Shown: positions 1 to 51,148 of the stretch, piece by piece | How positions within the stretch are numbered: position 1 is the stretch's first letter | How the letters are laid out: every line of letters begins with the position of its first letter | Origin: Minisyncoccota bacterium | GTDB taxonomy: Bacteria > Patescibacteriota > Minisyncoccia > UBA6257 > JAGOQP01 | Direction: 5' to 3' | Length of the DNA: 51,148 nt | Assembly: GCA_017991375.1 (NCBI GenBank) | Contig: JAGOQP010000001.1 | Coordinates: 1 to 51,148, forward strand | The notes under the pieces: generated by a model | The model's database searches: none | What the model was told of the DNA's origin: nothing | The model's input: only the letters and a program-made list of their open reading frames with translations | Program-made: the position numbers and the translations under genes

Positions 1-1
1 T

Positions 2-1078
2 CTTAACGTCTCCGAAAAAGAAATTTCTCAATCGTTGCGTTTCACGCGCGCTATACCAACGCTCTCATATCTGAGCGCGTGTGGGGCGCGCGTGGTCATT
101 CTCGCTCATCGTGGACGACCAAAGGGATCTGTGCATATCCTCAAGCCAAAACGACCTCGCGTTGGGAAAGAAGAAACGCTCAAGCCGTTTGTTTCTCATA
201 TTGCGCGGGAATTAAAAACAAAAGTTCTTTTTGATGATTCGTTTGATGTGCGCGCGATCGCTACTCGTATCCAGTCGCTTGCGCCTGGGGAAGTTCTACT
301 TTTAGAAAACATTCGTTTTTTTAAAGGAGAGGAAAAAAATAATTTCGCGCTTGCTCACGCGCTTTCTCGTTTGGGAACTCTGTATGTTAACGACGCTTTC
401 TCGGCTTCGCATCGCGCTCATGCGTCGGTGAGTGGTGTTGCTCAATTACTTCCCGCGTATGCCGGCGTTGGACTTGCGGAGGAAGTTAAAGCTCTCTCTC
501 CTTTTCTTAAAAAGACACTTTTGCAGCCAGCCATGCTTGTTCTAGGAGGTGCGAAAATGGCTGATAAAATAGGCGTACTTAAATCTTTTTTCTCTCGGGT
601 GAGTGCTATTCTTACGGGCGGTGGTGTTGCTAATACGCTCTTTGTCGCACGCGATATTCCCGTTGGGGATTCTCTGTACGACGCGCGTCTCGCGCGACGC
701 GTATCTTCTTTTTCTCTATCATCCCGTGTACGAATACCCAAAGATGTTATTATTCATGATCGTCGAATTGTTGATATTGGTCCTGCTACCGTGAATGAAT
801 ATAGTCATCTGTTAAAAAGAGCAAAGTTTATTATATGGAACGGCCCCATGGGATTATACGAAGATAAACGTTTTACGCATGGGACTTATGCGTTGTGGAA
901 AGCGATGTTAAAAAATACGCGTGCTCGTATTGTTATTGGAGGAGGAGAGACTATCGCCTCTGTTTCTCTGTTAGGGAATGTGCATATAAACAAAAACATT
1001 TTTCTTTCTACTGGTGGTGGGGCACTGCTCGAGTATTTGGCGGGAAACAATCTACCTGGGCTGAAAGTATTACGCTAA
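2..1078 (+). CDS. pgk: phosphoglycerate kinase, 5'-truncated by window edge
   Basis: The frame is open from nt 2 (LNVSEKEISQSL...), so the Met at 35 is internal. PGK blocks present: RVVILAHRGRPKG, LLLENIRFFKGEEKN, IIWNGPMGLYE, VIGGGETIA. Stop is TAA at 1076-1078. Confidence 0.9.
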   Translation, partial: LNVSEKEISQSLRFTRAIPTLSYLSACGARVVILAHRGRPKGSVHILKPKRPRVGKEETLKPFVSHIARELKTKVLFDDSFDVRAIATRIQSLAPGEVLLLENIRFFKGEEKNNFALAHALSRLGTLYVNDAFSASHRAHASVSGVAQLLPAYAGVGLAEEVKALSPFLKKTLLQPAMLVLGGAKMADKIGVLKSFFSRVSAILTGGGVANTLFVARDIPVGDSLYDARLARRVSSFSLSSRVRIPKDVIIHDRRIVDIGPATVNEYSHLLKRAKFIIWNGPMGLYEDKRFTHGTYALWKAMLKNTRARIVIGGGETIASVSLLGNVHINKNIFLSTGGGALLEYLAGNNLPGLKVLR

Positions 1079-1084
1079 CGTATT

Positions 1085-1951
1085 ATGAAACAAATAAAAG
1101 AACACATCGTGGTACTCTATCACGCCGAGTGTCGTGACGGACTGGTGGCGGCATGGGTTGCGTGGAAAAAATTTGGCAAAAAAGCGATGTACATTCCTGT
1201 TTTTTATGGTCAACCCGCTCCGAAAAACGTTACGCACAAGCATGTGTATCTAGTTGATTTTTGTTACGACAAGAAAGAATTAGCAATTCTTTTGGCGGCG
1301 AATAAAAAAGTGGTTGTGTTGGATCATCACATTACTCGGAAAGAGGAAACTCAATCTGTTGAGGGAAGTGTATTTTCCAACACGCATTCCGGCGCCTCTC
1401 TCGCCTGGAATTATTTTTTTCCTAAGACAAAGATGCCATGGTTAGTGCGTTACGTAGAGGATGCTGATTTATGGAGATGGAAAATGCCTCATAGCCGTCA
1501 CATTATCGCCGTTATTGACTCTTTGGCATATAACTTCCTGGAAGTCGATGTTCTTTTTAAAGAGCTTGAATCAGCGCGTAGACGTAAACAATTTATACCC
1601 ATCGGGGAAGGAATCGAGCGCTACAAGCAGGCGCTGGTTCATGCCGTTGTCGCAAAAGCACAAGATGCTATGTTCCAAGGGTTTCGGGCTCGAATAGCTA
1701 GCGCACCGCGCGCGGTCGGATCTGATGTCGCAAATGCGTTACATCAAAAAAGGGGAGTTCATATTGGCATCGCGTGGCGATATGAATACGGGAAATTTAT
1801 TATCTCATTGCGTTCTCGGGTGGGGAGCAAAGTTAATGTTGCCACGCTTGCCGAGCGTTATGGCGGCGGGGGTCATAAACATGCGGCGGGGTTTACTGTT
1901 GTTGGCACTGATATCGCGAAGTTGCCGTGGAGGGTAGTGAAAAGTGAGTAG
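1085..1951 (+). CDS. DHH/DHHA1-family phosphoesterase
   Basis: 288-aa ORF with a DHH motif in VVVLDHHITR and a DHHA1-type C-terminal GGGGHKHAAGF. It starts 6 nt after pgk. Confidence 0.75.
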   Translation: MKQIKEHIVVLYHAECRDGLVAAWVAWKKFGKKAMYIPVFYGQPAPKNVTHKHVYLVDFCYDKKELAILLAANKKVVVLDHHITRKEETQSVEGSVFSNTHSGASLAWNYFFPKTKMPWLVRYVEDADLWRWKMPHSRHIIAVIDSLAYNFLEVDVLFKELESARRRKQFIPIGEGIERYKQALVHAVVAKAQDAMFQGFRARIASAPRAVGSDVANALHQKRGVHIGIAWRYEYGKFIISLRSRVGSKVNVATLAERYGGGGHKHAAGFTVVGTDIAKLPWRVVKSE

Positions 1952-2106
1952 TGATTAGTGGGTAGTGGTTAGTGAAAAGCTTGCCCTGAGTGAGCGGAGC
2001 GAGTCGAAGGATGGAACGAAAGGAGAAGAGAGCGGATGATCGTTGATCTTTCATCACTAATCGTTAACCAATAGAGTGTGTCTTATTTAGTAGTGCTATA
2101 TGTTCT

Positions 2107-2556
2107 ATGAAAAAACAATCAACGCATAAACATATTATTGTGTATACCGATGGGGGGTCGCGAGGGAATCCGGGACAAGCCGCGCTCGGGGTGTTTGTGG
2201 AAACACTCGGAAAGCGGTACGCAGAGGTTATCGGTGTGGCGACAAATAATATCGCAGAATACGCGGCCATCATCTTTGCGCTCAAAAAATGCAAACAACT
2301 TCTGGGATCAGATATCGCGCTCAAGTCAACTGTTGAAATTCGTTCGGATAGTCAACTAGTGGTGAGTCAATTAAGTGGTGTTTTTAAGTTAAAAGAAAAA
2401 GAACTTTTTGAGTCATTTATCGCGGTGTGGAACTTAAAACAAGAATTTGAATCTGTTTCGTTTGTGCATATTCCGCGAGAAAAAAATACTATTGCTGACG
2501 GACTGGTGAATCAAGCGCTTGATGAACGGGAACAGCATTCACGGACGTTATTCTAA
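2107..2556 (+). CDS. rnhA: ribonuclease H (type 1) family protein
   Basis: 149 aa with RNase H catalytic blocks VYTDGGSRGNPG, NNIAEYAA, RSDSQLVV and NTIADGLVN. Confidence 0.8.
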   Translation: MKKQSTHKHIIVYTDGGSRGNPGQAALGVFVETLGKRYAEVIGVATNNIAEYAAIIFALKKCKQLLGSDIALKSTVEIRSDSQLVVSQLSGVFKLKEKELFESFIAVWNLKQEFESVSFVHIPREKNTIADGLVNQALDEREQHSRTLF

Positions 2557-2690
2557 TTTTCAACGTAATATAAAAGATCGACCGAGGAGGTCTTACAACA
2601 TTCCAATATTCTTAAGAATGTTGGAATATCGTGGGGGAGAGTAGTAGGTAAAACGAGGAGGATGCTTACTCAACAAGAGTACGTTGAGGA

Positions 2691-2718
2691 TTGACCAGAT
2701 ATCTTTTTTATGTATAAT
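2691..2718 (+). promoter_or_regulatory. sigma70-like promoter of rnpB
   Basis: TTGACC (2691-2696), 16-nt spacer, TATAAT (2713-2718), about 7 nt upstream of the P1 helix of the RNase P RNA. Confidence 0.7.
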
Positions 2719-2725
2719 AGAAACT

Positions 2726-3141
2726 GGTGCGCTGGCAGCTACTGTGCTCTTTTTGAGTACAGAGGAAATTCCGGACATCCCACAATACGTTTTTGCGTGT
2801 TGTGCGACGCGTAGCGGTTAACGGCCGTCGGGCGTAAGCCTCGAGGTGCGAACAGAGACGTCTTAACGCGAAAGCGTTAAGGTATCCCGCAAGGGATAAT
2901 TCTTCGATATAAGTCAGAGTTTTTTTGACACAAGTCAAAGACCCCCTCGATTTTCTTAAAAGAAGTCGAAGGGTTTACCCTGGGCGAAGTCGAAGGGTGA
3001 AACGGCTAAATCCTTACGTGGATGCAAGACCGTACCTACTTTTAGTGGGGGAGTCGCAAGGCCATTTGGCTCGAGCGTATGAGTAATTATACGCACAGAT
3101 AAATTGCTGCCGTAGTACAGAATCCGGATTATAGCGCGCCG
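2726..3141 (+). ncRNA. rnpB: RNase P RNA, bacterial type A
   Basis: Universal blocks are recognisable. AGAGGAAATTCCGGAC matches the P4 5' strand (cf. GAGGAAAGUCCGGGC). ACAGAATCCGGATTAT matches the P4 3' strand (cf. ACAGAACCCGGCUUAU). GTGCGAACAGAGAC, AAGGGTGAAACGG and AGATAAATTGCTGCC are also present. P1 pairs GGTGCGCT (2726-2733) with AGCGCGCC (3133-3140). No ORF; own promoter and terminator. Ends are +/-5 nt. Confidence 0.9.
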
Positions 3142-3155
3142 CATAATATCAAAAA

Positions 3156-3183
3156 GTGCTTCGAGTATGTCGAGGCACTTTTT
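3156..3183 (+). terminator. intrinsic terminator of rnpB
   Basis: 9-bp stem GTGCTTCGA / TCGAGGCAC (one G-U pair), 5-nt loop, then TTTTT. Confidence 0.75.
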
Positions 3184-3220
3184 GTTGCATATTTCACTAA
3201 CGATTATATCCTCACTCTCG

Positions 3221-3331
3221 GTTAAGGATTAATGATAAAAGATGAATGGTAAACGAGTTATATGTGGAACGATAAACGTTGAATGGACAACGAGATGTGA
3301 TTAACGATTAAAGATAAAAGATTAATGATTA
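3221..3331. repeat. C-poor, stop-dense low-complexity spacer (TTAATGATTAA family)
   Basis: The tract reads ggattaatgataaaagatgaatggtaaa...gattaacgattaaagataaaagattaatgatta. It is almost devoid of C on the + strand and lies between the rnpB terminator and the 3' end of the minus-strand gene. Confidence 0.7.
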
Positions 3332-3343
3332 CCCGCTTGTCTC

Positions 3344-3958
3344 TTACGGTTGTGGCGGTTGTGGTTTATTTAATCTCCGCAAAAGATCAACCTCAGCCTC
3401 AACTCCGGAACGCGCGAGCATAATTGTATGAATATCTCGCGCGACAGTTTTATCTAAAAACGGGAGTGTAATAATCGTCCTATCGGCTGAGGTGATAATA
3501 TCTTGTTCCTCTCCAATGATGTTTATAATAACGGTGCTAATACCCCACAGCTGATCAATAATCGTTCGGTTTACTTTTATATCTTGAATACGACGATACG
3601 GCGACCCAATTTCGTTAATGGTTAAAACGCCGCGGCGCACATGAAAACTTGTTGGGGCAAGTAACACGCTGTATTTGGTGTATTCAAGTAGTCCGATAAT
3701 ACACACGAGTATAAAAAGAAAAAGCCAAATAGCAAATAATGGACCAAGCAATATATTTACCACACTAACTATTTCTTGAGGCAGATATGGTTCGATAGCA
3801 CTCAAAATAATTCCTAAAAACAAAAGTCCCAAAAGAGGCCCTGAACGGGACAGAATCATGAGTAATAACGTTTTGTTTCCCATTCGCTTGTAGTGAATAG
3901 TGGGGATCTCCTTTTTGTGAGGTTTTTGTGGATCTGGCATAGTATCTTTAGTATACAC
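3344..3958 (-). CDS. membrane protein with bacterial PH (bPH_2, YdbS/YdbT-like) domain
   Basis: 204 aa. Two N-terminal TM helices are followed by the block FHVRRGVLTINEIGSPYRRIQDIKVNRTIIDQLWGISTVIINI, typical of bPH_2. Confidence 0.7.
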   Translation of the reverse strand: MYTKDTMPDPQKPHKKEIPTIHYKRMGNKTLLLMILSRSGPLLGLLFLGIILSAIEPYLPQEIVSVVNILLGPLFAIWLFLFILVCIIGLLEYTKYSVLLAPTSFHVRRGVLTINEIGSPYRRIQDIKVNRTIIDQLWGISTVIINIIGEEQDIITSADRTIITLPFLDKTVARDIHTIMLARSGVEAEVDLLRRLNKPQPPQP

Positions 3959-4034
3959 AACTCTTTTTGTTTGAGCGAGAGCCCTTTTTTACCCCTATTG
4001 AATTGCCTACTTGCTTTGTCTATGATGAGCTCAT

Positions 4035-5402
4035 ATGAAAAAGAACTACAAAAAATCGCTTGGGATTATCGTTCTTTTAGCGATTGTTTTTAGCACTTTA
4101 TTAGGGGCAAAAATGCTCTACGCTCAGTATTATGGAGCTCCTGTTGTTCAAACGCGATCGGCGAGTGATGTTATGGGAATGCAGGCAACGCTCAATGGAA
4201 CGGTTAACCCGAATAACTACGAAACAACGTATTGGTTTGAATATGGGACCGATGGCTCCCTTAATAATCGTACGGGAGGGAAAATTATCTCAAGCACAAG
4301 CTACGATGTTTCGGTGGATGCTTTCTTGAGTGGCTTATATCAAAATACCACATACTCGTTTCGGCTTGTCGCTCAAAACACACAAGGAACTCAATACGGA
4401 AGCGTTTTGACATTTGTAACGGGATCAACGTCTGGCTCTACGGTGATTACTTATTCGGCAACCGATGTTGGATCAAACAACGCAACGCTCTGGGGGTACT
4501 CGAGAGTTACTGGGTCAGGAGCAGGTGGATGGTTTGAATATGGAACGTCAGCATATTCGTTCCCCTATTCTACCTCGCAGTCATCGTTATATAATTGGCA
4601 GTCACAACGCTTTTCACAATCAATCACCAACTTATCATCGGGGACTACGTATTACTTTCGAGCAGTTGTTCGTGACGGAAGCTCTGTTTCGTATGGGCAG
4701 ACACTTTCATTTACCACACAAGGATATGGCGGGTATGTAACGCCGTACTACACACAGCAGTACGCTTATTCGCCAACGTATGTTGATACGTCTTTCTATT
4801 CATACACCACTCCGAGTGATACTACCTATTTAGGGGATGACGGTAACGTGTGGACGTTGCCGATGCAGTTTGTTTCAGATACGTCTGTAACATTGCGCGG
4901 AAGCGTTGATCCATCGGGATATCAAACAACAGTATGGTTTGAATATGGGCAGTCACGCACTCCATCGTGGTCATCTGAGCGGCGCGTTTTAGGCGCGTAT
5001 TCTGGCTCTAGTGTCTTTTCTATTGATGTACAAGGACTCTCTCCCGGGGTAACTTATTACTATCGGGCCGTTTCTCAAAATGCTCAAGGAACATTTCATG
5101 GCGCGTTGCGAGGCTTTCGTATTGATGGTGGATATGTGGCGCCGGTAAGTTATTCATACCAACCAGTCGCGCAACAACCTGTATGGTATGGTACCACGGG
5201 GTATGCGCCCTATAACGCGTATGCATCTATGTATCCAATCTACTCTGCTTCGAATGTATGGTATAACACGCCCGGGTCGGCCCTTTCAGCGTCAGTTGTT
5301 GATACTGTCTCCAAAGCAGGGATAACCACCTGGCAACTGGTAGCCATTATCGCCGCGTTATTTGTCCTTCTTGGATTTGTCCTAGTGGCGGCAGTGAGAT
5401 AG
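4035..5402 (+). CDS. secreted, C-terminally membrane-anchored repeat protein (3 x WFEYG modules)
   Basis: Signal peptide MKKNYKKSLGIIVLLAIVFSTLLGAKMLYA. Three about 100-aa modules share ATL.G.VNP..Y.TT.WFEYG...TTYY.RAV. C-terminal TM helix WQLVAIIAALFVLLGFVLVAAV. Confidence 0.75.
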   Translation: MKKNYKKSLGIIVLLAIVFSTLLGAKMLYAQYYGAPVVQTRSASDVMGMQATLNGTVNPNNYETTYWFEYGTDGSLNNRTGGKIISSTSYDVSVDAFLSGLYQNTTYSFRLVAQNTQGTQYGSVLTFVTGSTSGSTVITYSATDVGSNNATLWGYSRVTGSGAGGWFEYGTSAYSFPYSTSQSSLYNWQSQRFSQSITNLSSGTTYYFRAVVRDGSSVSYGQTLSFTTQGYGGYVTPYYTQQYAYSPTYVDTSFYSYTTPSDTTYLGDDGNVWTLPMQFVSDTSVTLRGSVDPSGYQTTVWFEYGQSRTPSWSSERRVLGAYSGSSVFSIDVQGLSPGVTYYYRAVSQNAQGTFHGALRGFRIDGGYVAPVSYSYQPVAQQPVWYGTTGYAPYNAYASMYPIYSASNVWYNTPGSALSASVVDTVSKAGITTWQLVAIIAALFVLLGFVLVAAVR

Positions 5403-5541
5403 AAAAGGCCACTACTCTTATGATTATATAGTATTGACATATCTTTATAGATACTGTATCATTCACGCCATATAACCGCTATGTCTAAAAACATCTCCGT
5501 CCAGTGTTTTTAGAAAATATATAATTTTTTTCTTTGTTTGT

Positions 5542-7005
5542 ATGAATAAAGAGCGTATTTTCAGGAACATACATATTTTCCTGGTTATAGCACTTTTGTC
5601 TGTGGTTGTTTTTAATGGCGCCTTGGGGGTTGTTTTCGCAACGGTTGTTTTAGACACCACTCCGCCGGTGCTCAATCTACCCTCTGATATGTGGGTCAGC
5701 GCACCAGGTCCTAGTGGAGCGATCGTTTCTTTCTCCGCGACGGCTACCGATACAGATCCAACTAATCCAACAGTGACTTGTACACCAGCATCGGGTTCGG
5801 TGTTTCCTCTTGGGTCTACCACTGTTTCTTGTTCCGCTACCGATACAGCCGGAAACACCGCAACGGGAAGTTTTGTTGTTTCTGTCGGTGGGGCAAAAAT
5901 TACCAGTGAACGTGTGACTTTGAATGGTACCAGTACAGTCACGGTCAAGGGAGGTGATACTGTTACCGCTACTATGGTCAATACCAGTGTCATGTCGGGT
6001 GAGTGGATGTCAACCAGCTATCAGATAGGAGGGGGTGAATTTCGTGTTGATACTCCAAATCATGGAGTCGGGGTTGGCTACACCGAATCATTTCCAATTA
6101 CCGCGCCTATAGCAGAAGGAGTTTATACGGTTATGTTCGGTTTTTGTGATACAGAAGGTTGTTTGGGCGATCCTATCATCCAAAGTGGATTGCCGGGTGG
6201 TTTAATTGTAGACAACACTCCTCCAGTGTTGAGTTTACCAGCTGACACTTTTGCTAGTGCTTCTGGGCCAAGCGGAATCGCCGTTTCTTTCTCCGCGACG
6301 GCTACCGATACAGATCCAACTAATCCAACAGTGACTTGTACACCAGCATCGGGTTCGGTGTTTCCTCTTGGGTCTACCACTGTTTCTTGTTCCGCTACCG
6401 ATACAGCCGGAAACACCGCAACGGGAAGTTTTGTTGTTTCTGTCGGTGGGGCAAAAATTACCAGTGAACGTGTGACTTTGAATGGTACCAGTACAGTCAC
6501 GGTCAAGGGAGGTGATACTGTTACCGCTACTATGGTCAATACCAGTGTCATGTCGGGTGAGTGGATGTCAACCAGCTATCAGATAGGAGAAGGTAGTGTT
6601 GTTTGTGTTGATACGCCCAATCATGGTGTTGGTACTAATTACACAGAATCGTTTCCTATTGTCGCCCCTCTTGCAGAGGGAGCATATACTGTTATGTTTG
6701 GTTTCTTCAGTGAAGAAAATTGCTCAGGTGATCCCGCGATACGTAGCGGGCTTCCTAACGGGTTGGTGGTGGACACCACTCCCTCTCCTGCTTTCTCTAT
6801 ACTTGGTGGGTCTGGAGGTGGAAGCACAGAATCAGCGGTGTATAGGATTGGCGATATTAACAAAGACCGTCAAGTTAATTTACTCGATCTCGTGCTCATG
6901 ATGGCAAATTGGGGGAAAACCGGATACAACGAGTGTGATCTCAATCGTGATGGAATCGTCGATAAATACGATTTTGCGTTGCTCATGCTTAATTGGGGAC
7001 TCTAA
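5542..7005 (+). CDS. secreted protein with two HYR-type modules and a C-terminal dockerin-like domain
   Basis: N-terminal signal anchor. The HYR-like block TPPVL.LP.D...A.GPSG..VSFSATATDTDPTNPTVTCTPASGSVFPLGSTTVSCSATDTAGNTATGSFVVSV occurs twice. The C-terminus GDINKDRQVNLLDLVLMM...CDLNRDGIVDKYDFALLML is the two-segment dockerin signature. Confidence 0.8.
   Translation: MNKERIFRNIHIFLVIALLSVVVFNGALGVVFATVVLDTTPPVLNLPSDMWVSAPGPSGAIVSFSATATDTDPTNPTVTCTPASGSVFPLGSTTVSCSATDTAGNTATGSFVVSVGGAKITSERVTLNGTSTVTVKGGDTVTATMVNTSVMSGEWMSTSYQIGGGEFRVDTPNHGVGVGYTESFPITAPIAEGVYTVMFGFCDTEGCLGDPIIQSGLPGGLIVDNTPPVLSLPADTFASASGPSGIAVSFSATATDTDPTNPTVTCTPASGSVFPLGSTTVSCSATDTAGNTATGSFVVSVGGAKITSERVTLNGTSTVTVKGGDTVTATMVNTSVMSGEWMSTSYQIGEGSVVCVDTPNHGVGTNYTESFPIVAPLAEGAYTVMFGFFSEENCSGDPAIRSGLPNGLVVDTTPSPAFSILGGSGGGSTESAVYRIGDINKDRQVNLLDLVLMMANWGKTGYNECDLNRDGIVDKYDFALLMLNWGL
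5724..6031 (+). repeat. 308-bp perfect direct repeat, copy 1 (inside the HYR/dockerin CDS)
   Basis: Identical base-for-base to 6282-6589. The offset is 558 nt, which is 186 codons. Confidence 0.95.
6282..6589 (+). repeat. 308-bp perfect direct repeat, copy 2
   Basis: Identical to 5724-6031. Flanking bases differ: t5723 vs c6281, and g6032 vs a6590. Confidence 0.95.
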
Positions 7006-7020
7006 TACTTACTCAAATAT

Positions 7021-7776
7021 ATGAAAAAAAATTATTGCGCACAGATAGTAATGTCGTTATTTATCACAGTGCTTCTAGTCGGTGGGGTAAGTGGTGTTAC
7101 CTATGCAGTCCAACCAACACTTTCTGTTTCTCCAACAGGAGGGAACAAAACACAAGGAGCAAGTTTTCAATCCTCAGTTAATCTCAATGGTGCGGGAGGA
7201 AAAATATGCGCGGTCGAGGGAACAGTGGTGTTTGACAATCTTTCATGCCGAAGTATTACAGCGGTAGCTGATGATGTTATGGTTCAGTCATCACCAACGT
7301 GCGCAAGACCACATTTTCTCGTTGGTATTCCTAACTGCACTACGTCGGGGAAATTGCTTTTTAATGTGGTAGTTAACGCTCCAACGATAGGTTCTGCGGC
7401 GATTAGACTGAATGATGTTGATGTGGTTGGCGAGGGGGTATCACTCTCTCCAGAGGTAACAGGAGCCTCTTATACCATTGTTGCTGCTCCACAGGGGTCA
7501 GTTCCTGCCACCACCACCGAAGAACAAGAGATTCCGTTTGAGGTTCAAGTGGAACAACCCACCTCAAGTCCTGCGGCTACTGTTATAAATGAAGAGCCAA
7601 ATCTTCTCTTGGCATCTATCGGTAGCTTGATTACTCTAAAAACGGGAAACAATATCGTAGGAATCATCGTTTTGTTTGTTATCTGTTTCGTAGTGTATCT
7701 GCTCATAACTTACTTTTTGAGAAAAAAGTCAAAAAAGGAGAATGGTAGCCGGATAAATCAAAACACACGGTGGTAA
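7021..7776 (+). CDS. membrane-anchored surface protein with cohesin-like domain
   Basis: Signal peptide, then an all-beta segment (FQSSVNLNGAGGKICAVEGTVVFDN...GKLLFNVVVNAPTIGSAAIRLNDVDV). This is followed by a T/P/E-rich linker and a C-terminal TM helix plus basic tail (IVGIIVLFVICFVVYLLITYFLRKKSKK). It starts 16 nt after the dockerin gene. Confidence 0.6.
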   Translation: MKKNYCAQIVMSLFITVLLVGGVSGVTYAVQPTLSVSPTGGNKTQGASFQSSVNLNGAGGKICAVEGTVVFDNLSCRSITAVADDVMVQSSPTCARPHFLVGIPNCTTSGKLLFNVVVNAPTIGSAAIRLNDVDVVGEGVSLSPEVTGASYTIVAAPQGSVPATTTEEQEIPFEVQVEQPTSSPAATVINEEPNLLLASIGSLITLKTGNNIVGIIVLFVICFVVYLLITYFLRKKSKKENGSRINQNTRW

Positions 7777-7878
7777 GGTAGTATATGAAAACATAAAAAC
7801 ACCCTCGATAGCACGTCGGGGGTGTTTGACTTATATTTACTATATGTTATAATAGAGTACGCAAAGGAGGATAGAACA

Positions 7879-8352
7879 TTGAAAGAAAAAGTAGGTATCA
7901 TCGCTTTTTCGTGGGGGTTTGGAGGTAGGGTTGACCCATGCAATGAGCGGCTTGCTCGTGCCGCTCAGAGAGCTGTATGGCTTCTCTCCGAGCACGGGTA
8001 TATTCCCATAGTTGTGGCTCAAATTGAGGTTTCTCAATATCTTTCTGACGTTGAACACGTTGTGAGGCAGTCAATAAACACTGGTGCATATCTTGGCACA
8101 GAAGAGGTGGCCTACCAAGCGGCCGATGTGTTCGTTCGCCACGGGGTTCGGCGTGTCGTAGTCATCGCAAATCCATTTCTGCATCTGCGCAAGTGCATGC
8201 GCTTGATGCGGGCAATGAATTTTGAAGTCATCCCATTCACAGTGGGGCGTATCGGGTTTAACTCGTATGATCGACAGTGGTTTCCTCGCGGGCCACTACG
8301 GACAATCGCATACGCGATTGCCCAGAAGTTCTTTGGCTTGCATGGTGCGTGA
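7879..8352 (+). CDS. hypothetical protein (possibly DUF218/YdcF-like)
   Basis: The TTG start at 7879 lies 8 nt after AAGGAGG. Promoter TTGACT (7826-7831), 16 nt, TATAAT (7848-7853). Followed by two hairpins (8340-8370; 8376-8390 plus T6). The fold assignment is weak. Confidence 0.6.
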   Translation: MKEKVGIIAFSWGFGGRVDPCNERLARAAQRAVWLLSEHGYIPIVVAQIEVSQYLSDVEHVVRQSINTGAYLGTEEVAYQAADVFVRHGVRRVVVIANPFLHLRKCMRLMRAMNFEVIPFTVGRIGFNSYDRQWFPRGPLRTIAYAIAQKFFGLHGA

Positions 8353-8459
8353 TAACCTCACGCACCATGCAGTAGTCCCCTAGCAGGGGATTTTTTGATT
8401 ATTATTATTGACTTATATTTATTATTGTGTTAGTATAAAAGACAGAAAGGAGTAAAAAG

Positions 8460-9317
8460 ATGAGGTGCACATTGATAGCGTTCTTATGGATAGCAATAAC
8501 AACAAACATTGCTATCGCACAATCGGGGGGTGTAACAGCAACTCCGTTTGGGGCCACTTCTCTTTCTATTCCCGTTGAGTCCGGCCAGAAGTTTGACCTT
8601 AACTGGGTCAGGCTGGGGCTCGATGGAAAGTTTGAGAAACACCCTCGGTTTATCGATGGGTTAGCGTTTCAGCTTGAATACGAACTCTGCGGCGAAGTTG
8701 TCAAGAAGTCGTATATCGAAGCGCAAAAGAAATTCGGCGATGCGACAACCGTCTTTGTTGCGGCTGGAAGGTGGTTGGATCCAGTGGCCTCTGTGTATCC
8801 GGGCCCAATCGCCCTACCGCTGACTCGGTATCAAGATGCTTCAAACGAGTTCCGTGCGACAAATGATGGGGTGCGTGTTCGTCTTGTGCGCGAGGGAGTG
8901 TCGTTTCAGGTTGCGTGGTGGAACAGCGAAGGAAAGCACGAAGCTTCCTCGTCAGTTGTTGCCGGACCGGTATCTCTTTACTACAGTAGCGTGGATGGAT
9001 ATGGTGGAAAGGTTGATGTGGTTGCTCATCAAACATATGCTAATCTCACTGTGGGCGGTGCTGTGGTGTGGGAAGGGGGTGATCCATTCTATCTTGGAGG
9101 GGATGGGAAAACTATCTTTATCCAGAATGAATGGAGAGCTTCTAACTCACTCAGTGCCTGGATCCTTCAAGAGTGGCGTTGGAGTGATGTGTCCAACAAG
9201 CGTCAAAGTTATCCATTGGTGGGATGGACGTACACATATCGTCCTAGAAGCTACTTGAAGGTGTACTACGACAAGCGCGATAACTCAATCCAAACACGTG
9301 TTACCTTCTCGTTCTAG
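8460..9317 (+). CDS. secreted beta-barrel (outer-membrane-protein-like) protein
   Basis: Signal peptide ...TNIAIA|QSGG. Alternating-hydrophobic beta-strand pattern throughout, with a C-terminal ...IQTRVTFSF ending in Phe (OMP beta-signal-like). Own promoter (TTGACT 8408-8413, 17 nt, TAGTAT 8431-8436) and terminator (9343-9371). Confidence 0.6.
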   Translation: MRCTLIAFLWIAITTNIAIAQSGGVTATPFGATSLSIPVESGQKFDLNWVRLGLDGKFEKHPRFIDGLAFQLEYELCGEVVKKSYIEAQKKFGDATTVFVAAGRWLDPVASVYPGPIALPLTRYQDASNEFRATNDGVRVRLVREGVSFQVAWWNSEGKHEASSSVVAGPVSLYYSSVDGYGGKVDVVAHQTYANLTVGGAVVWEGGDPFYLGGDGKTIFIQNEWRASNSLSAWILQEWRWSDVSNKRQSYPLVGWTYTYRPRSYLKVYYDKRDNSIQTRVTFSF

Positions 9318-9459
9318 CCAGCTACTTCTTTTTGCTCTTTGTGAGCGCTCCATCGGAGCGCTCTTTATTTTAGATAATTAAGCGATGTTTTGATTATAAA
9401 CTTCTCGGAGTGACGTGTTGTAATAATGTTCCACCGAGTTTTGATTTTTGGCAAAAGAT

Positions 9460-9478
9460 TGCTGGGGGACAGGGATTC
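9460..9478 (-). repeat. orphan copy of the tRNA-Gln 3' end (direct repeat)
   Basis: TGCTGGGGGACAGGGATTC at 9460-9478 is identical to 9840-9858, which covers the 3' acceptor/T-arm end of tRNA-Gln. Confidence 0.9.
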
Positions 9479-9839
9479 TCTTCGGTAAACTCAGGGCAAG
9501 TCATCCAATCCTCAAAACTTCAACAAGCTCAGTACAAACATTATATCCTAACTTATGATCTAGTAACATTTGCTTCTTTGCACGAGACCAGCCCTTAATT
9601 TGTTTTTCTCGTAGTGCTGCTTCGTATTTTTTTAGATATCTCTCACAATATAGAAACTTAATATCAGAAAACTTTGAAGTGAAGAATGACTTTCCCTCTC
9701 TGTGCATGTTCAATCTTTTTTGAGGATTATCAGTTATCCCTACATAAAAAGTTTTCTGATCGCAAAGAAGCATGTACACATACCACATAATAAGTACAGT
9801 ATAACTCTTTTAAAAATGCCTGCACTGAGCTTGCCGAAG
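9479..9839 (-). mobile_element. putative 361-bp insertion carrying only a GIY-YIG gene, bounded by the tRNA-Gln 3'-end repeats
   Basis: The segment lies between two perfect 19-bp direct repeats derived from the tRNA 3' end. It contains one ORF and one hairpin. No integrase is present. Confidence 0.35.
9501..9788 (-). CDS. stand-alone GIY-YIG nuclease family protein
   Basis: 95 aa. The sequence WYVYMLLCDQKTFYVGITDNPQKRLNMHREGK...REKQIKGWSRAKK is a GIY-YIG (UPF0213/YhbQ-type) module. Confidence 0.8.
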   Translation of the reverse strand: MWYVYMLLCDQKTFYVGITDNPQKRLNMHREGKSFFTSKFSDIKFLYCERYLKKYEAALREKQIKGWSRAKKQMLLDHKLGYNVCTELVEVLRIG

Positions 9840-9841
9840 TG

Positions 9842-9912
9842 CTGGGGGACAGGGATTCGGACCCCGATTAATGGCTTCAAAGGCCACTGTCCTACCATTA
9901 GACGATCCCCCA
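9842..9912 (-). tRNA. tRNA-Gln (anticodon UUG)
   Basis: The reverse complement folds as a cloverleaf: acceptor TGGGGGA/TCCCCCA, anticodon stem GTGGC/GCCAT, loop CTTTGAA (UUG), T arm CGGGG-TCCGAAT-CCCTG. 71 nt; CCA is not encoded. Confidence 0.9.
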
Positions 9913-10067
9913 AATTTTTGACCTATATACGTTACAATGATTAAGCATTTAAATCAATATGAGTCAATTGACTTGGTTGTAAATCAAAACGATAATAAGG
10001 GTAGCACTTATCGTTTTTCGTACCTTTTCAACTTCATAGTGATTGCCGGCTCAAAAAGGAGGGCGCG

Positions 10068-10175
10068 ATGCGAGGGATAAAACCAGAAAACGTTCCAAGG
10101 TTTGTAGGACAAGATGTTGCGTTGGTTATGCGAGAAGCGCAGTATGTGATTTCTATTGATACTGAGTGTGTATAA
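10068..10175 (+). CDS. 35-codon small ORF (MRGIKPENVPRFVGQDVALVMREAQYVISIDTECV)
   Basis: AAAGGAGG lies 7 nt upstream of the ATG. Promoter TTGACT (9968-9973), 17 nt, GATAAT (9991-9996). A bidirectional hairpin at 10211-10236 lies downstream. No homology recognised. Confidence 0.35.
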   Translation: MRGIKPENVPRFVGQDVALVMREAQYVISIDTECV

Positions 10176-10314
10176 CATATTCAAGCCGGCGGGGGATTTT
10201 TGTTTTAAAAAAGTCGCCTCTTTCCTGAAGCGACTTTGCGTGGGCATTGATTACTCTTGTGTTGTTTAGGTATTTTTTTTGTTGGTTGTTCTTTGTGGGT
10301 TGTTTGTTCTTTCG

Positions 10315-10644
10315 CTACATCAATAACGCACCGAGGGCCACGAGCGTGTTGAGTATAAACATTGCAATGTTCACAAAAATAATAGGGCGTTCTTTATGAA
10401 GTGCTCCATATACGATCCACACCGTATTGCTTATCGCGTACGCACTCCACGAGATAACAGAAATGCCTTGCGTGTTTTGCTTGATGTACACGTCATACAC
10501 TTGCGGGAGTGTCATAATGGGAACAAAAATACTGGCGCAGTATACGAGGACATCAAAAACGCGAACATATCGTTTAGGATGTGGATATTGTTCTAAATTT
10601 TTATGAATCCGTTTTCGGACTGAAAGATGATGGAGAGGAAGCAT
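10315..10644 (-). CDS. SemiSWEET / PQ-loop family transporter
   Basis: Three TM helices with the pattern ...IFVPIMTLPQVYDVYIKQNTQGISVISW...VWIVYG...PIIFVNIAMFILN, characteristic of bacterial SemiSWEETs. The start is placed at the internal Met (MLPLHH...) because the upstream part of the ORF translates the low-complexity spacer. Confidence 0.7.
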   Translation of the reverse strand: MLPLHHLSVRKRIHKNLEQYPHPKRYVRVFDVLVYCASIFVPIMTLPQVYDVYIKQNTQGISVISWSAYAISNTVWIVYGALHKERPIIFVNIAMFILNTLVALGALLM

Positions 10645-10725
10645 AGATAGTGATAAGTGATTAGTGATAAGTGGGGAAAATAATCTTTGGTGTGTGGTCA
10701 AAGATTAACTATCAAGGATTAATAA

Positions 10726-11829
10726 TCACTTCAGTGTTTCTATGATGGCGATTTCAAAAGGGACTAATGGGAAAGGATTGTAGCGCATCTGAGTATAGGC
10801 CTCAATCAATGCTTTAATAAGGGCAATAAGATAGTCAGAATTAACTTTTTCGGCGTGTTGTTTAATGTGCGTCAACTGGCTGTGCGCGATTTCTTGGGAA
10901 AAGAGTGTTTCAAGAGTAGGGTTGAGGGAAAGCGAGAGGGTTCGCCTCAGATATTCAGTTACATCCTTGTTAAACTGAAACAAATTATATCCATCATTGC
11001 TAATCGTATGCAAAAAAAGTAACGCTTTATTTAAATCTTTTTGGATAAGTGCGTCAGCCATGGTCACGGTTTTTGCAAAGTCAACCTTTCCCAGTACCGA
11101 TTCCACGTGCTCAACTGAGACATTTTTTTGTTTCATTGAGGCGATTTGATCCAGAAGCGATTCGGCGTCTCGCACGCTTCCATCTGCCAGATGAGCAAGA
11201 AGCTCAAGCGCGTCACGGGTATAGTTCAATTGTTCCTGGCGCGCAATACGTTCAAGTTTATTGGCAATCTCCTCGAGTGTTAATTTGCGAAAGTGAAAAC
11301 GCTGAGTGCGCGACACGATAGTCGACGGGACTTTTTCATATTCGGTAGTGGCAAGTATAAATATGGCGTGTGCGGGGGGTTCCTCTAATGTCTTAAGGAG
11401 TGCGTTGAATGCGGGCGTGGTGAGCATGTGCACTTCGTCTATAATAAATACTTTTTTTGCGCACACGGAAGGGAGTGTGCGAATATGCTCCCTTAAATCT
11501 CTTATTTCATCAATGCCGCGATTTGATGCCGCGTCTATTTCCACCACATCAAGCGCGTGACCCGTATCTATCTGAGCGCATGTTGAACAACCGTTGCATG
11601 GCTCTCCCTCTTTTTTAAACGTCTCATCCTCGGCTCGTTTTTGGCAATTGATTGTTTTTGCAAGCAAGCGAGCAATAGTTGTTTTTCCAGTTCCCCGCGG
11701 GCCATAAAAAAGGTATGCGTGCGCAAACGCGTGTTCTCGTGCCGCATTTTTGAGAATAGCAACGATCGTCTCTTGGCCGACGATGTCAGAAAGTTTTTTT
11801 GGTCTGTATTTACGGTAGAGGGCAAGCAT
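10726..11829 (-). CDS. dnaX: DNA polymerase III subunit gamma/tau (short form)
   Basis: Walker A GPRGTGKTT, Zn module CNGCSTC, Walker B IIDEVHML, sensor SRTQRF. 367 aa. Confidence 0.92.
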   Translation of the reverse strand: MLALYRKYRPKKLSDIVGQETIVAILKNAAREHAFAHAYLFYGPRGTGKTTIARLLAKTINCQKRAEDETFKKEGEPCNGCSTCAQIDTGHALDVVEIDAASNRGIDEIRDLREHIRTLPSVCAKKVFIIDEVHMLTTPAFNALLKTLEEPPAHAIFILATTEYEKVPSTIVSRTQRFHFRKLTLEEIANKLERIARQEQLNYTRDALELLAHLADGSVRDAESLLDQIASMKQKNVSVEHVESVLGKVDFAKTVTMADALIQKDLNKALLFLHTISNDGYNLFQFNKDVTEYLRRTLSLSLNPTLETLFSQEIAHSQLTHIKQHAEKVNSDYLIALIKALIEAYTQMRYNPFPLVPFEIAIIETLK

Positions 11830-11967
11830 ACATAGTGATTAGTGGTTAGTGGGAGACAAGAGAGAACAAAGAAGAAAAACAGGTTCCAAAGTAACTCATA
11901 AGCTATGAGCTATATACTACGTGCCATCATCACTCTATATTATAAACGATTTAGATACAACTAGTAC

Positions 11968-12305
11968 AAAAAACTCCGACCATGTCGGAGTGTTGTGAAC
12001 AAAAAGACTGGGTCGGAGCGGTCGGTAATAGGAGGGCAAGAATGGCTATCCCTTTCTCTTTTCTGAGTAAGAGGAGATTTTGGGCGGAGCCGACGCTTTG
12101 CGTCTATCACGCCCCGCTCTCTACTCATCGGTGGCTGAAGGCCTTGCTGCCCCCACTTTTTCTTTTGGGGCGCGATTCCCAAAACGAGAAAGAAAGAGTC
12201 GCCCAGCGATTAAGCGATCGAGTGCGAAGTCCGTTCCAACCCAGTCAAATAACCATCTCTTATTTTATAGCCATTTGACTGAGTAGAACGGGAAACTAAT
12301 GTTCT
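11968..12305 (-). ncRNA. GC-rich structured RNA of unknown class (unit 1 of a tandem pair)
   Basis: Promoter TTGATA (12340-12335), 17 nt, TAAAAT (12317-12312). Terminator CTCCGAC-catg-GTCGGAG plus T6 (11990-11968). Long 5' hairpin at 12231-12291. No credible ORF. Confidence 0.55.
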
Positions 12306-12387
12306 GGTAAGATTTTACACTTGTGGTATTTGTTTATCAAGATGTGTGAGTATGGCAGATTATAAACGATTTAGATACAACTAGTAC

Positions 12388-12890
12388 AAAAAACGCCCGT
12401 CGGATGACGAGCGACCTCCAAAATGGAGGATTTGTGGGAAGGAGCGAAAGGGAAGGAGCGAAGGACTGGGGCGTGGACGGCGGGATGAGTGCTACCTTTT
12501 GCGTTGAGTGAGTGGTGACCTGAGTCACCGCAACACTTGCCAGTCCCAAGGTCTCCATTGGCAGAGGCCTTGAAAGGAGGTGACCGACTGACAGGCATCT
12601 CTCCCTGCCACAAGAATCTCAAGGATTCCCAGCCGAGATTTTTGACTCGGCTCTCGATCCTCATTTTGACTCTCGTGCGGCCCTTGAGGGAGACATCAAT
12701 CTCCCCACGGGGACTTTTGCCCCTCTCGCTGCTTTCTTCTCAAAGAGTCACCCTAGGCGTCCCCAGGGGAAGGCAAGAAAGTGAGAAGAAAACTGCAGCA
12801 GCCGGCTTCACATCCGTCCACGCCCAGTCAAATAGTCGCTTTTTACATAGTAGCTATTTGACTGGGCGTGGATCCCTTTTATACTGTTCT
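12388..12890 (-). ncRNA. GC-rich structured RNA of unknown class (unit 2 of a tandem pair)
   Basis: Consensus promoter TTGACA (12924-12919), 16 nt, TATAAT (12902-12897). Terminator is an 8-bp stem plus T6 (12413-12388). Perfect 19-bp 5' hairpin (12817-12835 / 12854-12872). No credible ORF. Confidence 0.55.
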
Positions 12891-13046
12891 GGTCTCATTA
12901 TACTCCTTTTATTTTATTTGTCAAGAGACGCAGATATATCGGGTAATATCAATATTCACATGGAAATGTATGTTATTATCTAGCGCGCAACGTTGGGTGG
13001 TATCGATTCGGTTGGATTTTGGAACATTTTTTGGTATTCTAAGGAT

Positions 13047-13781
13047 ATGTATCAGGTGCAAACGCAGGAGTTTGTTGGACCGCTTGATAAACTACTGGAA
13101 CTCATAGAAGAGAAAAGGTTAGATATTACTCGTATCAGCTTGGCGGAGGTCACAGCTGATTTTATTGTATATGTTCAAGATATGCAGGCACGAGTGAGTG
13201 CTGATTCTCAAAAAGATCAATCGCAATCGGCGCGCATACTTGCAGATTTTTTAGTTGTCGCTTCACATCTTCTTTTGATAAAATCAAAAGCGCTCCTTCC
13301 CGATCTTGAACTTACTCAAGAGGAAGAAGAAGGAATTTTTGATCTTGAGCGACGACTAAAGTTGTACAGTGATATCAAGCCATTATTTGGGCTTGTGAAA
13401 AAAACATGGGGAATGTCAGCGCAGTCATTTTCACGCGAGTTCCTCTCTCATATTCCTTCTATATTCTATCCTGCATCAAACGCGACGCCTGATGCTCTGG
13501 CTCACGCGCTCGGCAAATTGTTGCAATCTTTGGGAACGTTTGTCGTTGAACAGGAAACGATAGAGCGACAACTCTTTTCATTAGAAGAAAAAATTACCGA
13601 ACTTTCTCAGACGTTGTTAAAAGGAATCTCTCGTTTCTCGCAAATCGCCGAAAGCAAGTCGAGGGGAGAAGTTATCGTGCTGTTTCTCGCGTTACTGCAT
13701 TTATTGAGAGACCAAACACTTACCGTTCGGCAGGATAATTTATTTGGAGAGATGCAGATGGAAATGATCAATAATCATTAA
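13047..13781 (+). CDS. scpA: segregation and condensation protein A
   Basis: N-terminal FVGPLDKLLELIEEKRLDITRISLAEVTADF is the ScpA signature. The start is taken at the internal ATG (MYQVQ...); the 12993 start is also possible. Confidence 0.85.
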   Translation: MYQVQTQEFVGPLDKLLELIEEKRLDITRISLAEVTADFIVYVQDMQARVSADSQKDQSQSARILADFLVVASHLLLIKSKALLPDLELTQEEEEGIFDLERRLKLYSDIKPLFGLVKKTWGMSAQSFSREFLSHIPSIFYPASNATPDALAHALGKLLQSLGTFVVEQETIERQLFSLEEKITELSQTLLKGISRFSQIAESKSRGEVIVLFLALLHLLRDQTLTVRQDNLFGEMQMEMINNH

Positions 13782-13893
13782 TCATTGACTATTAATCTTT
13801 AACAAGAAAAACAAGAGAAATAATCATCGATCCACTATTCGTTTCGCATTAATTGTTTTGTGCATCATTCATTTGGTGTTTTGTAATCATACT

Positions 13894-14487
13894 ATGGAAA
13901 AAGAACATATTATCGCAGCACTAGAAGCCCTCCTTTTTGTATATGGAGAGCCCATGTCAACCGTTAAAATAGCGAAGGTGCTTTCGATAACCGAAGATGA
14001 GTTACATGAGGCAATTGTTTATTACAAAAAGCTTCTTGAGGAACATCATAGGGGACTTACATTGGTGACACACGAAAATGCCCTTTTACTAACCACTAAA
14101 CCATCCTTTTCTTCTTTTGTTGAACGTTTTGTCAAAGAAGATTTAAAAGAAGAACTTACTCCAGCGGCGTTGGAAACATTATCTCTCATTGCTTACTTTG
14201 GACCAATTTCCAGAGCGCAGATTGATTATATCCGAGGAGTAAATTCAAGCTTTATTTTGCGTAGTTTAACCGTACGGGGGCTTGTTAATCGCGCGCAGGG
14301 GAAAGGTCTTTCATATGTGTATCAAGTAAGTTTTGATTTTCTCAAACACATGGGGGTATCTTCCGTTACAGATCTTCCCGAGTATAATACCTATCAACAG
14401 ATGAAAGAGTCGTACTTTCGTGTTGCCGATACTCATAATGAACCTGTTTCATCAGATCACGCGTCTTCTCCCGAAGAAACGACATAA
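13894..14487 (+). CDS. scpB: segregation and condensation protein B
   Basis: ALEALLFVYGEPMSTVKIAKVL and ...LETLSLIAYFGPISRAQIDYIRGV are the winged-helix blocks of ScpB. It lies immediately downstream of scpA. Confidence 0.85.
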   Translation: MEKEHIIAALEALLFVYGEPMSTVKIAKVLSITEDELHEAIVYYKKLLEEHHRGLTLVTHENALLLTTKPSFSSFVERFVKEDLKEELTPAALETLSLIAYFGPISRAQIDYIRGVNSSFILRSLTVRGLVNRAQGKGLSYVYQVSFDFLKHMGVSSVTDLPEYNTYQQMKESYFRVADTHNEPVSSDHASSPEETT

Positions 14488-14492
14488 TAATA

Positions 14493-15464
14493 TTGTTTAT
14501 GAAATACCAAGCATTCATTCTTATATTTGTTATATTAGTTTCTCTGTACGTGCTCAAAGAGCCATCGGTTTTTTCCGAACAACATATTCCTAACGCGCAA
14601 CAGGCACGGGTTCTTTCTACCTTATCCGATACAGCAGATACTATGGTGAGAGAAATTCCCGTTCCGGTGGAAACACCCGTAACGGTAGAGAATGCATTTT
14701 CGGATTTTATTGAACGTCCGGCGGTTGAACCGCCCTCTGTTACTAACAACAGTTGCCCCACGATTGATGCGAAGATTTATTTGGTAAAATATCTGGATCG
14801 AGATCGCGCGGTTTTGGAAAAAAACCCCCTTGATCGATGGCCAATCGCGTCTATTACCAAGCTCATGACGGCAACCATTGCTCTTGAGCGCCTTGATCTC
14901 TCAAAAAAAATCGTTATATCAGACGAGGTGCGACAGGCCGTGGGAGAAAATGGATCGTTTGCGGTGGGGCAGGAATACACCGTCTTGGATCTTATTAAGG
15001 CGTCGCTGGTATTTTCGAGCAATGATGCGGCGTACGCGCTTGCCTCCGCGCTTGGTTCCAATGAATTTGTTTCCGCGATGAATCAGCGCGCTAAAGAAAT
15101 CGGCATGAGTCAAACATCTTTTTATGAACCATCGGGGCTTTCGTATCTCAATCAATCGACTGCTTATGATTTGTATGCTCTTATGAATTTTTTGTATCGT
15201 CAGCATCCAAATATACTTGAGATGAGTCGGCAAAAAAGTGTTTCGTTATATGATTATTCGGTATCAAAGCGACGGAGTTTTTCCAATATTGATTTTTTTG
15301 CCGGCAGTAAAAACTTTTTTGGTGGCAAAACAGGATTTATCGAGCAGTCAGGAGGTAATTTAGTGACGTTGTTTCAAAAAAATGGTAAAATGGTTTTTGT
15401 AGGAGTTCTTTCAAGCACGGATCGATTTGGAGAAATCGAAAAACTCCTTTCGTGTGTTGAATAA
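14493..15464 (+). CDS. D-alanyl-D-alanine carboxypeptidase (serine type, S11)
   Basis: N-terminal TM anchor plus the motifs SITK (SxxK), SSND (SxN) and GKTGF (KTG). Confidence 0.85.
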   Translation: MFMKYQAFILIFVILVSLYVLKEPSVFSEQHIPNAQQARVLSTLSDTADTMVREIPVPVETPVTVENAFSDFIERPAVEPPSVTNNSCPTIDAKIYLVKYLDRDRAVLEKNPLDRWPIASITKLMTATIALERLDLSKKIVISDEVRQAVGENGSFAVGQEYTVLDLIKASLVFSSNDAAYALASALGSNEFVSAMNQRAKEIGMSQTSFYEPSGLSYLNQSTAYDLYALMNFLYRQHPNILEMSRQKSVSLYDYSVSKRRSFSNIDFFAGSKNFFGGKTGFIEQSGGNLVTLFQKNGKMVFVGVLSSTDRFGEIEKLLSCVE

Positions 15465-15465
15465 T

Positions 15466-16527
15466 ATGTTCAATCCTTATTCCATTACTGGTCAGGCGGT
15501 TCGTATGCTGATTCTTACGGGGGGGGCGTTTTTTGTTGCCCTTTTGCTAACTCCGTTAGTAACGCGACTCTTGCTTCGCTATAAAGCAGGGAAACAAATT
15601 CGTTCAAGCGAACAAGCTCCAGTGTTTAATCAACTCCATCAACAAAAAGCGGGAACGCCGACAATGGGAGGTATTATTATCTGGGTAACCGTGTTGGGAA
15701 TCGCCCTCGTCTTATGGGGCGCAAAAACTTTTTTTGGTGGAGTGTTTGATTATTTCAACGTTGTTGATCGGGCGCAAACATATCTTCCTATTGCCGCTAT
15801 GCTTATCGCGGCTTTACTGGGGTTTGTTGATGACTTAATGGGAATAGCGCGCATGGGGCCAAAAGGCGGCGGGATGATGATTCGTCACAAGTTGTTGGTT
15901 TATTTGGCGATTGGTCTTGTGGGGGCGTGGTGGTTTGCTCACAAATTGGGGTGGAGCGTTTTGGCAATTCCTTTTGTGGGCACGGTTGAAATTGATGGAT
16001 GGTATGTTCCACTTTTTATTTTTATTATTGTAGCAACTGCGTTTTCGGCAAACGAAACTGATGGACTTGATGGGTTGCTGGGTGGGGTCTCGCTTTTTTC
16101 ATTCGGTTCACTTGCGGTAGTATCGTTTGCGCTTGGACGTTTTGATTTGGCGGCGTTTTCGTGCATGATCGTGGGAGCGCTTTTGGCGTTTTTGTGGTTC
16201 AATATTTTTCCGGCAAAATTTTTTATGGGAGATACGGGATCGATGGCGCTTGGTATTACTATGGGCGTGATCGCGATGCTCACAAACACGGTGCTGTTTT
16301 TACCCCTCTTTGCGCCTATCTTTGTCATAGAATCGCTTTCGGTTATTGTTCAACTTTTTTCAAAAAAAGTTTTCAAACGAAAAATATTTTTATCAACACC
16401 AATCCACCACCATTTTGAAGCACTGGGGTGGCACGAGAGTCGGGTAACGATGCGGTTTTGGATTATCACCGCGGTATCAAACGGTCTCGGGCTCGTGCTC
16501 TTTTTTCTCTCGCGTATGATAAAGTAA
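15466..16527 (+). CDS. mraY: phospho-N-acetylmuramoyl-pentapeptide transferase
   Basis: Polytopic membrane protein with GTPTMGG, NETDGLDGL, FMGDTGSMALG and PIHHHFE blocks. The ATG lies 1 nt after the preceding stop. Confidence 0.92.
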   Translation: MFNPYSITGQAVRMLILTGGAFFVALLLTPLVTRLLLRYKAGKQIRSSEQAPVFNQLHQQKAGTPTMGGIIIWVTVLGIALVLWGAKTFFGGVFDYFNVVDRAQTYLPIAAMLIAALLGFVDDLMGIARMGPKGGGMMIRHKLLVYLAIGLVGAWWFAHKLGWSVLAIPFVGTVEIDGWYVPLFIFIIVATAFSANETDGLDGLLGGVSLFSFGSLAVVSFALGRFDLAAFSCMIVGALLAFLWFNIFPAKFFMGDTGSMALGITMGVIAMLTNTVLFLPLFAPIFVIESLSVIVQLFSKKVFKRKIFLSTPIHHHFEALGWHESRVTMRFWIITAVSNGLGLVLFFLSRMIK

Positions 16528-16583
16528 TAAATATAAATAAAGATAATGTTCTAATATAAAAACAATATAAACCAATAACATCT

Positions 16584-17768
16584 ATGTCCCACACCACCAT
16601 CACGCATCATATCTCCATCATCACCCTCTCGATCCTCATGGGAGTAGCCATCCCTTCTATCATCGTCCTTGCCTCATCAGTGGTTGGTGATAACATCTCG
16701 ATCACCAATACCACTGAACAGCTCAGATTAGGATATAATTCTTCTATATATACTTCTCTAACCACTGATTCAGCAGGTAATTTGAGTATTTTATCCGCTA
16801 CTACAAGCACCCTTCCTTTTGGTATTCAGCTTGTCAATAATCGTAGTGATGGTAGCGATCTGAGCGGTAGTATCTTAGGTGGATACACCGGCAATATCAT
16901 CGATGCCTCTTCATCTGGTTCGGTTATTGCTGGTGGTGGGTGGAACGGGGGATACGAAAACAAAATCATCAATTCAATCCTCGGTTTTATTGGTGGAGGA
17001 CACGGCAACATCATCAACAGCACCACCTCTTCTCGAAAGCAAGATATGGTCATTGGTGGGGGAGCGAATAATAGCGTCGTGAGTTCTGATCAGGGAATGA
17101 TTGCGGGAGGAAATAATAACTTTATTCGCTCAGCTTATTATTCTGGTATCGCTAGTGGTAATCGTAACAGAATAGACGCTTCATCGTGGTCAACTGATAA
17201 CTCCGCAACAGCATCGTTTATTGGGGGTGGTCTTTACAATAAAATTGGAAAATCAGAATCAGCGATTCTTGGTGGGGCGTATAATGAGCTTTATGGAGAT
17301 GACTCAGTCATTCTTGGGGGAGAATCTAATATCTCTGGGGTTCCTAATACAGGTTCTCCGGATTATTCGGTTATTCTTGGTGGTAAAGAAAATGTTTTGG
17401 GTACTTCTGCAAGTTACAGCACTATTGGTGGCAGAAAAGCGTCGTCAACTCACGCCGGGGTGTTTTTGTGGGCTGACTCAAATAACTACAAATTTGCCAG
17501 TGCCGCTACCAACGAAACCGCGTTCCGTTCAACTGGTGGCGTTCGCTTTGTCACCGCTATTGATGGAAGCGGAAATCCGACTAAGACCGTCTCAATAAAT
17601 ACATCGGGGGATATTATATCTCCAGGCAAGATAGTTATGACTGCTTCAAGTACTCCTGCCTCAACTACTACTGCTTGCACTGCTGGTACGATTGTCTGGG
17701 ACTCAAGCTATGTCTACGTCTGTGTTGCCACTAATTCTTGGAAACGCTCGGCAATTAGCACGTGGTAG
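16584..17768 (+). CDS. membrane-anchored surface protein with Gly/Asn-rich beta-helix-like repeats (paralogue of 44322..45509)
   Basis: N-terminal TM helix; repeated GG..N.I motifs (IGGGHGNIIN, IGGGANNSVV, IAGGNNNFI...). Conserved C-terminal block HAGVFLWADSNNYKFASAATNETAFRSTGGVRFVTA...CTAGTIVWDSSYVYVCVATNSWKR, resembling adhesin/tail-fibre heads. Confidence 0.7.
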   Translation: MSHTTITHHISIITLSILMGVAIPSIIVLASSVVGDNISITNTTEQLRLGYNSSIYTSLTTDSAGNLSILSATTSTLPFGIQLVNNRSDGSDLSGSILGGYTGNIIDASSSGSVIAGGGWNGGYENKIINSILGFIGGGHGNIINSTTSSRKQDMVIGGGANNSVVSSDQGMIAGGNNNFIRSAYYSGIASGNRNRIDASSWSTDNSATASFIGGGLYNKIGKSESAILGGAYNELYGDDSVILGGESNISGVPNTGSPDYSVILGGKENVLGTSASYSTIGGRKASSTHAGVFLWADSNNYKFASAATNETAFRSTGGVRFVTAIDGSGNPTKTVSINTSGDIISPGKIVMTASSTPASTTTACTAGTIVWDSSYVYVCVATNSWKRSAISTW

Positions 17769-17933
17769 CAGTGCGTATAAAGAGGAACGTGGAACGAGTT
17801 ATATATACGATTAATGATTAAAGATAAATAAGTTACACGCAGAACGGTAAATGTGGAAAGTGGAATGAAAGATGGAAAATCTTAAACATATAAACTCGTT
17901 TTACTTTGAACTTTCCACTTTTCACTATCTTCC

Positions 17934-19445
17934 ATGACCACGCTCATAAAAAATATTATTCTCGTTGATGGCACTGGAAAAAATCCGTTTAAAGCAGATG
18001 TCCTTGTGCGTGATCGTTCTATTGTGGCAGTAGGAAGTTTCCCCTCTTTTAAAGCGGACAAAGTTATTCTTGGAAACGAAGGATATCTTATGCCCGGATT
18101 TGTTGATTTGAATGTAAGTTCCGATCGATATCTAACTCTGTTTACCTCTCCTCTTCACCGGGACTTTCTCTTACAAGGAGTTACGTCTATTCTCATTGGG
18201 CAGTGTGGATTTTCTCTCGCTCCATCATTCTACGGCGCTTTGGGGCATTGTTCCGCGTGGACAAGCGCCACGCACGTTAATGTAAATTGGAAACGCGTAG
18301 GGGACTTTTTAGATGTTCTCCAAAAGCAATTTAATTTTGGCGTAAATATCGCCACGCTCGCGGGGCATCGAGTTATCAGAGATGAAATGGTTCATAACCC
18401 GAGCGTTTTTCGATCTCTTACCGCAAACGAGCTTCGTGTGTTTCGCTCGGTGCTCGATGAAGCGTTGCGTGAAGGCGCATTTGGTCTTTCTGTTGGACTC
18501 GGGCATTACCCATATCAAAGTACCCCATACCACGAGTTGCGAGCGCTTCTTGATGTGGTTAAAAAGTATAATGGCGTGTACGCAACTCATATGCGGAACG
18601 AGAAAGAAGGAATTCTTGCTTCGGTGCAAGAAACCGTAAAGCTAGCTCAAGAAGTCGCGGTACCGACTATTATCAGTCATCTAAGACCGTTTGTTGGATT
18701 TGAGCATGAATATCGTGATGCGCTTTCATTGATTGAAGAAAAAAGCGCAAAGGCAGATGTATATTTTAATATCAATCCTTTTAGCTACAGCGCTGAATCG
18801 GTTGCTTCTTTCATCCCCGAAAAATTTAGAAACGATTCTCGCGACGTGCTCGTGGAGAAATTTAAAGATCCAGCATGCGTAAAAGAAATCACCTCGCTTC
18901 TTCCGAAATTTGATTCGACTAAAATGATGATTTTAAACGCTCCCGGGATGGAGTTTTTGGTTGGAAAAACACTTTACGAATTTGCTCGTAATCGCCAACT
19001 GTCCGCTCCCAAAGCACTGATTGAGCTTATGCGGGTTTCTAAATTGCGCGCGGTGGTCTTTTTTGACAACCTAAACGAGCAAGAAGTATCACGAGCCCTT
19101 CTTTCGGGAAGGTCGCTTATTTCTACCAATAGTCCTAATTTTGATCACTTATCTGTCGCTTTCAAGCCAGAGCGTTCATATAATACATTTCCTACTTACC
19201 TCAAACATGCGGCCGCAAGCTCTTTGTCTATAGAACAGGCAGTCGCGAAAATAAGCGGACTCCCCGCGACACTTGTGGGACTCAAAAAGCGTGGTCTGGT
19301 GACCAATGGGTATTATGCCGATATGGTGCTTACTACAAAGGATTTTGAAGTGTCAGCGGTGCTTGTAAACGGAACACTTATGATTGATCAAGGAAGCCCC
19401 ACTCACGCCCAAGGATCGGGAACTATTATGCGTCGATGCGTATGA
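17934..19445 (+). CDS. D-aminoacylase-like amidohydrolase family protein
   Basis: NIILVDGTGKNPFKADVLVRDRSIVAVG...MPGFVD, GQCGFSLAP, YATHMRNE and IISHLR blocks match N-acyl-D-amino-acid deacylases. The N-terminal HxH is replaced by N-V-S (DLNVSSD). Confidence 0.7.
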   Translation: MTTLIKNIILVDGTGKNPFKADVLVRDRSIVAVGSFPSFKADKVILGNEGYLMPGFVDLNVSSDRYLTLFTSPLHRDFLLQGVTSILIGQCGFSLAPSFYGALGHCSAWTSATHVNVNWKRVGDFLDVLQKQFNFGVNIATLAGHRVIRDEMVHNPSVFRSLTANELRVFRSVLDEALREGAFGLSVGLGHYPYQSTPYHELRALLDVVKKYNGVYATHMRNEKEGILASVQETVKLAQEVAVPTIISHLRPFVGFEHEYRDALSLIEEKSAKADVYFNINPFSYSAESVASFIPEKFRNDSRDVLVEKFKDPACVKEITSLLPKFDSTKMMILNAPGMEFLVGKTLYEFARNRQLSAPKALIELMRVSKLRAVVFFDNLNEQEVSRALLSGRSLISTNSPNFDHLSVAFKPERSYNTFPTYLKHAAASSLSIEQAVAKISGLPATLVGLKKRGLVTNGYYADMVLTTKDFEVSAVLVNGTLMIDQGSPTHAQGSGTIMRRCV

Positions 19446-20596
19446 CATTTTTTACATCTCTCACACGGGGACACAAACCCGATTGGATGTTTTTAACGGT
19501 AGTGCTCATTTTGGTGGTGGGGGGATTGCTCATGCTCTCATCCGCCTCATCTGACAAAGGGAAAATAGAACATGGCGACGCGTACTATTTTGTTACCAAT
19601 CAACTCATAAAAGGACTTCTTCCCGGAATTATTGGCTTTCTGGTTGGTTTTGGCGTGTATTACCGACGATGGCAGGGGAAAGTCGCAACCATACTACTGC
19701 TACTGAACCTTATTCTTCTTGTTCTTGTCTTTTCTCCCATAGGGGTTTCCGCTAATGGATCACATCGATGGATTACTGTTGGGCCAATCACATTTCAACC
19801 ATCCGAATTTCTTAAGATTACGTTCGTGTTGTATTTGGCGTCGCTTCTTTCAAGCGCCAACATGAAGAATATGAAAAAGGGTTGGAATACCTATGGTATT
19901 TTTTTATTGGTATCGCTTGTGGTTGTGGGGCTCATTCTTATAGAACCAGCAACGACCATGGCGGTTATCCTTGTGTGCGGTGGCGCCGTTATGTACCTAC
20001 TCAGCGGAGCTCCATGGAGATACATCGCTCTCACTGCGCTTATTGGTGTTGTTGCGGTAGCACTTTTAGTGGCTATCACTCCATATCGCCTCAAACGCAT
20101 TGTGCCCAATTGGAACGTTCTTGCGCAAAACTTTTTTCCTTCGCTTGTGGTAGAACGAAACGATATTGATAGCTTTCACCTCAATCAGTCGCTCATTGCC
20201 ATTGGTACCGGGCAAATAACGGGAGTTGGGTTTGGAAAATCAACAAGCAAATACAGCGTACTCCCAGAAGCGATGGGCGATTCTATTTTTGCGGTTATTG
20301 GTGAGGAATTGGGCTTTGTGGGGGGAGTATTAGTGGTTGGGGCATATCTGGTTTTGGTGTGGCGTGGCACAGCTATCGTTCTTCGTAGTGATAGTGGGTT
20401 TGCTCGACTTGTAGTCATAGGGTTTGTCTCCATTGTTGGCGTTCAAGCGCTTATTCATATTGGGGCAAACACCGGATTATTGCCGCTTACCGGTATTCCT
20501 CTACCTTTTATTAGTTATGGTGGCACATCACTTGCGGTAACGCTTACGATGATGGGTATAGTGGGAAACATATCCAGATACACAGCGGGAAGATAA
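19436..20596 (+). CDS. ftsW: SEDS-family peptidoglycan glycosyltransferase FtsW/RodA
   Basis: Ten-TM SEDS pattern: ...RWITVGPITFQPSEFLKI..., ...LPEAMGDSIFAVIGEELGFVG..., ...TGIPLPFISYGGTS.... Overlaps the preceding gene by 10 nt and is followed by murG. Confidence 0.85.
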   Translation: MRMTFFTSLTRGHKPDWMFLTVVLILVVGGLLMLSSASSDKGKIEHGDAYYFVTNQLIKGLLPGIIGFLVGFGVYYRRWQGKVATILLLLNLILLVLVFSPIGVSANGSHRWITVGPITFQPSEFLKITFVLYLASLLSSANMKNMKKGWNTYGIFLLVSLVVVGLILIEPATTMAVILVCGGAVMYLLSGAPWRYIALTALIGVVAVALLVAITPYRLKRIVPNWNVLAQNFFPSLVVERNDIDSFHLNQSLIAIGTGQITGVGFGKSTSKYSVLPEAMGDSIFAVIGEELGFVGGVLVVGAYLVLVWRGTAIVLRSDSGFARLVVIGFVSIVGVQALIHIGANTGLLPLTGIPLPFISYGGTSLAVTLTMMGIVGNISRYTAGR

Positions 20597-20694
20597 TATT
20601 GACTAACAACTAATCACTAACAACCAACCACGCCGTATAAAAGAAAATAAGATTTGATTATGGTATTATTGTTCTAAGTTATTTGTTAACACAC

Positions 20695-21843
20695 ATGAAA
20701 ACTCTTCGCATTGCTTTCACGGGGGGAGGGACGGGGGGGCACATCTATCCTCTGCTTGCGGTCGCGCAGGAAGTAAAAAAAATGAGCGAACAACGCTTTA
20801 ATGGACGCGTGTCGCTTTACTATCTGGGAGCGCCAGGAATGTATGGGGGAGTTATCGCACAGAGTGGTATAAAAATTATTTCGCTTATTTCATTTAAAAT
20901 GCGCCGCTATTTTTCTGTGGCGAATATTATCGATATTATTAAGCTTCCCTTTGCGTTTGCGCAGGCGTTTTTCAAAATGCTCTTTTTAATGCCTGACGCT
21001 GTTTTCTCAAAAGGAGGATCGGGCGCTCTCGCAGTAGTATTCGCCGCGTGGATTTTTAGAATCCCTATTTTTGTGCATGATTCTGATTCCGTACCGGGAT
21101 CTACCAATGTATGGAGCTTTCGTTTTGCTCATCGCGTTGGACTTTCATTTTCTCGAGCACTTACTTACGCGCCTCAGGCAAAATCAGCGGTGGTAGGAAA
21201 CCCCATCAGAGAGATTTTTTTCGCGCGCGATCCCGAGTTGACTCAAGAAAAAGCAAAGCGAATGTTTGGTATTGAGCCAAACCTTCCGTTGGTACTTGTG
21301 CTTGGTGGGTCGCAAGGGTCCGAGCGCATTAATGATTTTATGTTGGATTGTGTTGGCGAATGCGTGAAATCATTTTCAGTTCTTCATCAAACAGGGGTTG
21401 AAAACTTTACCAGAGTAAAAAATGAACTCGCGGTAGCCACCCAACACTTTGTTCCAATTGAGCGTTCACGATATAAAATTATTGATTTTTTGCAACAGGA
21501 TCTTATGGAGGCAATGATGGCTGCTGATGTGATTATTTCTCGCGCTGGAAGCGGCGCGGTATTTGAAATCGCGGCGATGGGAAAACCAGCCATTCTTATT
21601 CCACTTCCAGAATCGGCAAATGATCATCAGCGCTATAACGCGTACGAATATGCAAAAGTGGGCGCGTGTGTGGTTATGGAAGAGGATAACCTTTCTCCAA
21701 CGCTCTTTTTCTCGCAACTCAATACCTTAATAACTGATTCCACAAAATATCAACGTATGGCACAGGCGGCCCAAGCGTTTTCAAAACCAGACGCGGCGCG
21801 ACTAATCGCGCAAGAATTACTCTCTCTTGCGTCGGAGGCGTGA
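20695..21843 (+). CDS. murG: UDP-GlcNAc:lipid I N-acetylglucosaminyltransferase
   Basis: FTGGGTGGHIYPLLAV G-loop, LVLGGSQGS, ISRAGSGAVFEIAAMGKPAILIP. Start taken at ATG 20695. Confidence 0.9.
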   Translation: MKTLRIAFTGGGTGGHIYPLLAVAQEVKKMSEQRFNGRVSLYYLGAPGMYGGVIAQSGIKIISLISFKMRRYFSVANIIDIIKLPFAFAQAFFKMLFLMPDAVFSKGGSGALAVVFAAWIFRIPIFVHDSDSVPGSTNVWSFRFAHRVGLSFSRALTYAPQAKSAVVGNPIREIFFARDPELTQEKAKRMFGIEPNLPLVLVLGGSQGSERINDFMLDCVGECVKSFSVLHQTGVENFTRVKNELAVATQHFVPIERSRYKIIDFLQQDLMEAMMAADVIISRAGSGAVFEIAAMGKPAILIPLPESANDHQRYNAYEYAKVGACVVMEEDNLSPTLFFSQLNTLITDSTKYQRMAQAAQAFSKPDAARLIAQELLSLASEA

Positions 21844-23817
21844 TGTGTTTTTGTGTTTTGGTGCCTGTATTTCATCAATGCGGCGCTGAAGATACGTTGC
21901 TTTTTCAAATTGGAGATTGCGTTGAGCAAGCTCTAATTTTTGTTTAAGCTCTTTTATATAATCGCGCTTAAACTCACTACCCTCTACAAACTCAAGTTCT
22001 TTTTTAGATCCAATAGGGAGCGATAGTTTTCTCTCTTTGGTGATGGTGATTGGCTGTGTACGGTGTTTTTTGTTGTATGCTTCCTGGATTTCTCGTCGCC
22101 GGTTTGTTTCGTGTATCGCTTCTTTCATTGAGTGCGTCATATGATGCGCGTACATAATCACCTTACCGTTTATATTGCGTGATGCGCGACCGATGATTTG
22201 GATAAATGATGTTTTGTCCCGTAGAAAACTTTCCTTATCAGCGTCAAAAATAACAATCAACGATACCTCAGGGAGATCCAATCCTTCTCGCAAAAGATTT
22301 ATTCCTACCAGTACGTCGTACACGCCGTTTCTCAAATCTAACAAAATTTTGGGCCGCTCGAGGGTGTCTATTTCAGAATGCAAAAAAGCTGCCTTCACAT
22401 TTTTTTCCTTTAAGTGTTTCGCGAGTGCCTCAGAGAGTCGTTTGGTAAGCACTGTGATAAGCACGCGCTCTCCTTTAGCTACGCGCGCGGAAACCTCCTT
22501 AAGCATATCAATTATCTGATGTTCTTCTGGCCGCACTTCAATAATGGGATCTACCAGATATGTAGGGCGCACAATTTGTTCAACGGTATGTTCGGACTTT
22601 TTTATTTCCCATGGACTTGGTGTTGCCGAGACAAAAAGGGTTTGATCTATTTTTCCCAAAAACTCATCGAACATAAGCGGTCGATTGTCCAACGCGCTAG
22701 GAAGTCGAAATCCATGTTGGATAAGCGTTTCCTTTCTCGCTTTATCTCCCTGATACATACCACGAATTTGTGGGATCGTCATATGCGATTCATCTATGAT
22801 GACCAAAAAGTCCTTAAACTTTTTCGGCTGCGTTGACTGAGAAAAATAGTCAATAAGAGTAAATGGAGGAGTTTTTTCTTCGCGTCCTTCTAAATAACGC
22901 GAGTAATTCTCTACTCCCTTGCACCACCCGACTTCTTTAATGAGTGTCATATCGTACTCGGTACGGCGTTTAAGTCGCTCGGCTTCTATAAACCTTTTGT
23001 GGTCTTTGAGATTTTCAATTTGATGTTGAAGGTCAAGACGGATATTTGAAAGAGCAACCTCTCTCTTTTCTTCTTCTGATGACCAGAATTTTGCGGGGAA
23101 TAAAGAAACTTCTTGAATAGATGTGCTTGTGCCATATGGTGCTTGCATGGTAACTAGCTCTGTAATAACACCACCTTCGATCTTTACCCTAATAATGGTG
23201 TCTGCCGCCGGAGGCCAGATGTCTATATAATCAGCGCGCTGTCGAAAGTTACCTCGCCAAAACCCCAATTCGTTTCTCTCAAACTGAAGGGCGAGTAGTT
23301 TTTTAAGGAGGATTCTTTTTTCTATCTCTTGCCCACGTGCAAGACGTAATGCAAGCTTGCGATATGCTTCGGGGGATCCGAGGTTATAAATACATGATAC
23401 TGATGCAACAACAATGGTGTTTCTGTTGGTGAGCACCGATTGTACCGCTGCGTGGCGAAGTTGGTCTATTTCTTCATTAATCTGCACTTCTTTTTCTATG
23501 TAAGTGTCACTATTAGGGAGATAGGCCTCTGGTTGGTAGTAGTCGTAATATGAGACAAAATAATGCACATGATCGTTTGGGAAAAGTGTCTTTAACTCTT
23601 CGTATAATTGAGCGGCAAGTGTTTTGTTATGAGAAATGACAAGCGTGGGACGATTGAGTTGGTTGATAACGTGAGCCATAGTAAATGTTTTTCCTGAACC
23701 AGTAACCCCCATAAGTGTCTGAAAACGGCTTCCTTTTTTGAAACCAGAGACAAGCTTCTTAATAGCCCCCGGTTGGTCACCGGCGGGCACTAACTTTTTT
23801 GAAATGGAAAAACTCAT
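21817..23817 (-). CDS. uvrB: excinuclease ABC subunit B
   Basis: GVTGSGKT, IIDESHMT, helicase motifs and a C-terminal UVR-like FEKATYLQRRIDEI. 666 aa. The 3' end overlaps murG convergently by 27 nt. Confidence 0.95.
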   Translation of the reverse strand: MSFSISKKLVPAGDQPGAIKKLVSGFKKGSRFQTLMGVTGSGKTFTMAHVINQLNRPTLVISHNKTLAAQLYEELKTLFPNDHVHYFVSYYDYYQPEAYLPNSDTYIEKEVQINEEIDQLRHAAVQSVLTNRNTIVVASVSCIYNLGSPEAYRKLALRLARGQEIEKRILLKKLLALQFERNELGFWRGNFRQRADYIDIWPPAADTIIRVKIEGGVITELVTMQAPYGTSTSIQEVSLFPAKFWSSEEEKREVALSNIRLDLQHQIENLKDHKRFIEAERLKRRTEYDMTLIKEVGWCKGVENYSRYLEGREEKTPPFTLIDYFSQSTQPKKFKDFLVIIDESHMTIPQIRGMYQGDKARKETLIQHGFRLPSALDNRPLMFDEFLGKIDQTLFVSATPSPWEIKKSEHTVEQIVRPTYLVDPIIEVRPEEHQIIDMLKEVSARVAKGERVLITVLTKRLSEALAKHLKEKNVKAAFLHSEIDTLERPKILLDLRNGVYDVLVGINLLREGLDLPEVSLIVIFDADKESFLRDKTSFIQIIGRASRNINGKVIMYAHHMTHSMKEAIHETNRRREIQEAYNKKHRTQPITITKERKLSLPIGSKKELEFVEGSEFKRDYIKELKQKLELAQRNLQFEKATYLQRRIDEIQAPKHKNTSRLRRKRE

Positions 23818-23838
23818 ATAGGTAACTAATGACTAACC

Positions 23839-23976
23839 CTTCGACTCGCTTTGCTCGCTCAGGGCAGGCTCTTCGACTCGCTTTGCTCGCTCAGGGCAGG
23901 CTCTTCGACTCGCTTTGCTCGCTCAGGGCAGGCTCTTCGACTCGCTTTGCTCGCTCAGGGCAGGCTCTTCGACTCA
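23839..23976 (+). repeat. tandem repeat, 32-bp unit x about 4.3 (CTTCGACTCGCTTTGCTCGCTCAGGGCAGGCT)
   Basis: Unit starts at 23839, 23871, 23903, 23935 and 23967 (partial). The copies abut directly, with no spacers. Confidence 0.95.
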
Positions 23977-24157
23977 CGCTCGGGGTCTGTCGTAGGCAGA
24001 CAACTTATAACAAATGACAAAAAAATAAACTAATACATTTTAGTACGTCACGGCGAATTAATGACTGTGGATAAAATAATTTAAGTTAATGTTGACTGAT
24101 AGTAATATATGCGATATCAATAAGGATAGCAATCCAGATCAAAAAAGGGAGGGGCCT

Positions 24158-24505
24158 ATGTCGTTTTCCTTACAACTACTTTTAGAAAGAAAAGAGGATG
24201 GTCACTATCTCTTTGCTGTTTTTGATGGCAGATGTCCTCGGTGTGGGGCGATCTTGAAGGTAAGGATTGGTGGGCTTTGCGTTGAAAAAGATATGCCCGA
24301 CTCAACGCTTGATTGGGTGCTACAGAGAATATCCGAAGATGCCGAGCTTGTACGAAGAATATGTCCTCGATGTGGTGAACTACTTTCAATAGTAACTACG
24401 TCTCAGGAAGAGCTCTTTAGCTCATTAAGGAGCAAAGTTTCTCCTCAGGGAATCTCAATGGTGATAAGAGATTATTCCTCGTGTAGCCACCGCGCTCTCT
24501 TTTAG
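24158..24505 (+). CDS. hypothetical zinc-ribbon protein (2 x CPRCG)
   Basis: GGGAGG lies 6 nt before ATG 24158. Two CPRCG..L motifs about 60 aa apart. No family recognised. Confidence 0.55.
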   Translation: MSFSLQLLLERKEDGHYLFAVFDGRCPRCGAILKVRIGGLCVEKDMPDSTLDWVLQRISEDAELVRRICPRCGELLSIVTTSQEELFSSLRSKVSPQGISMVIRDYSSCSHRALF

Positions 24506-24572
24506 AAAAATGCTGCGTGTCTTTTCGCTCCGTCTCGTGCGGGGCGTTTTGTTTTGTGTTTTGCGTTTTTGT

Positions 24573-24602
24573 CCCCTTTTTTCACGATCGTGAAAAAAGG
24601 GG
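24573..24602. terminator. 30-bp perfect palindrome, probable bidirectional terminator
   Basis: The sequence is CCCCTTTTTTCACGA|TCGTGAAAAAAGGGG. The T and A tracts are built into the arms. It lies between two plus-strand hypothetical genes. Confidence 0.5.
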
Positions 24603-24791
24603 TCAAAGGATTCCGAATTGAATTCTGGGTTAGCTTCTGGATTAAATTTTTGATTGGGTATTGGATTAGATACTGAACGCAATCTATCTAACCCTTGTGT
24701 TGTTTTCTATTTTATCAGATCTGCTGGATAATAAGCCGTGTTCTACTTGCCCAGTTGACTTGCAATGTCCGTGGTGGTATGTATGTCATAT

Positions 24792-25145
24792 ATGTCTTTG
24801 GAAAATTATGAAATAGCAGCAGAGCCACAAGAAGTGGCAGTGAGTTCACGAGTGCTGGAGTTGCTTGAAATGCTTGCAATGGCGGATGATGATGTTATAG
24901 CTCGGTTTAAAGAATCATTGTCTCCACGAAAAAGAATCATTTTTGAAAAATCGTCTCCAGATGAACAGAAAACAATTGTTTCACTGACGGCCCTTTCCCC
25001 TAGCGTAATAGAAGAAATGCTTAGGCATGAAAAAAGCCCTGGACTTCATGACGTCAGAGAATATTTGGGTCACGCTTTTTTCTTTACTGGAGATGAGAAA
25101 TACGATCGCTTGTCTCACGTGATGTTCGATGAGGTCTTACTATAA
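24792..25145 (+). CDS. hypothetical acidic protein
   Basis: ORF preceded by TTGACT (24753-24758). The start is uncertain (24765 or 24792). The 3' end overlaps uvrC convergently by 62 nt. No family recognised. Confidence 0.45.
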   Translation: MSLENYEIAAEPQEVAVSSRVLELLEMLAMADDDVIARFKESLSPRKRIIFEKSSPDEQKTIVSLTALSPSVIEEMLRHEKSPGLHDVREYLGHAFFFTGDEKYDRLSHVMFDEVLL

Positions 25146-26274
25146 GCATCTTTTGAGTCCTTTGTCTGTGGTATGTGATCGCAAATCGATGTGCTTCATC
25201 GCGGATAGCAAGAAATAGTTGGGCTATTTCTTTGGGAAATGCTGATAGCGCCACACCTCTTTTTGCCCAAGGGGAATATAACATTCCTTTTGTTGCCAAT
25301 CGCTTTGTTTCTATTTTATTAGTAATCGAACGTTTGTGCTGCTTTGCTTTGGCGAGAGCGACTATAGGAAGGGGAATATCTTTGAGCGCGGAGAGCTGCC
25401 CTTTTCCTCCGTCTATTACTATAAGGTCAGGATAGGGCCACTCGGTGTGGGCAAGACGTCTTTGAATAACTTCACGCAGTGATTGTGGATCGTTTGCTCC
25501 AGACACTGTTTTAATTCTAAATTTTCTGTAGGCGCCTTTATTGGATTTTGAGCCATTAAACACCACACATGAACCAACTGAGTGAGATCCTTGGGTGTTT
25601 GATATGTCGTAGCATTCTATGCGAGGAGTAACAGGCGCGGGCGCGTATGGCTGACGAATGCGAATATTTCCGGCGTATAAGTAAAGCAACGTTTTGAGTG
25701 CCGCGATTACCAGGTGATATGTCCGAGCTTTTTCCAAATGAGCATTGCAGAGCCCTAAGTGGTAGTACAAGCATGGTTTGTGAATGGAACTAGTACATGT
25801 TTTATAAGGGAAAAGCGTTCGTGCTGACATGAGTAATTGTTTTGCTTCTTTTGATGATACGAATGGACCTATAATATTTCCAGGAGCGATTTTTGGTTGA
25901 TGTGTTGTAGTAATTCGTGGATAGGACTCGTTGGATATAACAACGAAAAGAAAATTTTTATCGTCTTTGAGTTCTACGTTATATTTTGGCTGATGACGTT
26001 TGATAAGGATTGATTCTAAAATAAGAGCATCATTTTCAGTTTTGGTGGTTATGTAGTCAATATCGGCAATAGCGCCGTAGGGGACTATAGTGCTCGGAAT
26101 TTTATTATTTCTCTTGTTTGATCGATGGGTCACAAAGTGACCGCGTACGCGCGCGCGAATATTTTTGGCCTTTCCAATGTATAAGATTTCTTGGAGACGA
26201 TTTTTAAAAAGATATATTCCCGGGAGGGTTGGTAGTATCTTTATTTTTTCTTTTACGCTTTTTTTCATTATCAC
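25084..26274 (-). CDS. uvrC: excinuclease ABC subunit C, minimal form (396 aa)
   Basis: N-terminal GIY-YIG (PGIYLFKNRLQEILYIGKAKNIRARV). UvrC endonuclease-domain blocks: RIECYDISNTQG, YRKFRIK, PDLIVIDGGKGQLSA, RDEAHRFAITYHR. I see no UVR-domain block and no C-terminal (HhH)2. Confidence 0.85.
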   Translation of the reverse strand: MIMKKSVKEKIKILPTLPGIYLFKNRLQEILYIGKAKNIRARVRGHFVTHRSNKRNNKIPSTIVPYGAIADIDYITTKTENDALILESILIKRHQPKYNVELKDDKNFLFVVISNESYPRITTTHQPKIAPGNIIGPFVSSKEAKQLLMSARTLFPYKTCTSSIHKPCLYYHLGLCNAHLEKARTYHLVIAALKTLLYLYAGNIRIRQPYAPAPVTPRIECYDISNTQGSHSVGSCVVFNGSKSNKGAYRKFRIKTVSGANDPQSLREVIQRRLAHTEWPYPDLIVIDGGKGQLSALKDIPLPIVALAKAKQHKRSITNKIETKRLATKGMLYSPWAKRGVALSAFPKEIAQLFLAIRDEAHRFAITYHRQRTQKMLIVRPHRTSRETSDRISHLQ

Positions 26275-26291
26275 TTAAGTATAACGTGTAC

Positions 26292-26374
26292 GAGCCCCCA
26301 GGAAAGGGGGCTCGGTGTGTGCGGGTGGGGTCAGGAACTATGGTATGTTGCAGGTGCCGCCAAGATCGCGAAGG
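26292..26374 (-). repeat. 83-bp module, copy A (last 12 codons of the small gene plus downstream hairpin)
   Basis: Identical to 26782-26864. It contains the hairpin GAGCCCCC-aggaaa-GGGGGCTC and encodes LRDLGGTCNIP* on the minus strand. Confidence 0.95.
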
Positions 26375-26721
26375 AGCTGTGATCTTTCTTCGTAGAGCTT
26401 CCTTGATTGAGCAAGTAATGCATTCAAAGTACCCCTCCATTTCTCTAACGTTGTCTCGTTTGGTATAGGGTCAATCCGTTTCCCTTGAGCTATATTGTCA
26501 AAGAGATTAGTAAGTGCTTTGGGAAGCATAAAATAGTTTCCGATCAAACGTGCGGTGGTGGCCAGGCGAAACATGTCGTTATGCCACATTCCCTCTTTTA
26601 GCGTTCTAACAACCTGATGCCCTGAAGCCACATACAATACCAAGGCAGATAACTCACTAACACTCAGTCCCTGTTCAGGAAGTGGGAGCATCTTCCCTTT
26701 TGTTTGAGTGCTGTACGACAT
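26338..26721 (-). CDS. hypothetical 127-aa protein, paralogue 1 (C-terminus ...LRDLGGTCNIP)
   Basis: AAGGGAG lies 7 nt before the ATG (MSYSTQTKGKMLPL...). Promoter TTGACA (26772-26767), 17 nt, TTAAAT (26749-26744). Shares N-terminal, central (RIDP, E.W) and C-terminal blocks with 26828..27202. Confidence 0.65.
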   Translation of the reverse strand: MSYSTQTKGKMLPLPEQGLSVSELSALVLYVASGHQVVRTLKEGMWHNDMFRLATTARLIGNYFMLPKALTNLFDNIAQGKRIDPIPNETTLEKWRGTLNALLAQSRKLYEERSQLLRDLGGTCNIP

Positions 26722-26781
26722 TTTTTGTCTCCCTTCACCAGTCATTTAATAAGACTTGTCTTGCGTTGTCAAATAAAATAT

Positions 26782-26864
26782 GAGCCCCCAGGAAAGGGGG
26801 CTCGGTGTGTGCGGGTGGGGTCAGGAACTATGGTATGTTGCAGGTGCCGCCAAGATCGCGAAGG
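26782..26864 (-). repeat. 83-bp module, copy B
   Basis: Identical to 26292-26374, offset 490 bp. A third, diverged copy of the non-coding part lies at 27264-27302. Confidence 0.95.
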
Positions 26865-27202
26865 GATCTCTTTTTTCGTTCAAAGAGCCTCCCGACTCTG
26901 GTGTTTGCTTCGTCTAGAATCCTTGACCACCTTTCTAAGGTTTCTATTGCAACAGGGTCAATCCGTTCTTCTCTGGTGATTTTATCAAAGAGACGAAGAA
27001 GCTCTTGCGGAAGAGCAATATAAAGCTCGACTTTGTCGGTTGTACCAATTTGAAGAGATGGCGGATTCTGGGGGTTCTGAGTTTTTAGCCACTCAATAAC
27101 AAATGATATCGATTGAATCTTCAGTAGCAAACAGTACAAGTCGTTAACACTTAGATTAAAAAGTGGAAGCACTTTCTTTCCCTTTTGTGTACTATGTGAC
27201 AT
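26828..27202 (-). CDS. hypothetical 124-aa protein, paralogue 2 (C-terminus ...LRDLGGTCNIP)
   Basis: GGAAGGAG before the ATG (MSHSTQKGKKVLPL...). Promoter TTGACA (27254-27249), 17 nt, TTAAAT. Own hairpin terminator. Confidence 0.65.
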   Translation of the reverse strand: MSHSTQKGKKVLPLFNLSVNDLYCLLLKIQSISFVIEWLKTQNPQNPPSLQIGTTDKVELYIALPQELLRLFDKITREERIDPVAIETLERWSRILDEANTRVGRLFERKKRSLRDLGGTCNIP

Positions 27203-27303
27203 TTTCAGATCTCCTTCCCGAGTTTATTTAATAGGATTTATATCATGTTGTCAAATAAAATACGAGCCCCCAGGAAAGGGAGCTCGGTGTGTGCAGGTGG
27301 GTT

Positions 27304-28044
27304 CTAGAACGAGTATGAGAGTCCGGCGCCGACGATGAACTCAGTTGTTCGATCGTCGGTTACGTCGATGGGGGTTGAGAACTTGATATCGGTTAGGATC
27401 GCTGTCCTTGCCGATATCTTTGCTTTGGTGGTTACGAAGGCCTGGCCGAGCCAACCCTCGTTTTTCCCAAGCCCTCCGCTGTCGTGGAAGATTCGGGCAT
27501 TGGCCGATAGCTCGATAGCGGGGGTAATGCTCCACCGCCACCTGGCGCCAGCATATCCCCACTGGGTCCATCCGGGTTGAAAATTGGTTTTGCTTCCATC
27601 CACGTTGTGGTATCCCTCCAAACGCAGATAGGGGGCTACCGCGACGGTGCCAAGGGTGAACGAACGACCGATCTCCGCGTATGGAGACCAGACGTCGTTA
27701 AACACTGTCCCCAATGGAACGACGTCGATGTAGAGAATTCCCACATCAACGTTGTACGCGCCCAGGGGTTTGACGATGCCGACGTTATAGTCGATCTCGT
27801 TGGCGAAGGTGGTGTGAAATCCACCTCCATTTGCCGCGCACGACCACCAGATGTCGGCGTACACGCCGTTGCTCCACCCGGCCCATAGGTCGGTTTGGAC
27901 CACGGGGGTGTCGTAGAAGATTCCACCGTTTTGGCCAAGATATCGCGAAAACATCTTGGATGTGAGCGTGAGGTTCTGAGCGTCTGCCGCGTGGGCAAAG
28001 CACAGAGCTAGTGTGATGGCAATAACCACGGCGATCTTTTTCAT
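27304..28044 (-). CDS. outer-membrane beta-barrel-like protein (resembles the TIGR02001/Gcw_chp pattern)
   Basis: Signal peptide MKKIAVVIAITLALCFAHAADA|QN. LTLTSKMFSRYLGQNGG...PVVQTDLWAGWSNGVYADIWWS...NEIDYNVG resembles the proteobacterial Gcw_chp barrel N-terminus. C-terminal GAGLSYSF ends in Phe. G+C is visibly higher than in neighbouring genes. Confidence 0.6.
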   Translation of the reverse strand: MKKIAVVIAITLALCFAHAADAQNLTLTSKMFSRYLGQNGGIFYDTPVVQTDLWAGWSNGVYADIWWSCAANGGGFHTTFANEIDYNVGIVKPLGAYNVDVGILYIDVVPLGTVFNDVWSPYAEIGRSFTLGTVAVAPYLRLEGYHNVDGSKTNFQPGWTQWGYAGARWRWSITPAIELSANARIFHDSGGLGKNEGWLGQAFVTTKAKISARTAILTDIKFSTPIDVTDDRTTEFIVGAGLSYSF

Positions 28045-28204
28045 CTTTCTATCTCCCTTTCTTGTCTTTGTCGGTTGTACTGATTGTCAATCTTATATTA
28101 GCATAATAATTTGATGATGTCAATTTATACAGAGTAAATTCTCGCGCTTGTTGCGTGGAGTTGATGTGGCAATGTCAACCAGAAGTTGTTGATGTTATAG
28201 ATTA

Positions 28205-28233
28205 TTGAAACAAGACGATATTTTTGGTACAAT
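28205..28233 (+). promoter_or_regulatory. sigma70-like promoter of uvrA
   Basis: TTGAAA (28205-28210), 17 nt, TACAAT (28228-28233), 15 nt before the uvrA ATG. Confidence 0.55.
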
Positions 28234-28248
28234 GATCCGATTCGTTTT

Positions 28249-31218
28249 ATGAAATCGAAAAAACAACAAAAATCGGATGTTATTGAAATTATCGGCGCTC
28301 ACGTTCACAACCTAAAAAACGTGACTGTCTCCATACCCAAAAACAAACTCGTGGTGGTCTGTGGTGTTTCTGGATCAGGGAAGTCATCGCTCGCGTTTGA
28401 CACGCTCTATGAAGAGGGGCAGCGCCGCTACCTAGAGAGTTTGTCATCGTACGTGCGGCAGTTTTTGGGTGGGTTTAAAAAGCCCGACGTTCATAAAATC
28501 ATCGGACTTTCACCAACGATTGCCATTAACCAAAAAAGTGTGTCTTCCAATCCACGTTCAACGGTTGGAACTATCACTGAGATATACGATCACCTAAGGT
28601 TACTTTTTGCGCGCGTTGGGACTCCCTACTGTCCCCACGATAATATTCCTATTACTGCCCAAACGCCTCAAGAAATCGCCAGCCACATAATAACGCTCTC
28701 AAAAGATACGCAGATTACTATTTTGGGGCCGGTCGTTTCAGGGAAAAAGGGGACACACCAAGCGATTTTTGACGAAATTGCGCGGAGTGGGTACACACAG
28801 GTGCGTGTCGATGGGTTTGTGTATGCTTTATCCGAGGCACGAGAACTGACGCTTGATAAAAATAAAAAACATACCATTGAGGTGATAGTGGGAACATTTA
28901 TGACCGGCATCAAAGCCGACATTCAAAAAGGGGTCTCCAAAGCGGAAAAACAAGCGCTCAAGAATAAAAATAAAAAATTGGAACGGTTTTTCAAAGAAGA
29001 AAAAGTGGAATTATTAGAAAAAATCAGAAAAGCGCTTTTGATGGGGAATGGATCTCTTAATGTTCTTGTGCGGCCTCTTTCGGGAAGTGTTGAACATAAA
29101 AAACGCGGTGAGAAAGTGTATGCTTTTTCTGAATTATACGCGTGTCCGCGTTGTGGGTTTTCTATTCCAAAAGTTGAGCCACGCTCATTTTCATTTAATA
29201 GTCCTTTTGGCGCGTGCGTTTCATGTCAGGGGTTGGGGACTAAGCTCGAAATGGATATGGAGCTTCTTATCAATCGGGACATTTCTCTTGAGGCGGGGGC
29301 CATTCGGCCGTGGTTTGCTTTGAGTCGCATGGCGCGTCGCGCGTTGGGGTCAAATTGGCAACACTTTGTCGTTGAGACCATCTTAGAGAATCATTCTATT
29401 TCTCCTCGCACGCCGTTTAAAGACATTCCCAAAGAAATCCAAGACGAAATTCTTTTTGGCAAAAAAGATGATTATATATATTTACAAGACGGATCATGGG
29501 AGGGGAAAACAATGTTTGAAGGAATTATTCCTCGTTTGGAACGATTGTATTACGAAACGGATTCAGATTTTATTCGGCAAGAGCTTTCTCGATATATGCG
29601 CGAAGCCACATGTCCAACATGCGGTGGCTCTCGATTAAAACCAGAAGCGCTTGCCGTACGTGTTGGTGGTAAAACTATTTTCGATGTTGCTACTATGCCA
29701 GCGGTTGATATGATTCGATTTTTTTCAGACGGGATTTATCGCGCGATGAGTGTTTCATCTCGAGCGGTTGCGGAACCGATTGTGAAAGAAATTGTTGCCA
29801 AAGCGCACTTTCTCGTTGATGTGGGTCTTGAATACATTACTATCGCACGAAGCGCGACCACTTTGTCTGTTGGAGAAAATCAACGTATTCGTTTGGCAAC
29901 GCAACTGGGGTCTGGACTATCGGGCGTTATTTATGTTTTAGACGAACCAACCATCGGGCTTCACCCGCGTGATACTGATCGACTCATAAAAACGCTCAAA
30001 GGGCTGCGTGATCTTGGAAACACGGTTATAGTAGTGGAACACGACGAGCGTGTAATAGAGGAAGCTGATTGGGTTGTTGAAATTGGGCCACTTGCCGGGA
30101 GCGAAGGAGGCAGATTGGTTTTTGAGGGAACTCCCGCTCAACTTGCTCTCTCATCAACGCTCACCGGACAGTATTTGTCGGGAAAGAAAAAAGCGGCATC
30201 GGGACTTTTAAAGAATCTCGTGCTTCATACTCCCTCGCAAACAGTAACTGTGTCTGGGGCGTCTCAGTTTAATCTTAAAAAGGTCTCCTTGTCTGTTCCG
30301 CTCAGAAAATTTACCGTGGTGGCTGGAGTTTCTGGATCTGGCAAAAGCACGCTTGTGCTTGATGTGTTTGCAACCGCGTTACAAAAAGAGGTAATGGATA
30401 TGAGCGTCGTTCCCGGGATATACGATGGACTTACCGGGCAGAGCAATCTTGATAAAGTCGTACTTATTGATCAAAGCCCCATCGGACGTACGCCACGATC
30501 AAATCCGGCAACTTATACGGGAATTTTTACCTATATCCGGCAGTTTTTTACGCGACTTGAGGAAGCGCAAATTCGAGGATACGGACCATCATATTTTAGT
30601 TTTAATGTAAAACCCGGTCGATGCGAAGCGTGCAAGGGAGAGGGATTTAAAAAAGTGGAAATGTATTTTCTTCCCGATATGTATGTAGAGTGCGAAGTGT
30701 GTCGGGGGACTCGCTTTTCTCCCGAGGTGCTTGATGTAAAGTACAAAGACAAGCACATTGCCGATGTTCTTGCAATGAGTGTGCGCGAAGCGCGGGAGTT
30801 TTTTGCGTCATTTTCATACATTGCGGAAAAACTTACGGTATTAGAGGAAATTGGACTTGGATATATGAAGCTCGGACAGCCAGCGACAACACTTTCTGGA
30901 GGAGAGGCACAACGTATCAAGCTCGCGGACGAGCTTTCAAAACGAGCAACGGGGAAAACGATGTACGTACTAGACGAACCGACGGTAGGGCTTCATTTTG
31001 AAGACACGCGAAAACTACTCTATATTTTGCGATCGTTGGTGCTCAAAGGTAACACCGTAGTAGTTATTGAACACAATCTAGATGTGCTCAAGGAGGCTGA
31101 CTGGATTATTGAGCTTGGTCCTGAGGGAGGAGACAAGGGAGGACAAATTATATTTGAGGGAACCGTTGATGATATAAAGAAAAAGAAAACAACGACGGGG
31201 AAATATCTTGTTAACTAA
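28249..31218 (+). CDS. uvrA: excinuclease ABC subunit A
   Basis: 989 aa. Two ABC modules (GVSGSGKSS and GVSGSGKST; LSGGE... signatures; VLDEPT Walker B) and Zn modules (CPRCG...[14 protein letters not shown]...CEVCRG). Confidence 0.97.
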
Positions 31219-31450
31219 CGACCAAAAACAGACAACCTACGACAGAATAGGGGATAAATCATTAATCTTTTATCTCTTACCATTATCCAAGGACGAAGAA
31301 TGGTCTAAGGTGACAGATGCACGTAAACTCGTTTTGGTAAACATGAGCGAATCCGAGATAGTATCGGTAGATAGTGTGGGCAACAAAAATTTTTGGTCTT
31401 AAAATGTTATTATTCTTGTATGTTGTTAGTTGTGTGTCGTTCGTTGTTAT

Positions 31451-31672
31451 ATGAAACTGACTATTATCGCAAAAGCGAATCAGAAGCAAAACAAAATAGA
31501 GAAAACAGGAATCAATTGTTTTACTGTATGGACAACTAAGCCCGCGACGGAAAACAAAGCAAATGAAGATATTGTTAGACAGCTTGCAGAATATATTGGT
31601 ATCGCCCAAACGCGCATCCATTTGGTACTTGGTAAAACAAGCAAGACGAAGGTGATAGAGATTGGTGATTAG
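31451..31672 (+). CDS. DUF167 (YggU-like) family protein
   Basis: MKLTIIAKANQKQNKIEKTG...TKPATENKANEDIVRQLAEYIGIAQTRIHLVLGKTSKTKVIEI matches the UPF0235/DUF167 pattern (..P..G.AN..l...la..l.v....v.i..G..s..K.v.i). Confidence 0.7.
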   Translation: MKLTIIAKANQKQNKIEKTGINCFTVWTTKPATENKANEDIVRQLAEYIGIAQTRIHLVLGKTSKTKVIEIGD

Positions 31673-31815
31673 CTTGCCCTGACTTGTGGTGAGTGTGATC
31701 GAACCAGCGAAGTCGAAGGGTGAAAAGCTTGCCCTGAGCGAAGTCGAAGGGTGAAAAGCTTGCCCTGAGCGAAGTCGAAGGGTGAAAAGCTTGCCCTGAG
31801 CGAAGTCGAAGGGTT
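31672..31815 (-). repeat. tandem repeat, 31-bp unit x about 3.6 (GCTTGCCCTGAGCGAAGTCGAAGGGTGAAAA on +)
   Basis: Full units start at 31727, 31758 and 31789, preceded by one interrupted unit. Same family as 23839-23976 but in inverted orientation. Confidence 0.9.
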
Positions 31816-32053
31816 AATCCGTGTCCTAGTAAAAAAATACGGCTGATAAGGTGTTGTGAGCAAACACTCTTACCAGCCGATGCGGCGTCGGGGCATGTGT
31901 GCCCTCTTGCTTGTAGGCGGGTCAGAAGATCTTCTTCATCGGCGCACCTCCCCATTCTCTATGGCATTGAAGGAAGTGAATAATATGGCTCTCGCTATAA
32001 AACCACCTCCTTTTTTGTATTTGCAAAAGCTCGTTTGGTAGTGCTGACGCGAG

Positions 32054-32287
32054 CTATTTGCAGTACTGTCCGATGAGGAGATATACTCCCCGTGCGATCA
32101 GGAGAGTAGACGCGACGGCGAGCGCTACCTTGATCCATAGCCAACTCGTTGTCGCTACAATCATGATGGCGATTCCAGCCAACGCAATACCGAGCGCTAG
32201 CGGAAAAACTCCAAGGATTGAGTCAGCGTGTTCGTCTCCCATCCACGCCTCTGGTTGTTCTTGATGCCCAGTTATCGTTGTTTCCAC
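32054..32287 (-). CDS. small two-TM membrane protein
   Basis: GTG start 7 nt after AAGGAGGG. Promoter TTGACT, 17 nt, TAAAGT just upstream. Two hydrophobic helices (ILGVFPLALGIALAGIAIMIVA, WIKVALAVASTLLIARGVYLLIG). Confidence 0.55.
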   Translation of the reverse strand: METTITGHQEQPEAWMGDEHADSILGVFPLALGIALAGIAIMIVATTSWLWIKVALAVASTLLIARGVYLLIGQYCK

Positions 32288-32374
32288 TGTCGTCCCTCCT
32301 TTTTAAGTGTGCGTAAAATTGACTTTAGCACAAATATAATTTTCAGTCAACAAATTGTTTTTATTGTTATACAT

Positions 32375-33254
32375 AAAAAAACGAGCCACTACTTCAACGG
32401 GGTTGTTTTCCCGCGAAGTCGTGGCTCTAGCCAGATTGTTTCTTTGGTCTGGCGCCAACGCCTTTTGGCGTTAGTTCCGACAGATGTCGGGGGTGCTGCG
32501 TATCTTTTGGCGTCCGCCTCGACAAACAAGAAGAGTGCAGTTGTTTCGTCCTTCTTCTTGATGGAGGCCGTGCTTGGGGCGGTGCTCTATCTACGGGCTA
32601 CGGGCACCGTTACAACAACGACATGCGCAAGAACTCCCTATCTAACTCGCTCGGGAATTTCTCGCGACTTTTTGCGCCCATACCACGCCTAGGCGCCGGG
32701 CTGCCTGGTCTCTTGGTTGGGCCTACCAGGACTTCTCGCCGTACGCGACGACGTCATGCTTTAGCCGCTCCGCCTCACACGCATGTTTGGGGCCCTCCGT
32801 GAGTGCTTATCCAGCACTCCGCGCTCCGGGTTGTTGTTACTCACCACCCATCTTGATGAGTGGTGAGATGAACTTGAGTCCTCGCTTCGTTTTTAGGCGA
32901 CCATCTTGAGCGGGATCAGCCCACGACGAAGCTCGGACGAAGCTGGCGACGGGTGATGGCCGCAGCCAGAAACGAGCGGACAATCATAGGTATCCTCCTT
33001 CCGCCATTGGCGGATGGTAGGCGCCCTTGTTGGCCTTTCCGGGTTTGTGCCGCGTGTTGCCACGGTATTAAGATCACTATCTTAATACCGTCCCCACTGC
33101 TTGAGATTTGCTAAGGTTGGTTAGGCCATAGCAAAACAAACCTGGGTTACGCGCATGCTTCGTGGAACTTCCCAAGGACTGACTTCTCCTTTTGTGGTTA
33201 TTAAAACCATCCACCCCCTTTCCTTTCGTTGGTTTCAACACAACTCAATGAACT
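32375..33254 (-). ncRNA. about 880-nt GC-rich structured RNA candidate of unknown class
   Basis: Promoter TTGACT (33289-33284), 17 nt, TATCAT (33266-33261). Long terminator hairpin (32383-32427) plus a 7-U tract. There are many perfect local helices and no credible ORF on either strand. Confidence 0.55.
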
Positions 33255-33538
33255 GGTTCTATGATACAGCGCTAAACGAGAAGAGTCAAATAGACGGAGG
33301 ATAATCATTGATCCTTGATCACTAATCCTTAACCGCAGGACATTAATCGCTTGTCTTTAGTCATTTTTCTTTGGCTTGAGATCTCGCATAGTGAATAATC
33401 ATGTCTTCAATCTCAATGCATGATTGACGATTAGTAAACATTCTTTTCCTGTGGTGAGTAGTTAGTTGTTTATCCTGAGCGAGCAGAGCGAGTCGAGTGG
33501 TTTGTTGTTGGTTGTTAGTTGTCGATTATTCTCATTGT

Positions 33539-34243
33539 CTAGTGCGTATGCCTAAACACATCTACTACGAGACGGTTGTCAGGAGCTATTTCTTTTTGTG
33601 CGACGCGCACGATGATATCGGCAACTTGTTGTGGTGTGTGATATGCTCTCTCTCCAGGAAAGCATGAAAGAAACATATCCGTCGCGGTTGATCCAGGGGT
33701 TATGGTGACAAACTCAATACCATATTTTTTTACCTCATCGGCAAGTGACTGGGTGATATTAATAAGCGCGGCTTTGGTGAGTGAATAAAGCGAAAGATGT
33801 TCAATACCATATAATCCCGACCCTGATGAGATCATCATAATCATTCCACTTTTTTGCTTTTTCATAATCTCGAGCACCTGCTGGGTCACGTTTAATGTTC
33901 CTTTGATGTTGGTGTCTATAATTACGTCCCAATCCTTTGAGGTGGTGTATTCAAAATCTTTTCTTTGGGCGATTGATGCGTTATTAATAAGAACGTCAAT
34001 AGTGCCAAATTTTTTAATTGTCTGTCTTATAGCATGGCGAATCTGCCGAGTACTCGTGATAGTTCCCTTGATAAGGAGCGCGTTCTTGTGTTCCTCGAGT
34101 ACCTTTTTATCCGGCGTATTTTTGAAAGAGAGTGAATATATAGCAACTCGGGCTCCCGCATCAAGTAATTGTTTTGCGGTTGCGAGCCCAATACCAGTTG
34201 CGCCGCCCGTAATGAATATCGTTTTATCTTTAACGCTGTACAT
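33539..34243 (-). CDS. SDR-family oxidoreductase
   Basis: TGGATGIG Rossmann motif, NNAS, catalytic YSLTKAA (YxxxK). 234 aa. Confidence 0.88.
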   Translation of the reverse strand: MYSVKDKTIFITGGATGIGLATAKQLLDAGARVAIYSLSFKNTPDKKVLEEHKNALLIKGTITSTRQIRHAIRQTIKKFGTIDVLINNASIAQRKDFEYTTSKDWDVIIDTNIKGTLNVTQQVLEIMKKQKSGMIMMISSGSGLYGIEHLSLYSLTKAALINITQSLADEVKKYGIEFVTITPGSTATDMFLSCFPGERAYHTPQQVADIIVRVAQKEIAPDNRLVVDVFRHTH

Positions 34244-34279
34244 GATACTATTATACTCGTAATCGTATCAGTTGTCTCT

Positions 34280-35335
34280 ATGGACTATCTCGTTCTTCTT
34301 GTGGCCATTATTGTTGTCGGCGTTGCTGTTATCGTCTCCTTTTTTGTTTTTTCAAAACGTATCATCGCTTCGGGAAAACCAGCCGATGCCACTCAATCGC
34401 TCCTGTTACTCCAAAATCAACTTAATGAACTTGCGCGGACGTTGGATACAAAACTAGGAGAATCACACCAAGTTGCGCGACACCAATTCGAACAAAGCGC
34501 CCGCATTATAGGCGATGTTACCGAAAAACTTACTCGTCTAGAAGAAACCAACAAACAAGTAGTTGGATTTGCCGACCAACTTAATAAGCTCCAAGATATT
34601 CTCAAAAATCCAAAACAGCGCGGAATTTTGGGTGAGTACTATTTAGAGACGTTACTCAAAAACGTACTTCCGCCAGGAAGTTATCAGATGCAATACCCGT
34701 TTTCCGATGGAACTATTGTCGATGCGGTGGTGTTTGTAAAAGACCGGATCATTCCCATTGATTCAAAATTTTCTTTGGAGAACTACAACCGACTTGTGGA
34801 AGCGATTGATGTTGCCGAGCGGGAGCGTTTAGAAAAAGCATTCAAACAAGATTTGAAAAATCGTATTGACGAAACGGCAAAGTATGTAAAACCAGACGAG
34901 AAAACAATGGATTTTGCGTTTATGTTTATTCCTCACGAGGCGATCTATTATGATCTTCTGGTCGCTCAAGTGGGAGCGGTGAAGGTAAACACGCGCGATT
35001 TGGTGGAGTACGCATTTAAAGAAAAACACGTAATCATCGTTTCTCCGACATCGTTTTTGGCGTATCTACAAACCGTGCTTCAGGGGCTCAACGCGCTCAA
35101 AATAGAAGAGACAGCAAAAGACATCGTAAAAAATGTAAACGAACTTGGAAAACATTTAAAAAACTACGAACTGTTTGTTCAAAAAATGGGTGGTCATTTG
35201 GGCACAACTGTGAACGCGTACAATGCCGCGTATAAAGAATTTGGAAAGATAGATAAAGATGTGCGGCGCATTGCCGGAGAAGGATTTGGTGTTGAGGCGA
35301 TAAACATAGAAGGACCACGGCAGGATGAGGAGTAG
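34280..35335 (+). CDS. rmuC: DNA recombination protein RmuC
   Basis: N-terminal TM helix, coiled coil, then the RmuC nuclease-like block GILGEYYLETLLKNVLPPGSYQMQYPF.DGTIVDAVVFVKDRIIPIDSKFSLENY...FMFIPHEAIY. Start taken at the internal ATG (MDYLVLL...). Confidence 0.88.
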   Translation: MDYLVLLVAIIVVGVAVIVSFFVFSKRIIASGKPADATQSLLLLQNQLNELARTLDTKLGESHQVARHQFEQSARIIGDVTEKLTRLEETNKQVVGFADQLNKLQDILKNPKQRGILGEYYLETLLKNVLPPGSYQMQYPFSDGTIVDAVVFVKDRIIPIDSKFSLENYNRLVEAIDVAERERLEKAFKQDLKNRIDETAKYVKPDEKTMDFAFMFIPHEAIYYDLLVAQVGAVKVNTRDLVEYAFKEKHVIIVSPTSFLAYLQTVLQGLNALKIEETAKDIVKNVNELGKHLKNYELFVQKMGGHLGTTVNAYNAAYKEFGKIDKDVRRIAGEGFGVEAINIEGPRQDEE

Positions 35336-35340
35336 AGGGG

Positions 35341-35448
35341 AAAATCATTCATCGTTGACCGAGAGAGAATAATCATTAATCTTTTATCTTTAATCCTTGA
35401 CCGAAAACAGGGGGACAATCGTTAATCTTTCATCCTTAATCATTAATT
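35341..35448. repeat. G-poor, stop-dense low-complexity spacer (TTAATCATTAA family)
   Basis: The tract reads aaaatcattcatcgttgacc...aataatcattaatcttttatctttaatccttgacc...caatcgttaatctttcatccttaatcattaatt. It lies between rmuC and the groES promoter. Confidence 0.7.
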
Positions 35449-35492
35449 GTAGCCAATTGCTCTTTCCACATTCGTCGTTAATCGCATAAGGT

Positions 35493-35520
35493 TGACAACG
35501 GTGGGCGTTTGCATACAATA
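35493..35520 (+). promoter_or_regulatory. sigma70-like promoter of groES-groEL
   Basis: TTGACA (35493-35498), 16 nt, TACAAT (35515-35520). No CIRCE inverted repeat is seen. Confidence 0.6.
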
Positions 35521-35555
35521 GTGATACATAAAATAACAAATAACTATTTGGTCGT

Positions 35556-35843
35556 ATGAACCTACAACCACTTTCAAATCACATCATATTAAAGCCCCTC
35601 GAGGAGCAAAAGGTCACTGCGTCAGGAATCGTTCTTCCCGATAACGCGTCGGAAAAGCCGACACGAGGAGAGATTATCGCCGTAGGCCCAGGAAAACGAT
35701 CAGACAAAGGAGAAAGCATGCCCATGACTGTTGCGGTCGGAGACGTGGTGCTTTTTAAAAAGTACGGTCCCGATGAGGTTGAGATTGATGGGGTTAAGTA
35801 CTTAGTAGGCGATGAAGACGATGTGTTGGCGATTATAAAATAA
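35556..35843 (+). CDS. groES: co-chaperonin GroES
   Basis: 95 aa. LQPLSNHIILKPLEEQKVTASGIVLPD...GEIIAVGPG matches the Cpn10 pattern. Confidence 0.95.
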   Translation: MNLQPLSNHIILKPLEEQKVTASGIVLPDNASEKPTRGEIIAVGPGKRSDKGESMPMTVAVGDVVLFKKYGPDEVEIDGVKYLVGDEDDVLAIIK

Positions 35844-35866
35844 ACTTGTGTTGTTTTTAGACATAA

Positions 35867-37507
<1,641 letters not shown>

Positions 37508-37556
37508 AAAAGGCCGAATGTGCTATGCTGAAGATATTATAAGTAATAATTAATCT

Positions 37557-37808
37557 ATGGGACTTGAACAATTAAACGGCTTTTCTGGAATGTTTGGAGC
37601 GCGTCCGTGGCTTATGGTGTTGCTTTTGGCGTGGTCGCTCGTGTGGAAGGGATTTGCATTGTGGAAGGCGGCACACAAAAATCAATCGGTGTGGTTTGTG
37701 GTTATGTTAGTGCTAAACACAGTTGGTATTTTAGAAATCCTATATCTGTTTGTATTTTCAAATTGGAAAATCAAGAAAGAAACCGCGCACGAAGAGACAC
37801 AACAATAA
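37557..37808 (+). CDS. small two-TM membrane protein (DUF5652-like)
   Basis: PWLMVLLLAWSLVWKGFALWKAAHKNQSVWFVVMLVLNTVGILEILYLFVF. Followed by the hairpin ACAGAGGCTTGT...ACAAGCCTCTGT plus T5 (about 37840-37870). Confidence 0.6.
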   Translation: MGLEQLNGFSGMFGARPWLMVLLLAWSLVWKGFALWKAAHKNQSVWFVVMLVLNTVGILEILYLFVFSNWKIKKETAHEETQQ

Positions 37809-37883
37809 TACGGACAGATTATTTTAGTGTGAGTATAAAACAGAGGCTTGTACACAAGCCTCTGTTTTTGTTACTGTGAAAGG

Positions 37884-37957
37884 GATAATCTTTAATCGTT
37901 TATCTTTAATCATTAACCGAAGAGATAACCATTAATCGTTGACTGTTAATCCTTAAG
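37884..37957. repeat. G-poor, stop-dense low-complexity spacer
   Basis: The tract reads gataatctttaatcgtttatctttaatcattaaccgaagagataaccattaatcgttgactgttaatccttaag. Confidence 0.7.
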
Positions 37958-37966
37958 AAAAAGAAG

Positions 37967-37994
37967 GGAAGGGTCGCATAGTGGTCTAGTGCGC
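37967..37994 (+). pseudogene. 28-nt duplicate of the tRNA-Ser 5' end (acceptor 5' strand plus D arm) without a 3' half
   Basis: GGAAGGGTCGCATAGTGGTCTAGTGCGC is identical to 38117-38144, exactly 150 nt upstream. The following sequence has no anticodon or T arm. Confidence 0.7.
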
Positions 37995-38116
37995 GAAGAT
38001 TGTTGCAGATTTGTCTCTGGTAAGCCAGAGCAACAAATCAAAATCCTGCTCAGAGCGGAAGGGTGTCCCTCGGCCCTGCTTCGGGGTAAACAAGAGTAAT
38101 TTTGTGTTATTATTTA

Positions 38117-38203
38117 GGAAGGGTCGCATAGTGGTCTAGTGCGCTCGCTTGGAAAGCGGGTGTGCCTTAACCGGCACCGAGAGTTCAAATCTCTCCCCTT
38201 CCG
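38117..38203 (+). tRNA. tRNA-Ser (anticodon GGA)
   Basis: Acceptor GGAAGGG/CCCTTCC, anticodon stem CTCGC/GCGGG with loop TTGGAAA, long variable arm GTGCC-ttaacc-GGCAC, T arm GAGAG-TTCAAAT-CTCTC. 87 nt; CCA is not encoded. Confidence 0.9.
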
Positions 38204-38477
38204 CACATGAAATTTTTATCCGCCCCGATGAGCGGATTTAAATTTTGTGCGGCGGGGAGCGCGCAAACTGTTTTGCGTGCGTGAGAGATTTGAAGACCGC
38301 AGTGATATTCCGACAGTAGTCGGAATCGCGAGGGGTGGCCTGCGAGCCGACCGAGTGACTGACGAGGGAGGACTTGTAGGCAAATCCCTCTCCTTCCGCT
38401 TTCGCCCGTCGCGACGGGCTTTGGCGTGATAGGATCTGTAAATATAAACTTTTTCCGTGGCGTGCTATACTAAACGT

Positions 38478-39179
38478 ATGAACATTATTGAGAAAAAAAT
38501 ATGGCCGGAAGCATTTGATGAAGATAAGCTACTTAATGTAGATTTCCGGCTTGCTGATTTTGATCTTGCCGAAGGCGACCACATACGTTTTAGAGAGTGG
38601 GATCCGACTACTAAAGAATATACTGGGAGAGAATATGTAAAAATCGTAAAAAGAGCAACCAAAAGTCAAAGTCCAACGCGATACTGGACGCCTGAGCAAT
38701 TGGAAAAACACGGATTATACCTCTTAGAATGGACACAAGAAACTCCAAAGAAAATTGGTGTAGGATTTGGTGTTATGTTGCTACGTGATGGAAAAATCTT
38801 ACTAGGAAAACGTCACGATGATCCTGAAAAAGCATCAAGCGCCCTTCATGGAGAGGGAACGTGGACAATGCCTGGAGGTAAGCTACACTTTGGGGAAACG
38901 TTTGAATCTGGCGCACGTCGAGAGGTGATGGAGGAGACGGGTGTCACCGTTGGGAAGCTGTCTGTTATAAGTCTCTCTAACGACATCGTTTCTGATGCTC
39001 ACTTTGTGACGGTTGGACTTCTTTGTGAAGATTTCTCTGGCGAAGCTCAAGTTATGGAACCGGATGAAATTACCAAATGGGAATGGTTCTCTCTTGATCA
39101 ATTACCATCCCCGCTTTACTCATGTTCAAAAGAAGTTATTGAAAATTATACCGCCCGTCGATTTTATGATTCCCTTTAA
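38478..39179 (+). CDS. ASCH-like (DUF3850-type) / NUDIX hydrolase fusion protein
   Basis: The N-terminus IEKKIWPEAFDEDKLLNVDFRLADFDLAEGDHIRFREWDP.TKEYTGREY has the DUF3850/ASCH pattern. The C-terminus carries the Nudix box GGKLHFGETFESGARREVMEETGV. Confidence 0.75.
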   Translation: MNIIEKKIWPEAFDEDKLLNVDFRLADFDLAEGDHIRFREWDPTTKEYTGREYVKIVKRATKSQSPTRYWTPEQLEKHGLYLLEWTQETPKKIGVGFGVMLLRDGKILLGKRHDDPEKASSALHGEGTWTMPGGKLHFGETFESGARREVMEETGVTVGKLSVISLSNDIVSDAHFVTVGLLCEDFSGEAQVMEPDEITKWEWFSLDQLPSPLYSCSKEVIENYTARRFYDSL

Positions 39180-39199
39180 TATAAAAAGATAAAAATAGA

Positions 39200-41545
39200 A
39201 TGGGTATATTTAAATTGAGTATATCTTTGATTTTTTCTTGTGTTTTATTTTTTGGTCTTAGTAGCGATATTTTTGCTGCGGTTAAATATGTCAACGGTAA
39301 CGCGTCGACATATACATCAATCAATTATCCAACTCCTAGTTCTGTATGGGGGGTTGGTAATGATACCACTGGAGACGGATCTATTAATGCTCCATGGGCA
39401 ACCATAGAGAAAGCTCTTGAAAGCTCTATGCTAACCAGAGGCGATACATTATATGTTGCCTCAAGTACTTACACAGATACTACTCCCGATCAAATAGCTG
39501 TAGCCTTTGGGGTTGGTAGCGGTAATACCTATATTATTGGAGATGGCAATCCTGTTTTTAATATGTATTCAAATCCAAGTCAGACATGGAACTTCACTTT
39601 GCTTACGAATGTTGATGGCCTTGTTTGGGATAATATAGATATCACAAACAACTCCTCCGTCACAGAATATACTTTTAGGATACCATCTGCTGGGACCTTT
39701 ATATTTAAAAATTCGTCAATGAATCTTGGTAATCCTGGTACGAACTACGCGCTTTTTTACTTAGTGGGCACTTCTAACACTATTGTTAATGTGCAGTCAA
39801 GCTTTCTTGGTGGTTGCCGTGGGAGCTGTTTTTTTGCCGATAACACAGGAACTAGTTCAATAACTTTATCATCAAGTGTTATAAAAGATACCGACAAACT
39901 TATTCAGTATAACGATCCAATTAGCACATATATCTTTAATAACACATTTGAAGATTTCAGTCCGGTAGCTCTTTATTTTAACTATTCTAGTGCTGTTACA
40001 AGTACTACTGCCCAAGTTGCCAACAATATATTCATTATCGATCCTGATGATATGAAGCCGATCTTGAGAGTGTCCAACGCGATGGAAACATATTTTGCAA
40101 ACCACTTATCTGATTGGATTTTTACTAACAATATTGTTACGCCTGATGCCGATAGTGAATTGATTGACATGAATTATTCCGATGTTAACGAAATAATTTA
40201 TGGTGATCAAGGAAATGCGGGGGAGGGTGACTTGTTTTATTTCAAAAACGAAAAAAATTGGCTTATTAAAATAGACTTTGTCGATCCCACAAATAAAAAC
40301 TATGCCATTGTTGATTGCGCTTCTACTTTTGCATGTGGTCGTGGGGACAGTAGTTATCTTCCTCTGGTGGACATACTTGGTAACTCGTGGTCCGGAAACC
40401 ATATCGGAGCTTTTCCTAACCCTACGACGACGCTGAGAGCGCTTTCTTTGAATGCATCATCAACGGCATTTATTGGCGATTCTATTCTGTACGGCAAGTG
40501 GGGTGGGACGTCTTGTCCTTGTAGTCCGAGCGTAAGTGGGGATAAGGGGGTATGGTGTTGGTTCGATTACTATGACGGGGGGTGTAATTCTGGCTTAACT
40601 GTTTACGCACAAACCGACGCGGCTGATTTATTTGATGCGATGCCAAGTCAGAGAATACAAGCTATTTATTGGTGGGCCGATGCTATTATTCTCACTCACA
40701 AACCTGATACTGTCTTTATGGCAGGGGGATTAAATAATTTTGACGAATATGACGATACAACTCGACCAGGCGATTCAACTTTGGCTCAAATTGCTTCGGT
40801 CGCTGAGTATGTTATGAAGAAGGCCGAATATTGGGGGGCAACTCCAATATGGTTGGGTATTGGGGCAACTGCTGAAAATATCATGGATGAAGATGCTGGA
40901 ACGTATAATACGAGCGTAAAATCAATATGTAGCGCCAACGGATGGACTGCTTATGAAACCCTTGCTGCTATGCAATCCGCGACCTCAAGTTGGGCAGCTT
41001 ATTTTTATGACGATCTTGATCTAGGAGATGTTCATCCAAACGTTAATGGGCATGCATTAATGGCTAACATGATAACCACTCCCACTATTACATTGCTTTC
41101 TTCTGCTTCTGATGGGACTATTTCTTGGATGACCAGCGAAGAATCTTCATCATTGGTTGACTGGGGTAGTACCTTGTCCTACGAGAATGGAACACTAGAA
41201 CATAATACGTCTACCTTTGTTACTGACCATTCAGTTACTATTCCTGTGAACGCATATCCTTGCTCGACTATTTATTTCCGCGCTAGATCGCGTGACGCGA
41301 TAGGAAACGAAGGATCTATGCTGGGTAATTTTATTTCTTCTGGGTGTTCTATTCCAACAACAGCAACTGTTACTATCCCTCCTCAATCGCGACCCAAGAG
41401 TTTCACTAGGTTACATATTCAATCAGATGATTATTCATTTGCCTCACCAGATGATCAAAGAACTATATTGATAAAAACTTTGATTCAGCTCCTTTACGAT
41501 GTGATTGAAAAAATGAGAAAGCTTAGTGAATTATTGAATAACTAA
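39200..41545 (+). CDS. large secreted multidomain protein (beta-helix-like, SGNH/GDSL-like, FN3-like)
   Basis: Signal peptide. N-terminal GDGSINAPWATIEKALES...GDTLYVASSTY is typical of right-handed beta-helix proteins. The middle section has FIGDSILYG ... DVHPNVNGHALMA (GDS and DxxH of SGNH hydrolases). The C-terminal segment TISWMTSEESSSLVDWG...IYFRARSRDAIGNEG is FN3-like. Confidence 0.7.
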   Translation: MGIFKLSISLIFSCVLFFGLSSDIFAAVKYVNGNASTYTSINYPTPSSVWGVGNDTTGDGSINAPWATIEKALESSMLTRGDTLYVASSTYTDTTPDQIAVAFGVGSGNTYIIGDGNPVFNMYSNPSQTWNFTLLTNVDGLVWDNIDITNNSSVTEYTFRIPSAGTFIFKNSSMNLGNPGTNYALFYLVGTSNTIVNVQSSFLGGCRGSCFFADNTGTSSITLSSSVIKDTDKLIQYNDPISTYIFNNTFEDFSPVALYFNYSSAVTSTTAQVANNIFIIDPDDMKPILRVSNAMETYFANHLSDWIFTNNIVTPDADSELIDMNYSDVNEIIYGDQGNAGEGDLFYFKNEKNWLIKIDFVDPTNKNYAIVDCASTFACGRGDSSYLPLVDILGNSWSGNHIGAFPNPTTTLRALSLNASSTAFIGDSILYGKWGGTSCPCSPSVSGDKGVWCWFDYYDGGCNSGLTVYAQTDAADLFDAMPSQRIQAIYWWADAIILTHKPDTVFMAGGLNNFDEYDDTTRPGDSTLAQIASVAEYVMKKAEYWGATPIWLGIGATAENIMDEDAGTYNTSVKSICSANGWTAYETLAAMQSATSSWAAYFYDDLDLGDVHPNVNGHALMANMITTPTITLLSSASDGTISWMTSEESSSLVDWGSTLSYENGTLEHNTSTFVTDHSVTIPVNAYPCSTIYFRARSRDAIGNEGSMLGNFISSGCSIPTTATVTIPPQSRPKSFTRLHIQSDDYSFASPDDQRTILIKTLIQLLYDVIEKMRKLSELLNN

Positions 41546-41697
41546 ACTATTCACGCATTTTTTGATTTTTGTAGTTGTAAACATTTGATATGCAAACAAA
41601 AACTTTTCCACTTGACATTTTTATTGATTGGTACATAAGATAGTATCAGAACAAGTGCGCGGAATTTCCAGCGTGCGACCACCAGGGGGAGGTGACC

Positions 41698-42240
41698 ATG
41701 TCTGCCGCTTTGGATCTTGCTTTCGAGCGTCGGGTTCGTCCTTTGTTGAGCACTGTTGGAGAGTTTATCGTTCCTTTAAACAGAATGTTGCTTCAAGAAC
41801 TTGTTCTTATGTCCGGAACATCTGTTTCTGACAAGTCCTTGCTTAGAGGATTGGGGAGGAACGTATGCGTTGGCGCTCGCTTCGGTGTTCGACTTGCTCG
41901 ACTTTCGGGTTGTGTAACCTGGCCAATTGTTGAGCAATTTCTTGCGGGTACTCGACAACTCTCTCTTGCGCACGTATTTTCAACAAAGCTCTTTCTTGCT
42001 GATCAGCAAAGAAAAAATCCTACTCTGGCGCGTCTGGTTGAGGCCAACTGGGTTTCGCTGGGCCCAACAACCATCATCCAAGAGCATAATAATCAGGGGG
42101 AATGCGTGAGATCTACCCCCTTTCTTTCTTGGGAGGGGCGTGTCGGCGGATCTGGCAACATGAGCCACAAGTTGATGAAGATGGTTTTGGAGGGCCACGT
42201 GCCTCCAGGAACTATCTTTCTAACCAGGTTTGGAGAGTAA
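41698..42240 (+). CDS. hypothetical protein (180 aa)
   Basis: GGGGGAGG lies 6 nt before the ATG. Promoter TTGACA (41612-41617), 18 nt, TAAGAT. A hairpin follows the stop. G+C is elevated. No family recognised. Confidence 0.5.
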   Translation: MSAALDLAFERRVRPLLSTVGEFIVPLNRMLLQELVLMSGTSVSDKSLLRGLGRNVCVGARFGVRLARLSGCVTWPIVEQFLAGTRQLSLAHVFSTKLFLADQQRKNPTLARLVEANWVSLGPTTIIQEHNNQGECVRSTPFLSWEGRVGGSGNMSHKLMKMVLEGHVPPGTIFLTRFGE

Positions 42241-42470
42241 TGTTCTTTTATGCGCCGTCCTTTTGAACACGCGCATACTCGGGCGTGAAAAGGGCGGTTT
42301 TTCTTTTCCCACGTTTTCCACAGGAAGCTTTTGTTTTGTTTATTTATTTGCTATACTAATAGTAAGAGAACGATGTCATGTGAGGTGGCACTGTTCTATG
42401 CTAAAAAGAGCGCTGCAGAAGCGTTCTTTTTAATTCTTTGGTAAAAATAACCATTTCTTCATTTTGCTGC

Positions 42471-42548
42471 TAAGGATTAATAATCAACGAGTAATGATTA
42501 TCTCTTATCTTGGTCAATGATTAACGATTAAAGATTAATGATTATCAT
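42471..42548. repeat. stop-dense low-complexity spacer
   Basis: The tract reads taaggattaataatcaacgagtaatgattatctcttatcttggtcaatgattaacgattaaagattaatgattatcat. Confidence 0.7.
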
Positions 42549-42587
42549 CTCTTGACTTTCTCTTTTTGTGCGTGTTACGATATGGTT

Positions 42588-43114
42588 AGTAACTTGTCAA
42601 TATCGAGTTCGCATCGAGCATGGCTTGGGTGCGAGGTGACCCGTGGCTTCTTTGGAAAAGAGCGCCTTTCGTTTCCGATTGGTAAGGGATGCTCTGCTCA
42701 AGGCGAGCAGACGAGGGGTGCGCGATCATCTCTGGGGAAGGTTGTGGCAAGCTCATAGACGCCACGCTTGAGGGGGATGATCAATAGAGTCGACAAAAGG
42801 TGAGGAGTGGCCAACGAGACAGCCCTGAGTTGCCGATGAGGTGGCGACTCTTGTTTGTCTGCGGAGGCGGCCGGCCATAACCCTCCATGTCGTTGTCGAC
42901 GCTATGCTCTTTCCAAAATAAGCGTCATCTCGCTCTTGTCACGGTGCGAACTCGATTCTCTCAAACGTATGGGGCCGGGCTGGCTAACGAAGCAGTCGCA
43001 ACACTCGGAGTAACAACGGTACGTCTAACACCTCCTTTCTTCGATGTCGTGTGTCTCTCCCAGCCCAGCCCCACCAAATGTCGCGGCGACCTCCTTGGTC
43101 GCCGCCTTTTTTTT
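42588..43114 (+). ncRNA. about 525-nt GC-rich structured RNA candidate of unknown class
   Basis: Promoter TTGACT (42552-42557), 18 nt, TACGAT. Perfect terminator GCGGCGACC-tcctt-GGTCGCCGC plus T8 (43083-43114). Only short, compositionally odd ORFs. Confidence 0.5.
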
Positions 43115-43126
43115 AAAACAAAAATC

Positions 43127-43154
43127 AAAAACCCTCTCTTAAGAGAGGGTTTTT
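43127..43154. terminator. bidirectional intrinsic terminator
   Basis: AAAA-ACCCTCTCTT|AAGAGAGGGT-TTTT, a perfect 20-nt palindrome flanked by A and T tracts. It serves the minus-strand gene ending at 43164. Confidence 0.75.
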
Positions 43155-43163
43155 GATCAGTTT

Positions 43164-43508
43164 TTATGATAAATATGACTCAGAGATAATTTTTTTTGCT
43201 TTTTGTAGTCGGTCGCGTTCCTCAACGGTTCTGTGGTGGTGAATGTCGGAAAAATCAATCGTGCTCCAGTTTACTCCCGTGAGATCTATTTTAAGATTTC
43301 TAACTTCCTCAAGAAGTTTTAACGCTTCGTCATACGATTCCGGTTCTCGGTCAAATGATTTTCCTTCGCGCGCAGTCGCATACAGTTGAATAAGTTGGCC
43401 CTCTTCTGTGGTAAGGTTTGATAGGGATTTTTTTTCCGCTTCTGGGGGACAACACTCATCGGCTTGCGCTCGCTTGAACCATTGTTGGAATATTTCAATA
43501 AATGACAT
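43164..43508 (-). CDS. hypothetical protein (114 aa)
   Basis: Clean ORF with a downstream bidirectional terminator. No family recognised. Confidence 0.6.
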   Translation of the reverse strand: MSFIEIFQQWFKRAQADECCPPEAEKKSLSNLTTEEGQLIQLYATAREGKSFDREPESYDEALKLLEEVRNLKIDLTGVNWSTIDFSDIHHHRTVEERDRLQKAKKIISESYLS

Positions 43509-43694
43509 AGGGTGTTAACACTACGGTAGTAGGTATTGTTAGTAAAAAGTAATTGTATGCGCATAGTATAACATATAGGTAGTTTTGTACACAAGAATTA
43601 TTCCTGGTGGGTATGCAGAATTCCTACTTGTTGTTCTTCGTCGTGTAGTGGTATACTTTTTGTGTACTTATACAAACGTAATAGCAATCACTCT

Positions 43695-44294
43695 ATGGTC
43701 AAATATATTACAGCTCTTTTTGCCGGCGTCTTTATCTTGGCTGGTATTGCAATTCCGGTCGCATTTGCGGCATATGACAGTGGTACATTCGCAAACGATA
43801 CCACTATCCACATAAGCAGTTTAGGTATTGATCTTGTTGTTGCTGGGGGATCTCGAGTAAGTCAGATGCATGTAATGCCGGACTCGGTTGAATTTATATT
43901 GGACGCTGGGTCATCGGTTACTGTTCGCTCATACGATCATTATGCCCTCAACAATGCGGTTATGCAACCACTATGCAAAGAAAATTATTCGGAGGTATCG
44001 CTTCAGGCCGAGTCGTGGAAAACTCTTTTGATCACTCCATCGTTATCGCGCTGTTCGGGGTTTGTTCCTAGCGGAGGGGCTATTGTTCCATCTGGTTCTG
44101 GTGGATCGGTACATACCGTCTCAACCGCAAGCACTTCTTCAATAGTAATCGCAACTACCACTTCTTCAACCACGACGACGTCTGTGGGGATTGACGTGGT
44201 TACCCAGTTACGTCTCCAACTTATTGAGCTTCTCAAACAACTTATTTCTCTTCTGATGATGAAATTACAGTCCCATACTCAAATAGCAAACTAA
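43695..44294 (+). CDS. hypothetical secreted protein
   Basis: Signal peptide MVKYITALFAGVFILAGIAIPVAFA, a Ser/Thr-rich segment and a C-terminal amphipathic helix. It lies immediately upstream of the adhesin paralogue. Confidence 0.6.
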   Translation: MVKYITALFAGVFILAGIAIPVAFAAYDSGTFANDTTIHISSLGIDLVVAGGSRVSQMHVMPDSVEFILDAGSSVTVRSYDHYALNNAVMQPLCKENYSEVSLQAESWKTLLITPSLSRCSGFVPSGGAIVPSGSGGSVHTVSTASTSSIVIATTTSSTTTTSVGIDVVTQLRLQLIELLKQLISLLMMKLQSHTQIAN

Positions 44295-44321
44295 TTAATA
44301 TATTTAATGTATAAAAGTTCC

Positions 44322-45509
44322 ATGTCACATAAAGTTACATCTCGTCTCCTTCCTATTATTATCCTTTCCATTCTCATTGGTTTAGCCATTCCCTCGGTAA
44401 TCGTTCTTGCCTCATCAGTTATCGGCAATAACATTTCGGTTACTCATACCACCGAACAGCTTCGACTTGGGTATGATGCTTCAACCTATACTTCTTTTAC
44501 TACTGATTCGGCAGGTAATCTGAGTATCTTGTCTGCTACTACCAGCACACTCCCTTTTGGTATTCAGCTTGTCAATAATCGTAGAGACAGTAGTGGTATC
44601 AGCGGCAGTATTTTAGGTGGATACACGGGAAACATCATAGACGCCTCTTCCTCTGGTTCGGTTATTGCCGGTGGAGGATGGAATGAGGGGTATGAAAACA
44701 AAATCTTGGGATCCATCGGCGCTTTTATTGGTGGAGGTCATGGCAATATCATCAACAGCACCACTTCTTCTCCAAGGCAAGACATGACTATTGGCGGTGG
44801 AGCTAATAACCAAATTGTAAGCACCGACCAGGGAACTATTGCGGGAGGGAATATGAACTTTATTCGGTCGGCTTTCTATTCAACCATTGGGGGCGGTACA
44901 TTCAATAGTATTGATGCTTCATCGTGGTCAACGGATAACGCTGCCTCGGCGTCTGTTATTGCCGGTGGAATGCTTAATAAGATTGGTAAAAGTGTTGATT
45001 TCATAGGGGGAGGATGGGGCAACGAAGTGTATGGAGATTATTCGTCTATTGTTGGAGGATATCTTAACATCTCTGGAGTTCCAGCATTGGGTGCTCCGGA
45101 CTATTCGGTTATTCTTGGCGGCAGGGAAAATGTTTTGGGTATTTCTGCGCATTATAGCACTGTTGGGGGATATAAGGCGTCGTCAACTCACGCTGGAGTG
45201 TTTTTGTGGGCTGACTCAAACAACTACAAATTCGCCAGTGCTGCTACCAACGAAACCGCGTTTCGCTCTACTGGTGGTGTGCGTTTTGTGACGGCTATTG
45301 ACGGGAGTGGCAATCCAACCAAAACAACATCTATTAACTCTTCGGGAAACCTCACCGTGGGAGGAAGTACTATTACCCTTACCTCTTCAAGCACTCCTGC
45401 TTCAAGCACTACTGCCTGTACTGCCGGCACAATCTCGTGGGACTCTAGCTATGTCTATGTTTGTGTCGCGACCAATACTTGGAAACGTTCAGCAATCAGC
45501 ACATGGTAA
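44322..45509 (+). CDS. membrane-anchored surface protein, paralogue of 16584..17768
   Basis: Collinear with 16584..17768 along its full length (roughly four residues in five identical by eye). Same MSH... start, TM helix, GG..N repeats and C-terminal ...CTAGTISWDSSYVYVCVATNTWKRSAISTW. Confidence 0.75.
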   Translation: MSHKVTSRLLPIIILSILIGLAIPSVIVLASSVIGNNISVTHTTEQLRLGYDASTYTSFTTDSAGNLSILSATTSTLPFGIQLVNNRRDSSGISGSILGGYTGNIIDASSSGSVIAGGGWNEGYENKILGSIGAFIGGGHGNIINSTTSSPRQDMTIGGGANNQIVSTDQGTIAGGNMNFIRSAFYSTIGGGTFNSIDASSWSTDNAASASVIAGGMLNKIGKSVDFIGGGWGNEVYGDYSSIVGGYLNISGVPALGAPDYSVILGGRENVLGISAHYSTVGGYKASSTHAGVFLWADSNNYKFASAATNETAFRSTGGVRFVTAIDGSGNPTKTTSINSSGNLTVGGSTITLTSSSTPASSTTACTAGTISWDSSYVYVCVATNTWKRSAISTW

Positions 45510-45591
45510 CGTAACTTACCACTAACTATAAACAACAAAAACACGAGTTAAATGGTGTTTAGTAGTTTTAACATTAATTAACAAAACATAT

Positions 45592-45993
45592 ATGAAAAAA
45601 GGATACTGTGACCATATCGAGCAATTAACGCGTGATAATAGTTACTTTAGAAAAGTTCTTTACACGGGAGAGCATAGCCAATTGGTTCTTATGAGCTTGC
45701 TTCCCAAAGAAGAGATTGGCTTGGAGGCACATGATACTATTGATCAATTCTTTCGTGTTGAGGTGGGGCAGGGGACGTTTATGATAAACGGGCAGGAATA
45801 CTCCATCTCTGATGGGTCTGCGTTTATCGTTCCCGCGGGAGCACAACACAATGTTATAAACACCTCGGAAACAGAAGCACTTAAGCTCTATACAATCTAT
45901 TCTCCGGCAAATCACAAAGAGGGTACGATTCATCAAACTAAATCAGAAGCTGAAGCAAACGAAGAGCATTTTGACGGAAAAACGACGGAGTAG
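45592..45993 (+). CDS. cupin domain protein
   Basis: GLEAHDTIDQFFRVEVGQGTFMINGQEYSISDGSAFIVPAGAQHNVIN matches the two cupin motifs. Confidence 0.8.
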   Translation: MKKGYCDHIEQLTRDNSYFRKVLYTGEHSQLVLMSLLPKEEIGLEAHDTIDQFFRVEVGQGTFMINGQEYSISDGSAFIVPAGAQHNVINTSETEALKLYTIYSPANHKEGTIHQTKSEAEANEEHFDGKTTE

Positions 45994-46095
45994 TAGTTGA
46001 AAGTGAAAAGTGGAAAGTGGAAAGTGAAATGCTTTGGCTGTGCGCTTACTATTCACTATTCTCTAATCACTACCCACTAAACACTGTCTTCGAGA

Positions 46096-46145
46096 TTGAC
46101 ATTGATCTGCGCGTTGTGCTAATCTACCTACCGTACGGTAGGTAG
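46096..46145 (+). promoter_or_regulatory. promoter plus 22-bp perfect palindromic operator upstream of tetR
   Basis: TTGACA (46096-46101), 18 nt, TAATCT (46120-46125). The palindrome CTACCTACCGT|ACGGTAGGTAG (46124-46145) overlaps the -10 box and ends 5 nt before the tetR ATG. Confidence 0.65.
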
Positions 46146-46150
46146 GTTTT

Positions 46151-46699
46151 ATGAAGCGTACTACTAAAGAAAAAATTCTAATCGCGGCACGGGAGCATTT
46201 TACCCGCTGTGGGTACGCACAGGCATCATTGGAGTCAATCGCGCACGCGGTAGGAATCAAAAAAGCGTCTCTTTACCACTTTTTCAAAAGCAAAGATGAT
46301 CTTTACGCGGCGGTATTTCAAGAAACATACAAGCGTATTCAAGAACATCTTCTGCTTATGATTGAGCGCATGCGCGTAAAACCACTTCCACTTGAGCGCG
46401 CGCTGGAGCAGTTTTTGCTCGCACGTCTCAAAGACGGAATGACCATGCGTTCGGTTGATATGCGTGTGTTTGGTATGTGCCCGGTTTTACAGCGTGATCT
46501 TGGCAAGCATTTGAGAGCAATTGAAAAATTGGTTGAACGATTTTTACATCAATATCATATTGCTCATCCTAAGTTAGCAACGCAGGTGCTCATGAGCGCG
46601 GGGCAAGGATATGTTATGCAGCACCTTCATCAGGTCCGCAAATCGTCATTAAAATTGTACTGTAAATATCTTGCGAGCATAGTAAGCGCAGTGCGTTAA
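46151..46699 (+). CDS. TetR/AcrR family transcriptional regulator
   Basis: N-terminal HTH KEKILIAAREHFTRCGYAQASLESIAHAVGIKKASLYHFFKSKDDLY. Confidence 0.9.
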   Translation: MKRTTKEKILIAAREHFTRCGYAQASLESIAHAVGIKKASLYHFFKSKDDLYAAVFQETYKRIQEHLLLMIERMRVKPLPLERALEQFLLARLKDGMTMRSVDMRVFGMCPVLQRDLGKHLRAIEKLVERFLHQYHIAHPKLATQVLMSAGQGYVMQHLHQVRKSSLKLYCKYLASIVSAVR

Positions 46700-46714
46700 C
46701 ATGTCATATATAGT

Positions 46715-48325
46715 ATGAACACACAAGAAATAAAAATTATAAAACATCGGGCATTTATTTTGTTTTCGGTTATAGCAGGCAGCCTACTCGTTATTGCTAT
46801 TGGGGTACGTGTATTAAAAGCAACTAATAAACCGGCTTCATCGGTAAATATTCCATCGGTCGTGGTAGCTCCGTTGCATTCTTTTAAACAAGAAAAAGTG
46901 TTGCTTATTAACAACGGAACTGTCGAATCATTAACTCAGGCTGAGCTGAGAAGTCAGGTAAGCGCCCCCGTTGCCTCTATTAAAGTTCGTATAGGGCAAA
47001 CAGTCGATGCAAACCAAATTTTAGTGACGTTAAAAAACAACGATTTAATAGCTCAATTTAAACAAGCTCAGGCAGCGCTTGCTATGCAAAAAGCAATGTT
47101 GAATCAAGTCATTTCAGGTGCTCGGTCAGAAGACCTAGCTCTTTCTCAAACTGATCTTGCGCAAGCACAAGAGGGGCTTTCTACTCAATACACCAATGCC
47201 CTCACGCTCATTGGCGATGCGTACGTAAAAACAAGTGACGCAGTCGTAAAACAGATCGCGGGACTTATATTAAATGACGACACACTATTTCCCCAATTGG
47301 CCTTTACAACCAACAATGCTCAAGCGGCAATTGATGCCGCGGCACTACGCGTGCAAGTTCAAAAAGATCTTGTCGCGTGGAGAAACGAATTTGATTCGCT
47401 TAACACATCTGATTACGCACGCATTGATTCATCACTTACGCAAATCAGAAAAAGACTTTCTACAGTGCTTTCATTTTTTAACCGCTTAGATGACGCGCTT
47501 TCCGATGCGGGGTCGGTAAGTGGTGGCGTGGTAACCGCGCGAGCGAACGTTAATATTGCGCGGGGAATTATTAGCGGACTTACTACCGCGGTGACTGGAC
47601 AAATACAAGGAATTGCAAGCGCGCGTTTAGCTGTTGAACGTGTTGAGCAAAGCATCACACTTAAGCAAGCGGGAGGAACTGATAGTCAACGCGAAGCTCA
47701 AGAAGCGGCAGTAGCGCAGGCTGAGGCTGGTGTGGCCGCGTTGTCGGCACAAGTTGAGAAGACCATTATTCGCTCGCCCATAAGTGGGAAAGTGGCATCA
47801 CTGCCTGTTCGTGTGGGAGAACTTATTTCTCCTGGACAATTGGTAAGCTCGGTAGTTAATACGCGATCGCTTCAAGTAAAAACATTCATAAGTGAAGTGG
47901 ATCTTCCCATTATAAGCGAAGGTGATAATGCTCTCATTGCTCAAACTGTTGCGGGAAAAGTTTTACGCGTCGCTCCTTCAGTTGATAGCCAAACAAAAAA
48001 AGTTGAAGTTGATATTCTCGTGGTCGATGAAAAACAAACAACATTAGTTATTGGACAAACTGTTGATGTTTCTATTAGCGCTCAGAGGCTCGTATCTGCT
48101 CCCGATAGCTATCTACTTCCTCTTTCGGCCGTGCGCGTTTCTCCTAGTGGTTCGTATATCTTTCGGGTTGTCGACGACAAAGTGCAAGAGCTTCAGGTTC
48201 AAACGGGCGCGCTTTCTGGAGAGTTTATTCAAGTCATGAGTTCTGTCGCGTCATCAACTGAGATTATCACCATTGCTCGCGGCGTGAAGGTTGGAGATAC
48301 CGTATCAGTGAGTCGCAGTCAGTAA
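46715..48325 (+). CDS. efflux RND transporter periplasmic adaptor (MFP/HlyD family)
   Basis: N-terminal TM anchor, a long coiled-coil hairpin and the lipoyl/barrel block IIRSPISGKVASLPVRVGELISPGQ. Lies between tetR and the RND pump. Confidence 0.85.
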   Translation: MNTQEIKIIKHRAFILFSVIAGSLLVIAIGVRVLKATNKPASSVNIPSVVVAPLHSFKQEKVLLINNGTVESLTQAELRSQVSAPVASIKVRIGQTVDANQILVTLKNNDLIAQFKQAQAALAMQKAMLNQVISGARSEDLALSQTDLAQAQEGLSTQYTNALTLIGDAYVKTSDAVVKQIAGLILNDDTLFPQLAFTTNNAQAAIDAAALRVQVQKDLVAWRNEFDSLNTSDYARIDSSLTQIRKRLSTVLSFFNRLDDALSDAGSVSGGVVTARANVNIARGIISGLTTAVTGQIQGIASARLAVERVEQSITLKQAGGTDSQREAQEAAVAQAEAGVAALSAQVEKTIIRSPISGKVASLPVRVGELISPGQLVSSVVNTRSLQVKTFISEVDLPIISEGDNALIAQTVAGKVLRVAPSVDSQTKKVEVDILVVDEKQTTLVIGQTVDVSISAQRLVSAPDSYLLPLSAVRVSPSGSYIFRVVDDKVQELQVQTGALSGEFIQVMSSVASSTEIITIARGVKVGDTVSVSRSQ

Positions 48326-48336
48326 TTCTTTTGTTC

Positions 48337-51148
48337 ATGGAACCAATACACCACTCTCACGAACATCGTTCGTCGGATCAACGGTATCTTGATCAGCTTG
48401 AATTTACTCCATCGCTTCGTTCAACGTGGCTCAATTTTTTTGTGTCCAATTTTCGCGTGGTGCTCTTGCTGATTGTGCTTATTTGTGGAGTAGGACTTTA
48501 TTCGTTTAGCGTTCTTCCGCGAGAATCGAATCCGGAAGTAAAAATTCCTATTGCTGTTGTATCAACGGCTTTTATCGGCGCATCTCCGTCAGATGTTGAA
48601 GAGTTGGTTAGTAAAAAAATTGAAACGGAAATAGCGGGTCTCAAGGGTCTCAAAAAAGTAACCTCTCGTTCGTTTAATTCATTTTCGTCGGTAGTGGTTG
48701 AATTTGAAGCTGGAGAAGATCTTGATGATGCCATTAGGCGCCTTAAAGATAAGGTGTCGAGTGTAAAACAAGATCTTCCCGATGACGCAAACGAACCACA
48801 AGTGACAGAAATATCTTTAGATGATCAACCGATTTGGACGATTGCTTTGAGTGGCCCTGTGAGTGGGTTTGAACTCCGGGATTATGCTGATACCATCAAG
48901 GACGAACTAGAAAAAGTTCCCGGTGTGCGCGAAGTAAGTTTGTCAGGAGGGGATGAGCGTGAGTTTGAGGTTGCGTACGATCCGGCGAAACTTCTTTTTT
49001 ATGGCATAACCGTTGATCAAGCAAACCAGGCGATCAAATCTCAAAACATTTCCTTTCCGTCTGGAAATTTTGAAGGGGAGCGATTTGTGTATCCAGTTAG
49101 TGTTGATGGGCGATTTTTTGACGTAGCGCATCTTGCTCATACGCCATTGTACGCGTCAGGGCGTGATAGCATGATTTATCTTAAGGATGTAGCGACCGTC
49201 AAAGAAACTGCTATAGAGAAAACAACATATGCGCGTATGTGGACAGCCACCACCTCAGCGCAAGAGGCGGTAACTATCAACGTTGTAAAGCGCACGGGGG
49301 GTAATATTGTGCAAACTGTTGATGCCGCCAAAGAAAAAACAGATGCGCTTCTTACCACCTTTACTCCCGGAACGTCATATTCGGTTATGACCGATATGGC
49401 CAAATATATTCGTGATGACTTTAGCCAACTCACGCATGATTTTCTACTCACCCTTGTGTTGGTGTTTGGTATTCTCTTTCTTATTGTGGGTTTTAAAGAA
49501 GCATTAGTAGCAGGACTTGCTATTCCACTTGTGTTCTTTGTGTCGTTTGGCGTTATGCTCGTAACCGACATTTCACTCAACTTTCTTTCTATTTTTTCCC
49601 TACTTCTATCTCTTGGATTGCTTGTTGATGACGCTATTGTTGTTGTTTCAGCAACAAAACAATATCTCAATACGGGAAAATTCACTCCCGAGGAAGCGGT
49701 GTTGTTAGTGCTTAACGATTTTAAAGTAGTATTAACCACAACGACTCTTACAACTGTGTGGGCATTTTTGCCACTTATTTTTGCGACTGGCATCATTGGT
49801 TCGTTCATTAGATCTATTCCAATCACTGTTTCGGTCACGCTTCTTTCCTCGCTCGCGATTGCTCTGATGGTTAATCATCCGCTCGCCGCCGTGTTGGAAC
49901 GTGTGCGTCTTACAAAAAAAGTTCTTTTTGCGTATGTCACTTTATTAGTACTACTGAGCGCCATCCTTTTCTTTTTCGCGGGATGGATTGGCGCGGCGTT
50001 TGGTTTTGTCTTTCTCGTGGGGGCGTGGGTATTGGTGTATTGGTATAGTCGTGGAGGACATCATGCGTTGGACGCAAATCAAAAACGCTCAGATCTTGAA
50101 TGGAGCAATGATGAGGCGATTAAAGAAAAGTTACGCGCTCAAGCACGAAGACATGAGGCGGGTCTATGGAGTCGCTTGATGCATGGCGTCATTCATTTTG
50201 ATCGCATTATTCCGGTGTATGAAAAATATCTTCGTCGTGTGTTGATAACCAAACGGTCTCGTCGCATGCTATTGGGGGCGGTAACGGCACTTTTTGTGTG
50301 CGCGGTGGCGCTCCCTATGGTGGGTATCGTCAAGACCGAGTTTTTTCCAGCAGGTGATGTTGATACCGTTTATGTCGATATCCAAGCTCCCACCGGGTAT
50401 ACTCTTGCGCAAACCGATCGTATTACTCGCGGCATCGAAGAACGTTTGACTGCCTATCCAGAAATAAAATCATTTTCTACCGTGGTAGGACGTCTTGGGC
50501 CCCTTTCTAATTCATTTAATAACGCATCTGATCAAGCGTCCATTTCCGCCACGCTTATTAACAAAAGTGATCGCGATCCATCGTATGTGTTTATGCAAAA
50601 GTTACGCGATGAACTTAAAGCAACCGATGGGGCGACTATTACTGTTTCCGCTGACAGTGGCGGTCCTCCAGCGGGTTCTGCGTTTGAAGCGCGTATACTG
50701 GGAGATGATTTGGCAACACTCGAAAAGATTGCTCGTGCTTTTCAACAAAAACTCTCAACAATTCCAGGCGTGGTTAATGCTTCCATTTCTCTCAAAGATG
50801 CTTCGCCCGAATATACGTTTTATCTTGATCCAGTCGCGCTTACCACTAACAACATGTCTGCGCTCTCGGTCGGATCCGCGCTCCGCACTGCTTTGGCTGG
50901 GGTTGATGTCACCACGGTGCTTCGCGACACCAAAGAGATAAAAGTGCGGGCTCGTTTTGATCCAACGACTATTCCCACCCTTGATTCAATCCAGAACTTA
51001 CAAATTGTGAATATGCGTGGGCAATCGGTATTTCTTAAGGATGTCGCGCGCATAGAGTTAACGCCATCAGTTGAATCAATTCTTCGCGTCAATCAAAAAC
51101 GCGCGGTCACTATCACTGCCGATGTAGTTGCCGGCGTTGCTCGCTCAA
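48337..51148 (+). CDS. RND-family efflux permease (AcrB/AcrD/AcrF-like), 3'-truncated by window edge
   Basis: Not in the ORF track because no stop is reached. The frame starting at ATG 48337 reads ...FRVVLLLIVLICGVGLYSFSVLPRESNPEVKIPIAVVSTAF.GASPSDVEELVSKKIE... and ...LSIFSLLLSLGLLVDDAIVVV.... I checked by hand translation of 49141-49670 that it stays open. Confidence 0.9.
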   Translation, partial: MEPIHHSHEHRSSDQRYLDQLEFTPSLRSTWLNFFVSNFRVVLLLIVLICGVGLYSFSVLPRESNPEVKIPIAVVSTAFIGASPSDVEELVSKKIETEIAGLKGLKKVTSRSFNSFSSVVVEFEAGEDLDDAIRRLKDKVSSVKQDLPDDANEPQVTEISLDDQPIWTIALSGPVSGFELRDYADTIKDELEKVPGVREVSLSGGDEREFEVAYDPAKLLFYGITVDQANQAIKSQNISFPSGNFEGERFVYPVSVDGRFFDVAHLAHTPLYASGRDSMIYLKDVATVKETAIEKTTYARMWTATTSAQEAVTINVVKRTGGNIVQTVDAAKEKTDALLTTFTPGTSYSVMTDMAKYIRDDFSQLTHDFLLTLVLVFGILFLIVGFKEALVAGLAIPLVFFVSFGVMLVTDISLNFLSIFSLLLSLGLLVDDAIVVVSATKQYLNTGKFTPEEAVLLVLNDFKVVLTTTTLTTVWAFLPLIFATGIIGSFIRSIPITVSVTLLSSLAIALMVNHPLAAVLERVRLTKKVLFAYVTLLVLLSAILFFFAGWIGAAFGFVFLVGAWVLVYWYSRGGHHALDANQKRSDLEWSNDEAIKEKLRAQARRHEAGLWSRLMHGVIHFDRIIPVYEKYLRRVLITKRSRRMLLGAVTALFVCAVALPMVGIVKTEFFPAGDVDTVYVDIQAPTGYTLAQTDRITRGIEERLTAYPEIKSFSTVVGRLGPLSNSFNNASDQASISATLINKSDRDPSYVFMQKLRDELKATDGATITVSADSGGPPAGSAFEARILGDDLATLEKIARAFQQKLSTIPGVVNASISLKDASPEYTFYLDPVALTTNNMSALSVGSALRTALAGVDVTTVLRDTKEIKVRARFDPTTIPTLDSIQNLQIVNMRGQSVFLKDVARIELTPSVESILRVNQKRAVTITADVVAGVARS

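What the first reader, a model, noticed from the sequence alone, without database searches (positions are those of the whole stretch)
9460..9912. Lone GIY-YIG nuclease gene bracketed by a perfect duplication of the tRNA-Gln 3' end
tRNA-Gln(UUG) runs 9912->9842 on the minus strand. Its terminal 19 nt (plus-strand TGCTGGGGGACAGGGATTC, 9840-9858) recur perfectly at 9460-9478. The 361 bp between the repeats hold exactly one gene, a 95-aa stand-alone GIY-YIG nuclease on the same strand (9788->9501), plus one hairpin (GCACT...AGTGC). Duplication of a tRNA 3' end around foreign DNA is the classic footprint of site-specific insertion into a tRNA gene. Here, though, there is no integrase. The only cargo is a nuclease of the family that includes homing endonucleases. 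This could be a minimal nuclease-driven mobile unit that targets the tRNA-Gln T-arm/acceptor region and restores the gene. Alternatively it could be the last remnant of a larger decayed island.
Basis: partly seen in the sequence, partly recalled or inferred. Interest (0 to 1): 0.65.

Follow-up and report, generated by a model that had tools for sequence, protein, structure and literature searches.

The report
Tiny nuclease cassette behind tRNA-Gln
A 361-bp cassette that encodes only a 95-residue GIY-YIG nuclease sits behind an intact tRNA-Gln gene and is followed by a copy of the tRNA's last 19 bases; it belongs to a widespread, apparently undescribed family that sits behind many tRNA genes in ultra-small (CPR) bacteria.

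Summary
An exact 19-mer (tRNA-Gln nt 57-73 plus CA) brackets 361 bp holding one 95-aa GIY-YIG gene.

New here: each end of the block is a hairpin. The same motif (a 3-4 bp stem closing the loop TTCGRCARGCTCA) lies on opposite strands at the two ends.

Homologues 40-87% identical have the same layout behind tRNA-Asn, Glu, Ser, Gln, Tyr, His and Asp in dozens of species. Each is followed by a 14-24 nt copy of its own tRNA's 3' end. The stems covary strongly. The nuclease is under purifying selection (dN/dS about 0.1), and the distal repeat is conserved far beyond neutral expectation.

The dnaX-tRNA-Gln neighbourhood is conserved in about 25 relatives. None of them carries this cassette, and the nearest has an empty site. 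Remnants and 100%-identical tandem copies also exist. No integrase is involved.

Best reading: a mobile, or recently mobile, nuclease-only hairpin cassette that targets tRNA 3' ends without breaking them. Whether its own nuclease makes the cuts is inferred, not shown.

I found no published description.

The parts
9841..9912 (-). tRNA-Gln(UUG), intact. Its T-loop reads TCCGAAT.
   Evidence: ARAGORN; Rfam RF00005, 61.3 bits
9840..9858 (-). Proximal direct repeat (DR1). It is tRNA nt 57-73 plus CA and is part of the working tRNA.
9822..9842 (-). Left-end hairpin (LE), GCACT-TCGGCAAGCTC-AGTGC. The family core is a 3-4 bp stem closing the loop TTCGGCAAGCTCA (9838-9826). The outer stem pairs use the discriminator G and the C/A after it.
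   Evidence: Sequence; DNA fold; family covariation
9789..9821 (-). Short leader between LE and the start codon. No convincing promoter of its own, so expression is probably by read-through from the tRNA promoter (inferred).
9501..9788 (-). 95-aa single-domain GIY-YIG nuclease of the Slx1/UPF0213-like branch. Catalytic Y5, Y15, R25, H29, E61 and N83 are conserved.
9516..9542 (+). Internal inverted copy of the end motif, inside the codons for the C-terminal tail (NVCTELVEV). It is complementary to LE with 21 Watson-Crick plus 5 G.T pairs of 26.
   Evidence: I1
9477..9497 (+). Right-end hairpin motif (RE), read on the plus strand: TC-TC-TTCGGTAAACTCA-GGGC. It is the same motif as LE but on the opposite strand. 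In this copy the stem has one T.G mismatch.
   Evidence: I2
9460..9478 (-). Distal direct repeat (DR2): an orphan copy of tRNA nt 57-73 plus CA, followed by unrelated flank.

Best explanation
The 361 bp between the repeats (9479-9839) are one copy of a family of very small selfish DNA cassettes found mainly in Patescibacteria (CPR).

**What a cassette contains**
- A hairpin at each end. The same motif lies on opposite strands, so the ends are true terminal inverted repeats read at the DNA level.
- One gene, for a bare ~95-aa Slx1/UPF0213-type GIY-YIG nuclease.
- A copy of the target tRNA's nt 57-73, directly beyond the right-end hairpin.

**Where it sits.** It lies immediately after the discriminator base of a tRNA gene, with 0-3 ambiguous bases. 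The tRNA therefore stays intact, and the nuclease gene is probably expressed by read-through from the tRNA promoter.

**Proposed mechanism (inferred, not shown)**
1. The nuclease recognises the hairpin ends as folded single-stranded or extruded DNA, as shown for the related Ssn nucleases.
2. It breaks the tRNA gene at two points: in the T-loop (between nt 56 and 57 on the antisense strand) and at the 3' end (nt 73-75 on the sense strand).
3. Host repair then copies or ligates the cassette in by one of two routes:
   - as a 17-19-nt staggered-cut duplication; or
   - by homing-type synthesis-dependent repair, in which the distal repeat serves as the right-hand homology arm.

**Shown here:** the anatomy, the family, the target-specific repeats, covarying hairpins, selection on the protein and on the non-coding ends, empty syntenic sites, remnants and tandem copies.

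**Inferred:** that the nuclease makes the cuts, where the cuts fall, and the repair route.
For: **Same unit behind different tRNAs**
- P0006 and P0010 (75% and 74% aa identity) lie behind tRNA-Ser(GCT). They have near-identical ends (CTTCGGCAAGCTCAGTGCAAGC ... GCCCTGAGTTTACCGAAGG) and a 19-nt repeat of the tRNA-Ser 3' end.
- Of 59 species-level genome loci with at least 50% identity to the family consensus, 57 have the end motif and 37 have a tRNA directly upstream on the same strand. The tRNAs are Asn, Glu, Gln, Ser, Tyr, His and Asp; three Asn genes were missed by ARAGORN because they carry group I introns.
- 32 of the 59 have an exact repeat of at least 14 nt. Repeat-to-repeat spacing is 310-432 bp.

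**Repeat boundaries**
- Repeats always match the local tRNA type and start at T-loop nt 57-60.

**Hairpins**
- In 75 distinct end sequences, 89% of cells are paired. The covariation score is 0.677 against 0.217 in shuffles (0 of 500 reach it) and at most 0.144 when the partner is slid.
- Stem types include CAC/GTG, CCC/GGG, TCC/GGA, TGG/CCA, TAG/CTA and CAG/CTG.

**Protein**
- Y15, G17, R25, H29, E61 and N83 are invariant.
- dN/dS is about 0.1 in three close pairs.
- Nearest structures are UPF0213 BH0048 and EF2693, then Slx1.

**Non-coding parts are not neutral**
- L006 and L008 differ at dS=0.52 in the ORF. Yet their 42-nt left end plus leader and their 19-nt DR2 are identical. The chance of 19 neutral sites staying identical is about 1e-4.

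**Presence and absence**
- dnaX followed by tRNA-Gln is conserved in about 25 metagenome relatives. This cassette is absent from all of them.
- L094, the nearest relative (64% DnaX identity), has a plain tRNA-Gln with no insert.

**Decay and recent activity**
- L152 keeps only a right-end-like stub plus a 17-nt repeat.
- L060 has two 100%-identical tandem copies. L014 has a full copy plus a truncated identical one.

**The distal repeat looks like the original tRNA end**
- In about 9 loci the distal copy is followed by CA, giving an encoded CCA that the proximal copy lacks.

**Target switching**
- tRNA type changes at least 14 times on a 43-protein tree (the minimum possible is 7). The window's Gln element nests among Ser elements.
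Against: - No movement, cleavage or empty allele was observed for this species. All five public contigs with the identical protein are occupied. Logan contigs showed no joint that skips the cassette, but coverage was low and contigs drop rare variants.
- The relatives with empty sites are distant (at most 64% DnaX identity). They show gain or loss over long times, not current mobility.
- tRNA type is significantly clustered on the protein tree (14 changes against 26.9 in shuffles). Much of the distribution could therefore be long residence and vertical descent.
- A GIY-YIG domain has no known strand-transfer activity, so integration must rely on host functions.
- In this copy the isolated hairpins do not fold better than shuffles (z = -0.61 and +0.53), and the right-end stem has a mismatch.
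- Only one copy lies in the 51-kb window. The rest of the genome could not be searched.
Confidence: 0.6

Rival explanations
1. The cassette is or was mobile, but the nuclease is not the integrating enzyme. Insertion, tandem duplication and loss would come from host recombination or replication slippage between short repeats and hairpins, or from an enzyme supplied in trans. The nuclease would have another selfish or host role, for example cutting competitor or incoming single-stranded DNA as Ssn does in Neisseria.
For: - GIY-YIG domains only hydrolyse DNA. Ssn nucleases flanked by hairpin repeats modulate transformation, and no transposition has been shown for them (PMC11893778).
- The tandem copies in L060 and L014 could arise by unequal exchange between the direct repeats.
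- tRNA type is clustered on the tree.
Against: - Across 75 distinct end sequences, the conserved hairpin loop with covarying stems sits exactly at the cassette boundaries on both strands. That is the signature of ends read by a dedicated protein, and the only protein that always travels with them is the nuclease.
- No second conserved gene accompanies the unit.
Confidence: 0.2
2. This is a fixed, domesticated tRNA-linked gene rather than a mobile element. The nuclease would be a host repair enzyme co-transcribed with tRNAs. The hairpins and the orphan tRNA 3' copy would act at the RNA level, in processing, stability or translation control of the tRNA-mRNA co-transcript.
For: - Strong purifying selection on the protein.
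- The leader is complementary to the codons of the C-terminal tail, with all 5 mismatches being G.U-compatible in the window.
- There is a slight family-wide excess of G.T over A.C pairs, 115 against 88.
- No separate promoter was found.
Against: - Distribution is patchy: the cassette is absent from all ~25 syntenic dnaX-tRNA-Gln loci of relatives.
- It sits behind different tRNAs in different genomes, with repeats that match each local tRNA.
- The end motif is the same sequence on opposite strands. That is DNA symmetry, which an RNA would not need.
- Remnants and identical tandem copies exist.
- Rfam finds no RNA family here except the tRNA.
Confidence: 0.1
3. This is the last remnant of a larger integrase-borne genomic island that once integrated into tRNA-Gln. 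The 19-bp repeat would be the old attL/attR core.
For: - Duplication of a tRNA 3' end is the classic integrase footprint.
- The genes beyond DR2 (8460-9317 and onward) are orphans. The 285-aa protein has no homologue other than itself.
Against: - DR2 abuts the nuclease gene's own end hairpin. The orphan genes lie outside the repeats.
- The same compact 310-432-bp unit with the same ends recurs in 33 loci behind seven tRNA types, with no integrase nearby.
- The unit is essentially absent from viral contigs: 1 partial hit in 2.9 million.
Confidence: 0.03

Closest known systems
Ssn nucleases with NTS/SRM hairpin repeats (cd10448; Chenal et al., Nat Commun 2025, PMC11893778)
   Same: - A single-domain GIY-YIG protein of about 94 aa.
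- The gene is flanked on both sides by short hairpin-forming repeats, an architecture the authors call IS-like.
- The enzyme binds the hairpin in single-stranded DNA and cuts a few nt upstream. This would place cuts at the cassette boundaries here.
   Different: - The published SRM search motif has no match anywhere in the window. The hairpin here is a 3-4 bp stem with a conserved 13-nt loop.
- The paper does not mention tRNA: 0 occurrences of the word. It describes no target duplication.
- NTS repeats are dispersed in hundreds of copies, whereas here the motif marks the two ends of one unit.
- Whether this protein falls in cd10448 could not be tested. Its nearest solved structures are UPF0213 proteins.
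Free-standing GIY-YIG homing endonuclease genes of phages (Seg family; SegB in the T4 tRNA gene cluster, PMC2330249)
   Same: - A lone GIY-YIG nuclease gene lodged among or behind tRNA genes.
- It is presumed to spread by cutting alleles that lack it, followed by repair that copies it in.
   Different: - Seg and I-TevI enzymes are 200-250 aa with a separate DNA-binding domain. This protein is 95 aa, a bare catalytic core of the Slx1/UPF0213 branch.
- Seg genes have no terminal hairpins and no duplication of the target.
- This family is cellular and nearly absent from viral contigs.
Integrase-mediated genomic islands and prophages in tRNA genes
   Same: A direct repeat of the tRNA 3' end brackets foreign DNA, and the tRNA stays functional.
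   Different: - No integrase is present.
- The unit is 361 bp.
- The repeat matches whichever tRNA the unit sits behind, even between closely related elements (Gln against Ser at about 75% aa identity). It therefore appears to be made from the target rather than carried as an attP.
IS200/IS605-family elements and REP/RAYT systems
   Same: - Very small elements.
- The ends are DNA hairpins recognised as single strands.
- Bases flanking the hairpin contribute to the cleavage site.
   Different: - Those use an HUH Y1 transposase and make no target duplication.
- Here the only protein is a GIY-YIG nuclease, and a 17-19-nt duplication is present.
Slx1 / UPF0213 (YhbQ, BH0048, EF2693) structure-specific GIY-YIG nucleases
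   Same: The best sequence and fold matches: 1zg2 at E=7.7e-10, 1ywl, then Slx1 (7cq2, 6seh). Slx1 cuts branched or folded DNA rather than a sequence.
   Different: Those proteins are regarded as host repair factors. They are not reported with terminal hairpins, tRNA linkage or target duplications.

Membership tests
GIY-YIG nuclease superfamily (Pfam PF01541) | Profile match above the curated cut-off | tested here: met
   57.9 bits against a cut-off of 22.6, E=1.3e-15, residues 1-72
GIY-YIG nuclease superfamily (Pfam PF01541) | Catalytic residues present: the two Tyr of GIY and YIG, plus Arg, His, Glu and Asn | tested here: met
   Y15, G17, R25, H29, E61 and N83 are invariant and Y5 nearly invariant in 16 homologues. 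The model shows a GIY-YIG-like beta-beta-alpha-beta-alpha fold, pLDDT 85.
Ssn family (cd10448) with SRM hairpins | Gene flanked on both sides by hairpin repeats | tested here: met
   The same hairpin motif lies at both ends on opposite strands.
Ssn family (cd10448) with SRM hairpins | Flanking repeats fit the published SRM consensus HGTCWYN(0-2)YYVSBRHN(0-5)WNVSBRGN(0-2)RNCYNB | tested here: not met
   0 matches on either strand of the whole window
Ssn family (cd10448) with SRM hairpins | Assignment to CDD family cd10448, and ssDNA-only site-specific cleavage | not testable with these tools
   No CDD library or Ssn sequence is held. NCBIfam gave no hit. Cleavage needs an enzyme assay.
UPF0213 / Slx1-like branch of GIY-YIG | Closest sequence and fold relatives are UPF0213 proteins and Slx1 | tested here: met
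   Profile against PDB: 1zg2 at 7.7e-10, 1ywl at 5.9e-08, Slx1 7cq2 at 0.006. Foldseek ranks 1zg2, 1ywl, then Slx1 entries, all at probability 1.00.
Free-standing homing endonuclease (Seg / I-TevI type) | GIY-YIG domain joined to a separate DNA-binding domain; protein of about 200-250 aa | tested here: not met
   95 aa, a single domain covering residues 1-72 and then a short tail. PHROGs hits are weak: 6.8e-05 over 28 residues.
Free-standing homing endonuclease (Seg / I-TevI type) | Cuts the allele that lacks it and is copied in by repair | not testable with these tools
   Needs cleavage and co-conversion experiments. The differing proximal and distal repeats in L021 and L031 are compatible with this but not diagnostic.
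Integrase-type tRNA island | Tyrosine or serine integrase inside the repeats | tested here: not met
   Only one ORF of 60 aa or more with a domain hit lies between the repeats. No integrase appears in any related locus table.
IS200/IS605 | HUH Y1 transposase (TnpA); no target duplication | tested here: not met
   The protein is GIY-YIG. A 19-bp duplication is present.

The most novel reading that the evidence does not exclude
These cassettes would be a new class of autonomous prokaryotic mobile element whose only protein is a ~95-aa Slx1/UPF0213-type GIY-YIG nuclease with no DNA-binding domain.

- **Recognition** would be supplied by nucleic-acid structure: the element's own covarying end hairpins, whose outer stem pairs are made with target bases, and the T-loop and 3' end of tRNA genes. 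The conserved loop TTCGR resembles the T-loop TTCGA.
- **The distal tRNA copy** would be a working part of the element, namely the right-hand homology arm for copy-in repair, and not a passive footprint. That would explain why it stays identical to the tRNA while synonymous sites in the ORF diverge by 0.5 per site.
Probability: 0.4. Interest if true: 0.9.

Novelty: new variant of a known kind. Interest (0 to 1): 0.72.

Why it matters
- **A very small self-contained element.** If the nuclease does drive insertion, this would be among the smallest self-contained mobile elements known, at about 360 bp. It would also be the first in which a bare GIY-YIG domain, helped by DNA hairpins, does the job usually done by an integrase or transposase.
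- **A function for an unexplained protein family.** It would give a concrete role to part of the large UPF0213/Slx1-like family of small bacterial nucleases, whose function is largely unexplained.
- **Orphan tRNA fragments in CPR genomes.** It would explain many orphan tRNA 3' fragments in these genomes.
- **A possible tool.** It would offer a compact nuclease guided by structure and sequence, with a natural safe-harbour target.
- **Direct testability.** The system needs only one small protein, two 20-nt hairpins and a tRNA gene.

Tried and rejected
- **Whole-genome search.** Copy number in this genome and genome-wide occurrence of the 19-mer could not be tested.
- **Rfam.** At E<=1 over 8800-10800, only the tRNA was found.
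- **NCBIfam, PADLOC, PHROGs.** No NCBIfam hit. PADLOC and PHROGs gave only weak partial hits to the GIY motif. Nothing points to a defence system.
- **Empty alleles within the species.**
  - Five public contigs with the identical protein are all occupied.
  - Laying Logan contigs of four DNA runs gave no joint.
  - That call did show one 93%-identical element copy next to a different tRNA-like repeat start in run X7, which I could not retrieve further.
- **Neighbour-based search for relatives.** The 285-aa neighbour has no homologue but itself.
- **A clean empty tRNA-Ser site.** I tried nitroreductase homologues of L008 and four context look-ups. Synteny is not conserved, so this was a dead end.
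- **Viral contigs.** One partial hit only, so phage carriage was rejected.
- **RNA runs.** They hold at most 9% of the words, so they are not informative.
- **RNA versus DNA test by wobble pairs.** The count was 115 G.T against 88 A.C, which is inconclusive.
- **Stability of the isolated hairpins in this copy.** Not better than shuffles. The support for the hairpins comes from covariation, not from energy.
- **Literature.** Five full-text searches found no description of tRNA-linked GIY-YIG hairpin cassettes.
Full report
**1. Observation**

The 19-mer TGCTGGGGGACAGGGATTC occurs exactly twice in the window, at 9460-9478 and 9840-9858. No further match appears even at three mismatches, and 0.01 matches are expected by chance. 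tRNA-Gln(UUG) lies at 9841/9842-9912 on the minus strand.

On that strand the repeat reads GAATCCCTGTCCCCCAGCA. This is T-loop G57 to discriminator G73 plus CA. Between the copies lie 361 bp with one 95-aa ORF (9788->9501), which matches Pfam GIY-YIG at E=1.3e-15.

**2. Anatomy found on closer reading**

Directly inside the two direct repeats are imperfect inverted repeats, 9480-9498 and 9821-9839 (16 of 19 complementary; I2). On the tRNA strand the order is:

- tRNA...GAATCCCTGTCCCCCAGCA
- CTTCGGCAAGCTCAGTGCAGG (left end)
- leader, then ORF
- CTTGCCCTGAGTTTACCGAAG-A (right end)
- GAATCCCTGTCCCCCAGCA (distal repeat)

A third, inverted copy of the motif lies in the codons of the C-terminal tail NVCTELVEV (9516-9542). 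It is complementary to the left end over 26 nt, with 21 Watson-Crick and 5 G.T pairs (I1). The whole unit as a single strand folds better than shuffles (z=-3.8). The isolated end hairpins of this particular copy do not.

**3. It is one member of a large family**

The protein has 345 relatives at E<=0.001 in the first search. Many are 65-80% identical and come from CPR bins.

- *Same unit behind tRNA-Ser.* P0006 and P0010 (75% and 74% aa identity in the alignment) sit 44 nt behind tRNA-Ser(GCT). They have almost the same two ends and a 19-nt repeat of the tRNA-Ser 3' end, GAATCCTTCCGCCTCCGCA.
- *Counts among the 59 loci with at least 50% identity to the consensus*:

| Feature | Loci |
|---|---|
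| Carry the end motif | 57 |
| tRNA directly upstream on the same strand | 37 |
| Exact repeat of at least 14 nt | 32 |

- *tRNA types.* The 37 upstream tRNAs are Asn 12, Glu 10, Gln 6, Ser 4, Tyr 2, His 2 and Asp 1. Three of the Asn genes carry group I introns and were missed by ARAGORN.
- *Size.* Repeat-to-repeat spacing is 310-432 bp.
- *Repeat identity.* The repeat always matches the local tRNA type and begins at T-loop nt 57-60.
- *Several per genome.* Two diverged cassettes can occur in one genome: L039 and L063 lie on one contig, behind Glu and His.
- *Not phage-borne.* The family is essentially absent from 2.9 million viral contigs.

**4. The ends are hairpins read at the DNA level**

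I aligned 75 distinct end sequences: left ends on the sense strand and right ends on the antisense strand. They show an invariant loop core, TTC.....CTCA (consensus TTCGRCARGCTCA), closed by a short stem.

- The stem sequence changes while its pairing is kept. Types seen are CAC/GTG, CCC/GGG, TCC/GGA, TGG/CCA, TAG/CTA, CAG/CTG and CCA/TGG.
- 89% of cells are paired. The covariation score is 0.677 against 0.217 in shuffles (0 of 500 reach it), and at most 0.144 when the partner is slid by 1-3 columns. The three inner pairs are 95-100% paired.
- The same motif stands on opposite strands at the two ends. This symmetry belongs to a DNA transposon or to the NTS-ssnA-NTS layout, not to an RNA.
- The outermost stem pairs are made with target-derived bases: the discriminator and C74 on the left, and the complement of G57 on the right.

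**5. The protein**

- Catalytic residues are conserved.
- The AlphaFold model has pLDDT 85 for the core. The C-terminal tail, which is encoded by the internal motif copy, is poorly defined at 54-59.
- Nearest solved proteins by sequence and by fold are the UPF0213 proteins BH0048 and EF2693, then Slx1, a structure-specific nuclease. I-TevI/Seg-type enzymes are not among the matches.
- dN/dS is about 0.1: 0.05/0.52, 0.05/0.65 and 0.18/0.98 in three pairs. The nuclease is therefore kept functional.

**6. Evidence of gain, loss and recent activity**

- dnaX followed by tRNA-Gln on the same strand is conserved in about 25 metagenome relatives. None carries this cassette.
- The nearest relative, L094 (64% DnaX identity), has a plain tRNA-Gln followed by unrelated sequence.
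- L100 and L102 carry a different small GIY-YIG gene at that place. L103, with the same tRNA, is empty.
- L152 keeps only a right-end-like stub and a 17-nt repeat. L137 and L147 have non-coding inserts with further tRNA-Gln 3' copies.
- L060 has two 100%-identical cassettes in tandem behind tRNA-Gln. L014 has one full and one truncated identical copy.
- On a 43-protein tree, tRNA type changes at least 14 times against a minimum of 7. It is still clustered (26.9 changes in shuffles). The window's Gln cassette nests among Ser cassettes.

Residence behind one tRNA type is therefore the rule, and switches are occasional.

**7. What the repeat is**

- Empty CPR tRNA-Gln genes mostly have C, CA or CCA after the discriminator. 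This explains why the window's repeat runs two bases past G73.
- In about nine loci the distal copy is followed by CA, giving an encoded CCA that the proximal copy lacks. The distal copy therefore looks like the original tRNA end.
- The junction with the left end (CAC TTCGG) shows 0-3 ambiguous bases.
- The distal repeat is not neutral. L006 and L008 differ by dS=0.52 in the ORF, yet both keep all 19 repeat bases and all 42 bases of left end plus leader. The chance of 19 neutral sites staying identical is about 1e-4. Either the distal repeat is needed by the element, or it is renewed by repeated insertion or homing.
- In L021 and L031 the two copies differ at six positions, yet both look like tRNA-Asn 3' ends. 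This fits either homing between diverged tRNA-Asn genes with co-conversion, or an old insertion followed by compensatory tRNA evolution. I could not separate the two.

**8. Mechanism**

- *Shown:* everything in sections 1-7.
- *Inferred:* the nuclease recognises the end hairpins as folded single strands. The related Ssn enzymes bind a hairpin in ssDNA and cut a few nt upstream (PMC11893778), which would fall at the cassette boundaries here.
- *Inferred breaks:* the tRNA gene would be broken between nt 56 and 57 on the antisense strand and at nt 73-75 on the sense strand.
- *Route A:* the two nicks lie 17-19 nt apart, the cassette is ligated in and the gaps are filled. This gives a target duplication of unusual polarity, with 3' overhangs.
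- *Route B:* the gene is cut in the palindromic T-loop TTC|GAA and repaired by synthesis-dependent strand annealing from an occupied allele. The broken right end pairs with the donor's distal repeat, which would make that repeat a functional homology arm.

Route B explains the conservation of the distal repeat and the loci with unequal repeats. Route A more easily explains switches to new tRNA types. I put 0.6 on 'mobile cassette whose own nuclease initiates insertion', and about 0.8 on 'mobile or recently mobile selfish cassette' regardless of the enzyme.

**9. Comparison with what is known**

- *Ssn/NTS family* (the closest published system). It shares the small single-domain GIY-YIG protein and the hairpin repeats on both sides. 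Its SRM consensus is absent from the window. The paper never mentions tRNA. CDD membership could not be tested.
- *Phage Seg endonucleases.* They share only the catalytic fold and, for SegB, a tRNA neighbourhood.
- *Integrase islands.* They share the tRNA 3' repeat but not the enzyme or the size.
- *IS200/IS605.* It shares hairpin ends but uses an HUH transposase and makes no duplication.

Five full-text searches found no description of this cassette.

Earlier notes of this scan describe the same design in other genomes. I used them as leads only. The points they raised were re-tested on my own loci: empty sites, CCA on the distal copy, and the Ssn comparison.

**10. Limits**

- No raw reads were available, only Logan contigs.
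- The relatives with empty sites are distant.
- Many MAG labels in the genome collection (for example 'uncultured Gammaproteobacteria' and 'Methanoperedens') may be unreliable, so I draw no conclusion on cross-phylum or cross-domain transfer.

Noticed in passing
window 9841-9912 (also L100, L102, L103, L138, L031): The T-loop of tRNA-Gln reads TCCGAAT. It has C at position 55, where U (pseudouridine 55) is almost universal. The same is seen in several CPR tRNA-Gln genes and in one tRNA-Asn gene.
   Followed up: no
L018:2003-2381, L019:2198-2392, L031:2199-2406: tRNA-Asn genes that carry a group I intron (Rfam RF00028, 61-87 bits) and also a GIY-YIG cassette at their 3' end. Two different selfish elements sit in one tRNA gene. 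ARAGORN misses these tRNAs.
   Followed up: partly
window 9516-9542 vs 9815-9841: The cassette's leader is complementary to the codons of the conserved C-terminal tail (CTELVEV), with 21 Watson-Crick plus 5 G.T pairs of 26. Across the family, each left end fits its own internal copy better than those of other cassettes (mean 7.57 against 6.52 of 14, permutation p<0.001, relatedness not controlled). The tail has low pLDDT. The tail's sequence may therefore be set by the nucleic acid rather than by the protein.
   Followed up: partly
window 8460-9317: A 285-aa ORF directly beyond the distal repeat has no homologue except itself among 5.8 billion proteins. The next ORFs (7822-8352, 7021-7776) also have no Pfam hit on record in the related contigs.
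   Followed up: partly
window 5542-7005: A 487-aa secreted protein with an internal duplication of about 190 aa (two near-identical HYR-like blocks) and a C-terminal dockerin-like segment.
   Followed up: no
L100:5142-5480, L102:2580-2900: A different small GIY-YIG gene (about 40% identical to the family consensus, YhbQ-like) occupies the same place behind the syntenic tRNA-Gln. It has different hairpin-like flanks and no obvious distal tRNA repeat. L103, with the same tRNA, is empty.
   Followed up: partly
L137:2781-2870; L147:4473-4510; L152:5283-5340: Non-coding inserts or stubs behind syntenic tRNA-Gln genes, each ending in another copy of a tRNA-Gln 3' end. They are possible deletion derivatives or MITE-like relatives of the cassette.
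   Followed up: no
L006:3333-3410; L008:3333-3478: Beyond the distal repeat of the tRNA-Ser cassettes lies a third, 11-nt copy of the tRNA-Ser 3' end (CCGCCTCCGCA / CCGCCCCCGCA). It follows 80-150 nt of unrelated sequence that differs between the two genomes. These look like layered insertion footprints at one tRNA.
   Followed up: no
L017 (contig DATMWB010000025.1): A cassette 66% identical to the window's, behind tRNA-Asn with an 18-nt repeat, lies in a MAG labelled Candidatus Methanoperedens (an archaeon). This is either a binning error or a cross-domain transfer.
   Followed up: no
run X7, laid on window 9502-9762: A 308-nt contig 93% identical to the window's cassette continues beyond the right-end hairpin into GGAAATCCAA... 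instead of GAGAATCCCTG. This is a very close relative of the cassette next to a different tRNA-like end.
   Followed up: no

Follow-up and report, generated by a model that had tools for sequence, protein, structure and literature searches.

Two candidate genes of a lineage-restricted structured RNA with a predicted alternative helix upstream of dnaX in a Patescibacteria bacterium

Two tandem units between dnaX and scpA

What is encoded in the GC-rich stretch that separates dnaX (10726-11829, minus strand) from scpA (from 13047, plus strand, followed by scpB and by a gene for D-Ala-D-Ala carboxypeptidase)? An initial annotation of the 51,148-nt stretch of DNA analysed here, which we call the window, had placed two tandem RNA genes in it, on the same strand as dnaX and directly upstream of that gene. 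The remainder of the window is ordinary chromosome carrying pgk, ftsW, murG, uvrABC, groEL and rmuC. Compared with the GTDB species set, its DnaX comes closest to MAGs of Patescibacteria/Paceibacterota, with identities that do not exceed 71%, indicating that the host is a Patescibacteria/CPR bacterium. Bacteria of this group have tiny genomes, and to our knowledge almost no non-coding RNAs have been described in them beyond the universal ones. The initial annotation had looked to Firmicutes, in which the SRP RNA gene sits upstream of dnaX. Given the host, this synteny does not apply, and a search for SRP RNA as a conserved housekeeping gene at the same locus found none in 18 related CPR dnaX loci.

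Examination of the signals in the minus strand revealed, in agreement with the initial annotation, two adjacent units each provided with a predicted promoter, of sigma-70-like type, and a predicted terminator of its own. Unit 2 (12388-12890) would yield an RNA of ~503 nt with 56% GC and without a conserved ORF. Its promoter, TTGACA-16-TATAAT (12924-12897), matches the consensus at 12 of 12 positions, is the sole perfect consensus promoter of the 51-kb window and is unchanged in the sister strain L180. Unit 1 (11968-12305), which is missing in the sister strain, would yield an RNA of ~338 nt from a promoter matching at 10 of 12 positions, TTGATA-17-TAAAAT (12340-12312). Both predicted starts, A12890 and A12305, lie inside ACCAGAAC. 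The intrinsic terminator of unit 2 (12388-12413) consists of an 8-bp stem with six GC pairs (12413-12394) and U6, and that of unit 1 (11968-11991) of an 8-bp stem (11991-11973) and a U-run (T6). The region of the units holds five promoter-like and five terminator-like sites, as compared with 1.4 and 1.2 in shuffled sequences, and the GC content of the bodies is 50-57% as compared with 38-41% in the flanks and 44% in the whole window.

The units had also been described as paralogous. This applies to their ends, as homology extends from the -35 box through the 5' hairpin (~72% identity) and is found again at the terminator, with promoter, hairpin and terminator about 60-75% alike; it does not apply to the bodies, which are essentially unalignable. 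No third copy of a unit was found by blastn in the window or in any fetched locus.

The strand on which the units are read had been left in doubt by promoter-like elements on the plus strand. The element of unit 2, TTGACT-16-TATACT, is indeed present at 12858-12885, but a 1-nt deletion in L180 turns its -10 box from TATACT into TTACTG, and the counterpart in unit 1, with TAATGT as -10, scores under the threshold of the scan. Only in the minus-strand orientation are the terminators predicted to function. In the unit 1 hairpin, all five positions that depart from Watson-Crick pairing read as G.U in minus-strand RNA, whereas plus-strand RNA would have A-C mismatches there. Because terminators, promoters and the G.U-only imperfections of this hairpin point the same way, the minus strand is favoured and the question is less open than had been feared.

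Neither unit has a credible ORF, as noticed from the outset: the listed ORFs run through the terminators, their translations have no homologues, and indels of 1, 16 and 1 nt disrupt every one of them in L180. The two largest plus-strand ORFs had no homologue among 5.8 billion proteins, themselves included, and since they did not match even themselves they are not called by gene callers. Translations of the spurious ORFs, used as a handle for homologous DNA, gave no match. We therefore exclude coding, on the grounds that indels break the ORFs and that the translations lack homologues.

Comparison with known RNAs gave no assignment. Rfam 15 (4227 families) returned only the two tRNAs of the window at the gathering score and nothing for the units. 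When 1.4 kb around them was searched at E<=10, only chance miRNA-like hairpin matches appeared and no SRP, 6S, tmRNA or RNase P RNA, so this check, which had been proposed with the initial annotation, bore out that the class is not a known family. Small and large bacterial SRP RNAs gave no covariance-model match, the GNAR tetraloop of domain IV included; RNase P RNA (CR-I to CR-V, helix P4) had no match at E<=10, and neither had 6S RNA, the units being 338 and 503 nt long. For tmRNA, which has a tRNA-like domain and a tag reading frame, ARAGORN reported only two tRNAs in the window and Rfam no match. OLE, GOLLD, ROOL, raiA and HEARO RNAs were likewise without a match among the 4227 families. 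A type I toxin-antitoxin mRNA is contradicted by the lack of an ORF common to the units, by the indels that break the ORFs and by the lack of a conserved antisense promoter. A retron msr-msd or a guide RNA of IscB, TnpB or IS110 is contradicted by the neighbours, dnaX and scpA, and by the lack of a reverse transcriptase, nuclease or recombinase Pfam domain in the ORFs of at least 150 aa of the 51 kb. Judged from sequence, the units do have the properties of a generic free-standing structured non-coding RNA, namely a putative promoter and terminator, no ORF, conservation above neutral and substitutions that preserve pairs. A literature search found nothing on point.

Several resemblances were considered and rejected. 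Unit 2 contains UCACCUCCUUUC, the usual 3' end of 16S rRNA; for an anti-Shine-Dalgarno mechanism, however, this segment is only partly unpaired in the predicted ensemble, and an SD-like sequence is missing from 22 of the window's 33 genes. No convincing repeated motif of the CsrB kind was seen. Likeness to a CtsR box, dif/Xer, attC, parS, a DnaA box or oriT, judged by eye, fails in each case on polarity, spacing or a missing partner gene.

Two predicted helices with one strand in common

Each unit begins with a long 5' hairpin (H1), and this part of the initial annotation stands. In unit 2 it is a perfect 19-bp inverted repeat (12817-12835/12854-12872, minus strand; RNA 19-74) with an 18-nt A-rich loop and a predicted energy of -34.8 kcal/mol. 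In unit 1 the hairpin (12231-12291, minus strand; RNA 15-75) comprises 25 bp, of which five are G.U, and contains one bulge but no mismatches; its predicted energy is -34.3 kcal/mol, and its arms are 76% complementary at the DNA level. The inner stem of 9-11 bp, CAGUCAAAU/AUUUGACUG, is identical in both units with the same 33-bp spacing between half-sites, and the pattern CCCAGTCAAAT..ATTTGACTG has only two sites in the window, those of the two units, with none expected. Folding of the whole minus-strand RNAs gave minimum free energies (MFE) of -218.6 kcal/mol for unit 2 (z -7.6 relative to shuffles) and -124.6 kcal/mol for unit 1 (z -5.1). The plus strand folds less strongly than the minus strand, with z of -6.8 for unit 2 and -3.6 for unit 1, values that are still below shuffles.

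A feature absent from the initial annotation is that, in both units, the 3' arm of H1 is complementary to a second, distal stretch of the RNA, close to its 3' end. This distal strand closely repeats the sequence of the 5' arm. That of unit 2 (12464-12480, minus strand; RNA 411-427) can pair with 12814-12829, and that of unit 1 (12006-12021, minus strand; RNA 285-300) with 12231-12246 at 15 of 16 positions. The alternative helix (P1), built from the 3' arm and the distal near-copy of the 5' arm, would close the entire body. As an isolated helix P1 has 16 bp with one bulged C and -34.2 kcal/mol in unit 2, and -29.4 kcal/mol in unit 1 as compared with -34.3 for H1. Thus, in both units folding predicts two mutually exclusive helices of about equal strength in isolation that have one strand in common. 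In the full-length MFE, H1 beats P1 by 12-17 kcal/mol, so that P1 would need processing or a factor; when the 5' arm was held unpaired, P1 was predicted to form in both units. Towards the outside of H1, and in the corresponding portion of P1, most positions are different in the two units, yet complementarity is kept in each. The distal strand of unit 1 overlaps an alternative, longer terminator pairing, and that of unit 2 lies ~50 nt upstream of the terminator stem without overlap. Between P1 and the terminator of unit 2 lies a C/U-rich tandem of a 14-nt repeat, CUUCGCUCCUUCCC x2 (12436-12467, minus strand), of which L180 has one copy fewer owing to the 16-nt deletion.

Comparison of unit 2 with its counterpart in L180 showed that three of the seven substitutions, one in the 5' arm (G24A), one in the 3' arm (C69U) and one in the distal strand (G419A), fall on the same pair of H1 and P1 and keep Watson-Crick pairing in both: pair 24-69 changes from G-C to A-U in H1, and pair 69-419 from C-G to U-A in P1. 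As for the other four, A55G adds an apical pair to H1 in L180, U328C turns a U.G into a C-G pair, A332G occupies a loop position, and G213A costs one predicted G.U pair. These substitutions lend support to the pairing because it is improbable that three of seven should land on a single three-way pairing, the chance being roughly 1e-5 by a hand estimate. Shuffle controls on pair counts reached the observed values in 351 of 500 and 178 of 500 trials, with no power at n=3 distinct unit 2 sequences; the known variants are these three and a single unit 1 sequence. In a further assembly, L184, the 5' arm change is found without the other two and with a second change, giving an A-C mismatch in H1; this assembly may be an intermediate or a mixed one. 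Concerted change in short repeats is possible at the DNA level too, by template switching in quasi-palindromes.

Divergence, distribution and the 36-nt tail

To what extent is the locus conserved? A comparison of the window with L180 shows differences at 3-6% of the sites of the five flanking genes and at 133 of 1243 of their third codon positions (10.7%), whereas unit 2 carries its seven substitutions in 486 aligned sites (1.4%), a value like that of first and second codon positions (binomial P 6e-16 relative to third positions and 1e-4 relative to all coding sites). The 156-nt spacer from scpA to the start of unit 2 is equally conserved, with 3 of 156 sites differing, and a recent recombination tract could therefore, in principle, explain the low divergence. 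Divergence resumes 73 nt into scpA, and on the other side the sequence is altogether replaced.

A synteny search with DnaX against the GTDB species set and protein-indexed assemblies found unit 2 at the same place in the sister strain (L180/L181), whose DnaX has 4 amino acid differences in 367; unit 1 is missing there, and the unit 2 terminator is directly followed by the dnaX promoter. Relatives whose DnaX is 69-77% identical have neither unit. In the closest relative found (L107, 77%), scpA and dnaX are divergent with 262 bp between them and no units; L188 and L190 (~70%) have a spacer of 150-185 bp without units, L186 (~70%) has an extra protein gene between scpA and dnaX and no units, and L001 (a 71% GTDB DnaX match) has a short AT-rich spacer, again without units. 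Inspection of the dnaX-upstream regions of related genomes, a check suggested together with the initial annotation, thus located unit 2 in the sister strain only, with more distant relatives devoid of units. Identical or near-identical loci were obtained from the runs ERR3438381/2, SRR11088371, ERR7015365, ERR14964774, SRR11235434, DRR438493 and DRR438508. Besides L180/L181, assemblies of four further runs have a unit 2 identical to that of the window and end 30 nt into the tail described below. The Logan assemblies break 30 nt (k-1) into tail copy A, as an assembler with k=31 does at repeats.

Wider scans were negative. A metagenome scan for the CCCAGTCAAAT..ATTTGACTG hairpin gave 71 matches, all of which lacked the flanking ACGGA, a body rich in GC and a distal partner; with up to one mismatch per arm the hairpin was absent from 665 kb of CPR and other dnaX neighbourhoods, where shuffled 9-mers gave a mean of 0.8. 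Scans of viral contigs returned 22 chance hairpins and no homologue of a unit, and blastn against phage and plasmid collections gave no match to the units. In the data searched, both units appear restricted to one species. Since they are absent from the relatives and from the scanned collections, they thus seem to be recent acquisitions of one species-level lineage.

The initial annotation had described an identical 36-bp tail following both terminators. The exact repeat is there (11939-11974 equals 12359-12394, with none expected by chance), but rather than a part of the RNA it appears to be a duplicated piece of the ancestral dnaX promoter, comprising the -35 box and spacer. Copy B (11932-11974 with the dnaX promoter, minus strand) contains a putative -35 box TTGTAT (11960-11955), a 17-nt spacer and a putative -10 box TAGAGT (11937-11932), and the repeat stops at 11939, within the spacer. 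Copy A (12359-12394, minus strand) is a duplicate of this promoter-region piece with no -10 box at that place. The 3' two thirds of the tail (GTTGTAT...TATAAT) and the bases that follow align to the dnaX upstream regions of L107 and L180, which have the same promoter-like layout, TTGTAT-17-TA(A/G)AGT. Taken together, unit 1 and one tail amount to an insertion of 420 bp between direct repeats of 36 bp. The two tails are identical throughout (100%), while the promoters, hairpins and terminators of the units are about 60-75% alike and the bodies unalignable, and so a simple old tandem duplication fails to explain the arrangement. A putative recombinational integration at the tail, or else a recent conversion, does explain the identity of the tails, and we prefer neither of the two.

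Weighing the readings

We consider it probable that the two units encode structured non-coding RNAs and that these form a new family restricted to one lineage. The fuller account, in which minus-strand transcription of each gene starts at its own promoter and stops at its own terminator, and the RNAs refold between H1 and P1, is the best overall explanation, and we lean towards it. Could the repeats act in DNA instead, as the borders of an invertible body segment or as small mobile cassettes for which the 36-bp tail is the site of recombinational integration? The 16-bp inverted repeats do flank 333 bp in unit 2 (12481-12813) and 209 bp in unit 1 (12022-12230), recombination sites evolve in concert, and both the 420-bp insertion with its direct repeats, missing in the sister strain, and the lack of either unit in relatives with 69-77% DnaX identity would suit mobility. 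We nevertheless hold this reading to be unlikely. A search for Pfam domains in ORFs of at least 150 aa found no recombinase, transposase, reverse transcriptase, Cas, IscB or TnpB gene in 51 kb; six assemblies from different samples have, as assembled, the body in one orientation throughout, with no recombinase in the window; the window and the fetched loci hold no further copies, and the phage and plasmid collections no match. The departures from Watson-Crick pairing in the unit 1 hairpin are G.U throughout, which points to selection at the RNA level, and the tail is ancestral dnaX promoter sequence rather than sequence of an element. It is a little harder still to see the units as cis-acting leaders or insulators, which would tune read-through into dnaX from a very strong promoter, with termination governed by the alternative helices, or protect dnaX and scpA against transcription coming from one another. 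Their position directly upstream of dnaX on the same strand, the overlap of the unit 1 distal strand with the longer terminator pairing, and the A:B versus B:C layout of three strands, which is the logic of an attenuator, all speak for such a role. However, dnaX has its own predicted promoter past the terminators, homologous to that of relatives without units, the unit 2 distal strand stays clear of its terminator stem, bodies of 250-350 nt are unnecessary for attenuation, and a spacer of 150-260 bp suffices in relatives.

That the units are recently acquired DNA without function, with signals and folding that are incidental, has a similarly small chance of being right. It would fit the one-species distribution, the lack of homologues in the searches and the lack of an assignable function; it is opposed by the divergence of unit 2 (1.4% as against 10.7% at neighbouring third codon positions), by substitutions of which nearly all preserve or strengthen pairs or fall in a loop, by the perfect consensus promoter, and by three-strand complementarity kept in both paralogues despite different sequences. 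Two more readings are excluded more firmly than these three. A highly divergent housekeeping RNA (SRP, 6S, RNase P or tmRNA) is very improbable in spite of the strong promoter, the long structured RNAs and the position of the SRP RNA gene upstream of dnaX in Bacillota, given that no model matched at E<=10 over 1.4 kb, that ARAGORN found no tmRNA, that the 18 related CPR dnaX loci are without SRP RNA, and that close relatives lack the units, which is unexpected for a housekeeping RNA. Bacterial SRP RNA has roughly 100-270 nt and 6S RNA, a rod with a central bubble, roughly 180-200 nt, sizes that the 340 and 500 nt of the units exceed. Equally far-fetched are mRNAs of small proteins such as type I toxins, a reading suggested by the 5' hairpin with its long-range 5'-3' alternative pairing. 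This resembles hok-type mRNAs, in which a metastable 5' hairpin gives way to a 5'-3' fold-back. Against it, the units share no ORF and the ORFs run through the terminators, the 1- and 16-nt indels of the sister strain break them, they have no homologues, no short hydrophobic ORF with a ribosome-binding site is present, and the one promoter-like site on the plus strand, which the sister strain has lost, is directed away from the RNA.

Known systems resemble the units in part. Like OLE, GOLLD, ROOL and raiA RNAs, they are several hundred nucleotides long, ORF-less, richer in GC than their surroundings, strongly folded by prediction and free-standing; unlike these classes, which span many genera with strong covariation, the units are found in one species and match no Rfam family, and a three-strand device of the H1/P1 kind is not known from any of the four. 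With the sponge RNAs CsrB/CsrC and RsmY/RsmZ they have in common paired free-standing genes of unequal length, related promoters and ends, barely alignable bodies and Rho-independent terminators; the likeness is one of genetic layout only, as the units lack a GGA-like repeated loop motif and no CsrA-type partner is known. As in hok-type mRNAs, a strand of the 5' hairpin can instead pair near the 3' end and close the molecule, but the units have neither a toxin ORF nor an antisense RNA gene. Attenuators and riboswitch expression platforms likewise consist of three segments forming mutually exclusive A:B and B:C helices, whereas in the units B and C lie 210-340 nt apart around a large structured body, and C of unit 2 is outside the terminator. 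The SRP RNA gene of Bacillota is also upstream of dnaX on the same strand; the units differ from it in having no match to an SRP motif or model, and in belonging to a CPR bacterium with relatives that lack an RNA gene in the corresponding position.

How might such RNAs work? For the new RNA genes that we favour, we tentatively propose a refolding mechanism, which we would not yet back against its alternatives. H1 would form first, during transcription, and hold the 3' arm. In a later maturation or switch the 5' arm would be removed or displaced, with RNase III or a bound factor as candidate triggers; RNase III is a candidate because H1 is a near-perfect duplex of 19-25 bp, a length typical of RNase III substrates. 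Pairing of the 3' arm with the distal strand would then enclose the GC-rich body in a stable panhandle. This form would be trans-acting and would most likely bind protein or serve as a scaffold RNA. No gene for a partner protein was seen near the units, nor anything suggestive within 51 kb. More speculatively, and with little expectation that it is correct, the units may be protein-free RNA-gene cassettes, composed of promoter, 5' decoy hairpin, body and terminator, that spread by recombination at the promoter-proximal 36-bp site. Each would encode a three-strand 'pro-RNA' in which the 5' arm copies the 3' closing strand and serves as a decoy; loss or displacement of this arm, for example by RNase III, would give the closed, active form. 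In this picture the complementarity could permit strand-swapped multimers as well.

The RNA family would thus be new and its kind, the free-standing bacterial structured RNA gene, familiar; what would be unusual is the three-strand refolding device. The narrow distribution limits its reach, and the locus is for now a well-supported candidate rather than a discovery. For the organism, an acquired candidate RNA gene of 500 nt under the strongest promoter of its region, conserved like first and second codon positions, suggests that the species probably benefits from it. An alternative pairing that is kept in two paralogues of different sequence, and in which all three strands follow one substitution between strains, would offer a compact natural example of programmed RNA refolding.

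A third candidate orphan RNA gene

The plus-strand interval 42552-43113 of the window was recognized as a third candidate orphan RNA gene, in addition to units 1 and 2, the two candidate structured-RNA genes located between scpA and dnaX. The candidate carries a promoter-like element, TTGACT-18-TACGAT, at 42552-42581 (+) and a strong terminator at 43083-43105 (+), and its body of about 520 nt is GC-rich, ORF-poor and predicted to fold stably (MFE z = -5.0). Searches of Rfam gave no match for this interval, and comparison with units 1 and 2 revealed no sequence similarity. Exploring its sequence, we found the 11-mer CACCUCCUUUC, which is similar to the 3' end of 16S rRNA and is identical to the 11-mer of unit 2; within the window the exact 11-mer occurs in these two places only. 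In the candidate it is preceded by GUAACAACGGUAC, which also resembles the 16S 3' region. The candidate is kept in a sister strain (contig L191) with 15 mismatches in 919 nt, the surrounding genes being conserved to the same degree.

Upstream of the candidate, the window encodes a GDSL-lipase-like gene of 781 aa (39200-41545, +) that has no counterpart in L191, in which the NUDIX gene adjoins a 180-aa gene at this position. Furthermore, the first ~28 nt of tRNA-Ser(GGA) (GGAAGGGTCGCATAGTGGTCTAGTGCGC) recur some 150 nt upstream of this tRNA gene; the two copies lie at ~37967-37995 and ~38117-38145 (+), and a GC-rich stretch separates them. The duplicated start could stem from a second tRNA gene that was disrupted, or it could be the scar of an integration event.

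Hairpins in metagenomic contigs

An intergenic hairpin of the form TTCACCCAGTCAAAT ... ATTTGACTGGGT(G/A)AA, with variable inner parts, is common to five low-GC metagenomic contigs (L124:3916-3979, L133:589-637, L144:1078-1147, L169:2308-2359 and L171:2343-2398), and similar hairpins were detected between infC and rpmI (L110:443-486) and between tuf and rpsJ (L164:700-744). The metagenomic-contig hairpins have no match in Rfam. They share with the unit 1 and unit 2 hairpins an 11-bp inner stem, whereas all else differs, and they turned up solely because this stem was the scan query.

The leaders of dnaX and scpA

The dnaX 5' leader of the sister strain (L180:5930-5999) harbors two copies of a 27-nt tandem repeat, TATCGTTTCACATTAAAC(A/G)TTCCACTC, and bears no relation to its counterpart in the window. 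Since the dnaX genes of the window and L180, in contrast to their leaders, show 97% identity, this comparison marks the interval from the unit 2 terminator to dnaX as a recombination hot spot. A further element, UUUGGAAC(C/A)U(G/U)UUUU, occurs in the predicted 5' leader of dnaX and again in that of scpA, each time in the sense strand of the respective gene (11876-11890 and 13018-13032; the 15-nt inverted repeat I5 of the repeat analysis). This element may be a regulatory site common to the divergent dnaX and scpA.

Follow-up and report, generated by a model that had tools for sequence, protein, structure and literature searches.

Between the uvrA and uvrC genes of a Minisyncoccota bacterium lie two small tandem genes, here called A and B. 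Their bodies have diverged to saturation, but their 3' ends are identical over 83 nt, coding and non-coding sequence alike. How did two old paralogues come to share such an end, and is the peptide encoded there, GG-TCNIP, a functional tag? We addressed both questions in the window, the 51,148-nt stretch of DNA that was analysed as a whole. The reading we prefer, with a probability of about 72%, is that the diverged copies recombine through a common terminator module, and that the GG-TCNIP tail is a by-product of this and not a processing signal.

Gene content of the uvrA-uvrC interval

The features of the interval (the island, with its conserved flanks) are as follows.

25084..26268, minus strand: uvrC, short form, with GIY-YIG and RNase H endonuclease domains; conserved downstream flank
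26289..26374, minus strand: module copy T1, made up of 11 terminal codons plus the stop of gene A (26338-26373), then a C/A-rich 24-nt spacer and a hairpin
26292-26313, minus strand: T1 hairpin, GAGCCCCC-TTTCCT-GGGGGCTC, without a U-tract
26338..26721, minus strand: gene A, 127 aa, orphan, predicted soluble four-helix protein
26728..26772, minus strand: putative promoter and ribosome-binding site of gene A (-35 TTGACA, 26772..26767; 17-nt spacer; TTAAAT, 26749..26744; Shine-Dalgarno GGGAGA, 26733..26728), read from the sequence and uncalled by a consensus scanner
26779..26864, minus strand: module copy T2, made up of 11 terminal codons plus the stop of gene B, followed by spacer and hairpin (26782-26803) and then AUAUUUUAUUU
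26828..27202, minus strand: gene B, 124 aa, paralogue of A
27210..27254, minus strand: putative promoter and ribosome-binding site of gene B (-35 TTGACA, 27254..27249; 17-nt spacer; TTAAAT, 27231..27226; Shine-Dalgarno GGAGA, 27214..27210), likewise read from the sequence and uncalled by the scanner
27261..27302, minus strand: module copy T3, non-coding part only, with hairpin (27263-27286) and U-tract, 3' of the 246-aa gene
27304..28044, minus strand: gene for a 246-aa secreted beta-rich protein with a signal peptide, ending in ...SYSF
28095..28123, minus strand: promoter-like site of the 246-aa gene, TTGACA-17-TAATAT plus an upstream TG, called by the scanner
28249..31218, plus strand: uvrA, conserved, bounding the hot spot at its other end

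An earlier sequence-only reading had given each small gene its own promoter, Shine-Dalgarno sequence and hairpin terminator. The promoter part stands in that TTGACA-17-TTAAAT and GGAGA or GGGAGA precede both genes, and these sites may have promoter activity. Their TTAAAT -10 elements are non-canonical, without the canonical A at position 2. The terminator part stands for gene B, whose hairpin has a U-tract, and not for gene A, whose hairpin (T1, upstream of uvrC) has the stem and no U-tract. The start of uvrC lies 21 nt downstream of T1. The module hairpin is stable. T2 and T3 each have a stem of 8-9 bp with a 6-nt loop, followed by UAUUUUAUUU, and both were called as intrinsic terminators by the scanner. 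They probably act as such, directly abutting the -35 element of the next promoter; T2 abuts that of gene A. The string said to link hairpin and promoter, TTGTCAAATAAAATA(T/C)GAGCCCCC, is found at 26766 and again at 27248.

The 246-aa gene is an independent cassette of the uvrA-uvrC hot spot. Its orthologues gave weak N-terminal matches to the Pfam family Gcw_chp (PF09694; E 2e-3 to 3.5e-3, ~18 bits against a gathering threshold of 24), and the window's own protein gave none. Gcw_chp comprises ~230-aa putative outer-membrane proteins of proteobacteria. These resemble the 246-aa protein in length, signal peptide and C-terminal aromatic residue; however, the scores are below threshold and the host belongs to the Paceibacterota, a lineage generally regarded as having no outer membrane.

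The island had also been described as GC-rich and, on that basis, acquired. Only the 246-aa gene is GC-rich (0.557), while A (0.456) and B (0.421) resemble uvrA (0.449) and uvrC (0.412). Orthologues of the 246-aa gene are likewise GC-richer than their own genomes in every lineage examined, so its excess is compositional. Since the island is moreover syntenic in a relative with only ~69% DNA identity in uvrA, the inference of acquisition is unsupported. Surveyed with Pfam, the open reading frames in the 51 kb yielded matches to housekeeping genes and to one TetR-HlyD pair, which lies 20 kb away, and to nothing else.

Genes A and B form a small orphan family

Gene A starts at the ATG behind the GGGAGA Shine-Dalgarno sequence, and not as the 135-aa open reading frame. 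The paralogy of A and B and the identity of their last 11 residues, LRDLGGTCNIP, were both confirmed (41% identity overall, BLASTP E 9e-26). In the gene bodies, synonymous divergence is saturated (pS 0.74, pN 0.43). The dN/dS ratio was ~0.34 for A versus B and 0.34-0.39 across three independent comparisons, which indicates real coding genes.

The family is very small, with five sequences among ~15 billion. A homologue search with A alone returned only A, and a two-sequence profile run against 1.84 billion representatives returned only the window's own A and B. Relatives were reached only by a detour, via the neighbouring 246-aa gene and then with a three-sequence profile. When A and B were looked up as exact proteins, no other contig emerged, and no family match was present in Pfam, NCBIfam, PHROGs or PADLOC. 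The best hit to a PDB sequence profile was a spectrin coiled coil, not a significant match (E 0.018).

According to the AlphaFold2 (AF2) model, the A/B proteins are soluble four-helix proteins. The model was poor with two sequences (pLDDT 53) and confident with five (pLDDT 82), with helices in gene A at residues 21-43, 49-62, 68-78 and 89-123. A Foldseek search of it against PDB and BFVD gave no fold relative (best E ≥0.6, TM <0.5). The structure and family check proposed in the sequence-only reading thus yielded a confident fold prediction and no fold or family match.

Only the hydrophobic core positions and P67, E89 and W95 are invariant in the family, and the small genes evolve 2-3 times faster than their neighbours. 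Because of these few invariant positions, the fast evolution and the dispensability of the genes, our best guess, made with low confidence, would be an accessory protein that is not an enzyme but binds or regulates, in some conflict or strain-specific interaction.

Several other assignments were discarded. Residues 20-45 look by eye like a helix-turn-helix of the LacI/XRE kind, which Pfam did not support at E<=10. The same threshold gave no support for a UVR-domain-like reading of ...LFERKKRSLRDL, beside a UvrC without UVR domain; its residues are also spaced one position out, and the related lineage lacks the motif. A toxin-antitoxin reading of the locus was rejected. The Patescibacteria-specific defence genes ldgA/ddgA have been described as widespread in the phylum (10.1101/2025.02.28.640651). 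The five-member A/B family is not widespread and was set apart from them by this description, not by sequence.

A shared 3' module in three copies

The identity between 26292-26374 and 26782-26864 is unbroken over 83 nt, as the sequence-only reading had noted, and 85 of 86 positions agree when the block is extended to 26289-26374 versus 26779-26864. A diverged non-coding copy behind the 246-aa gene had also been correctly noted; it extends over 42 nt (27261-27302). This partial copy, T3, has two mismatches to T1/T2 in the window and none in strain L001. The hairpin GAGCCCCC-aggaaa-GGGGGCTC occurs three times in the 51 kb, always within the island, against a chance expectation of 0.

The block has sharp borders. 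In a MAFFT alignment of the 490- and 482-nt units, identity was 30-77% elsewhere and then stepped sharply to 100%. In the tail, 0 of 8.7 synonymous sites were changed, and the chance of none across 11 codons is ~8e-6. For the identical 24-nt spacer alone, the chance is between 5e-6 and 2e-3. Since the synonymous sites and 47 non-coding nt of the module are identical in the A and B copies, selection at the peptide level cannot explain the block.

T2 is a hybrid. Upstream of its hairpin it equals T1, and downstream (TATTTTATTTGACAAC) it equals T3, which is the structure predicted for a crossover inside the hairpin.

Strain variation and proposed recombination

Relatives carry zero, one or two small genes at the uvrA-uvrC site. 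At the same syntenic site, one small gene accompanies the 246-aa gene in each of L002-L007 and in L010; L008/L009 have the 246-aa gene alone. Samples with conspecific strains are ERR7015365, ERR14964774, SRR11088371 and DRR438493. Most informative was contig L011, which comes from the same species (98.9% nucleotide identity to the window in uvrA, 97.6% in uvrC) and has gene B only. Its order is uvrA, truncated hairpin, promoter, B, module, uvrC, with the putative promoter region of gene B kept. The product, P0005, is a 97%-identical orthologue of B.

Bases 9836-9920 of L011 align both to window 26863-26779 and to window 26373-26289, which places the end-points of the gene A indel inside the module. 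This junction is exactly what recombination between the two module copies would give, and we therefore interpret the identical block as a recombination footprint. The 246-aa gene indel in L011 is different: it cuts the hairpin at a 3-nt microhomology, which argues for illegitimate and not site-specific recombination.

Differences between strains cluster near the block. Three of the 22 differences between L001 and the window lie in the last 45 nt (P ~0.0015). When the B genes of L011 and the window are compared, three differences fall within 16 nt at the border of the block and four within 337 nt of the body (P ~0.001), and at two of the three border sites the window's B equals the window's A. 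Three Logan contigs, L001, L013 and L014, have one of their ends within the module, where a repeat of at least 31 nt would be expected to break an assembly.

The features of recombined paralogues were thus found together: a sharp-bordered block, homogenised synonymous and non-coding sites, and an indel breakpoint of the relatives within the repeat. The earlier suggestion of gene conversion or modular assembly agrees with the identical block between saturated bodies and with the expected single-copy structure in L011.

We propose the following mechanism. The uvrA-uvrC interval is a strain-variable hot spot of three independent one-gene units, namely the secreted beta-rich protein, A and B, of which A and B are old paralogues of a lineage-restricted, fast-evolving four-helix protein. 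The same GC-rich hairpin module ends each unit. In the small genes it reaches 36 nt into the reading frame, so that it encodes the last 11 residues and the stop. The 83-bp identity would be the footprint of recent homologous recombination in this module, not of selection on the peptide. A likely route is unequal crossing-over in which the hairpin downstream of one allele pairs with that upstream of another; gene conversion between tandem copies may have acted as well or instead. The indel may be a deletion in L011 or an insertion in the window, and B may have been converted by A, or the differing sites may be mutations private to L011. As a substrate for copy gain and loss, the module could give rise to zero, one or two small genes, and the GG-TCNIP tail would travel as a passenger of the recombination tract. 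Literature searches turned up nothing specific on comparable terminator-centred conversion.

The C-terminal tail as a peptide tag

GG-TCNIP might instead be a functional C-terminal tag, kept by selection for double-glycine cleavage or for CaaX-like lipidation of its Cys. The tail is identical in A and B, its Cys stands four residues from the end, and the last three residues are predicted to be disordered by AF2. However, the identity covers all synonymous sites and the 47 non-coding nt as well, and the tail is not conserved in homologues, an outcome that the sequence-only reading had itself named as refuting the idea. P0005 of L011 ends in ...LRDLDGTCNIP, with D-G in place of G-G. The syntenic orthologues P0006 and P0007, from a related Paceibacterota lineage, end in ...MLLGI(K/R)QL, without the tail or its Cys; P0007 has no Cys at all. 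Scans for the patterns DLGGTCNI/RDLGGTCN and for the N-terminal motif, which followed the earlier proposal to look for relatives sharing the terminal peptide, found none in GTDB genomes or JGI metagenomes. CNIP is also atypical for CaaX, with a polar residue, Asn, at a1 and Pro at X.

The double-glycine leaders of bacteriocins and other ribosomal peptides (RiPPs), processed by C39-peptidase ABC exporters, resemble the tail only in having Gly-Gly followed by a short Cys-containing stretch. Such leaders are N-terminal, and the Gly-Gly ends their 15-30 aa. In A and B, the Gly-Gly stands five residues from the C-terminus of a folded helical protein of ~125 aa, at residues 121-122 of 127 in gene A, inside the 89-123 helix of the model, which leaves a 'core' of just five residues. 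Consistent with the sequence-only reading, which had itself seen no modifying genes next to the island, the Pfam survey of the 51 kb found no C39 peptidase/ABC exporter, RiPP enzyme or prenyltransferase nearby. The tag reading, leader/core idea included, is already largely refuted, and we consider it highly improbable.

Alternative origins of the shared block

The three hairpin-bearing copies would also be in keeping with a small mobile element, MITE/REP-like and with a terminator, that was inserted independently at three gene ends and provided two of them with a new stop and tail. Such elements are known to fuse short tails to open reading frames in other bacteria. This origin is improbable for the 86-bp module, as its only three copies lie in one orientation, in register with gene ends and in a single island in a search of 51 kb of the ~127-kb contig and of L011. 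No further copy was found elsewhere in the 12 kb of L011, and none in viral contigs. The module has no terminal inverted repeats beyond the hairpin, and a target-site duplication was not found. In the distant relatives, the corresponding place before uvrC is occupied by a hairpin whose stem is related, which makes this site ancestral and not newly inserted. An integron-like cassette array, in which the hairpin would be an attC-type site for a site-specific recombinase, would explain small orphan reading frames split by a conserved hairpin repeat and a cassette content that differs between strains. It is barely credible here: the Pfam survey turned up no integrase or other recombinase in the 51 kb, every unit is equipped with a promoter-like site and Shine-Dalgarno sequence of its own, the module lacks RYYYAAC/GTTRRRY core sites and the long imperfect attC palindrome, and the 246-aa gene indel of L011 runs through the hairpin at its microhomology. 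A diversity-generating retroelement with variable and template repeats (VR/TR) was rejected because the bodies differ at ~55% of positions, with changes of all kinds and not at adenines only. The sole match to a reverse-transcriptase-like Pfam family was an RNase H gene at 2107-2556.

The tandem B-A order comes from a single assembled contig, and A and B could be alternative alleles of one locus, strung together by the assembly through the shared module. A strain with B only exists, gene A was found in no other sample, and in L001 T3 and the module share at least 38 identical nt, through which a short-k graph could offer a path. Yet the contig of ~127 kb runs straight through the 83-bp repeat. 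T2 has a variant of its own, A for G directly after the stem, that is absent from both T1 and T3 of the window, and the longest exact sequence common to the window's T3 and T2 is only 17 nt, so that no collapse would be expected at usual k. We regard an artefact as quite improbable, and even an artefact would leave the identical tail and flank of the two saturated alleles to be explained by recombination. Recombination between the copies through their module thus stays our preferred reading.

In a bolder version, the module would be a dedicated recombination handle by which Paceibacteria populations swap, stack or drop self-contained orphan cassettes of promoter, reading frame and terminator at one fixed site of the chromosome, without a dedicated recombinase, and the proteins would be strain-specific conflict factors, for example in anti-phage or host interaction. 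We think this unlikely.

Comparison with known systems

Segmental gene conversion and unequal crossing-over are exemplified by babA/babB of Helicobacter pylori and by tufA/tufB of E. coli and Salmonella. As in these pairs, old diverged paralogues here share a sharp-bordered block of perfect identity, with synonymous and non-coding sites homogenised, and the repeat also drives duplication, deletion and copy-number differences between strains. In contrast to them, the tract is very short (83 bp) and centred on the 3' UTR and terminator instead of the coding region, and the genes are orphans in a CPR genome.

In Neisseria, pilE/pilS cassettes have a conserved 3' coding end and a downstream Sma/Cla repeat. 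The likeness to A and B lies in a variable body that is flanked by a short conserved N-terminal part and by a 3' coding end, likewise conserved, that runs into a conserved recombination repeat. Unlike in pilE/pilS, both copies have a promoter-like site, a Shine-Dalgarno sequence and a start, which means that no silent cassette is present; the copies number just two, and their bodies are saturated and not minicassette mosaics, with no sign of programmed variation. Integron cassettes and the Vibrio chromosomal repeats (attC) share with this locus the small, mostly orphan reading frames, each with a 3' hairpin repeat, and the strain-variable content. They differ from it in their integrase (none in the 51 kb), attC cores and dependence on outside promoters, and the repeat at this locus overlaps the end of the reading frame and would act as a terminator.

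Significance

The locus opens no long-standing question: the mechanism is ordinary, and what is unusual is the orphan genes on which it acts. It offers a clean small-scale example, in a reduced CPR genome, of a shared terminator hairpin serving as an anchor for recombination. Such an anchor homogenises gene ends, including a few codons, and alters the copy number of accessory genes. It also calls for caution, as diverged paralogues can end in an identical peptide that is a by-product at the DNA level and not a functional tag. The accessory biology of the host organisms is almost unknown. As members of a genuine orphan family whose hot spot differs between strains of one species, A and B are candidates for strain-specific functions.

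Genes and repeat copies of the uvrA-uvrC island

Two small paralogous genes, A and B, and a gene for a secreted, beta-rich protein of 246 aa (the barrel gene) lie between uvrC and uvrA, flanks that were confirmed by Pfam.

Features of the island in the window
25084-26268, minus strand, uvrC, 394 aa
26289-26374, T1, module copy after gene A
26338..26721, minus strand, gene A, 127 aa, start ATG behind GGGAGA
26779-26864, T2, module copy after gene B
26828..27202, minus strand, gene B, 124 aa
27261-27302, T3, module copy after the barrel gene
27304-28044, minus strand, barrel gene (orthologues: L002, a related Paceibacterota lineage, 10001-10738; L008, 321-1058)

The A and B proteins were 41% identical (E 9e-26) and had the last 11 residues, LRDLGGTCNIP, in common. 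Repeat finding revealed one direct-repeat family with three copies, 26289-26374 and 26779-26864 (99% identical) and 27261-27346 (67%), and a survey of the entire window gave no further members. The first two copies contained an unbroken run of 83 identical bases. In the third, similarity was confined to 42 non-coding nt (27261-27302), two of them mismatched. The repeat was thus as the sequence-only reading had described it. Its 22-nt hairpin, GAGCCCCC-AGGAAA-GGGGGCTC, occurred three times in the 51-kb window with up to 3 mismatches allowed, always in the island; none is expected by chance. The module's plus strand was G-rich (GGGGGCTCGGTGTGTGCGGGTGGGGTCAGG) at 26303-26335 and 26793-26825, its mRNA complement being a C/A-rich, unstructured spacer.

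That each small gene has its own promoter, TTGACA-17-TTAAAT, and SD agreed with inspection of the sequence. These promoters are putative; they were missed by the consensus scanner, their -10 element having no A at position 2. Of the two small genes, only B was found to have a hairpin terminator of its own: U-tracts follow its hairpin and that of the barrel gene, and both were called as terminators; the hairpin after A, 21 nt ahead of uvrC, has no U-tract. The proposed GC richness of the island held for the barrel gene (0.557), but A (0.456) and B (0.421) were similar to uvrA (0.449) and uvrC (0.412).

Silent-site identity in a diverged gene pair

When the A and B units (490 and 482 nt) were aligned, identity per 30-nt window ranged between 30 and 77%, with an abrupt step to 100% over the final ~85 nt. 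By Nei-Gojobori counts, the bodies had a saturated pS of 0.74 and a pN of 0.43. The dN/dS was 0.34 for A/B, 0.39 for B against its other-strain orthologue and 0.375 for two related-lineage orthologues, vs 0.07-0.22 for neighbouring genes. These values and the saturated pS indicate that purifying selection, though relaxed, acts on A and B as genuine coding genes, and that their duplication is old.

In the tail, with 8.7 synonymous sites, ~6.4 differences were expected at the body's pS and none was observed (P about 8e-6). The 24-nt spacer from stop to hairpin was also identical in both units (P 5e-6 to 2e-3). On these counts, identity at silent sites and in the spacer cannot be attributed to selection on the peptide, whereas recent homogenisation at the DNA level can produce it.

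Relatives and a variable hot spot

Searches with A alone and with an A+B profile retrieved only these proteins themselves among 5.8 billion clustered proteins. HMMER, run in full over 1.84 billion representatives, found none beyond them, nor did tail pattern scans of GTDB genomes and JGI metagenomes reveal a relative. The route to relatives was the 246-aa protein, which was matched at 99% on L001, a Logan contig, and at 54% in MAGs of Candidatus Paceibacterota. All loci found had the synteny uvrA ... uvrC ... uvrB and differed in what lies between uvrA and uvrC.

Content between uvrA and uvrC
Window: barrel gene, B and A
L002-L007, L010, L012: barrel gene and one 123-aa gene
L008/L009: barrel gene, then directly hairpin and uvrC; small gene absent
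L011: B alone; barrel gene and A both absent

L011 is a conspecific strain, with nucleotide identities of 98.9% (uvrA) and 97.6% (uvrC). The 123-aa protein of the related lineage is a genuine homologue, though a very distant one (26% identity), of the small proteins, and has the motifs STQ, LxL(Y), P.P(K/Q)xL..(L/F)F and E..W in common with them. Profile searching with it yielded five sequences in total. It ends in ...MLLGI(K/R)QL, without GGTCNIP or a C-terminal Cys; one orthologue lacks Cys altogether. In L011 the B orthologue ends in ...LRDLDGTCNIP: even strains of one species do not all keep the Gly-Gly.

The hot spot of L002 also has two direct repeats of ~90 nt (attcgtgtgg...ggttatgctattcgtgta; 9530-9720 and 9786-9914) and, ahead of the barrel gene, a gene for a 63-aa single-pass membrane peptide. 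Both are absent from the window.

Origin of the identical block

T2, between B and A, is a hybrid: the upstream side of its hairpin (tail and spacer) equals T1, and downstream of the hairpin it reads TATTTTATTTGACAAC, as in T3. A crossover inside the hairpin common to the small-gene end and the barrel-gene end, ahead of the next promoter, would predict exactly this structure. In L011, gene B passes through a single module directly into the uvrC flank, a junction that looks like the reciprocal-type product of such a crossover, found in nature. L011 bases 9836-9920 aligned equally to both window module copies, placing the end-points of the 490-bp A indel inside the module. The barrel indel of L011 is a different event: its break lies in the 5' arm of T3, at 3 nt of microhomology, and leaves half a hairpin; it is therefore an illegitimate deletion.

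Strain differences were concentrated in the module copies. Between L001 and the window, 3/22 differences fell within the last 45 nt (P about 0.0015), and at the two sites that set the window's T3 apart from T1/T2, the L001 T3 agreed with T1/T2. L011 B differed from window B at three positions in 16 nt at the block border and at four in the 337-nt body (P about 0.001); window B equals window A at two of the three border differences. This is the pattern of patchy conversion among copies, and with few sites and no outgroup it is suggestive only. The Logan contigs L001, L013 and L014 end or start inside the module, as expected from its repeated 31-mers. The earlier proposal of ongoing gene conversion or modular assembly thus gains support from the silent sites, the saturated body and the single-module junction in L011.

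The same reading had likened the tail to a double-glycine leader/core junction (RiPP) or a CaaX-like signal. Such a functional tag is refuted by the silent-site identity, by the lack of GGTCNIP and the C-terminal Cys in related-lineage orthologues, and by the loss of Gly-Gly in L011. Nor did the Pfam survey of the window reveal a peptidase, exporter or modifying enzyme for it. Only housekeeping genes were found (PGK, RNase H, DnaX, ScpA/B, D-Ala-D-Ala carboxypeptidase, MraY-like, FtsW, MurG, UvrABC, DUF167, SDR, RmuC, GroEL, NUDIX, GDSL, cupin), with TetR and HlyD ~20 kb from the island.

A mobile terminator element is unlikely, given that the window and the L011 contig contain no dispersed copies and that distant relatives have a hairpin of related stem at the corresponding position ahead of uvrC. 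An assembly artefact behind the tandem B-A order is unlikely, because T2 bears a private variant and the window's T3 and T2 have just 17 exact nt in common; even if it were true, recombination would still be needed to give two saturated alleles an identical flank. An integron-like array is barely credible: integrase and attC cores are absent from the window, and every unit has its own putative promoter. A DGR was also considered and rejected, the differences between the A and B units not being limited to adenines.

The barrel gene and uvrC

The 246-aa protein, which carries a signal peptide, alternates many times between Gly and aromatic residues and ends in ...SYSF, resembles an outer-membrane beta-barrel. 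Its orthologues matched Pfam Gcw_chp weakly (E 2-3.5e-3, 18 bits vs GA 24), and only two homologue clusters were found among 5.8 billion proteins. The host group, Candidatus Paceibacterota, is generally regarded as having no outer membrane. In each of the three lineages the gene was richer in GC than its genome (0.557 vs 0.441, 0.444 vs 0.358, 0.470 vs 0.371).

The short UvrC matched only GIY-YIG and RNase H endonuclease in Pfam, with no match to a UVR or (HhH)2 domain. Its last residues are ...RETSDRISHLQ in the window vs ...QKNILKKSLSS in L011, and downstream of uvrC the DNA identity of the two falls to 88%.

Other repeats and duplications in the window

GC-rich tandem repeats of 32 nt x ~5 (CTTCGACTCGCTTTGCTCGCTCAGGGCAGGCT) and 31 nt x ~4 were located at 23839-23998 and 31706-31817, in mutually opposite orientation, with the uvrB-uvrC-island-uvrA block between them. 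Related single copies lie at 1963-2010, 2952-3001 and 33474-33513, and the repeats yield spurious ORFs of the 'RSGQALR' type. An AT-rich intergenic family (ATAATCATTAATCTTTTATCTTTAATCCTTGACC and variants; about 30-40 nt, both orientations) has a dozen listed copies, at 2036, 3219, 3298, 13771, 17808, 31255, 33301, 35369, 35415, 37885, 37925 and 42518. It may be associated with promoters, because copies often end in TTGAC.

A second paralogous pair (16584-17768, plus strand, 394 aa; 44307-45509, plus strand, 400 aa), 27.7 kb apart, had in-register stretches of 300 and 257 nt with 79-82% DNA identity and no Pfam match at E<=1e-5. Upstream of the tRNA-Ser(GGA) gene, at a distance of 150 nt, is an exact second copy of its first 28 nt (37967-37994, 38117-38144), which may have been left behind by an integration or duplication. 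ORF 5542-7005 (487 aa; HYR domains, C-terminal dockerin domain) contains an internal 300-nt repeat (5648-5947 and 6206-6505; 90% identity, copies 558 nt apart). A 154-aa ORF at 32228-32692 (plus strand), without a Pfam match, lies in a 58% GC patch (32400-33000) of the 44% GC genome; its region is present in L011 at ~92% identity.

The small proteins and the meaning of the module

The small proteins are soluble (maximum 19-residue hydropathy <=1.5), with no signal peptide. AF2 on the five sequences (pLDDT 81.7, pTM 0.73) predicted four helices (21-43, 49-62, 68-78, 89-123), disorder at residues 1-16 and 125-127, and the Gly-Gly within the last helix. Invariance in the five-member family was confined to hydrophobic residues of the core and to P67, E89 and W95, a combination that does not look catalytic. 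No family match was found in Pfam, NCBIfam, PHROGs or PADLOC and no sequence match in PDB; the fold search of the model against PDB and BFVD gave no match either (best E >=0.6, TM <0.5). The dN to the related lineage was 0.9-1.2, compared with 0.38 for the barrel gene, 0.43 for uvrC and 0.21 for uvrA. The small proteins evolve fast, are dispensable and do not look like enzymes. Tentatively, we favour binding or regulatory accessory factors in a strain-specific interaction.

Exchange between paralogues, by segmental gene conversion or unequal crossing-over, is an already familiar mechanism, known from babA/babB and tufA/tufB. Neisseria pilin cassettes, which have a conserved 3' end and a downstream repeat, are a looser parallel. 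We doubt that the module serves as a handle by which conflict genes are exchanged as cassettes without a recombinase. The present case is distinctive for the size and place of its tract, an 83-bp terminator module overlapping the last 12 codons, and for its cargo, an orphan family with five members, found in a CPR genome at a hot spot with 0, 1 or 2 copies.

Follow-up and report, generated by a model that had tools for sequence, protein, structure and literature searches.

In a 51,148-nt stretch of the genome of a Minisyncoccota bacterium (contig JAGOQP010000001.1 of assembly GCA_017991375.1; hereafter the window), a preliminary description based on the letters alone had singled out an 880-nt unit on the minus strand, GC-rich and devoid of ORFs, as a candidate giant structured RNA of a size comparable to GOLLD, ROOL and OLE, and had placed the host, correctly, in the CPR/Patescibacteria. 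The question raised by this locus is whether the unit is indeed a single large RNA or has been put together from parts of different origin. We favour the latter, with a probability of roughly 60 %: judged from comparison with related loci, the unit would be a chimeric non-coding RNA in which the 5′ 262 nt belong to an older small RNA and the remainder is a tail derived from an insertion. The features on which this reading draws are collected in Table 1.

Table 1. Sequence features of the 880-nt unit and adjoining DNA (window coordinates)
Feature	Coordinates	Strand	Details
AT-rich motif GATCAATGATTAT	33301..33313	-	just 5′ of the -35 hexamer
Sigma-70-type promoter TTGACT-17-TATCAT	33261..33289	-	10/12 consensus
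host5, 5′ part of the predicted older small RNA	32993..33254	-	homologous to L084
12-bp hairpin	32840..32867	-	two compensatory double changes in L088 (C-G to U-A, A-U to G-C), columns 404-432
7-bp hairpin	32801..32819	-	three compensatory double changes in L094/L095, columns 456-474
Conserved island within the tail	32620..32715	-	96 nt; low divergence among haplotypes
Hypervariable stretch	32495..32619	-	not alignable to L088
GC-rich non-coding tail of the 880-nt unit	32375..32992	-	618 nt, 56.6 % G+C, MFE z -3.9, no period-3 signal
Intrinsic terminator of the 880-nt unit	32375..32427	-	interrupted stem of ~16 bp + U7
orf77 promoter TTGACT-17-TAAAGT with TG extension	32322..32350	-	separate from the promoter of the unit
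orf77, 77-aa orphan	32054..32287	-	two transmembrane helices predicted by eye; GTG start, GGAGG 7 nt upstream
Segment missing from the sister species	31958..32992	-	1,035 bp, imperfect direct repeat at ends
host3, 3′ part of the predicted older small RNA	31831..31957	-	homologous to L084

Architecture of the 880-nt unit and comparison with known RNA families

The promoter and the long terminator by which the unit had been delimited both exist, the former with the 10 consensus matches given in Table 1, and the latter as a set of nested helices (32427–32421/32389–32383, 32419–32415/32395–32391 and 32413–32410/32401–32398) followed by a U7 tract at 32381–32375. A G-A mismatch in this terminator corresponds to a U-A pair in each of the other three haplotypes of the locus (L088, L094 and L095; alignment columns 863/893), whilst the -35 hexamer and the position of the promoter are retained in these haplotypes as well as in a syntenic sister species, L084. 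The unit is located between SDR and DUF167/UvrA housekeeping genes (the neighbours being SDR, RmuC, DUF167 and UvrA), and the nearest tRNA gene is 4.8 kb away.

A recount of G+C reproduced exactly the earlier values of 33/60, 37/60 and 24/60, and the raised G+C holds on a larger scale, with 56.6 % in 32375–32992 against 44.1 % for the whole window; the 600 nt with the highest G+C in the window fall within that same interval. All of the local hairpins previously listed were located, including those with AACGCC and CCGAC arms, a perfect stem of 13 bp (33091–33079/33074–33062) and one of 12 bp (32867–32856/32851–32840). Perfect hairpins of ≥ 7 bp numbered three, compared with 0.44 expected from dinucleotide shuffles (2/300 shuffles reached three). 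The MFE z-score of the unit was -5.3 or -6.4 in two computations, and -3.4 and -3.9 for its halves alone. Sense and antisense alignments scored similarly in a strand test based on G-U versus A-C pairs.

Using cmscan at gathering thresholds, only two tRNAs were found in the whole window, and at E ≤ 10 the region 32100–33500 gave nothing beyond chance-level matches to small unrelated families; no family matched the unit. The earlier exclusion of tmRNA, SRP RNA and RNase P RNA agrees with the Rfam models and with ARAGORN: Rfam matches to these RNAs or to 6S RNA were found neither in the window nor in the intact L084 unit introduced below, and ARAGORN detected no tmRNA, permuted forms included. 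HEARO and IscB-TnpB omega RNAs had no Rfam match, the adjoining genes being those named above, and the tandem ~36-nt repeats that precede the terminator and toxin ORF of type III toxin–antitoxin systems have no counterpart, as 32375–33254 contains no tandem repeat. The sole tandem array in the region, at 31700–31817, lies outside the unit.

A proposed older small RNA in a sister species

In L084 the corresponding site holds a single promoter-to-terminator unit of ~320 nt, and in L084, L085 and L086 alike the spacer between SDR and DUF167 contains this one unit, with the sequences that flank the tail and orf77 in the window lying contiguously. Positions 33149–32993 and 31957–31789 of the window match adjacent parts of L084, overlapping by ~10 nt of the query, so both flanks are homologous to one contiguous unit. 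The 5′ part (host5, 262 nt) contains a composite stem (33146–33093), a hairpin of variable length (33091–33062) and a hairpin (33014–33000) that runs into a Shine–Dalgarno (SD)-like GGAGG. It aligns to L084 4701–4838 with 74 % identity over 157 nt (blastn E ~1e-22; nhmmer 3e-21; cmsearch 126 bits), with three compensatory pairs, and diverges from L088 by only 0.9 % against 8.8 % at 4-fold sites (p=1e-5). The 3′ part (host3) comprises an SD sequence, GGGGAGGUG, a 5-codon mini-ORF encoding MKKIF (31939–31922), a hairpin enclosing both, and a long terminator with its stem at 31879–31840 and its U-tract at 31839–31831. It matches L084 4830–4984 (blastn 70 %, E 2.5e-14; nhmmer E 6e-14), again with two compensatory changes and one wobble change in the terminator; differences between the species in the mini-ORF are all third-position and synonymous, and divergence among haplotypes is 0–3.9 %, the upper value being that against L088.

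The terminator of the L084 unit is not followed by a gene, the next gene being convergent, so that the intact unit would be a stand-alone RNA rather than a leader. A search of Rfam with the intact unit gave nothing credible at gathering thresholds or at E ≤ 10. When nhmmer, blastn and a covariance model of the core (R1) were run against 80 Patescibacteria RmuC loci and other loci, 1.36 Mb altogether, they matched only the window clade and L084, whilst a metagenome scan anchored on SDR yielded, among the matches listed, one 28 %-identical paralogue only. Hence the older ~320-nt unit appears to be an unclassified RNA gene, so far limited to a narrow Patescibacteria (Paceibacteria-like) clade, in a sample of loci gathered through protein anchors (one genome-collection and one metagenome scan) that may miss wider RNA homologues. 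The homologue search in Patescibacteria advised in the preliminary description was productive for the 5′ part, through the L084 unit, but for the tail it returned only relatives ≥ 88 % identical.

A 1,035-bp segment separates the two halves

Whereas L084 passes directly from the homologue of 32993 to that of 31957, the window carries between them a segment composed of 618 nt of GC-rich non-coding sequence with its terminator, a promoter and orf77. It is flanked by an imperfect direct repeat of 10 to ~22 nt, GGAAGGAGGA(TACCTATGA) / GAATGGGGAGG(TGCGCCGATGA), and a weak terminal inverted match, CTATG..ATTG, was noted by eye. The junctions are identical in L088, L094 and L095, which are 88–93 % identical; as the four independent haplotypes come from contigs of six sequencing runs (SRR11088371, SRR11235434, DRR438493, DRR438508, ERR14964774 and ERR7015367), an assembly artefact is excluded.

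The unit is wholly absent from the outgroup loci L087, L090, L091 and L092, and since none of these carries it, a deletion between the SD-like repeats in the L084 lineage fits the distribution equally well. We nevertheless consider the segment to be probably an insertion, and loss of an ancestral piece from the sister lineage less likely, because its composition is foreign. No integrase, transposase or recombinase ORF is present within the 1,035 bp and the direct repeat is imperfect, so the mechanism of insertion cannot be named. The same window contains another GC-rich gene that is missing in relatives. A GC-rich gap at 42575–42886 was considered as a sibling RNA and rejected, given its z-score of only -1.0 and its lack of similarity.

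Taken together, we propose the following history. The uninterrupted form would have begun with a promoter and a 5′ domain of several helices, followed by a hairpin that leads into the SD and partly sequesters it, the MKKIF mini-ORF and the long terminator. In the lineage of the window the compositionally foreign segment would have landed exactly at the SD/start-codon position, so that its own terminator would now close the 880-nt transcript; it would also have supplied a promoter and the orphan, fast-evolving two-TM gene orf77. The old 3′ part, with its SD, mini-ORF and terminator, now follows orf77, whose mRNA it probably terminates. Function presumably resides in the conserved 5′ domain, which would serve as a regulatory or scaffold RNA, and most of the tail may be passenger sequence, contributing a terminator, the 96-nt island and a small number of hairpins under selection.

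Genomic islets enter small RNA genes, at the att sites of tRNA and tmRNA genes, and split RNA genes exist, the two-piece tmRNA being an example. The present locus resembles these in its foreign-looking DNA with a short direct repeat, in the empty site of a relative and in the retention of both halves; it differs in lacking an integrase, in the small size of the segment (1 kb), in that the interrupted RNA is of no known family, and in the position of the break, mid-gene at the SD and start of the mini-ORF, with no replacement 3′ end.

The locus would thus be best described as an unclassified, narrowly distributed chimeric non-coding RNA, and does not appear to open a new giant-RNA class. It suggests that the cues by which giant RNAs are sought in AT-rich genomes (a GC-rich, ORF-free stretch with promoter, terminator and hairpins) can arise when an older small RNA becomes fused to newly acquired DNA, a fusion that a syntenic empty site exposes. 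What it does offer is a candidate ~320-nt RNA gene from one Paceibacteria-like lineage, which combines a conserved domain of several helices with a hairpin occluding the SD and a mini-ORF of five codons, and whose two halves have stayed conserved with 1 kb now lying between them. A further yield is a hypervariable hairpin region adjoining an orphan membrane protein. As Patescibacteria non-coding RNAs are little known, even an RNA of a narrow clade may be a useful entry point.

Conservation and covariation in the GC-rich tail

The tail behaves differently from the flanks. Against L088, segments A and B together diverge by 12.1 % and segment E by 7.5 %, versus 8.8 % at 4-fold sites, with segment D unalignable; relative to L094, segment B has diverged by 14.4 %, with 4-fold sites at 2.3 % (p=5e-6). 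Overall, ~70 % of the tail changes as fast as synonymous sites or faster, and indels are numerous. In L088 the hypervariable stretch is 52 alignment columns shorter, the hairpin at 32560–32527 is absent, and in one position a hairpin has given way to another. The island (segment C) diverges by 1.0 % from L088 (p=0.004 against 4-fold sites) and by 1.1 % from L094, besides a 6-nt loop deletion.

RNAalifold predicted 257 pairs from the four haplotypes, with a covariation term of +0.56. The view of the unit as a structured RNA is sustained on thermodynamic grounds but not by net covariation, which is absent. The compensatory changes that had been named as a check do occur, at 7/257 pairs, but five of these seven fall in two hairpins; among the haplotypes, such changes are confined to two adjacent hairpins and the terminators. 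In a column-shuffle control, 1.55 double changes were expected and eight seen (~5-fold), whilst one-sided and broken counts equalled random expectation. Between the MFE structure of the window and L088, 17 pairs were kept and 23 broken, some of the latter being MAFFT misalignments. The tail is not inert: two hairpins pair through five double substitutions, the island is near-invariant, and the sequence folds better than shuffles. Beyond the close relatives, tail homologues were found neither in Rfam, in phage, plasmid and viral collections, nor in the 80 Patescibacteria loci; distant-mode BLASTN against the phage and plasmid collections and scans of viral contigs with two conserved 21–24-mers and with orf77 gave no match, and the Patescibacteria loci examined contained no analogous GC-rich, ORF-free gap.

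These data bear on the reading closest to the original one, that the 880 nt as a whole represent a single large structured RNA from a previously undescribed class, of which the sister species retains a form shortened by deletion between the SD-like repeats. In its favour, all four haplotypes retain the promoter and the terminator; the folding energy, the excess of compensatory changes and the island also speak for it; the hairpin swap in L088 is of a kind seen in peripheral stems of large RNAs; and the small membrane-protein genes in the outgroup slot would allow for an ancestral gene of the orf77 type. We none the less regard it as unlikely, in view of the rate at which most of the tail changes, its indels and deleted hairpin, the lack of net covariation, the restriction of tail homologues to sequences at least 88 % identical, and an orf77 of foreign GC3 with no relatives. 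The proposal of a single giant ornate RNA was accordingly not borne out, the unit being probably a chimera of which only the first ~260 nt has wider homology.

GOLLD and ROOL are usually encountered in prophages or phage-like regions, often by tRNA genes; in contrast, the present unit is neither in a prophage nor beside a tRNA, has no phage, PHROG or viral-contig matches, lacks multi-domain covariation and is known from one narrow clade only. It does resemble these RNAs in its size range, its absence of ORFs and its rich predicted structure, GOLLD and ROOL being ~600–800 nt, ORF-free and rich in predicted secondary structure (PMC2864571, PMC5737381, PMC12286853). The covariance models of GOLLD (RF01998), ROOL (RF03087) and OLE (RF01071) were unmatched at gathering thresholds and at E ≤ 10. 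Covariation over most helices across diverse homologues, by which an ornate class is recognized, was not observed, the full unit occurring only in haplotypes ≥ 88 % identical.

The orphan membrane-protein gene orf77

Gene callers predict orf77 in the public contigs, and its only relatives are variants ≥ 90 % identical; no Pfam, PHROG or remote homologue was detected. Its GC3 is 0.54, against 0.40–0.42 in neighbouring genes, its period-3 power is 2.9x, and it evolves fast, with seven amino acid changes relative to L094, in which RmuC is identical. The orf77 promoter is identical in 4/4 haplotypes, and the surrounding 87 nt (32288–32374) differ at two to three positions. Outgroup loci have small membrane-protein genes in the same slot (orf83 in L092, a 4-TM ORF in L090); homology of orf77 to orf83 was rejected (BLASTP E=1.5).

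The terminator of the unit precedes the start of orf77 by 88 nt on a common strand, which, along with the leader-like, SD-sequestering hairpin of the 5′ domain, would suit a long regulatory leader in which 32427–32375 acts as an attenuator and read-through controls the membrane protein. Leader and attenuator RNAs typically combine a hairpin that sequesters the SD with a leader mini-ORF and a terminator, and the intact unit likewise ends in a hairpin occluding GGAGG, a 5-codon ORF and a strong terminator; its ~250-nt 5′ domain, however, matches no riboswitch, T-box or r-protein leader. As orf77 has a separate, invariant extended -10 promoter downstream of the terminator, and the sister species retains the 5′ domain without any downstream gene, a leader function is distinctly unlikely.

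A bolder reading, for which the odds are similarly poor, is that the GC-rich hairpin RNA and the two-TM protein constitute a functional RNA/membrane-protein module, of OLE/OapA-like logic or as a new small mobile cassette targeting an RNA gene, and that the split RNA halves, separately transcribed, still work, being assembled in trans or re-joined. If true, this would explain the purifying selection on both halves, and why tail hairpins keep pairing despite changes faster than at synonymous sites. OLE is deeply conserved with abundant covariation; the RNA of the window, in contrast, appears chimeric and is mostly unconserved even among ~90 %-identical haplotypes. The likeness lies in a GC-rich, hairpin-rich RNA gene of several hundred nucleotides directly upstream of a same-strand small membrane-protein gene, OLE RNA being paired with the membrane partner OapA/OAP (Rfam RF01071; PMC3413148, PMC12286853). 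The host here is a member of the Patescibacteria, not of the Firmicutes, and orf77 is an orphan similar to no family; lacking Pfam, PHROG or remote homologues, it cannot be equated with OapA.

Intervening sequence and coding potential

The continued purifying selection on both RNA halves could also be understood if the segment were an intron or intervening sequence, excised from a read-through transcript to restore the older RNA. By inspection of the sequence, the two ends of the segment are able to pair (CUAUG...CAUAG), which would draw the flanks close to each other, and the unusual rRNA insertions and introns that reviews describe in CPR bacteria offer a precedent (PMC9698310). Even at E ≤ 10, however, there was no match to Intron_gpI, Intron_gpII or group-II-D1D4; the segment has a strong terminator, its own promoter and, as its only ORF, the ordinary two-TM orphan in place of a homing endonuclease or reverse transcriptase, and conservation of the 3′ half is explicable as terminator and 3′ UTR of orf77. 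We consider this very improbable.

With regard to coding capacity, the longest minus-strand ORF of the unit is 56 aa, in keeping with the earlier statement that it is ORF-free, and the sole long plus-strand ORF (154 aa) is antisense to the neighbouring gene. No ORF in any frame matched Pfam, and a six-frame query of 5.8 billion proteins gave no match among the 8,000 candidates listed, a weak negative. Period-3 power is 0.98x background, compared with 6–14x in real genes of the window, and indels among haplotypes are not multiples of three in length. The 880-nt unit is non-coding, with no trace of the decayed protein gene that had been raised as a possible refutation. That the tail is such a gene, acquired along with orf77, is accordingly highly unlikely, even though the segment opens with a perfect RBS and start (GGAGGAUACCUAUG), the first 27–29 codons are in frame between the window and L094, and a second foreign GC-rich gene occurs in the window; in L088 the frame is disrupted.

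Finally, the AT-rich element upstream of the unit's promoter recurs elsewhere: allowing ≤ 2 mismatches, GATTAATGATTAT was found 22 times in the window versus 2.3 expected, with copies concentrated between genes, among them some that precede groES and a further TTGACT promoter.

The unit and its genomic context

The window comes from the chromosome of a Patescibacteria (Paceibacteria-like) bacterium, and the best 80 GTDB-genome relatives of its RmuC, 59–75 % identical, are nearly all titled Patescibacteria/CPR MAGs. Within it, the preliminary description of an ORF-free, minus-strand unit was borne out. The promoter (TTGACT, 17 nt, TATCAT; 33289–33261) is present with a score of 10/12, the terminator comprises an interrupted stem of ∼16 bp (32427–32383) followed by U7, and the longest minus-strand ORF is no more than 56 aa. 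The reported G+C counts were exact (32375–32992 has 56.6 % vs 44.1 % for the window), and all of the named hairpins exist; perfect hairpins of ≥ 7 bp number three vs 0.44 expected, and the MFE z-score of the unit is −5.3 to −6.4. Likewise, the unit falls into no known class: an Rfam 15 run returned two tRNAs and nothing else when gathering thresholds were applied, its matches at E ≤ 10 were at chance level, and no tmRNA was detected by ARAGORN. Nothing similar was found in phage, plasmid and viral collections, the stop-to-stop frames had no Pfam match, and a concatenated six-frame query yielded no protein (8,000 candidates examined from 5.8 billion proteins; a weak negative).

Directly upstream of the −35 hexamer we found an AT-rich GATTAATGATTAT-like motif, which is over-represented in the window (22 copies with ≤ 2 mismatches vs 2.3 expected), clusters in intergenic regions and often lies just 5′ of TTGACT promoters, as at the RNA unit, groES and a promoter near 42550. 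Because the motif also lies ahead of groES and of a further TTGACT promoter, the unit's promoter seems to be of a kind in genuine use by the organism; the motif itself may be an UP element or a site bound by a regulator.

Positions of the unit, neighbouring genes and repeated elements in the window
Feature	Position	Strand
UvrA	28249-31218	+
DUF167	31448-31672	+
31-nt tandem repeat	31700-31817	
orf77	32287-32054	-
Candidate unit	33254-32375	-
SDR oxidoreductase	34243-33539	-
RmuC	34169-35335	+
GroES/GroEL	35556-37507	+
GATTAATGATTAT copies	3227-3332, 13764-13832, 17809, 31255, 33301, 35341-35448, 37543-37937, 42489-42545	

An older RNA joined to additional DNA

In a syntenic sister species (contigs L084–L086), whose SDR orthologue is 69 % identical to that of the window, the gene order is GroEL-GroES-RmuC-SDR-gap-DUF167-UvrA, and the gap of ∼590 nt contains a single ∼320-nt unit, the older RNA. 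This consists of a TTGACT promoter, a structured 5′ domain, GGAGGUGCGCCC-AUG-AAG-AAA-AUU-UUC-UAA and a long terminator. Two separate parts of the window, 33149–32993 and 31957–31789, match adjacent parts of it, at L084 4702–4838 (74 %, E about 1 × 10−22) and 4830–4984 (70 %, E about 2.5 × 10−14), overlapping there by ∼10 nt; thus, 1,035 bp (32992–31958) are extra in the window and missing from the sister species. The segment is bordered by an imperfect direct repeat, GGAAGGAGGA(TACCTATGA) / GAATGGGGAGG(TGCGCCGATGA), and holds 618 nt of GC-rich non-coding sequence, a terminator, an extended −10 promoter, orf77 (an orphan gene for a 77-aa protein with two predicted TM segments) and a 96-nt spacer. 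Since it supplies both the 618 nt and the terminator, the single giant RNA originally proposed resolves, on these alignments, into a chimera of 262 nt from the 5′ part of the older RNA and a 618-nt tail, and the supposed end of the RNA belongs to a segment without counterpart in the sister species. Four other haplotypes, sequenced in independent runs, have the same junctions, namely L081/L082 (without differences from the window), L094 and L095 (both ∼93 % identical) and L088/L089 (∼88–90 %); the chimera is not an assembly artefact. The locus is real, unclassified, narrowly distributed and non-coding, its apparent giant size arises from fusion, and in kind it is a bacterial ncRNA specific to its lineage and split by DNA that was probably acquired.

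Uninterrupted, the older RNA is organised as a leader-like RNA that stands alone. Its 5′ domain ends in a hairpin (UCCGCC-AAU-GGCGGA) running into GGAGG, and in the 3′ part a helix, UGGGG...CCCC(G/A), can enclose the SD and mini-ORF. The three between-species differences in this mini-ORF (MKKIF) are all third-codon synonymous, including UAA to UGA; translation is putative, because two of the three also keep a 12-nt palindrome. A role as leader of a downstream gene was ruled out, as the gene following the L084 unit is convergent. The intact L084 unit matched no Rfam family.

Among the loci examined, the older RNA is confined to two lineages, that of L084 and that of the window, and the tail and orf77 to the latter alone. 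The SDR-to-DUF167 slot is a hot spot of gene turnover: in outgroup loci it is empty (L087) or holds a 4-TM ORF (919–1263) with a PEP-utilising-domain gene (L090), a coiled-coil ORF (942–1334; L091) or an unrelated TM ORF (2183–2434; L092). For orf77, a search of 5.8 billion clustered proteins found no relative, and neither did HMMER run in full on 1.84 billion representatives.

Divergence and predicted structure

The locus is a mosaic of highly conserved and very fast-changing pieces. Compared with L088, where pooled 4-fold sites are 8.8 % different, divergence is 0.9 % in the older 5′ domain (p = 1 × 10−5), 3.9 % in the older 3′ part and 1.0 % in a 96-nt island of the tail (32715–32620; p = 0.004). 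Elsewhere in the tail it reaches 12.1 % with eight indels in segments A+B (32992–32716) and 7.5 % in segment E, with segment D (32619–32495) being unalignable to L088, which is 52 alignment columns shorter there. L094 has an identical RmuC and 4-fold sites 2.3 % different from the window; against it, segment B differs by 14.4 % (p = 5 × 10−6), the promoter spacer and the spacer after orf77 are hyper-divergent as well, and orf77 carries 13 substitutions causing seven amino-acid changes. The DUF167 gene differs from L088 6080–6301 at 15 % of nucleotides and 11 of 73 aa, beside GroEL and RmuC at only 2.2–2.3 %. This difference and the hyper-divergent RNA-locus segments together point to recombination of divergent alleles in the neighbourhood of the slot.

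In the 249-nt minus-strand spacer separating SDR from the promoter (33290–33538), divergence from L088 is 2.4 % vs 8.8 % at synonymous sites; the spacer is mostly missing from L084. It includes a possible 26-codon ORF (33441–33361, MFTNRQSCIEIEDMIIHYARSQAKEK), the stop codon of which is not present in L088.

Compensatory changes, named beforehand as a check on structure, were present yet concentrated. RNAalifold on four haplotypes predicted 257 pairs, seven with compensatory double changes, five of which fall in two adjacent tail hairpins; the covariation term of +0.56 gives no net support for the fold. Hairpin 32867–32856/32851–32840 shows C-G to U-A and A-U to G-C in L088, and hairpin 32819–32813/32807–32801 three double changes in L094/L095; hairpin 32560–32527 is missing from L088. 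Against a column-shuffle control, the tail has eight double changes vs 1.55, with one-sided and broken pairs at random expectation, and these changes fit sense and antisense strands alike. We read the tail as a few selected hairpins plus a terminator, not as an ornate global fold. For the older RNA, three compensatory pairs vs L084 in the 5′ domain (including a variable-length hairpin on a conserved ACGG/CCGU base), and, in the 3′ terminator, a wobble change besides two compensatory ones, are no more than suggestive with three lineages.

Origin and possible function

As no outgroup locus has the unit, polarity rests on indirect evidence. We consider insertion of the segment the likelier event: GC3 of orf77 is 0.54 vs about 0.41 in its neighbours, orf77 is a fast-evolving orphan, and a second GC-rich gene of the window (27304–28044) is missing from both relatives. 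Deletion in the L084 lineage is a less probable but serious contender, given that the flanking repeat amounts to hardly more than a pair of SD/start regions capable of recombining, and that small membrane genes occupy the slot in outgroups.

Overall, we assign a probability of roughly 0.6 to a chimeric transcript with a separate orf77. Transcription from the promoter would yield ∼880 nt. The conserved 5′ 262 nt may be the functional domain of an older RNA with a regulatory or scaffold role; the tail would be mostly passenger, contributing a terminator, some hairpins that add stability and a single conserved island. orf77 would be transcribed from its own promoter, and the 3′ part of the older RNA would presumably now supply its 3′ UTR and terminator. 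That the whole unit is one genuine large RNA, with the L084 form as its deletion derivative, appears unlikely. Size and hairpin richness are all that the unit has in common with GOLLD and ROOL (PMC2864571, PMC5737381, PMC12286853). Less likely again is a regulatory leader of orf77, from which the unit is separated by the segment's terminator and extended −10 promoter. In architecture, the unit comes closest to OLE RNA, whose large ncRNA gene is followed by the gene for a small membrane-protein partner (PMC3413148). The unit does not match the OLE covariance model, and the 2-TM ORF that follows it has no Pfam, PHROG or remote homologue linking it to OapA. As in islands within tRNA/tmRNA genes, foreign-looking DNA with a direct repeat interrupts an RNA gene; unlike those, the segment has no recombinase. 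An intron-like intervening sequence is very improbable for a segment of this content, and equally so a decayed gene as the tail's origin, period-3 power being 0.98× background vs 6–14× in real genes of the window, and haplotype-to-haplotype indels in the unit mostly not multiples of three.

Other features of the window

The minus-strand ORF 27304–28044 (246 aa; surrounding G+C ∼57 %) carries a signal peptide (MKKIAVVIAITLALCFAHAADA), ends in ...GAGLSYSF, matches neither Pfam nor PHROG, and resembles a Gram-negative outer-membrane beta-barrel, which is odd in a Patescibacteria genome. As its UvrC-UvrA gap differs in both relatives (∼160 nt in L084; a single 124-aa ORF in L088), the ORF was probably acquired recently from a foreign source. 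Nearby, minus-strand paralogous ORFs 26338–26745 and 26828–27202 (135 and 124 aa, without family match) both end in ...LRDLGGTCNIP; L088 has one 124-aa ORF in their slot. Since plus-strand frames 26229–26468 and 26704–26979 also share the peptide YEPPGKGARCVRVGSGTMVCCRCRQDREG, part of the DNA in this region is duplicated.

At 42241–42886 (+), a 640-nt ORF-free gap contains a terminator-like hairpin and a cluster of the AT-rich motif, as well as a TTGACT promoter; the 89-aa ORF that comes next (42887–43156), without family match, is preceded by a GC-rich leader of ∼310 nt (MFE z-score only −1.0; no Rfam match). Finally, a tandem 31/32-nt repeat with core CGCTCAGGGCA(A/G)GC has 3.7 copies beside the older RNA's terminator and four at 23856–23965, with a further site at 1979–1992. 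The array is not present in L088, and L084 has a related single copy, CCCTTCGACAAGCTCAGAGCAAGC, after its terminator (about 4990–5015); the core has eight matches vs 0.17 expected.

Follow-up and report, generated by a model that had tools for sequence, protein, structure and literature searches.

Three putative transcription units of differing history in a Patescibacteria locus: an orphan protein gene, a small hairpin RNA candidate and a lineage-specific structured RNA candidate

We propose that positions 41612-43114 of the window (the whole stretch of DNA analysed here, 51,148 nucleotides long) hold three independent transcription units with differing histories: an orphan protein gene (a), a small RNA of ~70 nt (b) and a lineage-specific structured RNA (c); we would give this composite view about an even chance of being right. 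As far as comparison of sequences can tell, (a), (b) and (c) are not one obligatory protein-RNA system, since (c) belongs to no known RNA family and is missing from a relative that keeps both (a) and (b). Our best reading of (c) itself is a putative lineage-specific orphan structured RNA gene, rather than an obligate protein partner. The host belongs to the Patescibacteria (CPR) and has the tiny genome (687 kb) of a symbiont; its locus is compared below with that of an 87%-identical strain (L006) and with L011-L014, the only more distant lineage known. Sequencing runs with contigs of the host are SRR11088371, ERR7015365, SRR11235434 and SRR31774764; the sister strain is found in SRR32414324, and the lineage that lacks (c) in SRR12799665-71. 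Promoter-like sites number 8, against 3.6 +/- 1.9 in shuffles, and terminator-like sites 11, against 2.6 +/- 1.4; sigma-70-type promoters (hexamers with 16-18 nt spacing) precede (a) and (c), with a -10 element only before (b), and a GC-rich hairpin with a T-run, as in intrinsic terminators, closes both (b) and (c). The preliminary description of this DNA had called the locus GC-rich, which fits (c) (55% GC) and (a) (49%) when set against the 44% of the 51-kb window, but not (b), at only 36%.

The features of the first unit are as follows.

41612..41641, + strand: promoter of (a), sigma-70-type, TTGACA-18-TAAGAT (10/12 consensus matches)
41686..41695, + strand: Shine-Dalgarno (SD)-like GGAGGTGACC before the ATG of (a) (from sequence)
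41698..42240, + strand: gene (a), encoding a 180-aa orphan protein (purifying selection)
42252..42307, + strand: terminator hairpin of (a) with T-tract (sequence and fold)

That (a) is a genuine gene, for a protein confined to a genus-level clade, is established by its pattern of divergence from L006 (13% overall; 19/88 4-fold sites, or 21.6%), in which 45 of 71 differences fall at third codon positions and pN/pS is 0.19; the two remaining frames give 1.0 and 1.7. Its only homologues in a set of 1.8 billion representative proteins are P0002 (89%) and P0003 (50%), both full-length at 180 and 182 aa, and a search for further loci through this family in GTDB genomes and JGI metagenomes returned none. 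The family has no match in Pfam (E <= 0.1), NCBIfam, PHROGs or PDB, and a profile of the three homologues matches no PDB chain at E <= 10; the suggested structure check, run with AlphaFold2, gave a model of pLDDT 33, unusable for fold comparison, and the protein keeps its standing as an orphan of no recognisable family or fold. An XRE-type helix-turn-helix, an idea taken from IVEQFLAGTRQLSL, was rejected, there being no Pfam/NCBIfam match and no PDB chain. At the nucleotide level the predicted folding of (a) is unremarkable (z -1.1 to -1.9).

The promoter and GGAGG of (a) are kept in every lineage: L011 retains TTGACA...TAGGAT together with the downstream ATCAGAACA, and the GGAGG recurs within GGGGGAGGTGATTATG in L006 and AAGGGAGGCCTTATG in L011. 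The terminator is the most diverged piece in the comparison with L006 (32/65 columns differ, with indels); a hairpin followed by a T-tract can be read in both the window and L006 versions, and L011 has a shorter hairpin at this position. We read (a) as a monocistronic gene with a cytoplasmic 180-aa product.

The best-conserved piece of the locus, (b), immediately follows (a) in each of the three lineages; three features can be given for it.

42314..42333, + strand: conserved box TTTTCCACAGGAAGCTTTTG with palindrome TTCCACAGGAA at 42316-42326 (cross-lineage identity)
42352..42357, + strand: -10 element TATACT of (b) (conserved in L006 and L011)
42363..42433, + strand: unit (b), small RNA candidate of ~70 nt (fold, conservation)

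Previously described as a short hairpin-bounded unit with a bidirectional terminator, (b) bears out that description, with a fold z of -5.3 and conservation in three lineages; its hairpin of 12 bp (42367-42397), in which the GUGAG loop is invariant, is joined by a UAUGCUA linker to the bidirectional terminator (42402-42432). Against L006 there is a single change in 71 nt (42363-42433), at 42385, and 2/79 positions are changed over 42358-42436. Each of the two distinct sequences has a standard pair at all 23 predicted places, 2 of these pairs having changed in both partners and 4 in a single partner via G-U; these changes, coming from only two distinct sequences, make (b) a weak case of a conserved RNA family, and the corresponding shuffle control (133/500) has no power at that number. 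Both the conservation of (b) and its predicted pairing are nonetheless secure as features of the aligned sequences, and (b) is inherited along with (a) in every known lineage.

No good -35 hexamer was found upstream of TATACT in a promoter scan of the locus. The box TTTTCCACAGGAAGCTTTTG is identical in L006 and matches at 19/20 positions in L011, compared with 50-68% identity of the flanking proteins, and its palindrome is centred ~43 nt upstream of the presumed start of (b); it is a possible activator site. We infer that (b) is probably transcribed from an activator-dependent promoter, in which the palindrome would replace the -35 region. Searches for (b) elsewhere gave terminator hairpins only (covariance model, 301 genomes of the order) and, for its 21-base core pattern, no match in GTDB; a single, unrelated JGI match to that core is read as chance. 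The loop of (b) has no antisense targets in the host genome.

The gene order (a)-(b)-114 aa-195/210 aa is common to the window and L011-L014, (c) aside; in L011-L014 the (a) homologue, (b) and a convergent 114-aa gene are directly adjacent, and there is no (c).

43164..43508, - strand: gene of a 114-aa orphan protein, converging on (c) (68% identity with the gene after (b) in L011)

This neighbour falls in only two clusters of a 5.8-billion-protein collection and, when used to look for more loci, led to L011 only. It had been suggested that the 180-aa protein and the ~525-nt RNA might co-occur as a system; what co-occurs with (a) is (b), not (c). As neither the closest other lineage nor any of the 301 genomes searched in the order carries (c), the unit must be dispensable for the clade.

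The third unit, its surroundings and its predicted parts are listed here.

42437..42551, + strand: AT-rich spacer belonging to a genome-wide family of GATTAATGATTA tracts (low-stringency blastn)
42552..42581, + strand: promoter of (c), TTGACT-18-(TG)TTACGAT (TG before the -10, TACGAT)
42588..43114, + strand: unit (c), ORF-less structured transcript candidate of ~527 nt (fold z, promoter, terminator)
42602..42663, + strand: P1 5' arm of (c), predicted to pair with 42906-42956 (MFE, centroid, inverted repeats I2/I4)
42664..42905, + strand: three branches within P1 (A 42664-42719, B 42724-42782, C 42784-42905)
42906..42956, + strand: P1 3' arm of (c) (predicted fold, inverted repeats)
42970..43073, + strand: 3' domain of (c), closed by UGGGGCCGGGCUGG / CCAGCCCAGCCCCA (fold z -4.9)
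43083..43114, + strand: intrinsic terminator of (c), GCGGCGACC-UCCUU-GGUCGCCGC then T8 (9 pairs, 8 G-C)
43123..43158, no strand assigned: perfect palindrome I1, bidirectional terminator for the convergent 114-aa gene (inverted-repeat and terminator scan)

The promoters and terminators given for (a) and (c) in the preliminary description lie where it had placed them, and (c) emerges much as it had been drawn: ORF-less, running from promoter to terminator, strongly folded and outside every Rfam family. Its promoter differs from that of L006 at 6/36 positions, with a spacer 2 nt shorter there, but TTGACT, TGn and TAnnnT are kept; at the other end a hairpin (43083-43105) is followed by T8, a run that is one T shorter in L008. 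The AT-rich spacer in front, which carries direct repeats D1 and tandem GATTAAA and diverges from L006 by 8.7%, resembles dozens of GATTAATGATTA-like tracts on all large contigs (low-stringency blastn) and is missing from L011; the 43123-43158 palindrome is likewise absent there, the terminator of (b) facing the 114-aa gene instead. Transcription of (c) appears to run from an extended -10 promoter of its own as far as its strong intrinsic terminator, and we suggest that the unit is an orphan gene for a non-coding RNA, gained by emergence or insertion since the L011 split, as were the AT-rich spacer and the second terminator.

In the predicted fold, (c) would consist of a ~48-bp interrupted closing stem (P1; helices of 15, 4, 3, 10, 4, 8 and 4 bp) and a three-way junction, plus a 3' domain of 104 nt that folds separately. 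Its fold z is -5.46 (core -5.1), set against -0.8 +/- 1.2 for fourteen random 400-nt windows of the genome and, as reference RNAs, -9.4 for RNase P and -2.4 for tmRNA; this value is equal on both strands, and so the fold does not reveal which strand matters. Every sequence feature that had been named was found, with one helix arm ~8 nt out of place: GGGGCCGGGCTGG of the helix that closes the 3' domain is at 42970-42983, with its partner at 43060-43073 rather than 43051-43064. The CTGCTC-aaggc-GAGCAG helix lies at about 42695-42711. In branch C, the loop and 3' stem of the hairpin at 42827-42850 read AUGAGGUGGCG, as they do in (b). Among the 301 genomes, a covariance model of the 3' domain (R2) matches this genome only. 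A second model, of branches A and B (R3), has no matches other than the window and L006.

The possibility had been raised that this stretch is a frameshifted protein gene, and none of the searches lends it support. Stop codons occur in all six frames; a called 58-aa ORF loses its start in L006; the annotated 89-aa ORF continues across the terminator, and a search of 5.8 billion clusters gave no relative of it; ORFs called inside (c) proved to be singletons when used to seek more loci; a six-frame Pfam scan was empty at E <= 1; the six frames find only themselves in the genome by tblastn; and the (a) family compared with (c) by tblastn gives a best E of 0.2-0.6, scattered over frames (544-nt database). 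Three related ideas were set aside on these grounds: a paralogue of (a), from the N-terminal resemblance of MSAALDLAF to MASLEKSAF, which tblastn does not support; a pseudogene of a known family, the six-frame Pfam scan being empty; and an alternative genetic code, as every frame holds TAA or TAG besides TGA.

More specific is the reading of (c) as a folded mRNA for a 42-codon Arg-rich ORF (42643-42771), in which a hok-like fold-back locks the SD-like GAGGUGAC; we consider this improbable. The start of the ORF, GAGGTGACCC-GTG, lies within the P1 5' arm and mirrors the GGAGGTGACC-ATG of (a), start and stop are intact in L006, and the SD-like motif is paired in both the MFE and centroid structures, in a predicted 10-bp long-range helix with 42924-42933. 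The ORF has, however, taken 5 non-synonymous and 2 synonymous changes (pN/pS roughly 0.8) and is less conserved (7/129) than the rest of (c) covered by the comparison (3/127); the peptide MASLEKSAFRFRLVRDALLKASRRGVRDHLWGRLWQAHRRHA is Arg-rich with no hydrophobic stretch and is not found, as an exact match, among 15 billion called proteins; and ~75% of the transcript would stay untranslated.

As an RNA, (c) stands equally alone. The suggested Rfam comparison was run and yields no family for (b) or (c): nothing in 41612-43114 reaches gathering score, (c) has no family match among 4227 models even at E <= 10, and at that permissive threshold the locus gives only terminator-driven matches of 13-31 bits, at 42402-42466 and 43079-43199. 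It is single-copy in the host genome, with no relatives among 60 related genomes (blastn) and no homologues in the 301 genomes of the order (two covariance models), and collections of phage, plasmid and viral sequences yielded neither a copy nor a relative; a phage or plasmid origin was dropped for want of a blastn match. Also discarded were a tmRNA (from GGGGCC...CCCCACCA), which ARAGORN places on another contig with nothing found at 41612-43114; an SRP or 6S RNA, there being no model match and no conservation of (c) in relatives (a model search detected neither RNA in the host genome); and the direct repeat CGATGTCATGTG / CGATGTCGTGTG between (b) and (c), estimated to be at chance level for a region of this size.

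The comparison with L006 takes in 256 positions of (c), of which 10 differ (3.9%). This is significantly lower than the 21.6% at 4-fold sites of (a) (p = 2e-6) and lower, at p = 0.08, than the 8.7% of the adjoining spacer; sites in the last third of (a) show no significant difference from it (p = 0.12), and since pS falls to 0.15-0.20 in that last third, the low divergence of (c) may come in part from a younger, recombined segment. Three other metagenome assemblies, from different studies, have an identical (c), save for a single T of the T-run. The 10 substitutions include no compensatory one; 3-4 break MFE pairs, two paired positions are changed to a mismatch, and the set as a whole falls at the 6th-7th percentile of random substitution sets. 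Co-conservation and covariation, by which the preliminary description had proposed that (c) be judged, are thus largely lacking.

These observations bear most directly on the reading of (c) as non-functional DNA, either a lineage-specific, GC-rich and hairpin-rich insertion or what is left of a decayed GC-rich, SD-led monocistronic cassette of the host that keeps its promoter, SD/start and terminator, a reading that we hold to be unlikely but of appreciable weight. It would account for a unit that is carried by two close strains only, is absent at the syntenic site of L011, has no relatives in any search and does not covary; the GAGGTGACCC-GTG sits at the same distance from its promoter as the SD of (a), and an equal fold z on both strands would suit DNA-level inverted repeats. 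It sits less well with a divergence below that of (a) (13%, and still more its 4-fold sites) and of the spacer, with promoter elements that survive six changes and a 2-nt deletion, with a z of about -5 that is unusual for ordinary sequence of this genome, and with the lack of any frame similar to a protein family or to (a). The presence or absence of the unit between lineages has also been considered as the mark of a non-autonomous MITE-like element bounded by the inverted repeats ATCGAGTTCGCATCG / CGGTGCGAACTCGAT (15 bp, extended to ~50 bp, flanking a 240-nt core). This we find barely credible: there is a single genomic copy with no flanking direct duplication, the same ends were found neither in the viral collection nor, by covariance model, in the 301 related genomes, and the repeats are internal to the segment missing in L011 rather than placed at its ends.

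If (c) is indeed a lineage-specific structured RNA gene, the mechanism that we hold most likely for its function is that of a trans-acting base-pairing regulator. The host 16S ends in GAAUCAAUUACAUA instead of GAUCACCUCCUUU and has no CCUCC anti-SD, and as such the 'strong SD' claimed for (a), although present as a motif, cannot act by classical pairing with that rRNA. Most host genes have no SD, GGAGG leaders forming a small special class. The apex of the 3' domain of (c), mostly unpaired in the predicted fold, holds a 12-mer, CACCUCCUUUCU (43029-43040), that reproduces the canonical 16S 3' tail exactly; over ~50 nt the likeness is weaker, and a gapped similarity of this order is equalled by 5/2000 shuffles, for a resemblance that was noticed post hoc. 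By predicted duplex energy with this 12-mer, the leader of (a) comes 7th among 644. There is a slender chance that the UCCUUU within CACCUCCUUUCU and the UCCUU of the terminator loop pair with GGAGG-type leaders, including that of (a). More speculative by far, and in our view highly improbable, is that (c) is a detached anti-SD, a stable trans-acting RNA that would show a copy of the canonical 16S 3' end and serve as regulator or decoy, binding the few GC-rich genes with perfect GGAGGUGA leaders, again with (a) among them, and governing how well they are translated or how stable they are; one pairing network would then take in the GAGGUG(A/G)C elements of (a), (b) and (c).

The same elements underlie the reading of all three units as a protein-RNA system, in which the 180-aa protein would bind the GAGGUG(A/G)C present at two places in (c) and also in the (b) loop and the leader of (a) itself. 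On its side, the + strand of this 1.5-kb locus has 4 of the 24 genomic GAGGTG[AG]C sites, and 0/20,000 dinucleotide shuffles reach 3; (b) and the hairpin at 42827-42850 share (A/G)UGAGGUGGC(A/G) as loop and 3' stem; and (a) and (b) are always adjacent. We nevertheless regard it as very improbable, given that (a) and (b) also occur without (c), that the motif was chosen post hoc and is simply the canonical SD core, that (a) has no recognisable RNA-binding domain or usable model, and that adjacency in three close lineages may be plain synteny.

Parcubacteria lineages whose 16S lacks the anti-SD motif have been described (Tsurumaki et al. 2022, PMC9297842), and the host resembles them in this respect; the part of that paper drawn on here describes neither a minority of genes with a perfect canonical SD nor an independent RNA bearing CACCUCCUUUCU. 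Why perfect SDs, and an anti-SD-like sequence in (c), should be kept alongside a 16S without an anti-SD is a puzzle that bears on translation start in Parcubacteria.

As to the genome at large, the rnpB that had been claimed is present, at 2723-3147 (80.7 bits, E 6e-23, below the Rfam gathering score), and the dense stable-RNA-like sequence remarked upon in the window is not peculiar to it; at least five further ORF-free, GC-rich regions with no Rfam match (fold z -3 to -11) make this density a genome-wide property. If (b) and (c) are expressed, two family-less RNA genes would be added to a 687-kb symbiont genome, and ultra-small CPR genomes may spend an unexpected share of their DNA on lineage-specific structured RNAs; if (c) is not, the locus would be an ordinary one, in which a structured insertion sits beside an orphan gene and a small RNA. 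The presence and absence of (c) between close lineages offers a natural experiment on the origin of such RNAs.

Among known systems, TIGR-Tas resembles the locus in having a small protein gene beside a structured non-coding array, a rho-independent terminator and a CPR genome; TIGR arrays, however, are built of regular ~36-nt tandem units, with alternating repeats or tandem stem-loops (PMC12045711), whereas 42588-43114 has no tandem or direct repeat family and a nested predicted fold with long-range pairs. With Pfam at E <= 0.1, neither (a) nor any neighbour gave a hit, the Nop domain of Tas proteins included. The OLE, GOLLD, ROOL and raiA-motif RNAs are like (c) in being several hundred nt long, ORF-less, GC-richer than the genome and strongly structured by prediction, with their own promoter and intrinsic terminator; they are defined by covariation across many species, whereas (c), in two near-identical strains, shows none, and they are ornate where the helices of (c) are long and nearly perfect. 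Nothing in Rfam, HEARO, group I/II introns and small ribozymes included, matches (c) at gathering score.

Type I toxin mRNAs of the hok/sok type fold back from 5' to 3' to sequester their ribosome-binding site. In (c) a transcript of comparable size (~400-500 nt in those systems) would similarly hide an SD-like element before a short ORF through long-range 5'-3' pairing, but the 42-aa peptide is Arg-rich rather than a hydrophobic membrane peptide, no purifying selection is seen, and there is no good antisense promoter over the 5' end, the sole minus-strand promoter-like site in (c) being a 9/12 match at 42942-42915.

Staphylococcus aureus RNAIII, at 514 nt, pairs with ribosome-binding sites via C/U-rich loops. 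It has no sequence or structural homology to (c), for which pairing is predicted only, in a host whose 16S has no anti-SD and whose GGAGG leaders are few; the two are alike in size, in their many hairpins, in an embedded short ORF and in pyrimidine-rich apical loops complementary to GGAGG-type leaders.

All of the sequence features listed in the preliminary description of this locus exist in the window:

41612-41641, plus strand: promoter TTGACA-18-TAAGAT of unit (a)
41698-42240, plus strand: 180-aa ORF, unit (a), with GGAGGTGACC in front
42352-42357, plus strand: TATACT of unit (b)
42363-42433, plus strand: ~70-nt unit (b)
42402-42432: bidirectional terminator of unit (b)
42552-42581, plus strand: promoter TTGACT-18-TACGAT of unit (c)
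42588-43114, plus strand: ~527-nt unit (c)
43083-43105, plus strand: terminator of unit (c), then T8

The helix closing the 3' domain of (c) is also present (42970-42983 with 43060-43073), but ~8 nt from where it had been placed, and the label 'GC-rich', in a genome of ~44% GC, suits (c) (55%) and (a) (49%) but not (b) (36%). The 'large secreted protein' at 39200-41545 has 781 aa; its N-terminus resembles a signal peptide, and it contains a GDSL-type lipase/acylhydrolase domain (Pfam PF13472, E 1.4e-9).

Unit (a) is a real orphan gene, confined to a genus-level clade. An 87%-identical copy lies on one Logan contig of a sister strain (L006; SRR32414324); 45 of the 71 differences fall at third codon positions, and the annotated frame has a pN/pS of 0.19 where the two alternative frames have 1.0 and 1.7. 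Purifying selection on an encoded protein follows from this. When 1.84 billion representative proteins were scanned in full with HMMER, the only matches were the sister strain's copy and P0003, a 182-aa homologue (50% identical); a word-indexed search of 5.8 billion clusters had the same outcome, and scanning GTDB genomes and JGI metagenomes with patterns gave no further loci. The protein is, as had been proposed, without a recognisable family, having no match in Pfam, NCBIfam, PHROGs or the PDB; an AlphaFold2 model from a three-sequence alignment has a pLDDT of 33. No other segment differs between the strains nearly as much as the terminator hairpin of (a) (42241-42300; L006:610-675), where 32 of 65 columns differ, with indels, between flanks that are 94-99% identical; despite this, both strains still have a hairpin followed by a T-run.

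The P0003 gene is present on four contigs of a third, more distant lineage (L011-L014), followed in order by a short terminator, a homologue of (b), ~80 nt, a convergent 114-aa gene (product 68% identical to that of the window's 43164-43508) and a 195-aa gene (57% identical to 43662-44294). These contigs hold no counterpart of the AT-rich spacer 42437-42551, of any of (c), or of the palindromic terminator 43123-43158, nor do two covariance models built from parts of (c) match them, so it is (b), not (c), that accompanies (a). The suggested system of protein (a) and RNA (c) thus goes unsupported, (c) being missing where (a) and (b) occur, and we think it improbable that all three form a ribonucleoprotein; GAGGTG[AG]C, with 24 sites in the genome, has four in the locus, spread over (a), (b) and (c), and none of 20,000 shuffles reached even three, for a motif chosen post hoc, after the data had been seen. 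Over the two lineages compared, (c) was either inserted in the window's or lost in that of L011. The gene 5' of the (a) homologue in L011 encodes a DedA/VTT-domain protein, not the window's 781-aa protein, so synteny begins at (a).

Unit (b) is a small conserved RNA, probably transcribed on its own, and is co-inherited with (a). From the box TTTTCCACAGGAAGCTTTTG (42314-42333) through the terminator end, three positions differ between the window and L006, and the RNA itself (42363-42433) has one difference; L011 retains the box (19/20), TATACT, the hairpin loop and the linker. The predicted fold (z -5.3) is a 12-bp hairpin with loop GUGAG, then the terminator. Every one of the 23 pairs is of a standard type in the two distinct sequences; in each helix one pair differs at both bases (G-C to A-U; U-A to C-G), and four pairs changed through G-U, though with only two distinct sequences a shuffle control is powerless. 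TATACT has no usable -35 hexamer, and the palindrome TTCCACAGGAA (42316-42326), conserved in L011, is centred ~43 nt 5' of the presumed start; together these suggest an activator-dependent promoter, for which the palindrome may be a candidate transcription-factor site. TTCCACAGGA has one other copy in the genome (C6:7965-7974, minus strand). A covariance model of (b) found terminator look-alikes only among 301 genomes of the order, and a 21-base core pattern had no GTDB match; its lone JGI match, on an unrelated GC-rich contig, we read as chance.

For unit (c), the most likely reading, to which we give about an even chance, is a lineage-specific orphan structured RNA gene. Its fold z is -5.46 (core -5.1, 3' part -4.9), against a genome background of -0.8 +/- 1.2, and the predicted architecture is a three-way junction closed by an interrupted ~48-bp stem (42602-42663 pairing with 42906-42956), followed by a 104-nt domain and the terminator. 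L006 covers 256 positions of (c) (42588-42843), of which 10 differ; in (a), 19 of 88 four-fold sites do (p = 2e-6), and the spacer has 10 differences in 115 positions (p = 0.08). The promoter in L006 has 6 of 36 positions changed and a spacer 2 nt shorter, retaining TTGACT, TGn and TAnnnT. The unit recurs in three more assemblies, all from other studies, identical except for one T of the T-run, and a fourth contig ends short of it.

The covariation looked for in (c) was not found: none of the 10 substitutions against L006 is compensatory, 3-4 pairs break, two predicted partners have jointly changed to mismatches, and, for retained stability, the set ranks no higher than the 6th-7th percentile of random substitution sets. 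Furthermore, pS along (a) is ~0.4, falling to 0.15-0.20 in the last third, so everything downstream may be a younger segment owing to recombination, and (c) does not evolve significantly more slowly than these last-third sites (p = 0.12). Also counting against a functional RNA, the minus strand has the same fold z as the plus strand. Non-functional structured DNA, or a decayed cassette, is a possible reading of (c), if clearly a less probable one than an RNA gene. The unit is single copy in the genome; that it is a MITE strikes us as very improbable.

Searches for relatives of (c) gave no match to Rfam models even at E <= 10, nothing by blastn in 60 relatives, phages or plasmids, and nothing in viral contigs scanned with two patterns; covariance models of the 3' domain and of branches A+B match only this genome among the 301 of the order. 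A frameshifted gene, raised as the alternative, finds no support: stops of several kinds occur in all six frames, a six-frame Pfam scan is empty, and the (a) family does not align to (c), which we reject as a relative of (a). That (c) is the folded mRNA of a small ORF we consider unlikely. Public gene calls contain two ORFs from within it, each a singleton. One, of 58 aa, loses its ATG in L006. The other, the 89-aa hypothetical protein annotated by NCBI (42887-43156), stands alone among 5.8 billion protein clusters, is not preceded by an SD and crosses the terminator hairpin; it is probably a spurious call. Lacking both tandem and direct repeats, (c) is not an array of the TIGR or CRISPR type (PMC12045711). 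The AT-rich spacer 5' of (c) (42437-42551) is one of the GATTAATGATTA tracts, a family spread over the genome with a strand bias, and has dozens of weak blastn hits across all large contigs; there is partial complementarity between these tracts and the altered 16S tail described below (GUAAU-GAUU; perfect complement GUAAUUGAUU).

The 16S rRNA on contig C11 can be aligned with the Rfam SSU model as far as the last position, and its tail reads GAAUCAAUUACAUA where the consensus has GGAUCACCUCCUUU; its 3' end (C11:2777-2800, L021) has GAAUCAAUUACAUA in place of GAUCACCUCCUUU, so no CCUCC anti-SD, with the proviso that C11 is a 4.5-kb contig and may be mis-binned. PMC9297842 records anti-SD loss for about half of Parcubacteria. 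The lack of purine enrichment 5' of 516 long ORFs is in line with this; GGAGG precedes 16 of them (~3%; 4.8 expected), (a) included, most genes having no SD, and before (a) it is kept in all three lineages. GTAAT, complementary to the new tail AUUAC, lies 5' of 19 ORFs (6.3 expected), an uncertain excess given the whole-genome background used. Unit (c) carries CACCTCCTTTCT at 43029-43040, in a largely unpaired apex of the predicted structure (three copies in the genome), and the loop of its terminator contains ACCTCCTT. Aligned with gaps to a canonical 16S 3' end, (c) scores 33, a value reached by 5 of 2000 shuffles; the 12-mer contributes most of it, and one other non-rRNA stretch of the genome scores higher. 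For predicted duplex energy with this apex, the leader of (a) is 7th among 644, a rank that the motif itself entails and that adds no independent evidence.

The high density of RNA-like sequence noted in the preliminary description is present, but genome-wide rather than peculiar to the window, as further folded ORF-free regions lie outside it; five such regions have no sequence likeness to (c).

Further ORF-free GC-rich regions, with fold z (genome background -0.8 +/- 1.2, n=14 random 400-nt windows; tmRNA -2.4, RNase P -9.4); none has an Rfam match at E <= 0.001
C3:112606-113369, fold z -6.5
C6:31440-32271, fold z -11.0
C5:51099-51638, fold z -5.1
C5:92263-93033, fold z -3.3
C8:46452-46839, fold z -3.2

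The genome (686,659 bp, 12 contigs, 96.7% complete), in which the window is C3:1-51148, has tRNAs outside the locus, a tmRNA on contig C10 and an RNase P RNA at 2723-3147 of the window (80.7 bits, under the Rfam gathering score). A weak group I intron match (L017:3712-3825 on C8; 31.5 bits, E 1e-4, under the gathering score) lies between 23S and 5S rRNA, 3' of the 23S match. 6S RNA (RF00013) was not detected by a search that matches 5 of 14 control genomes, nor was SRP RNA (RF00169, RF01854) by searches that match 11-12 of the 14; one of the orphan structured regions may conceal a divergent SRP RNA.
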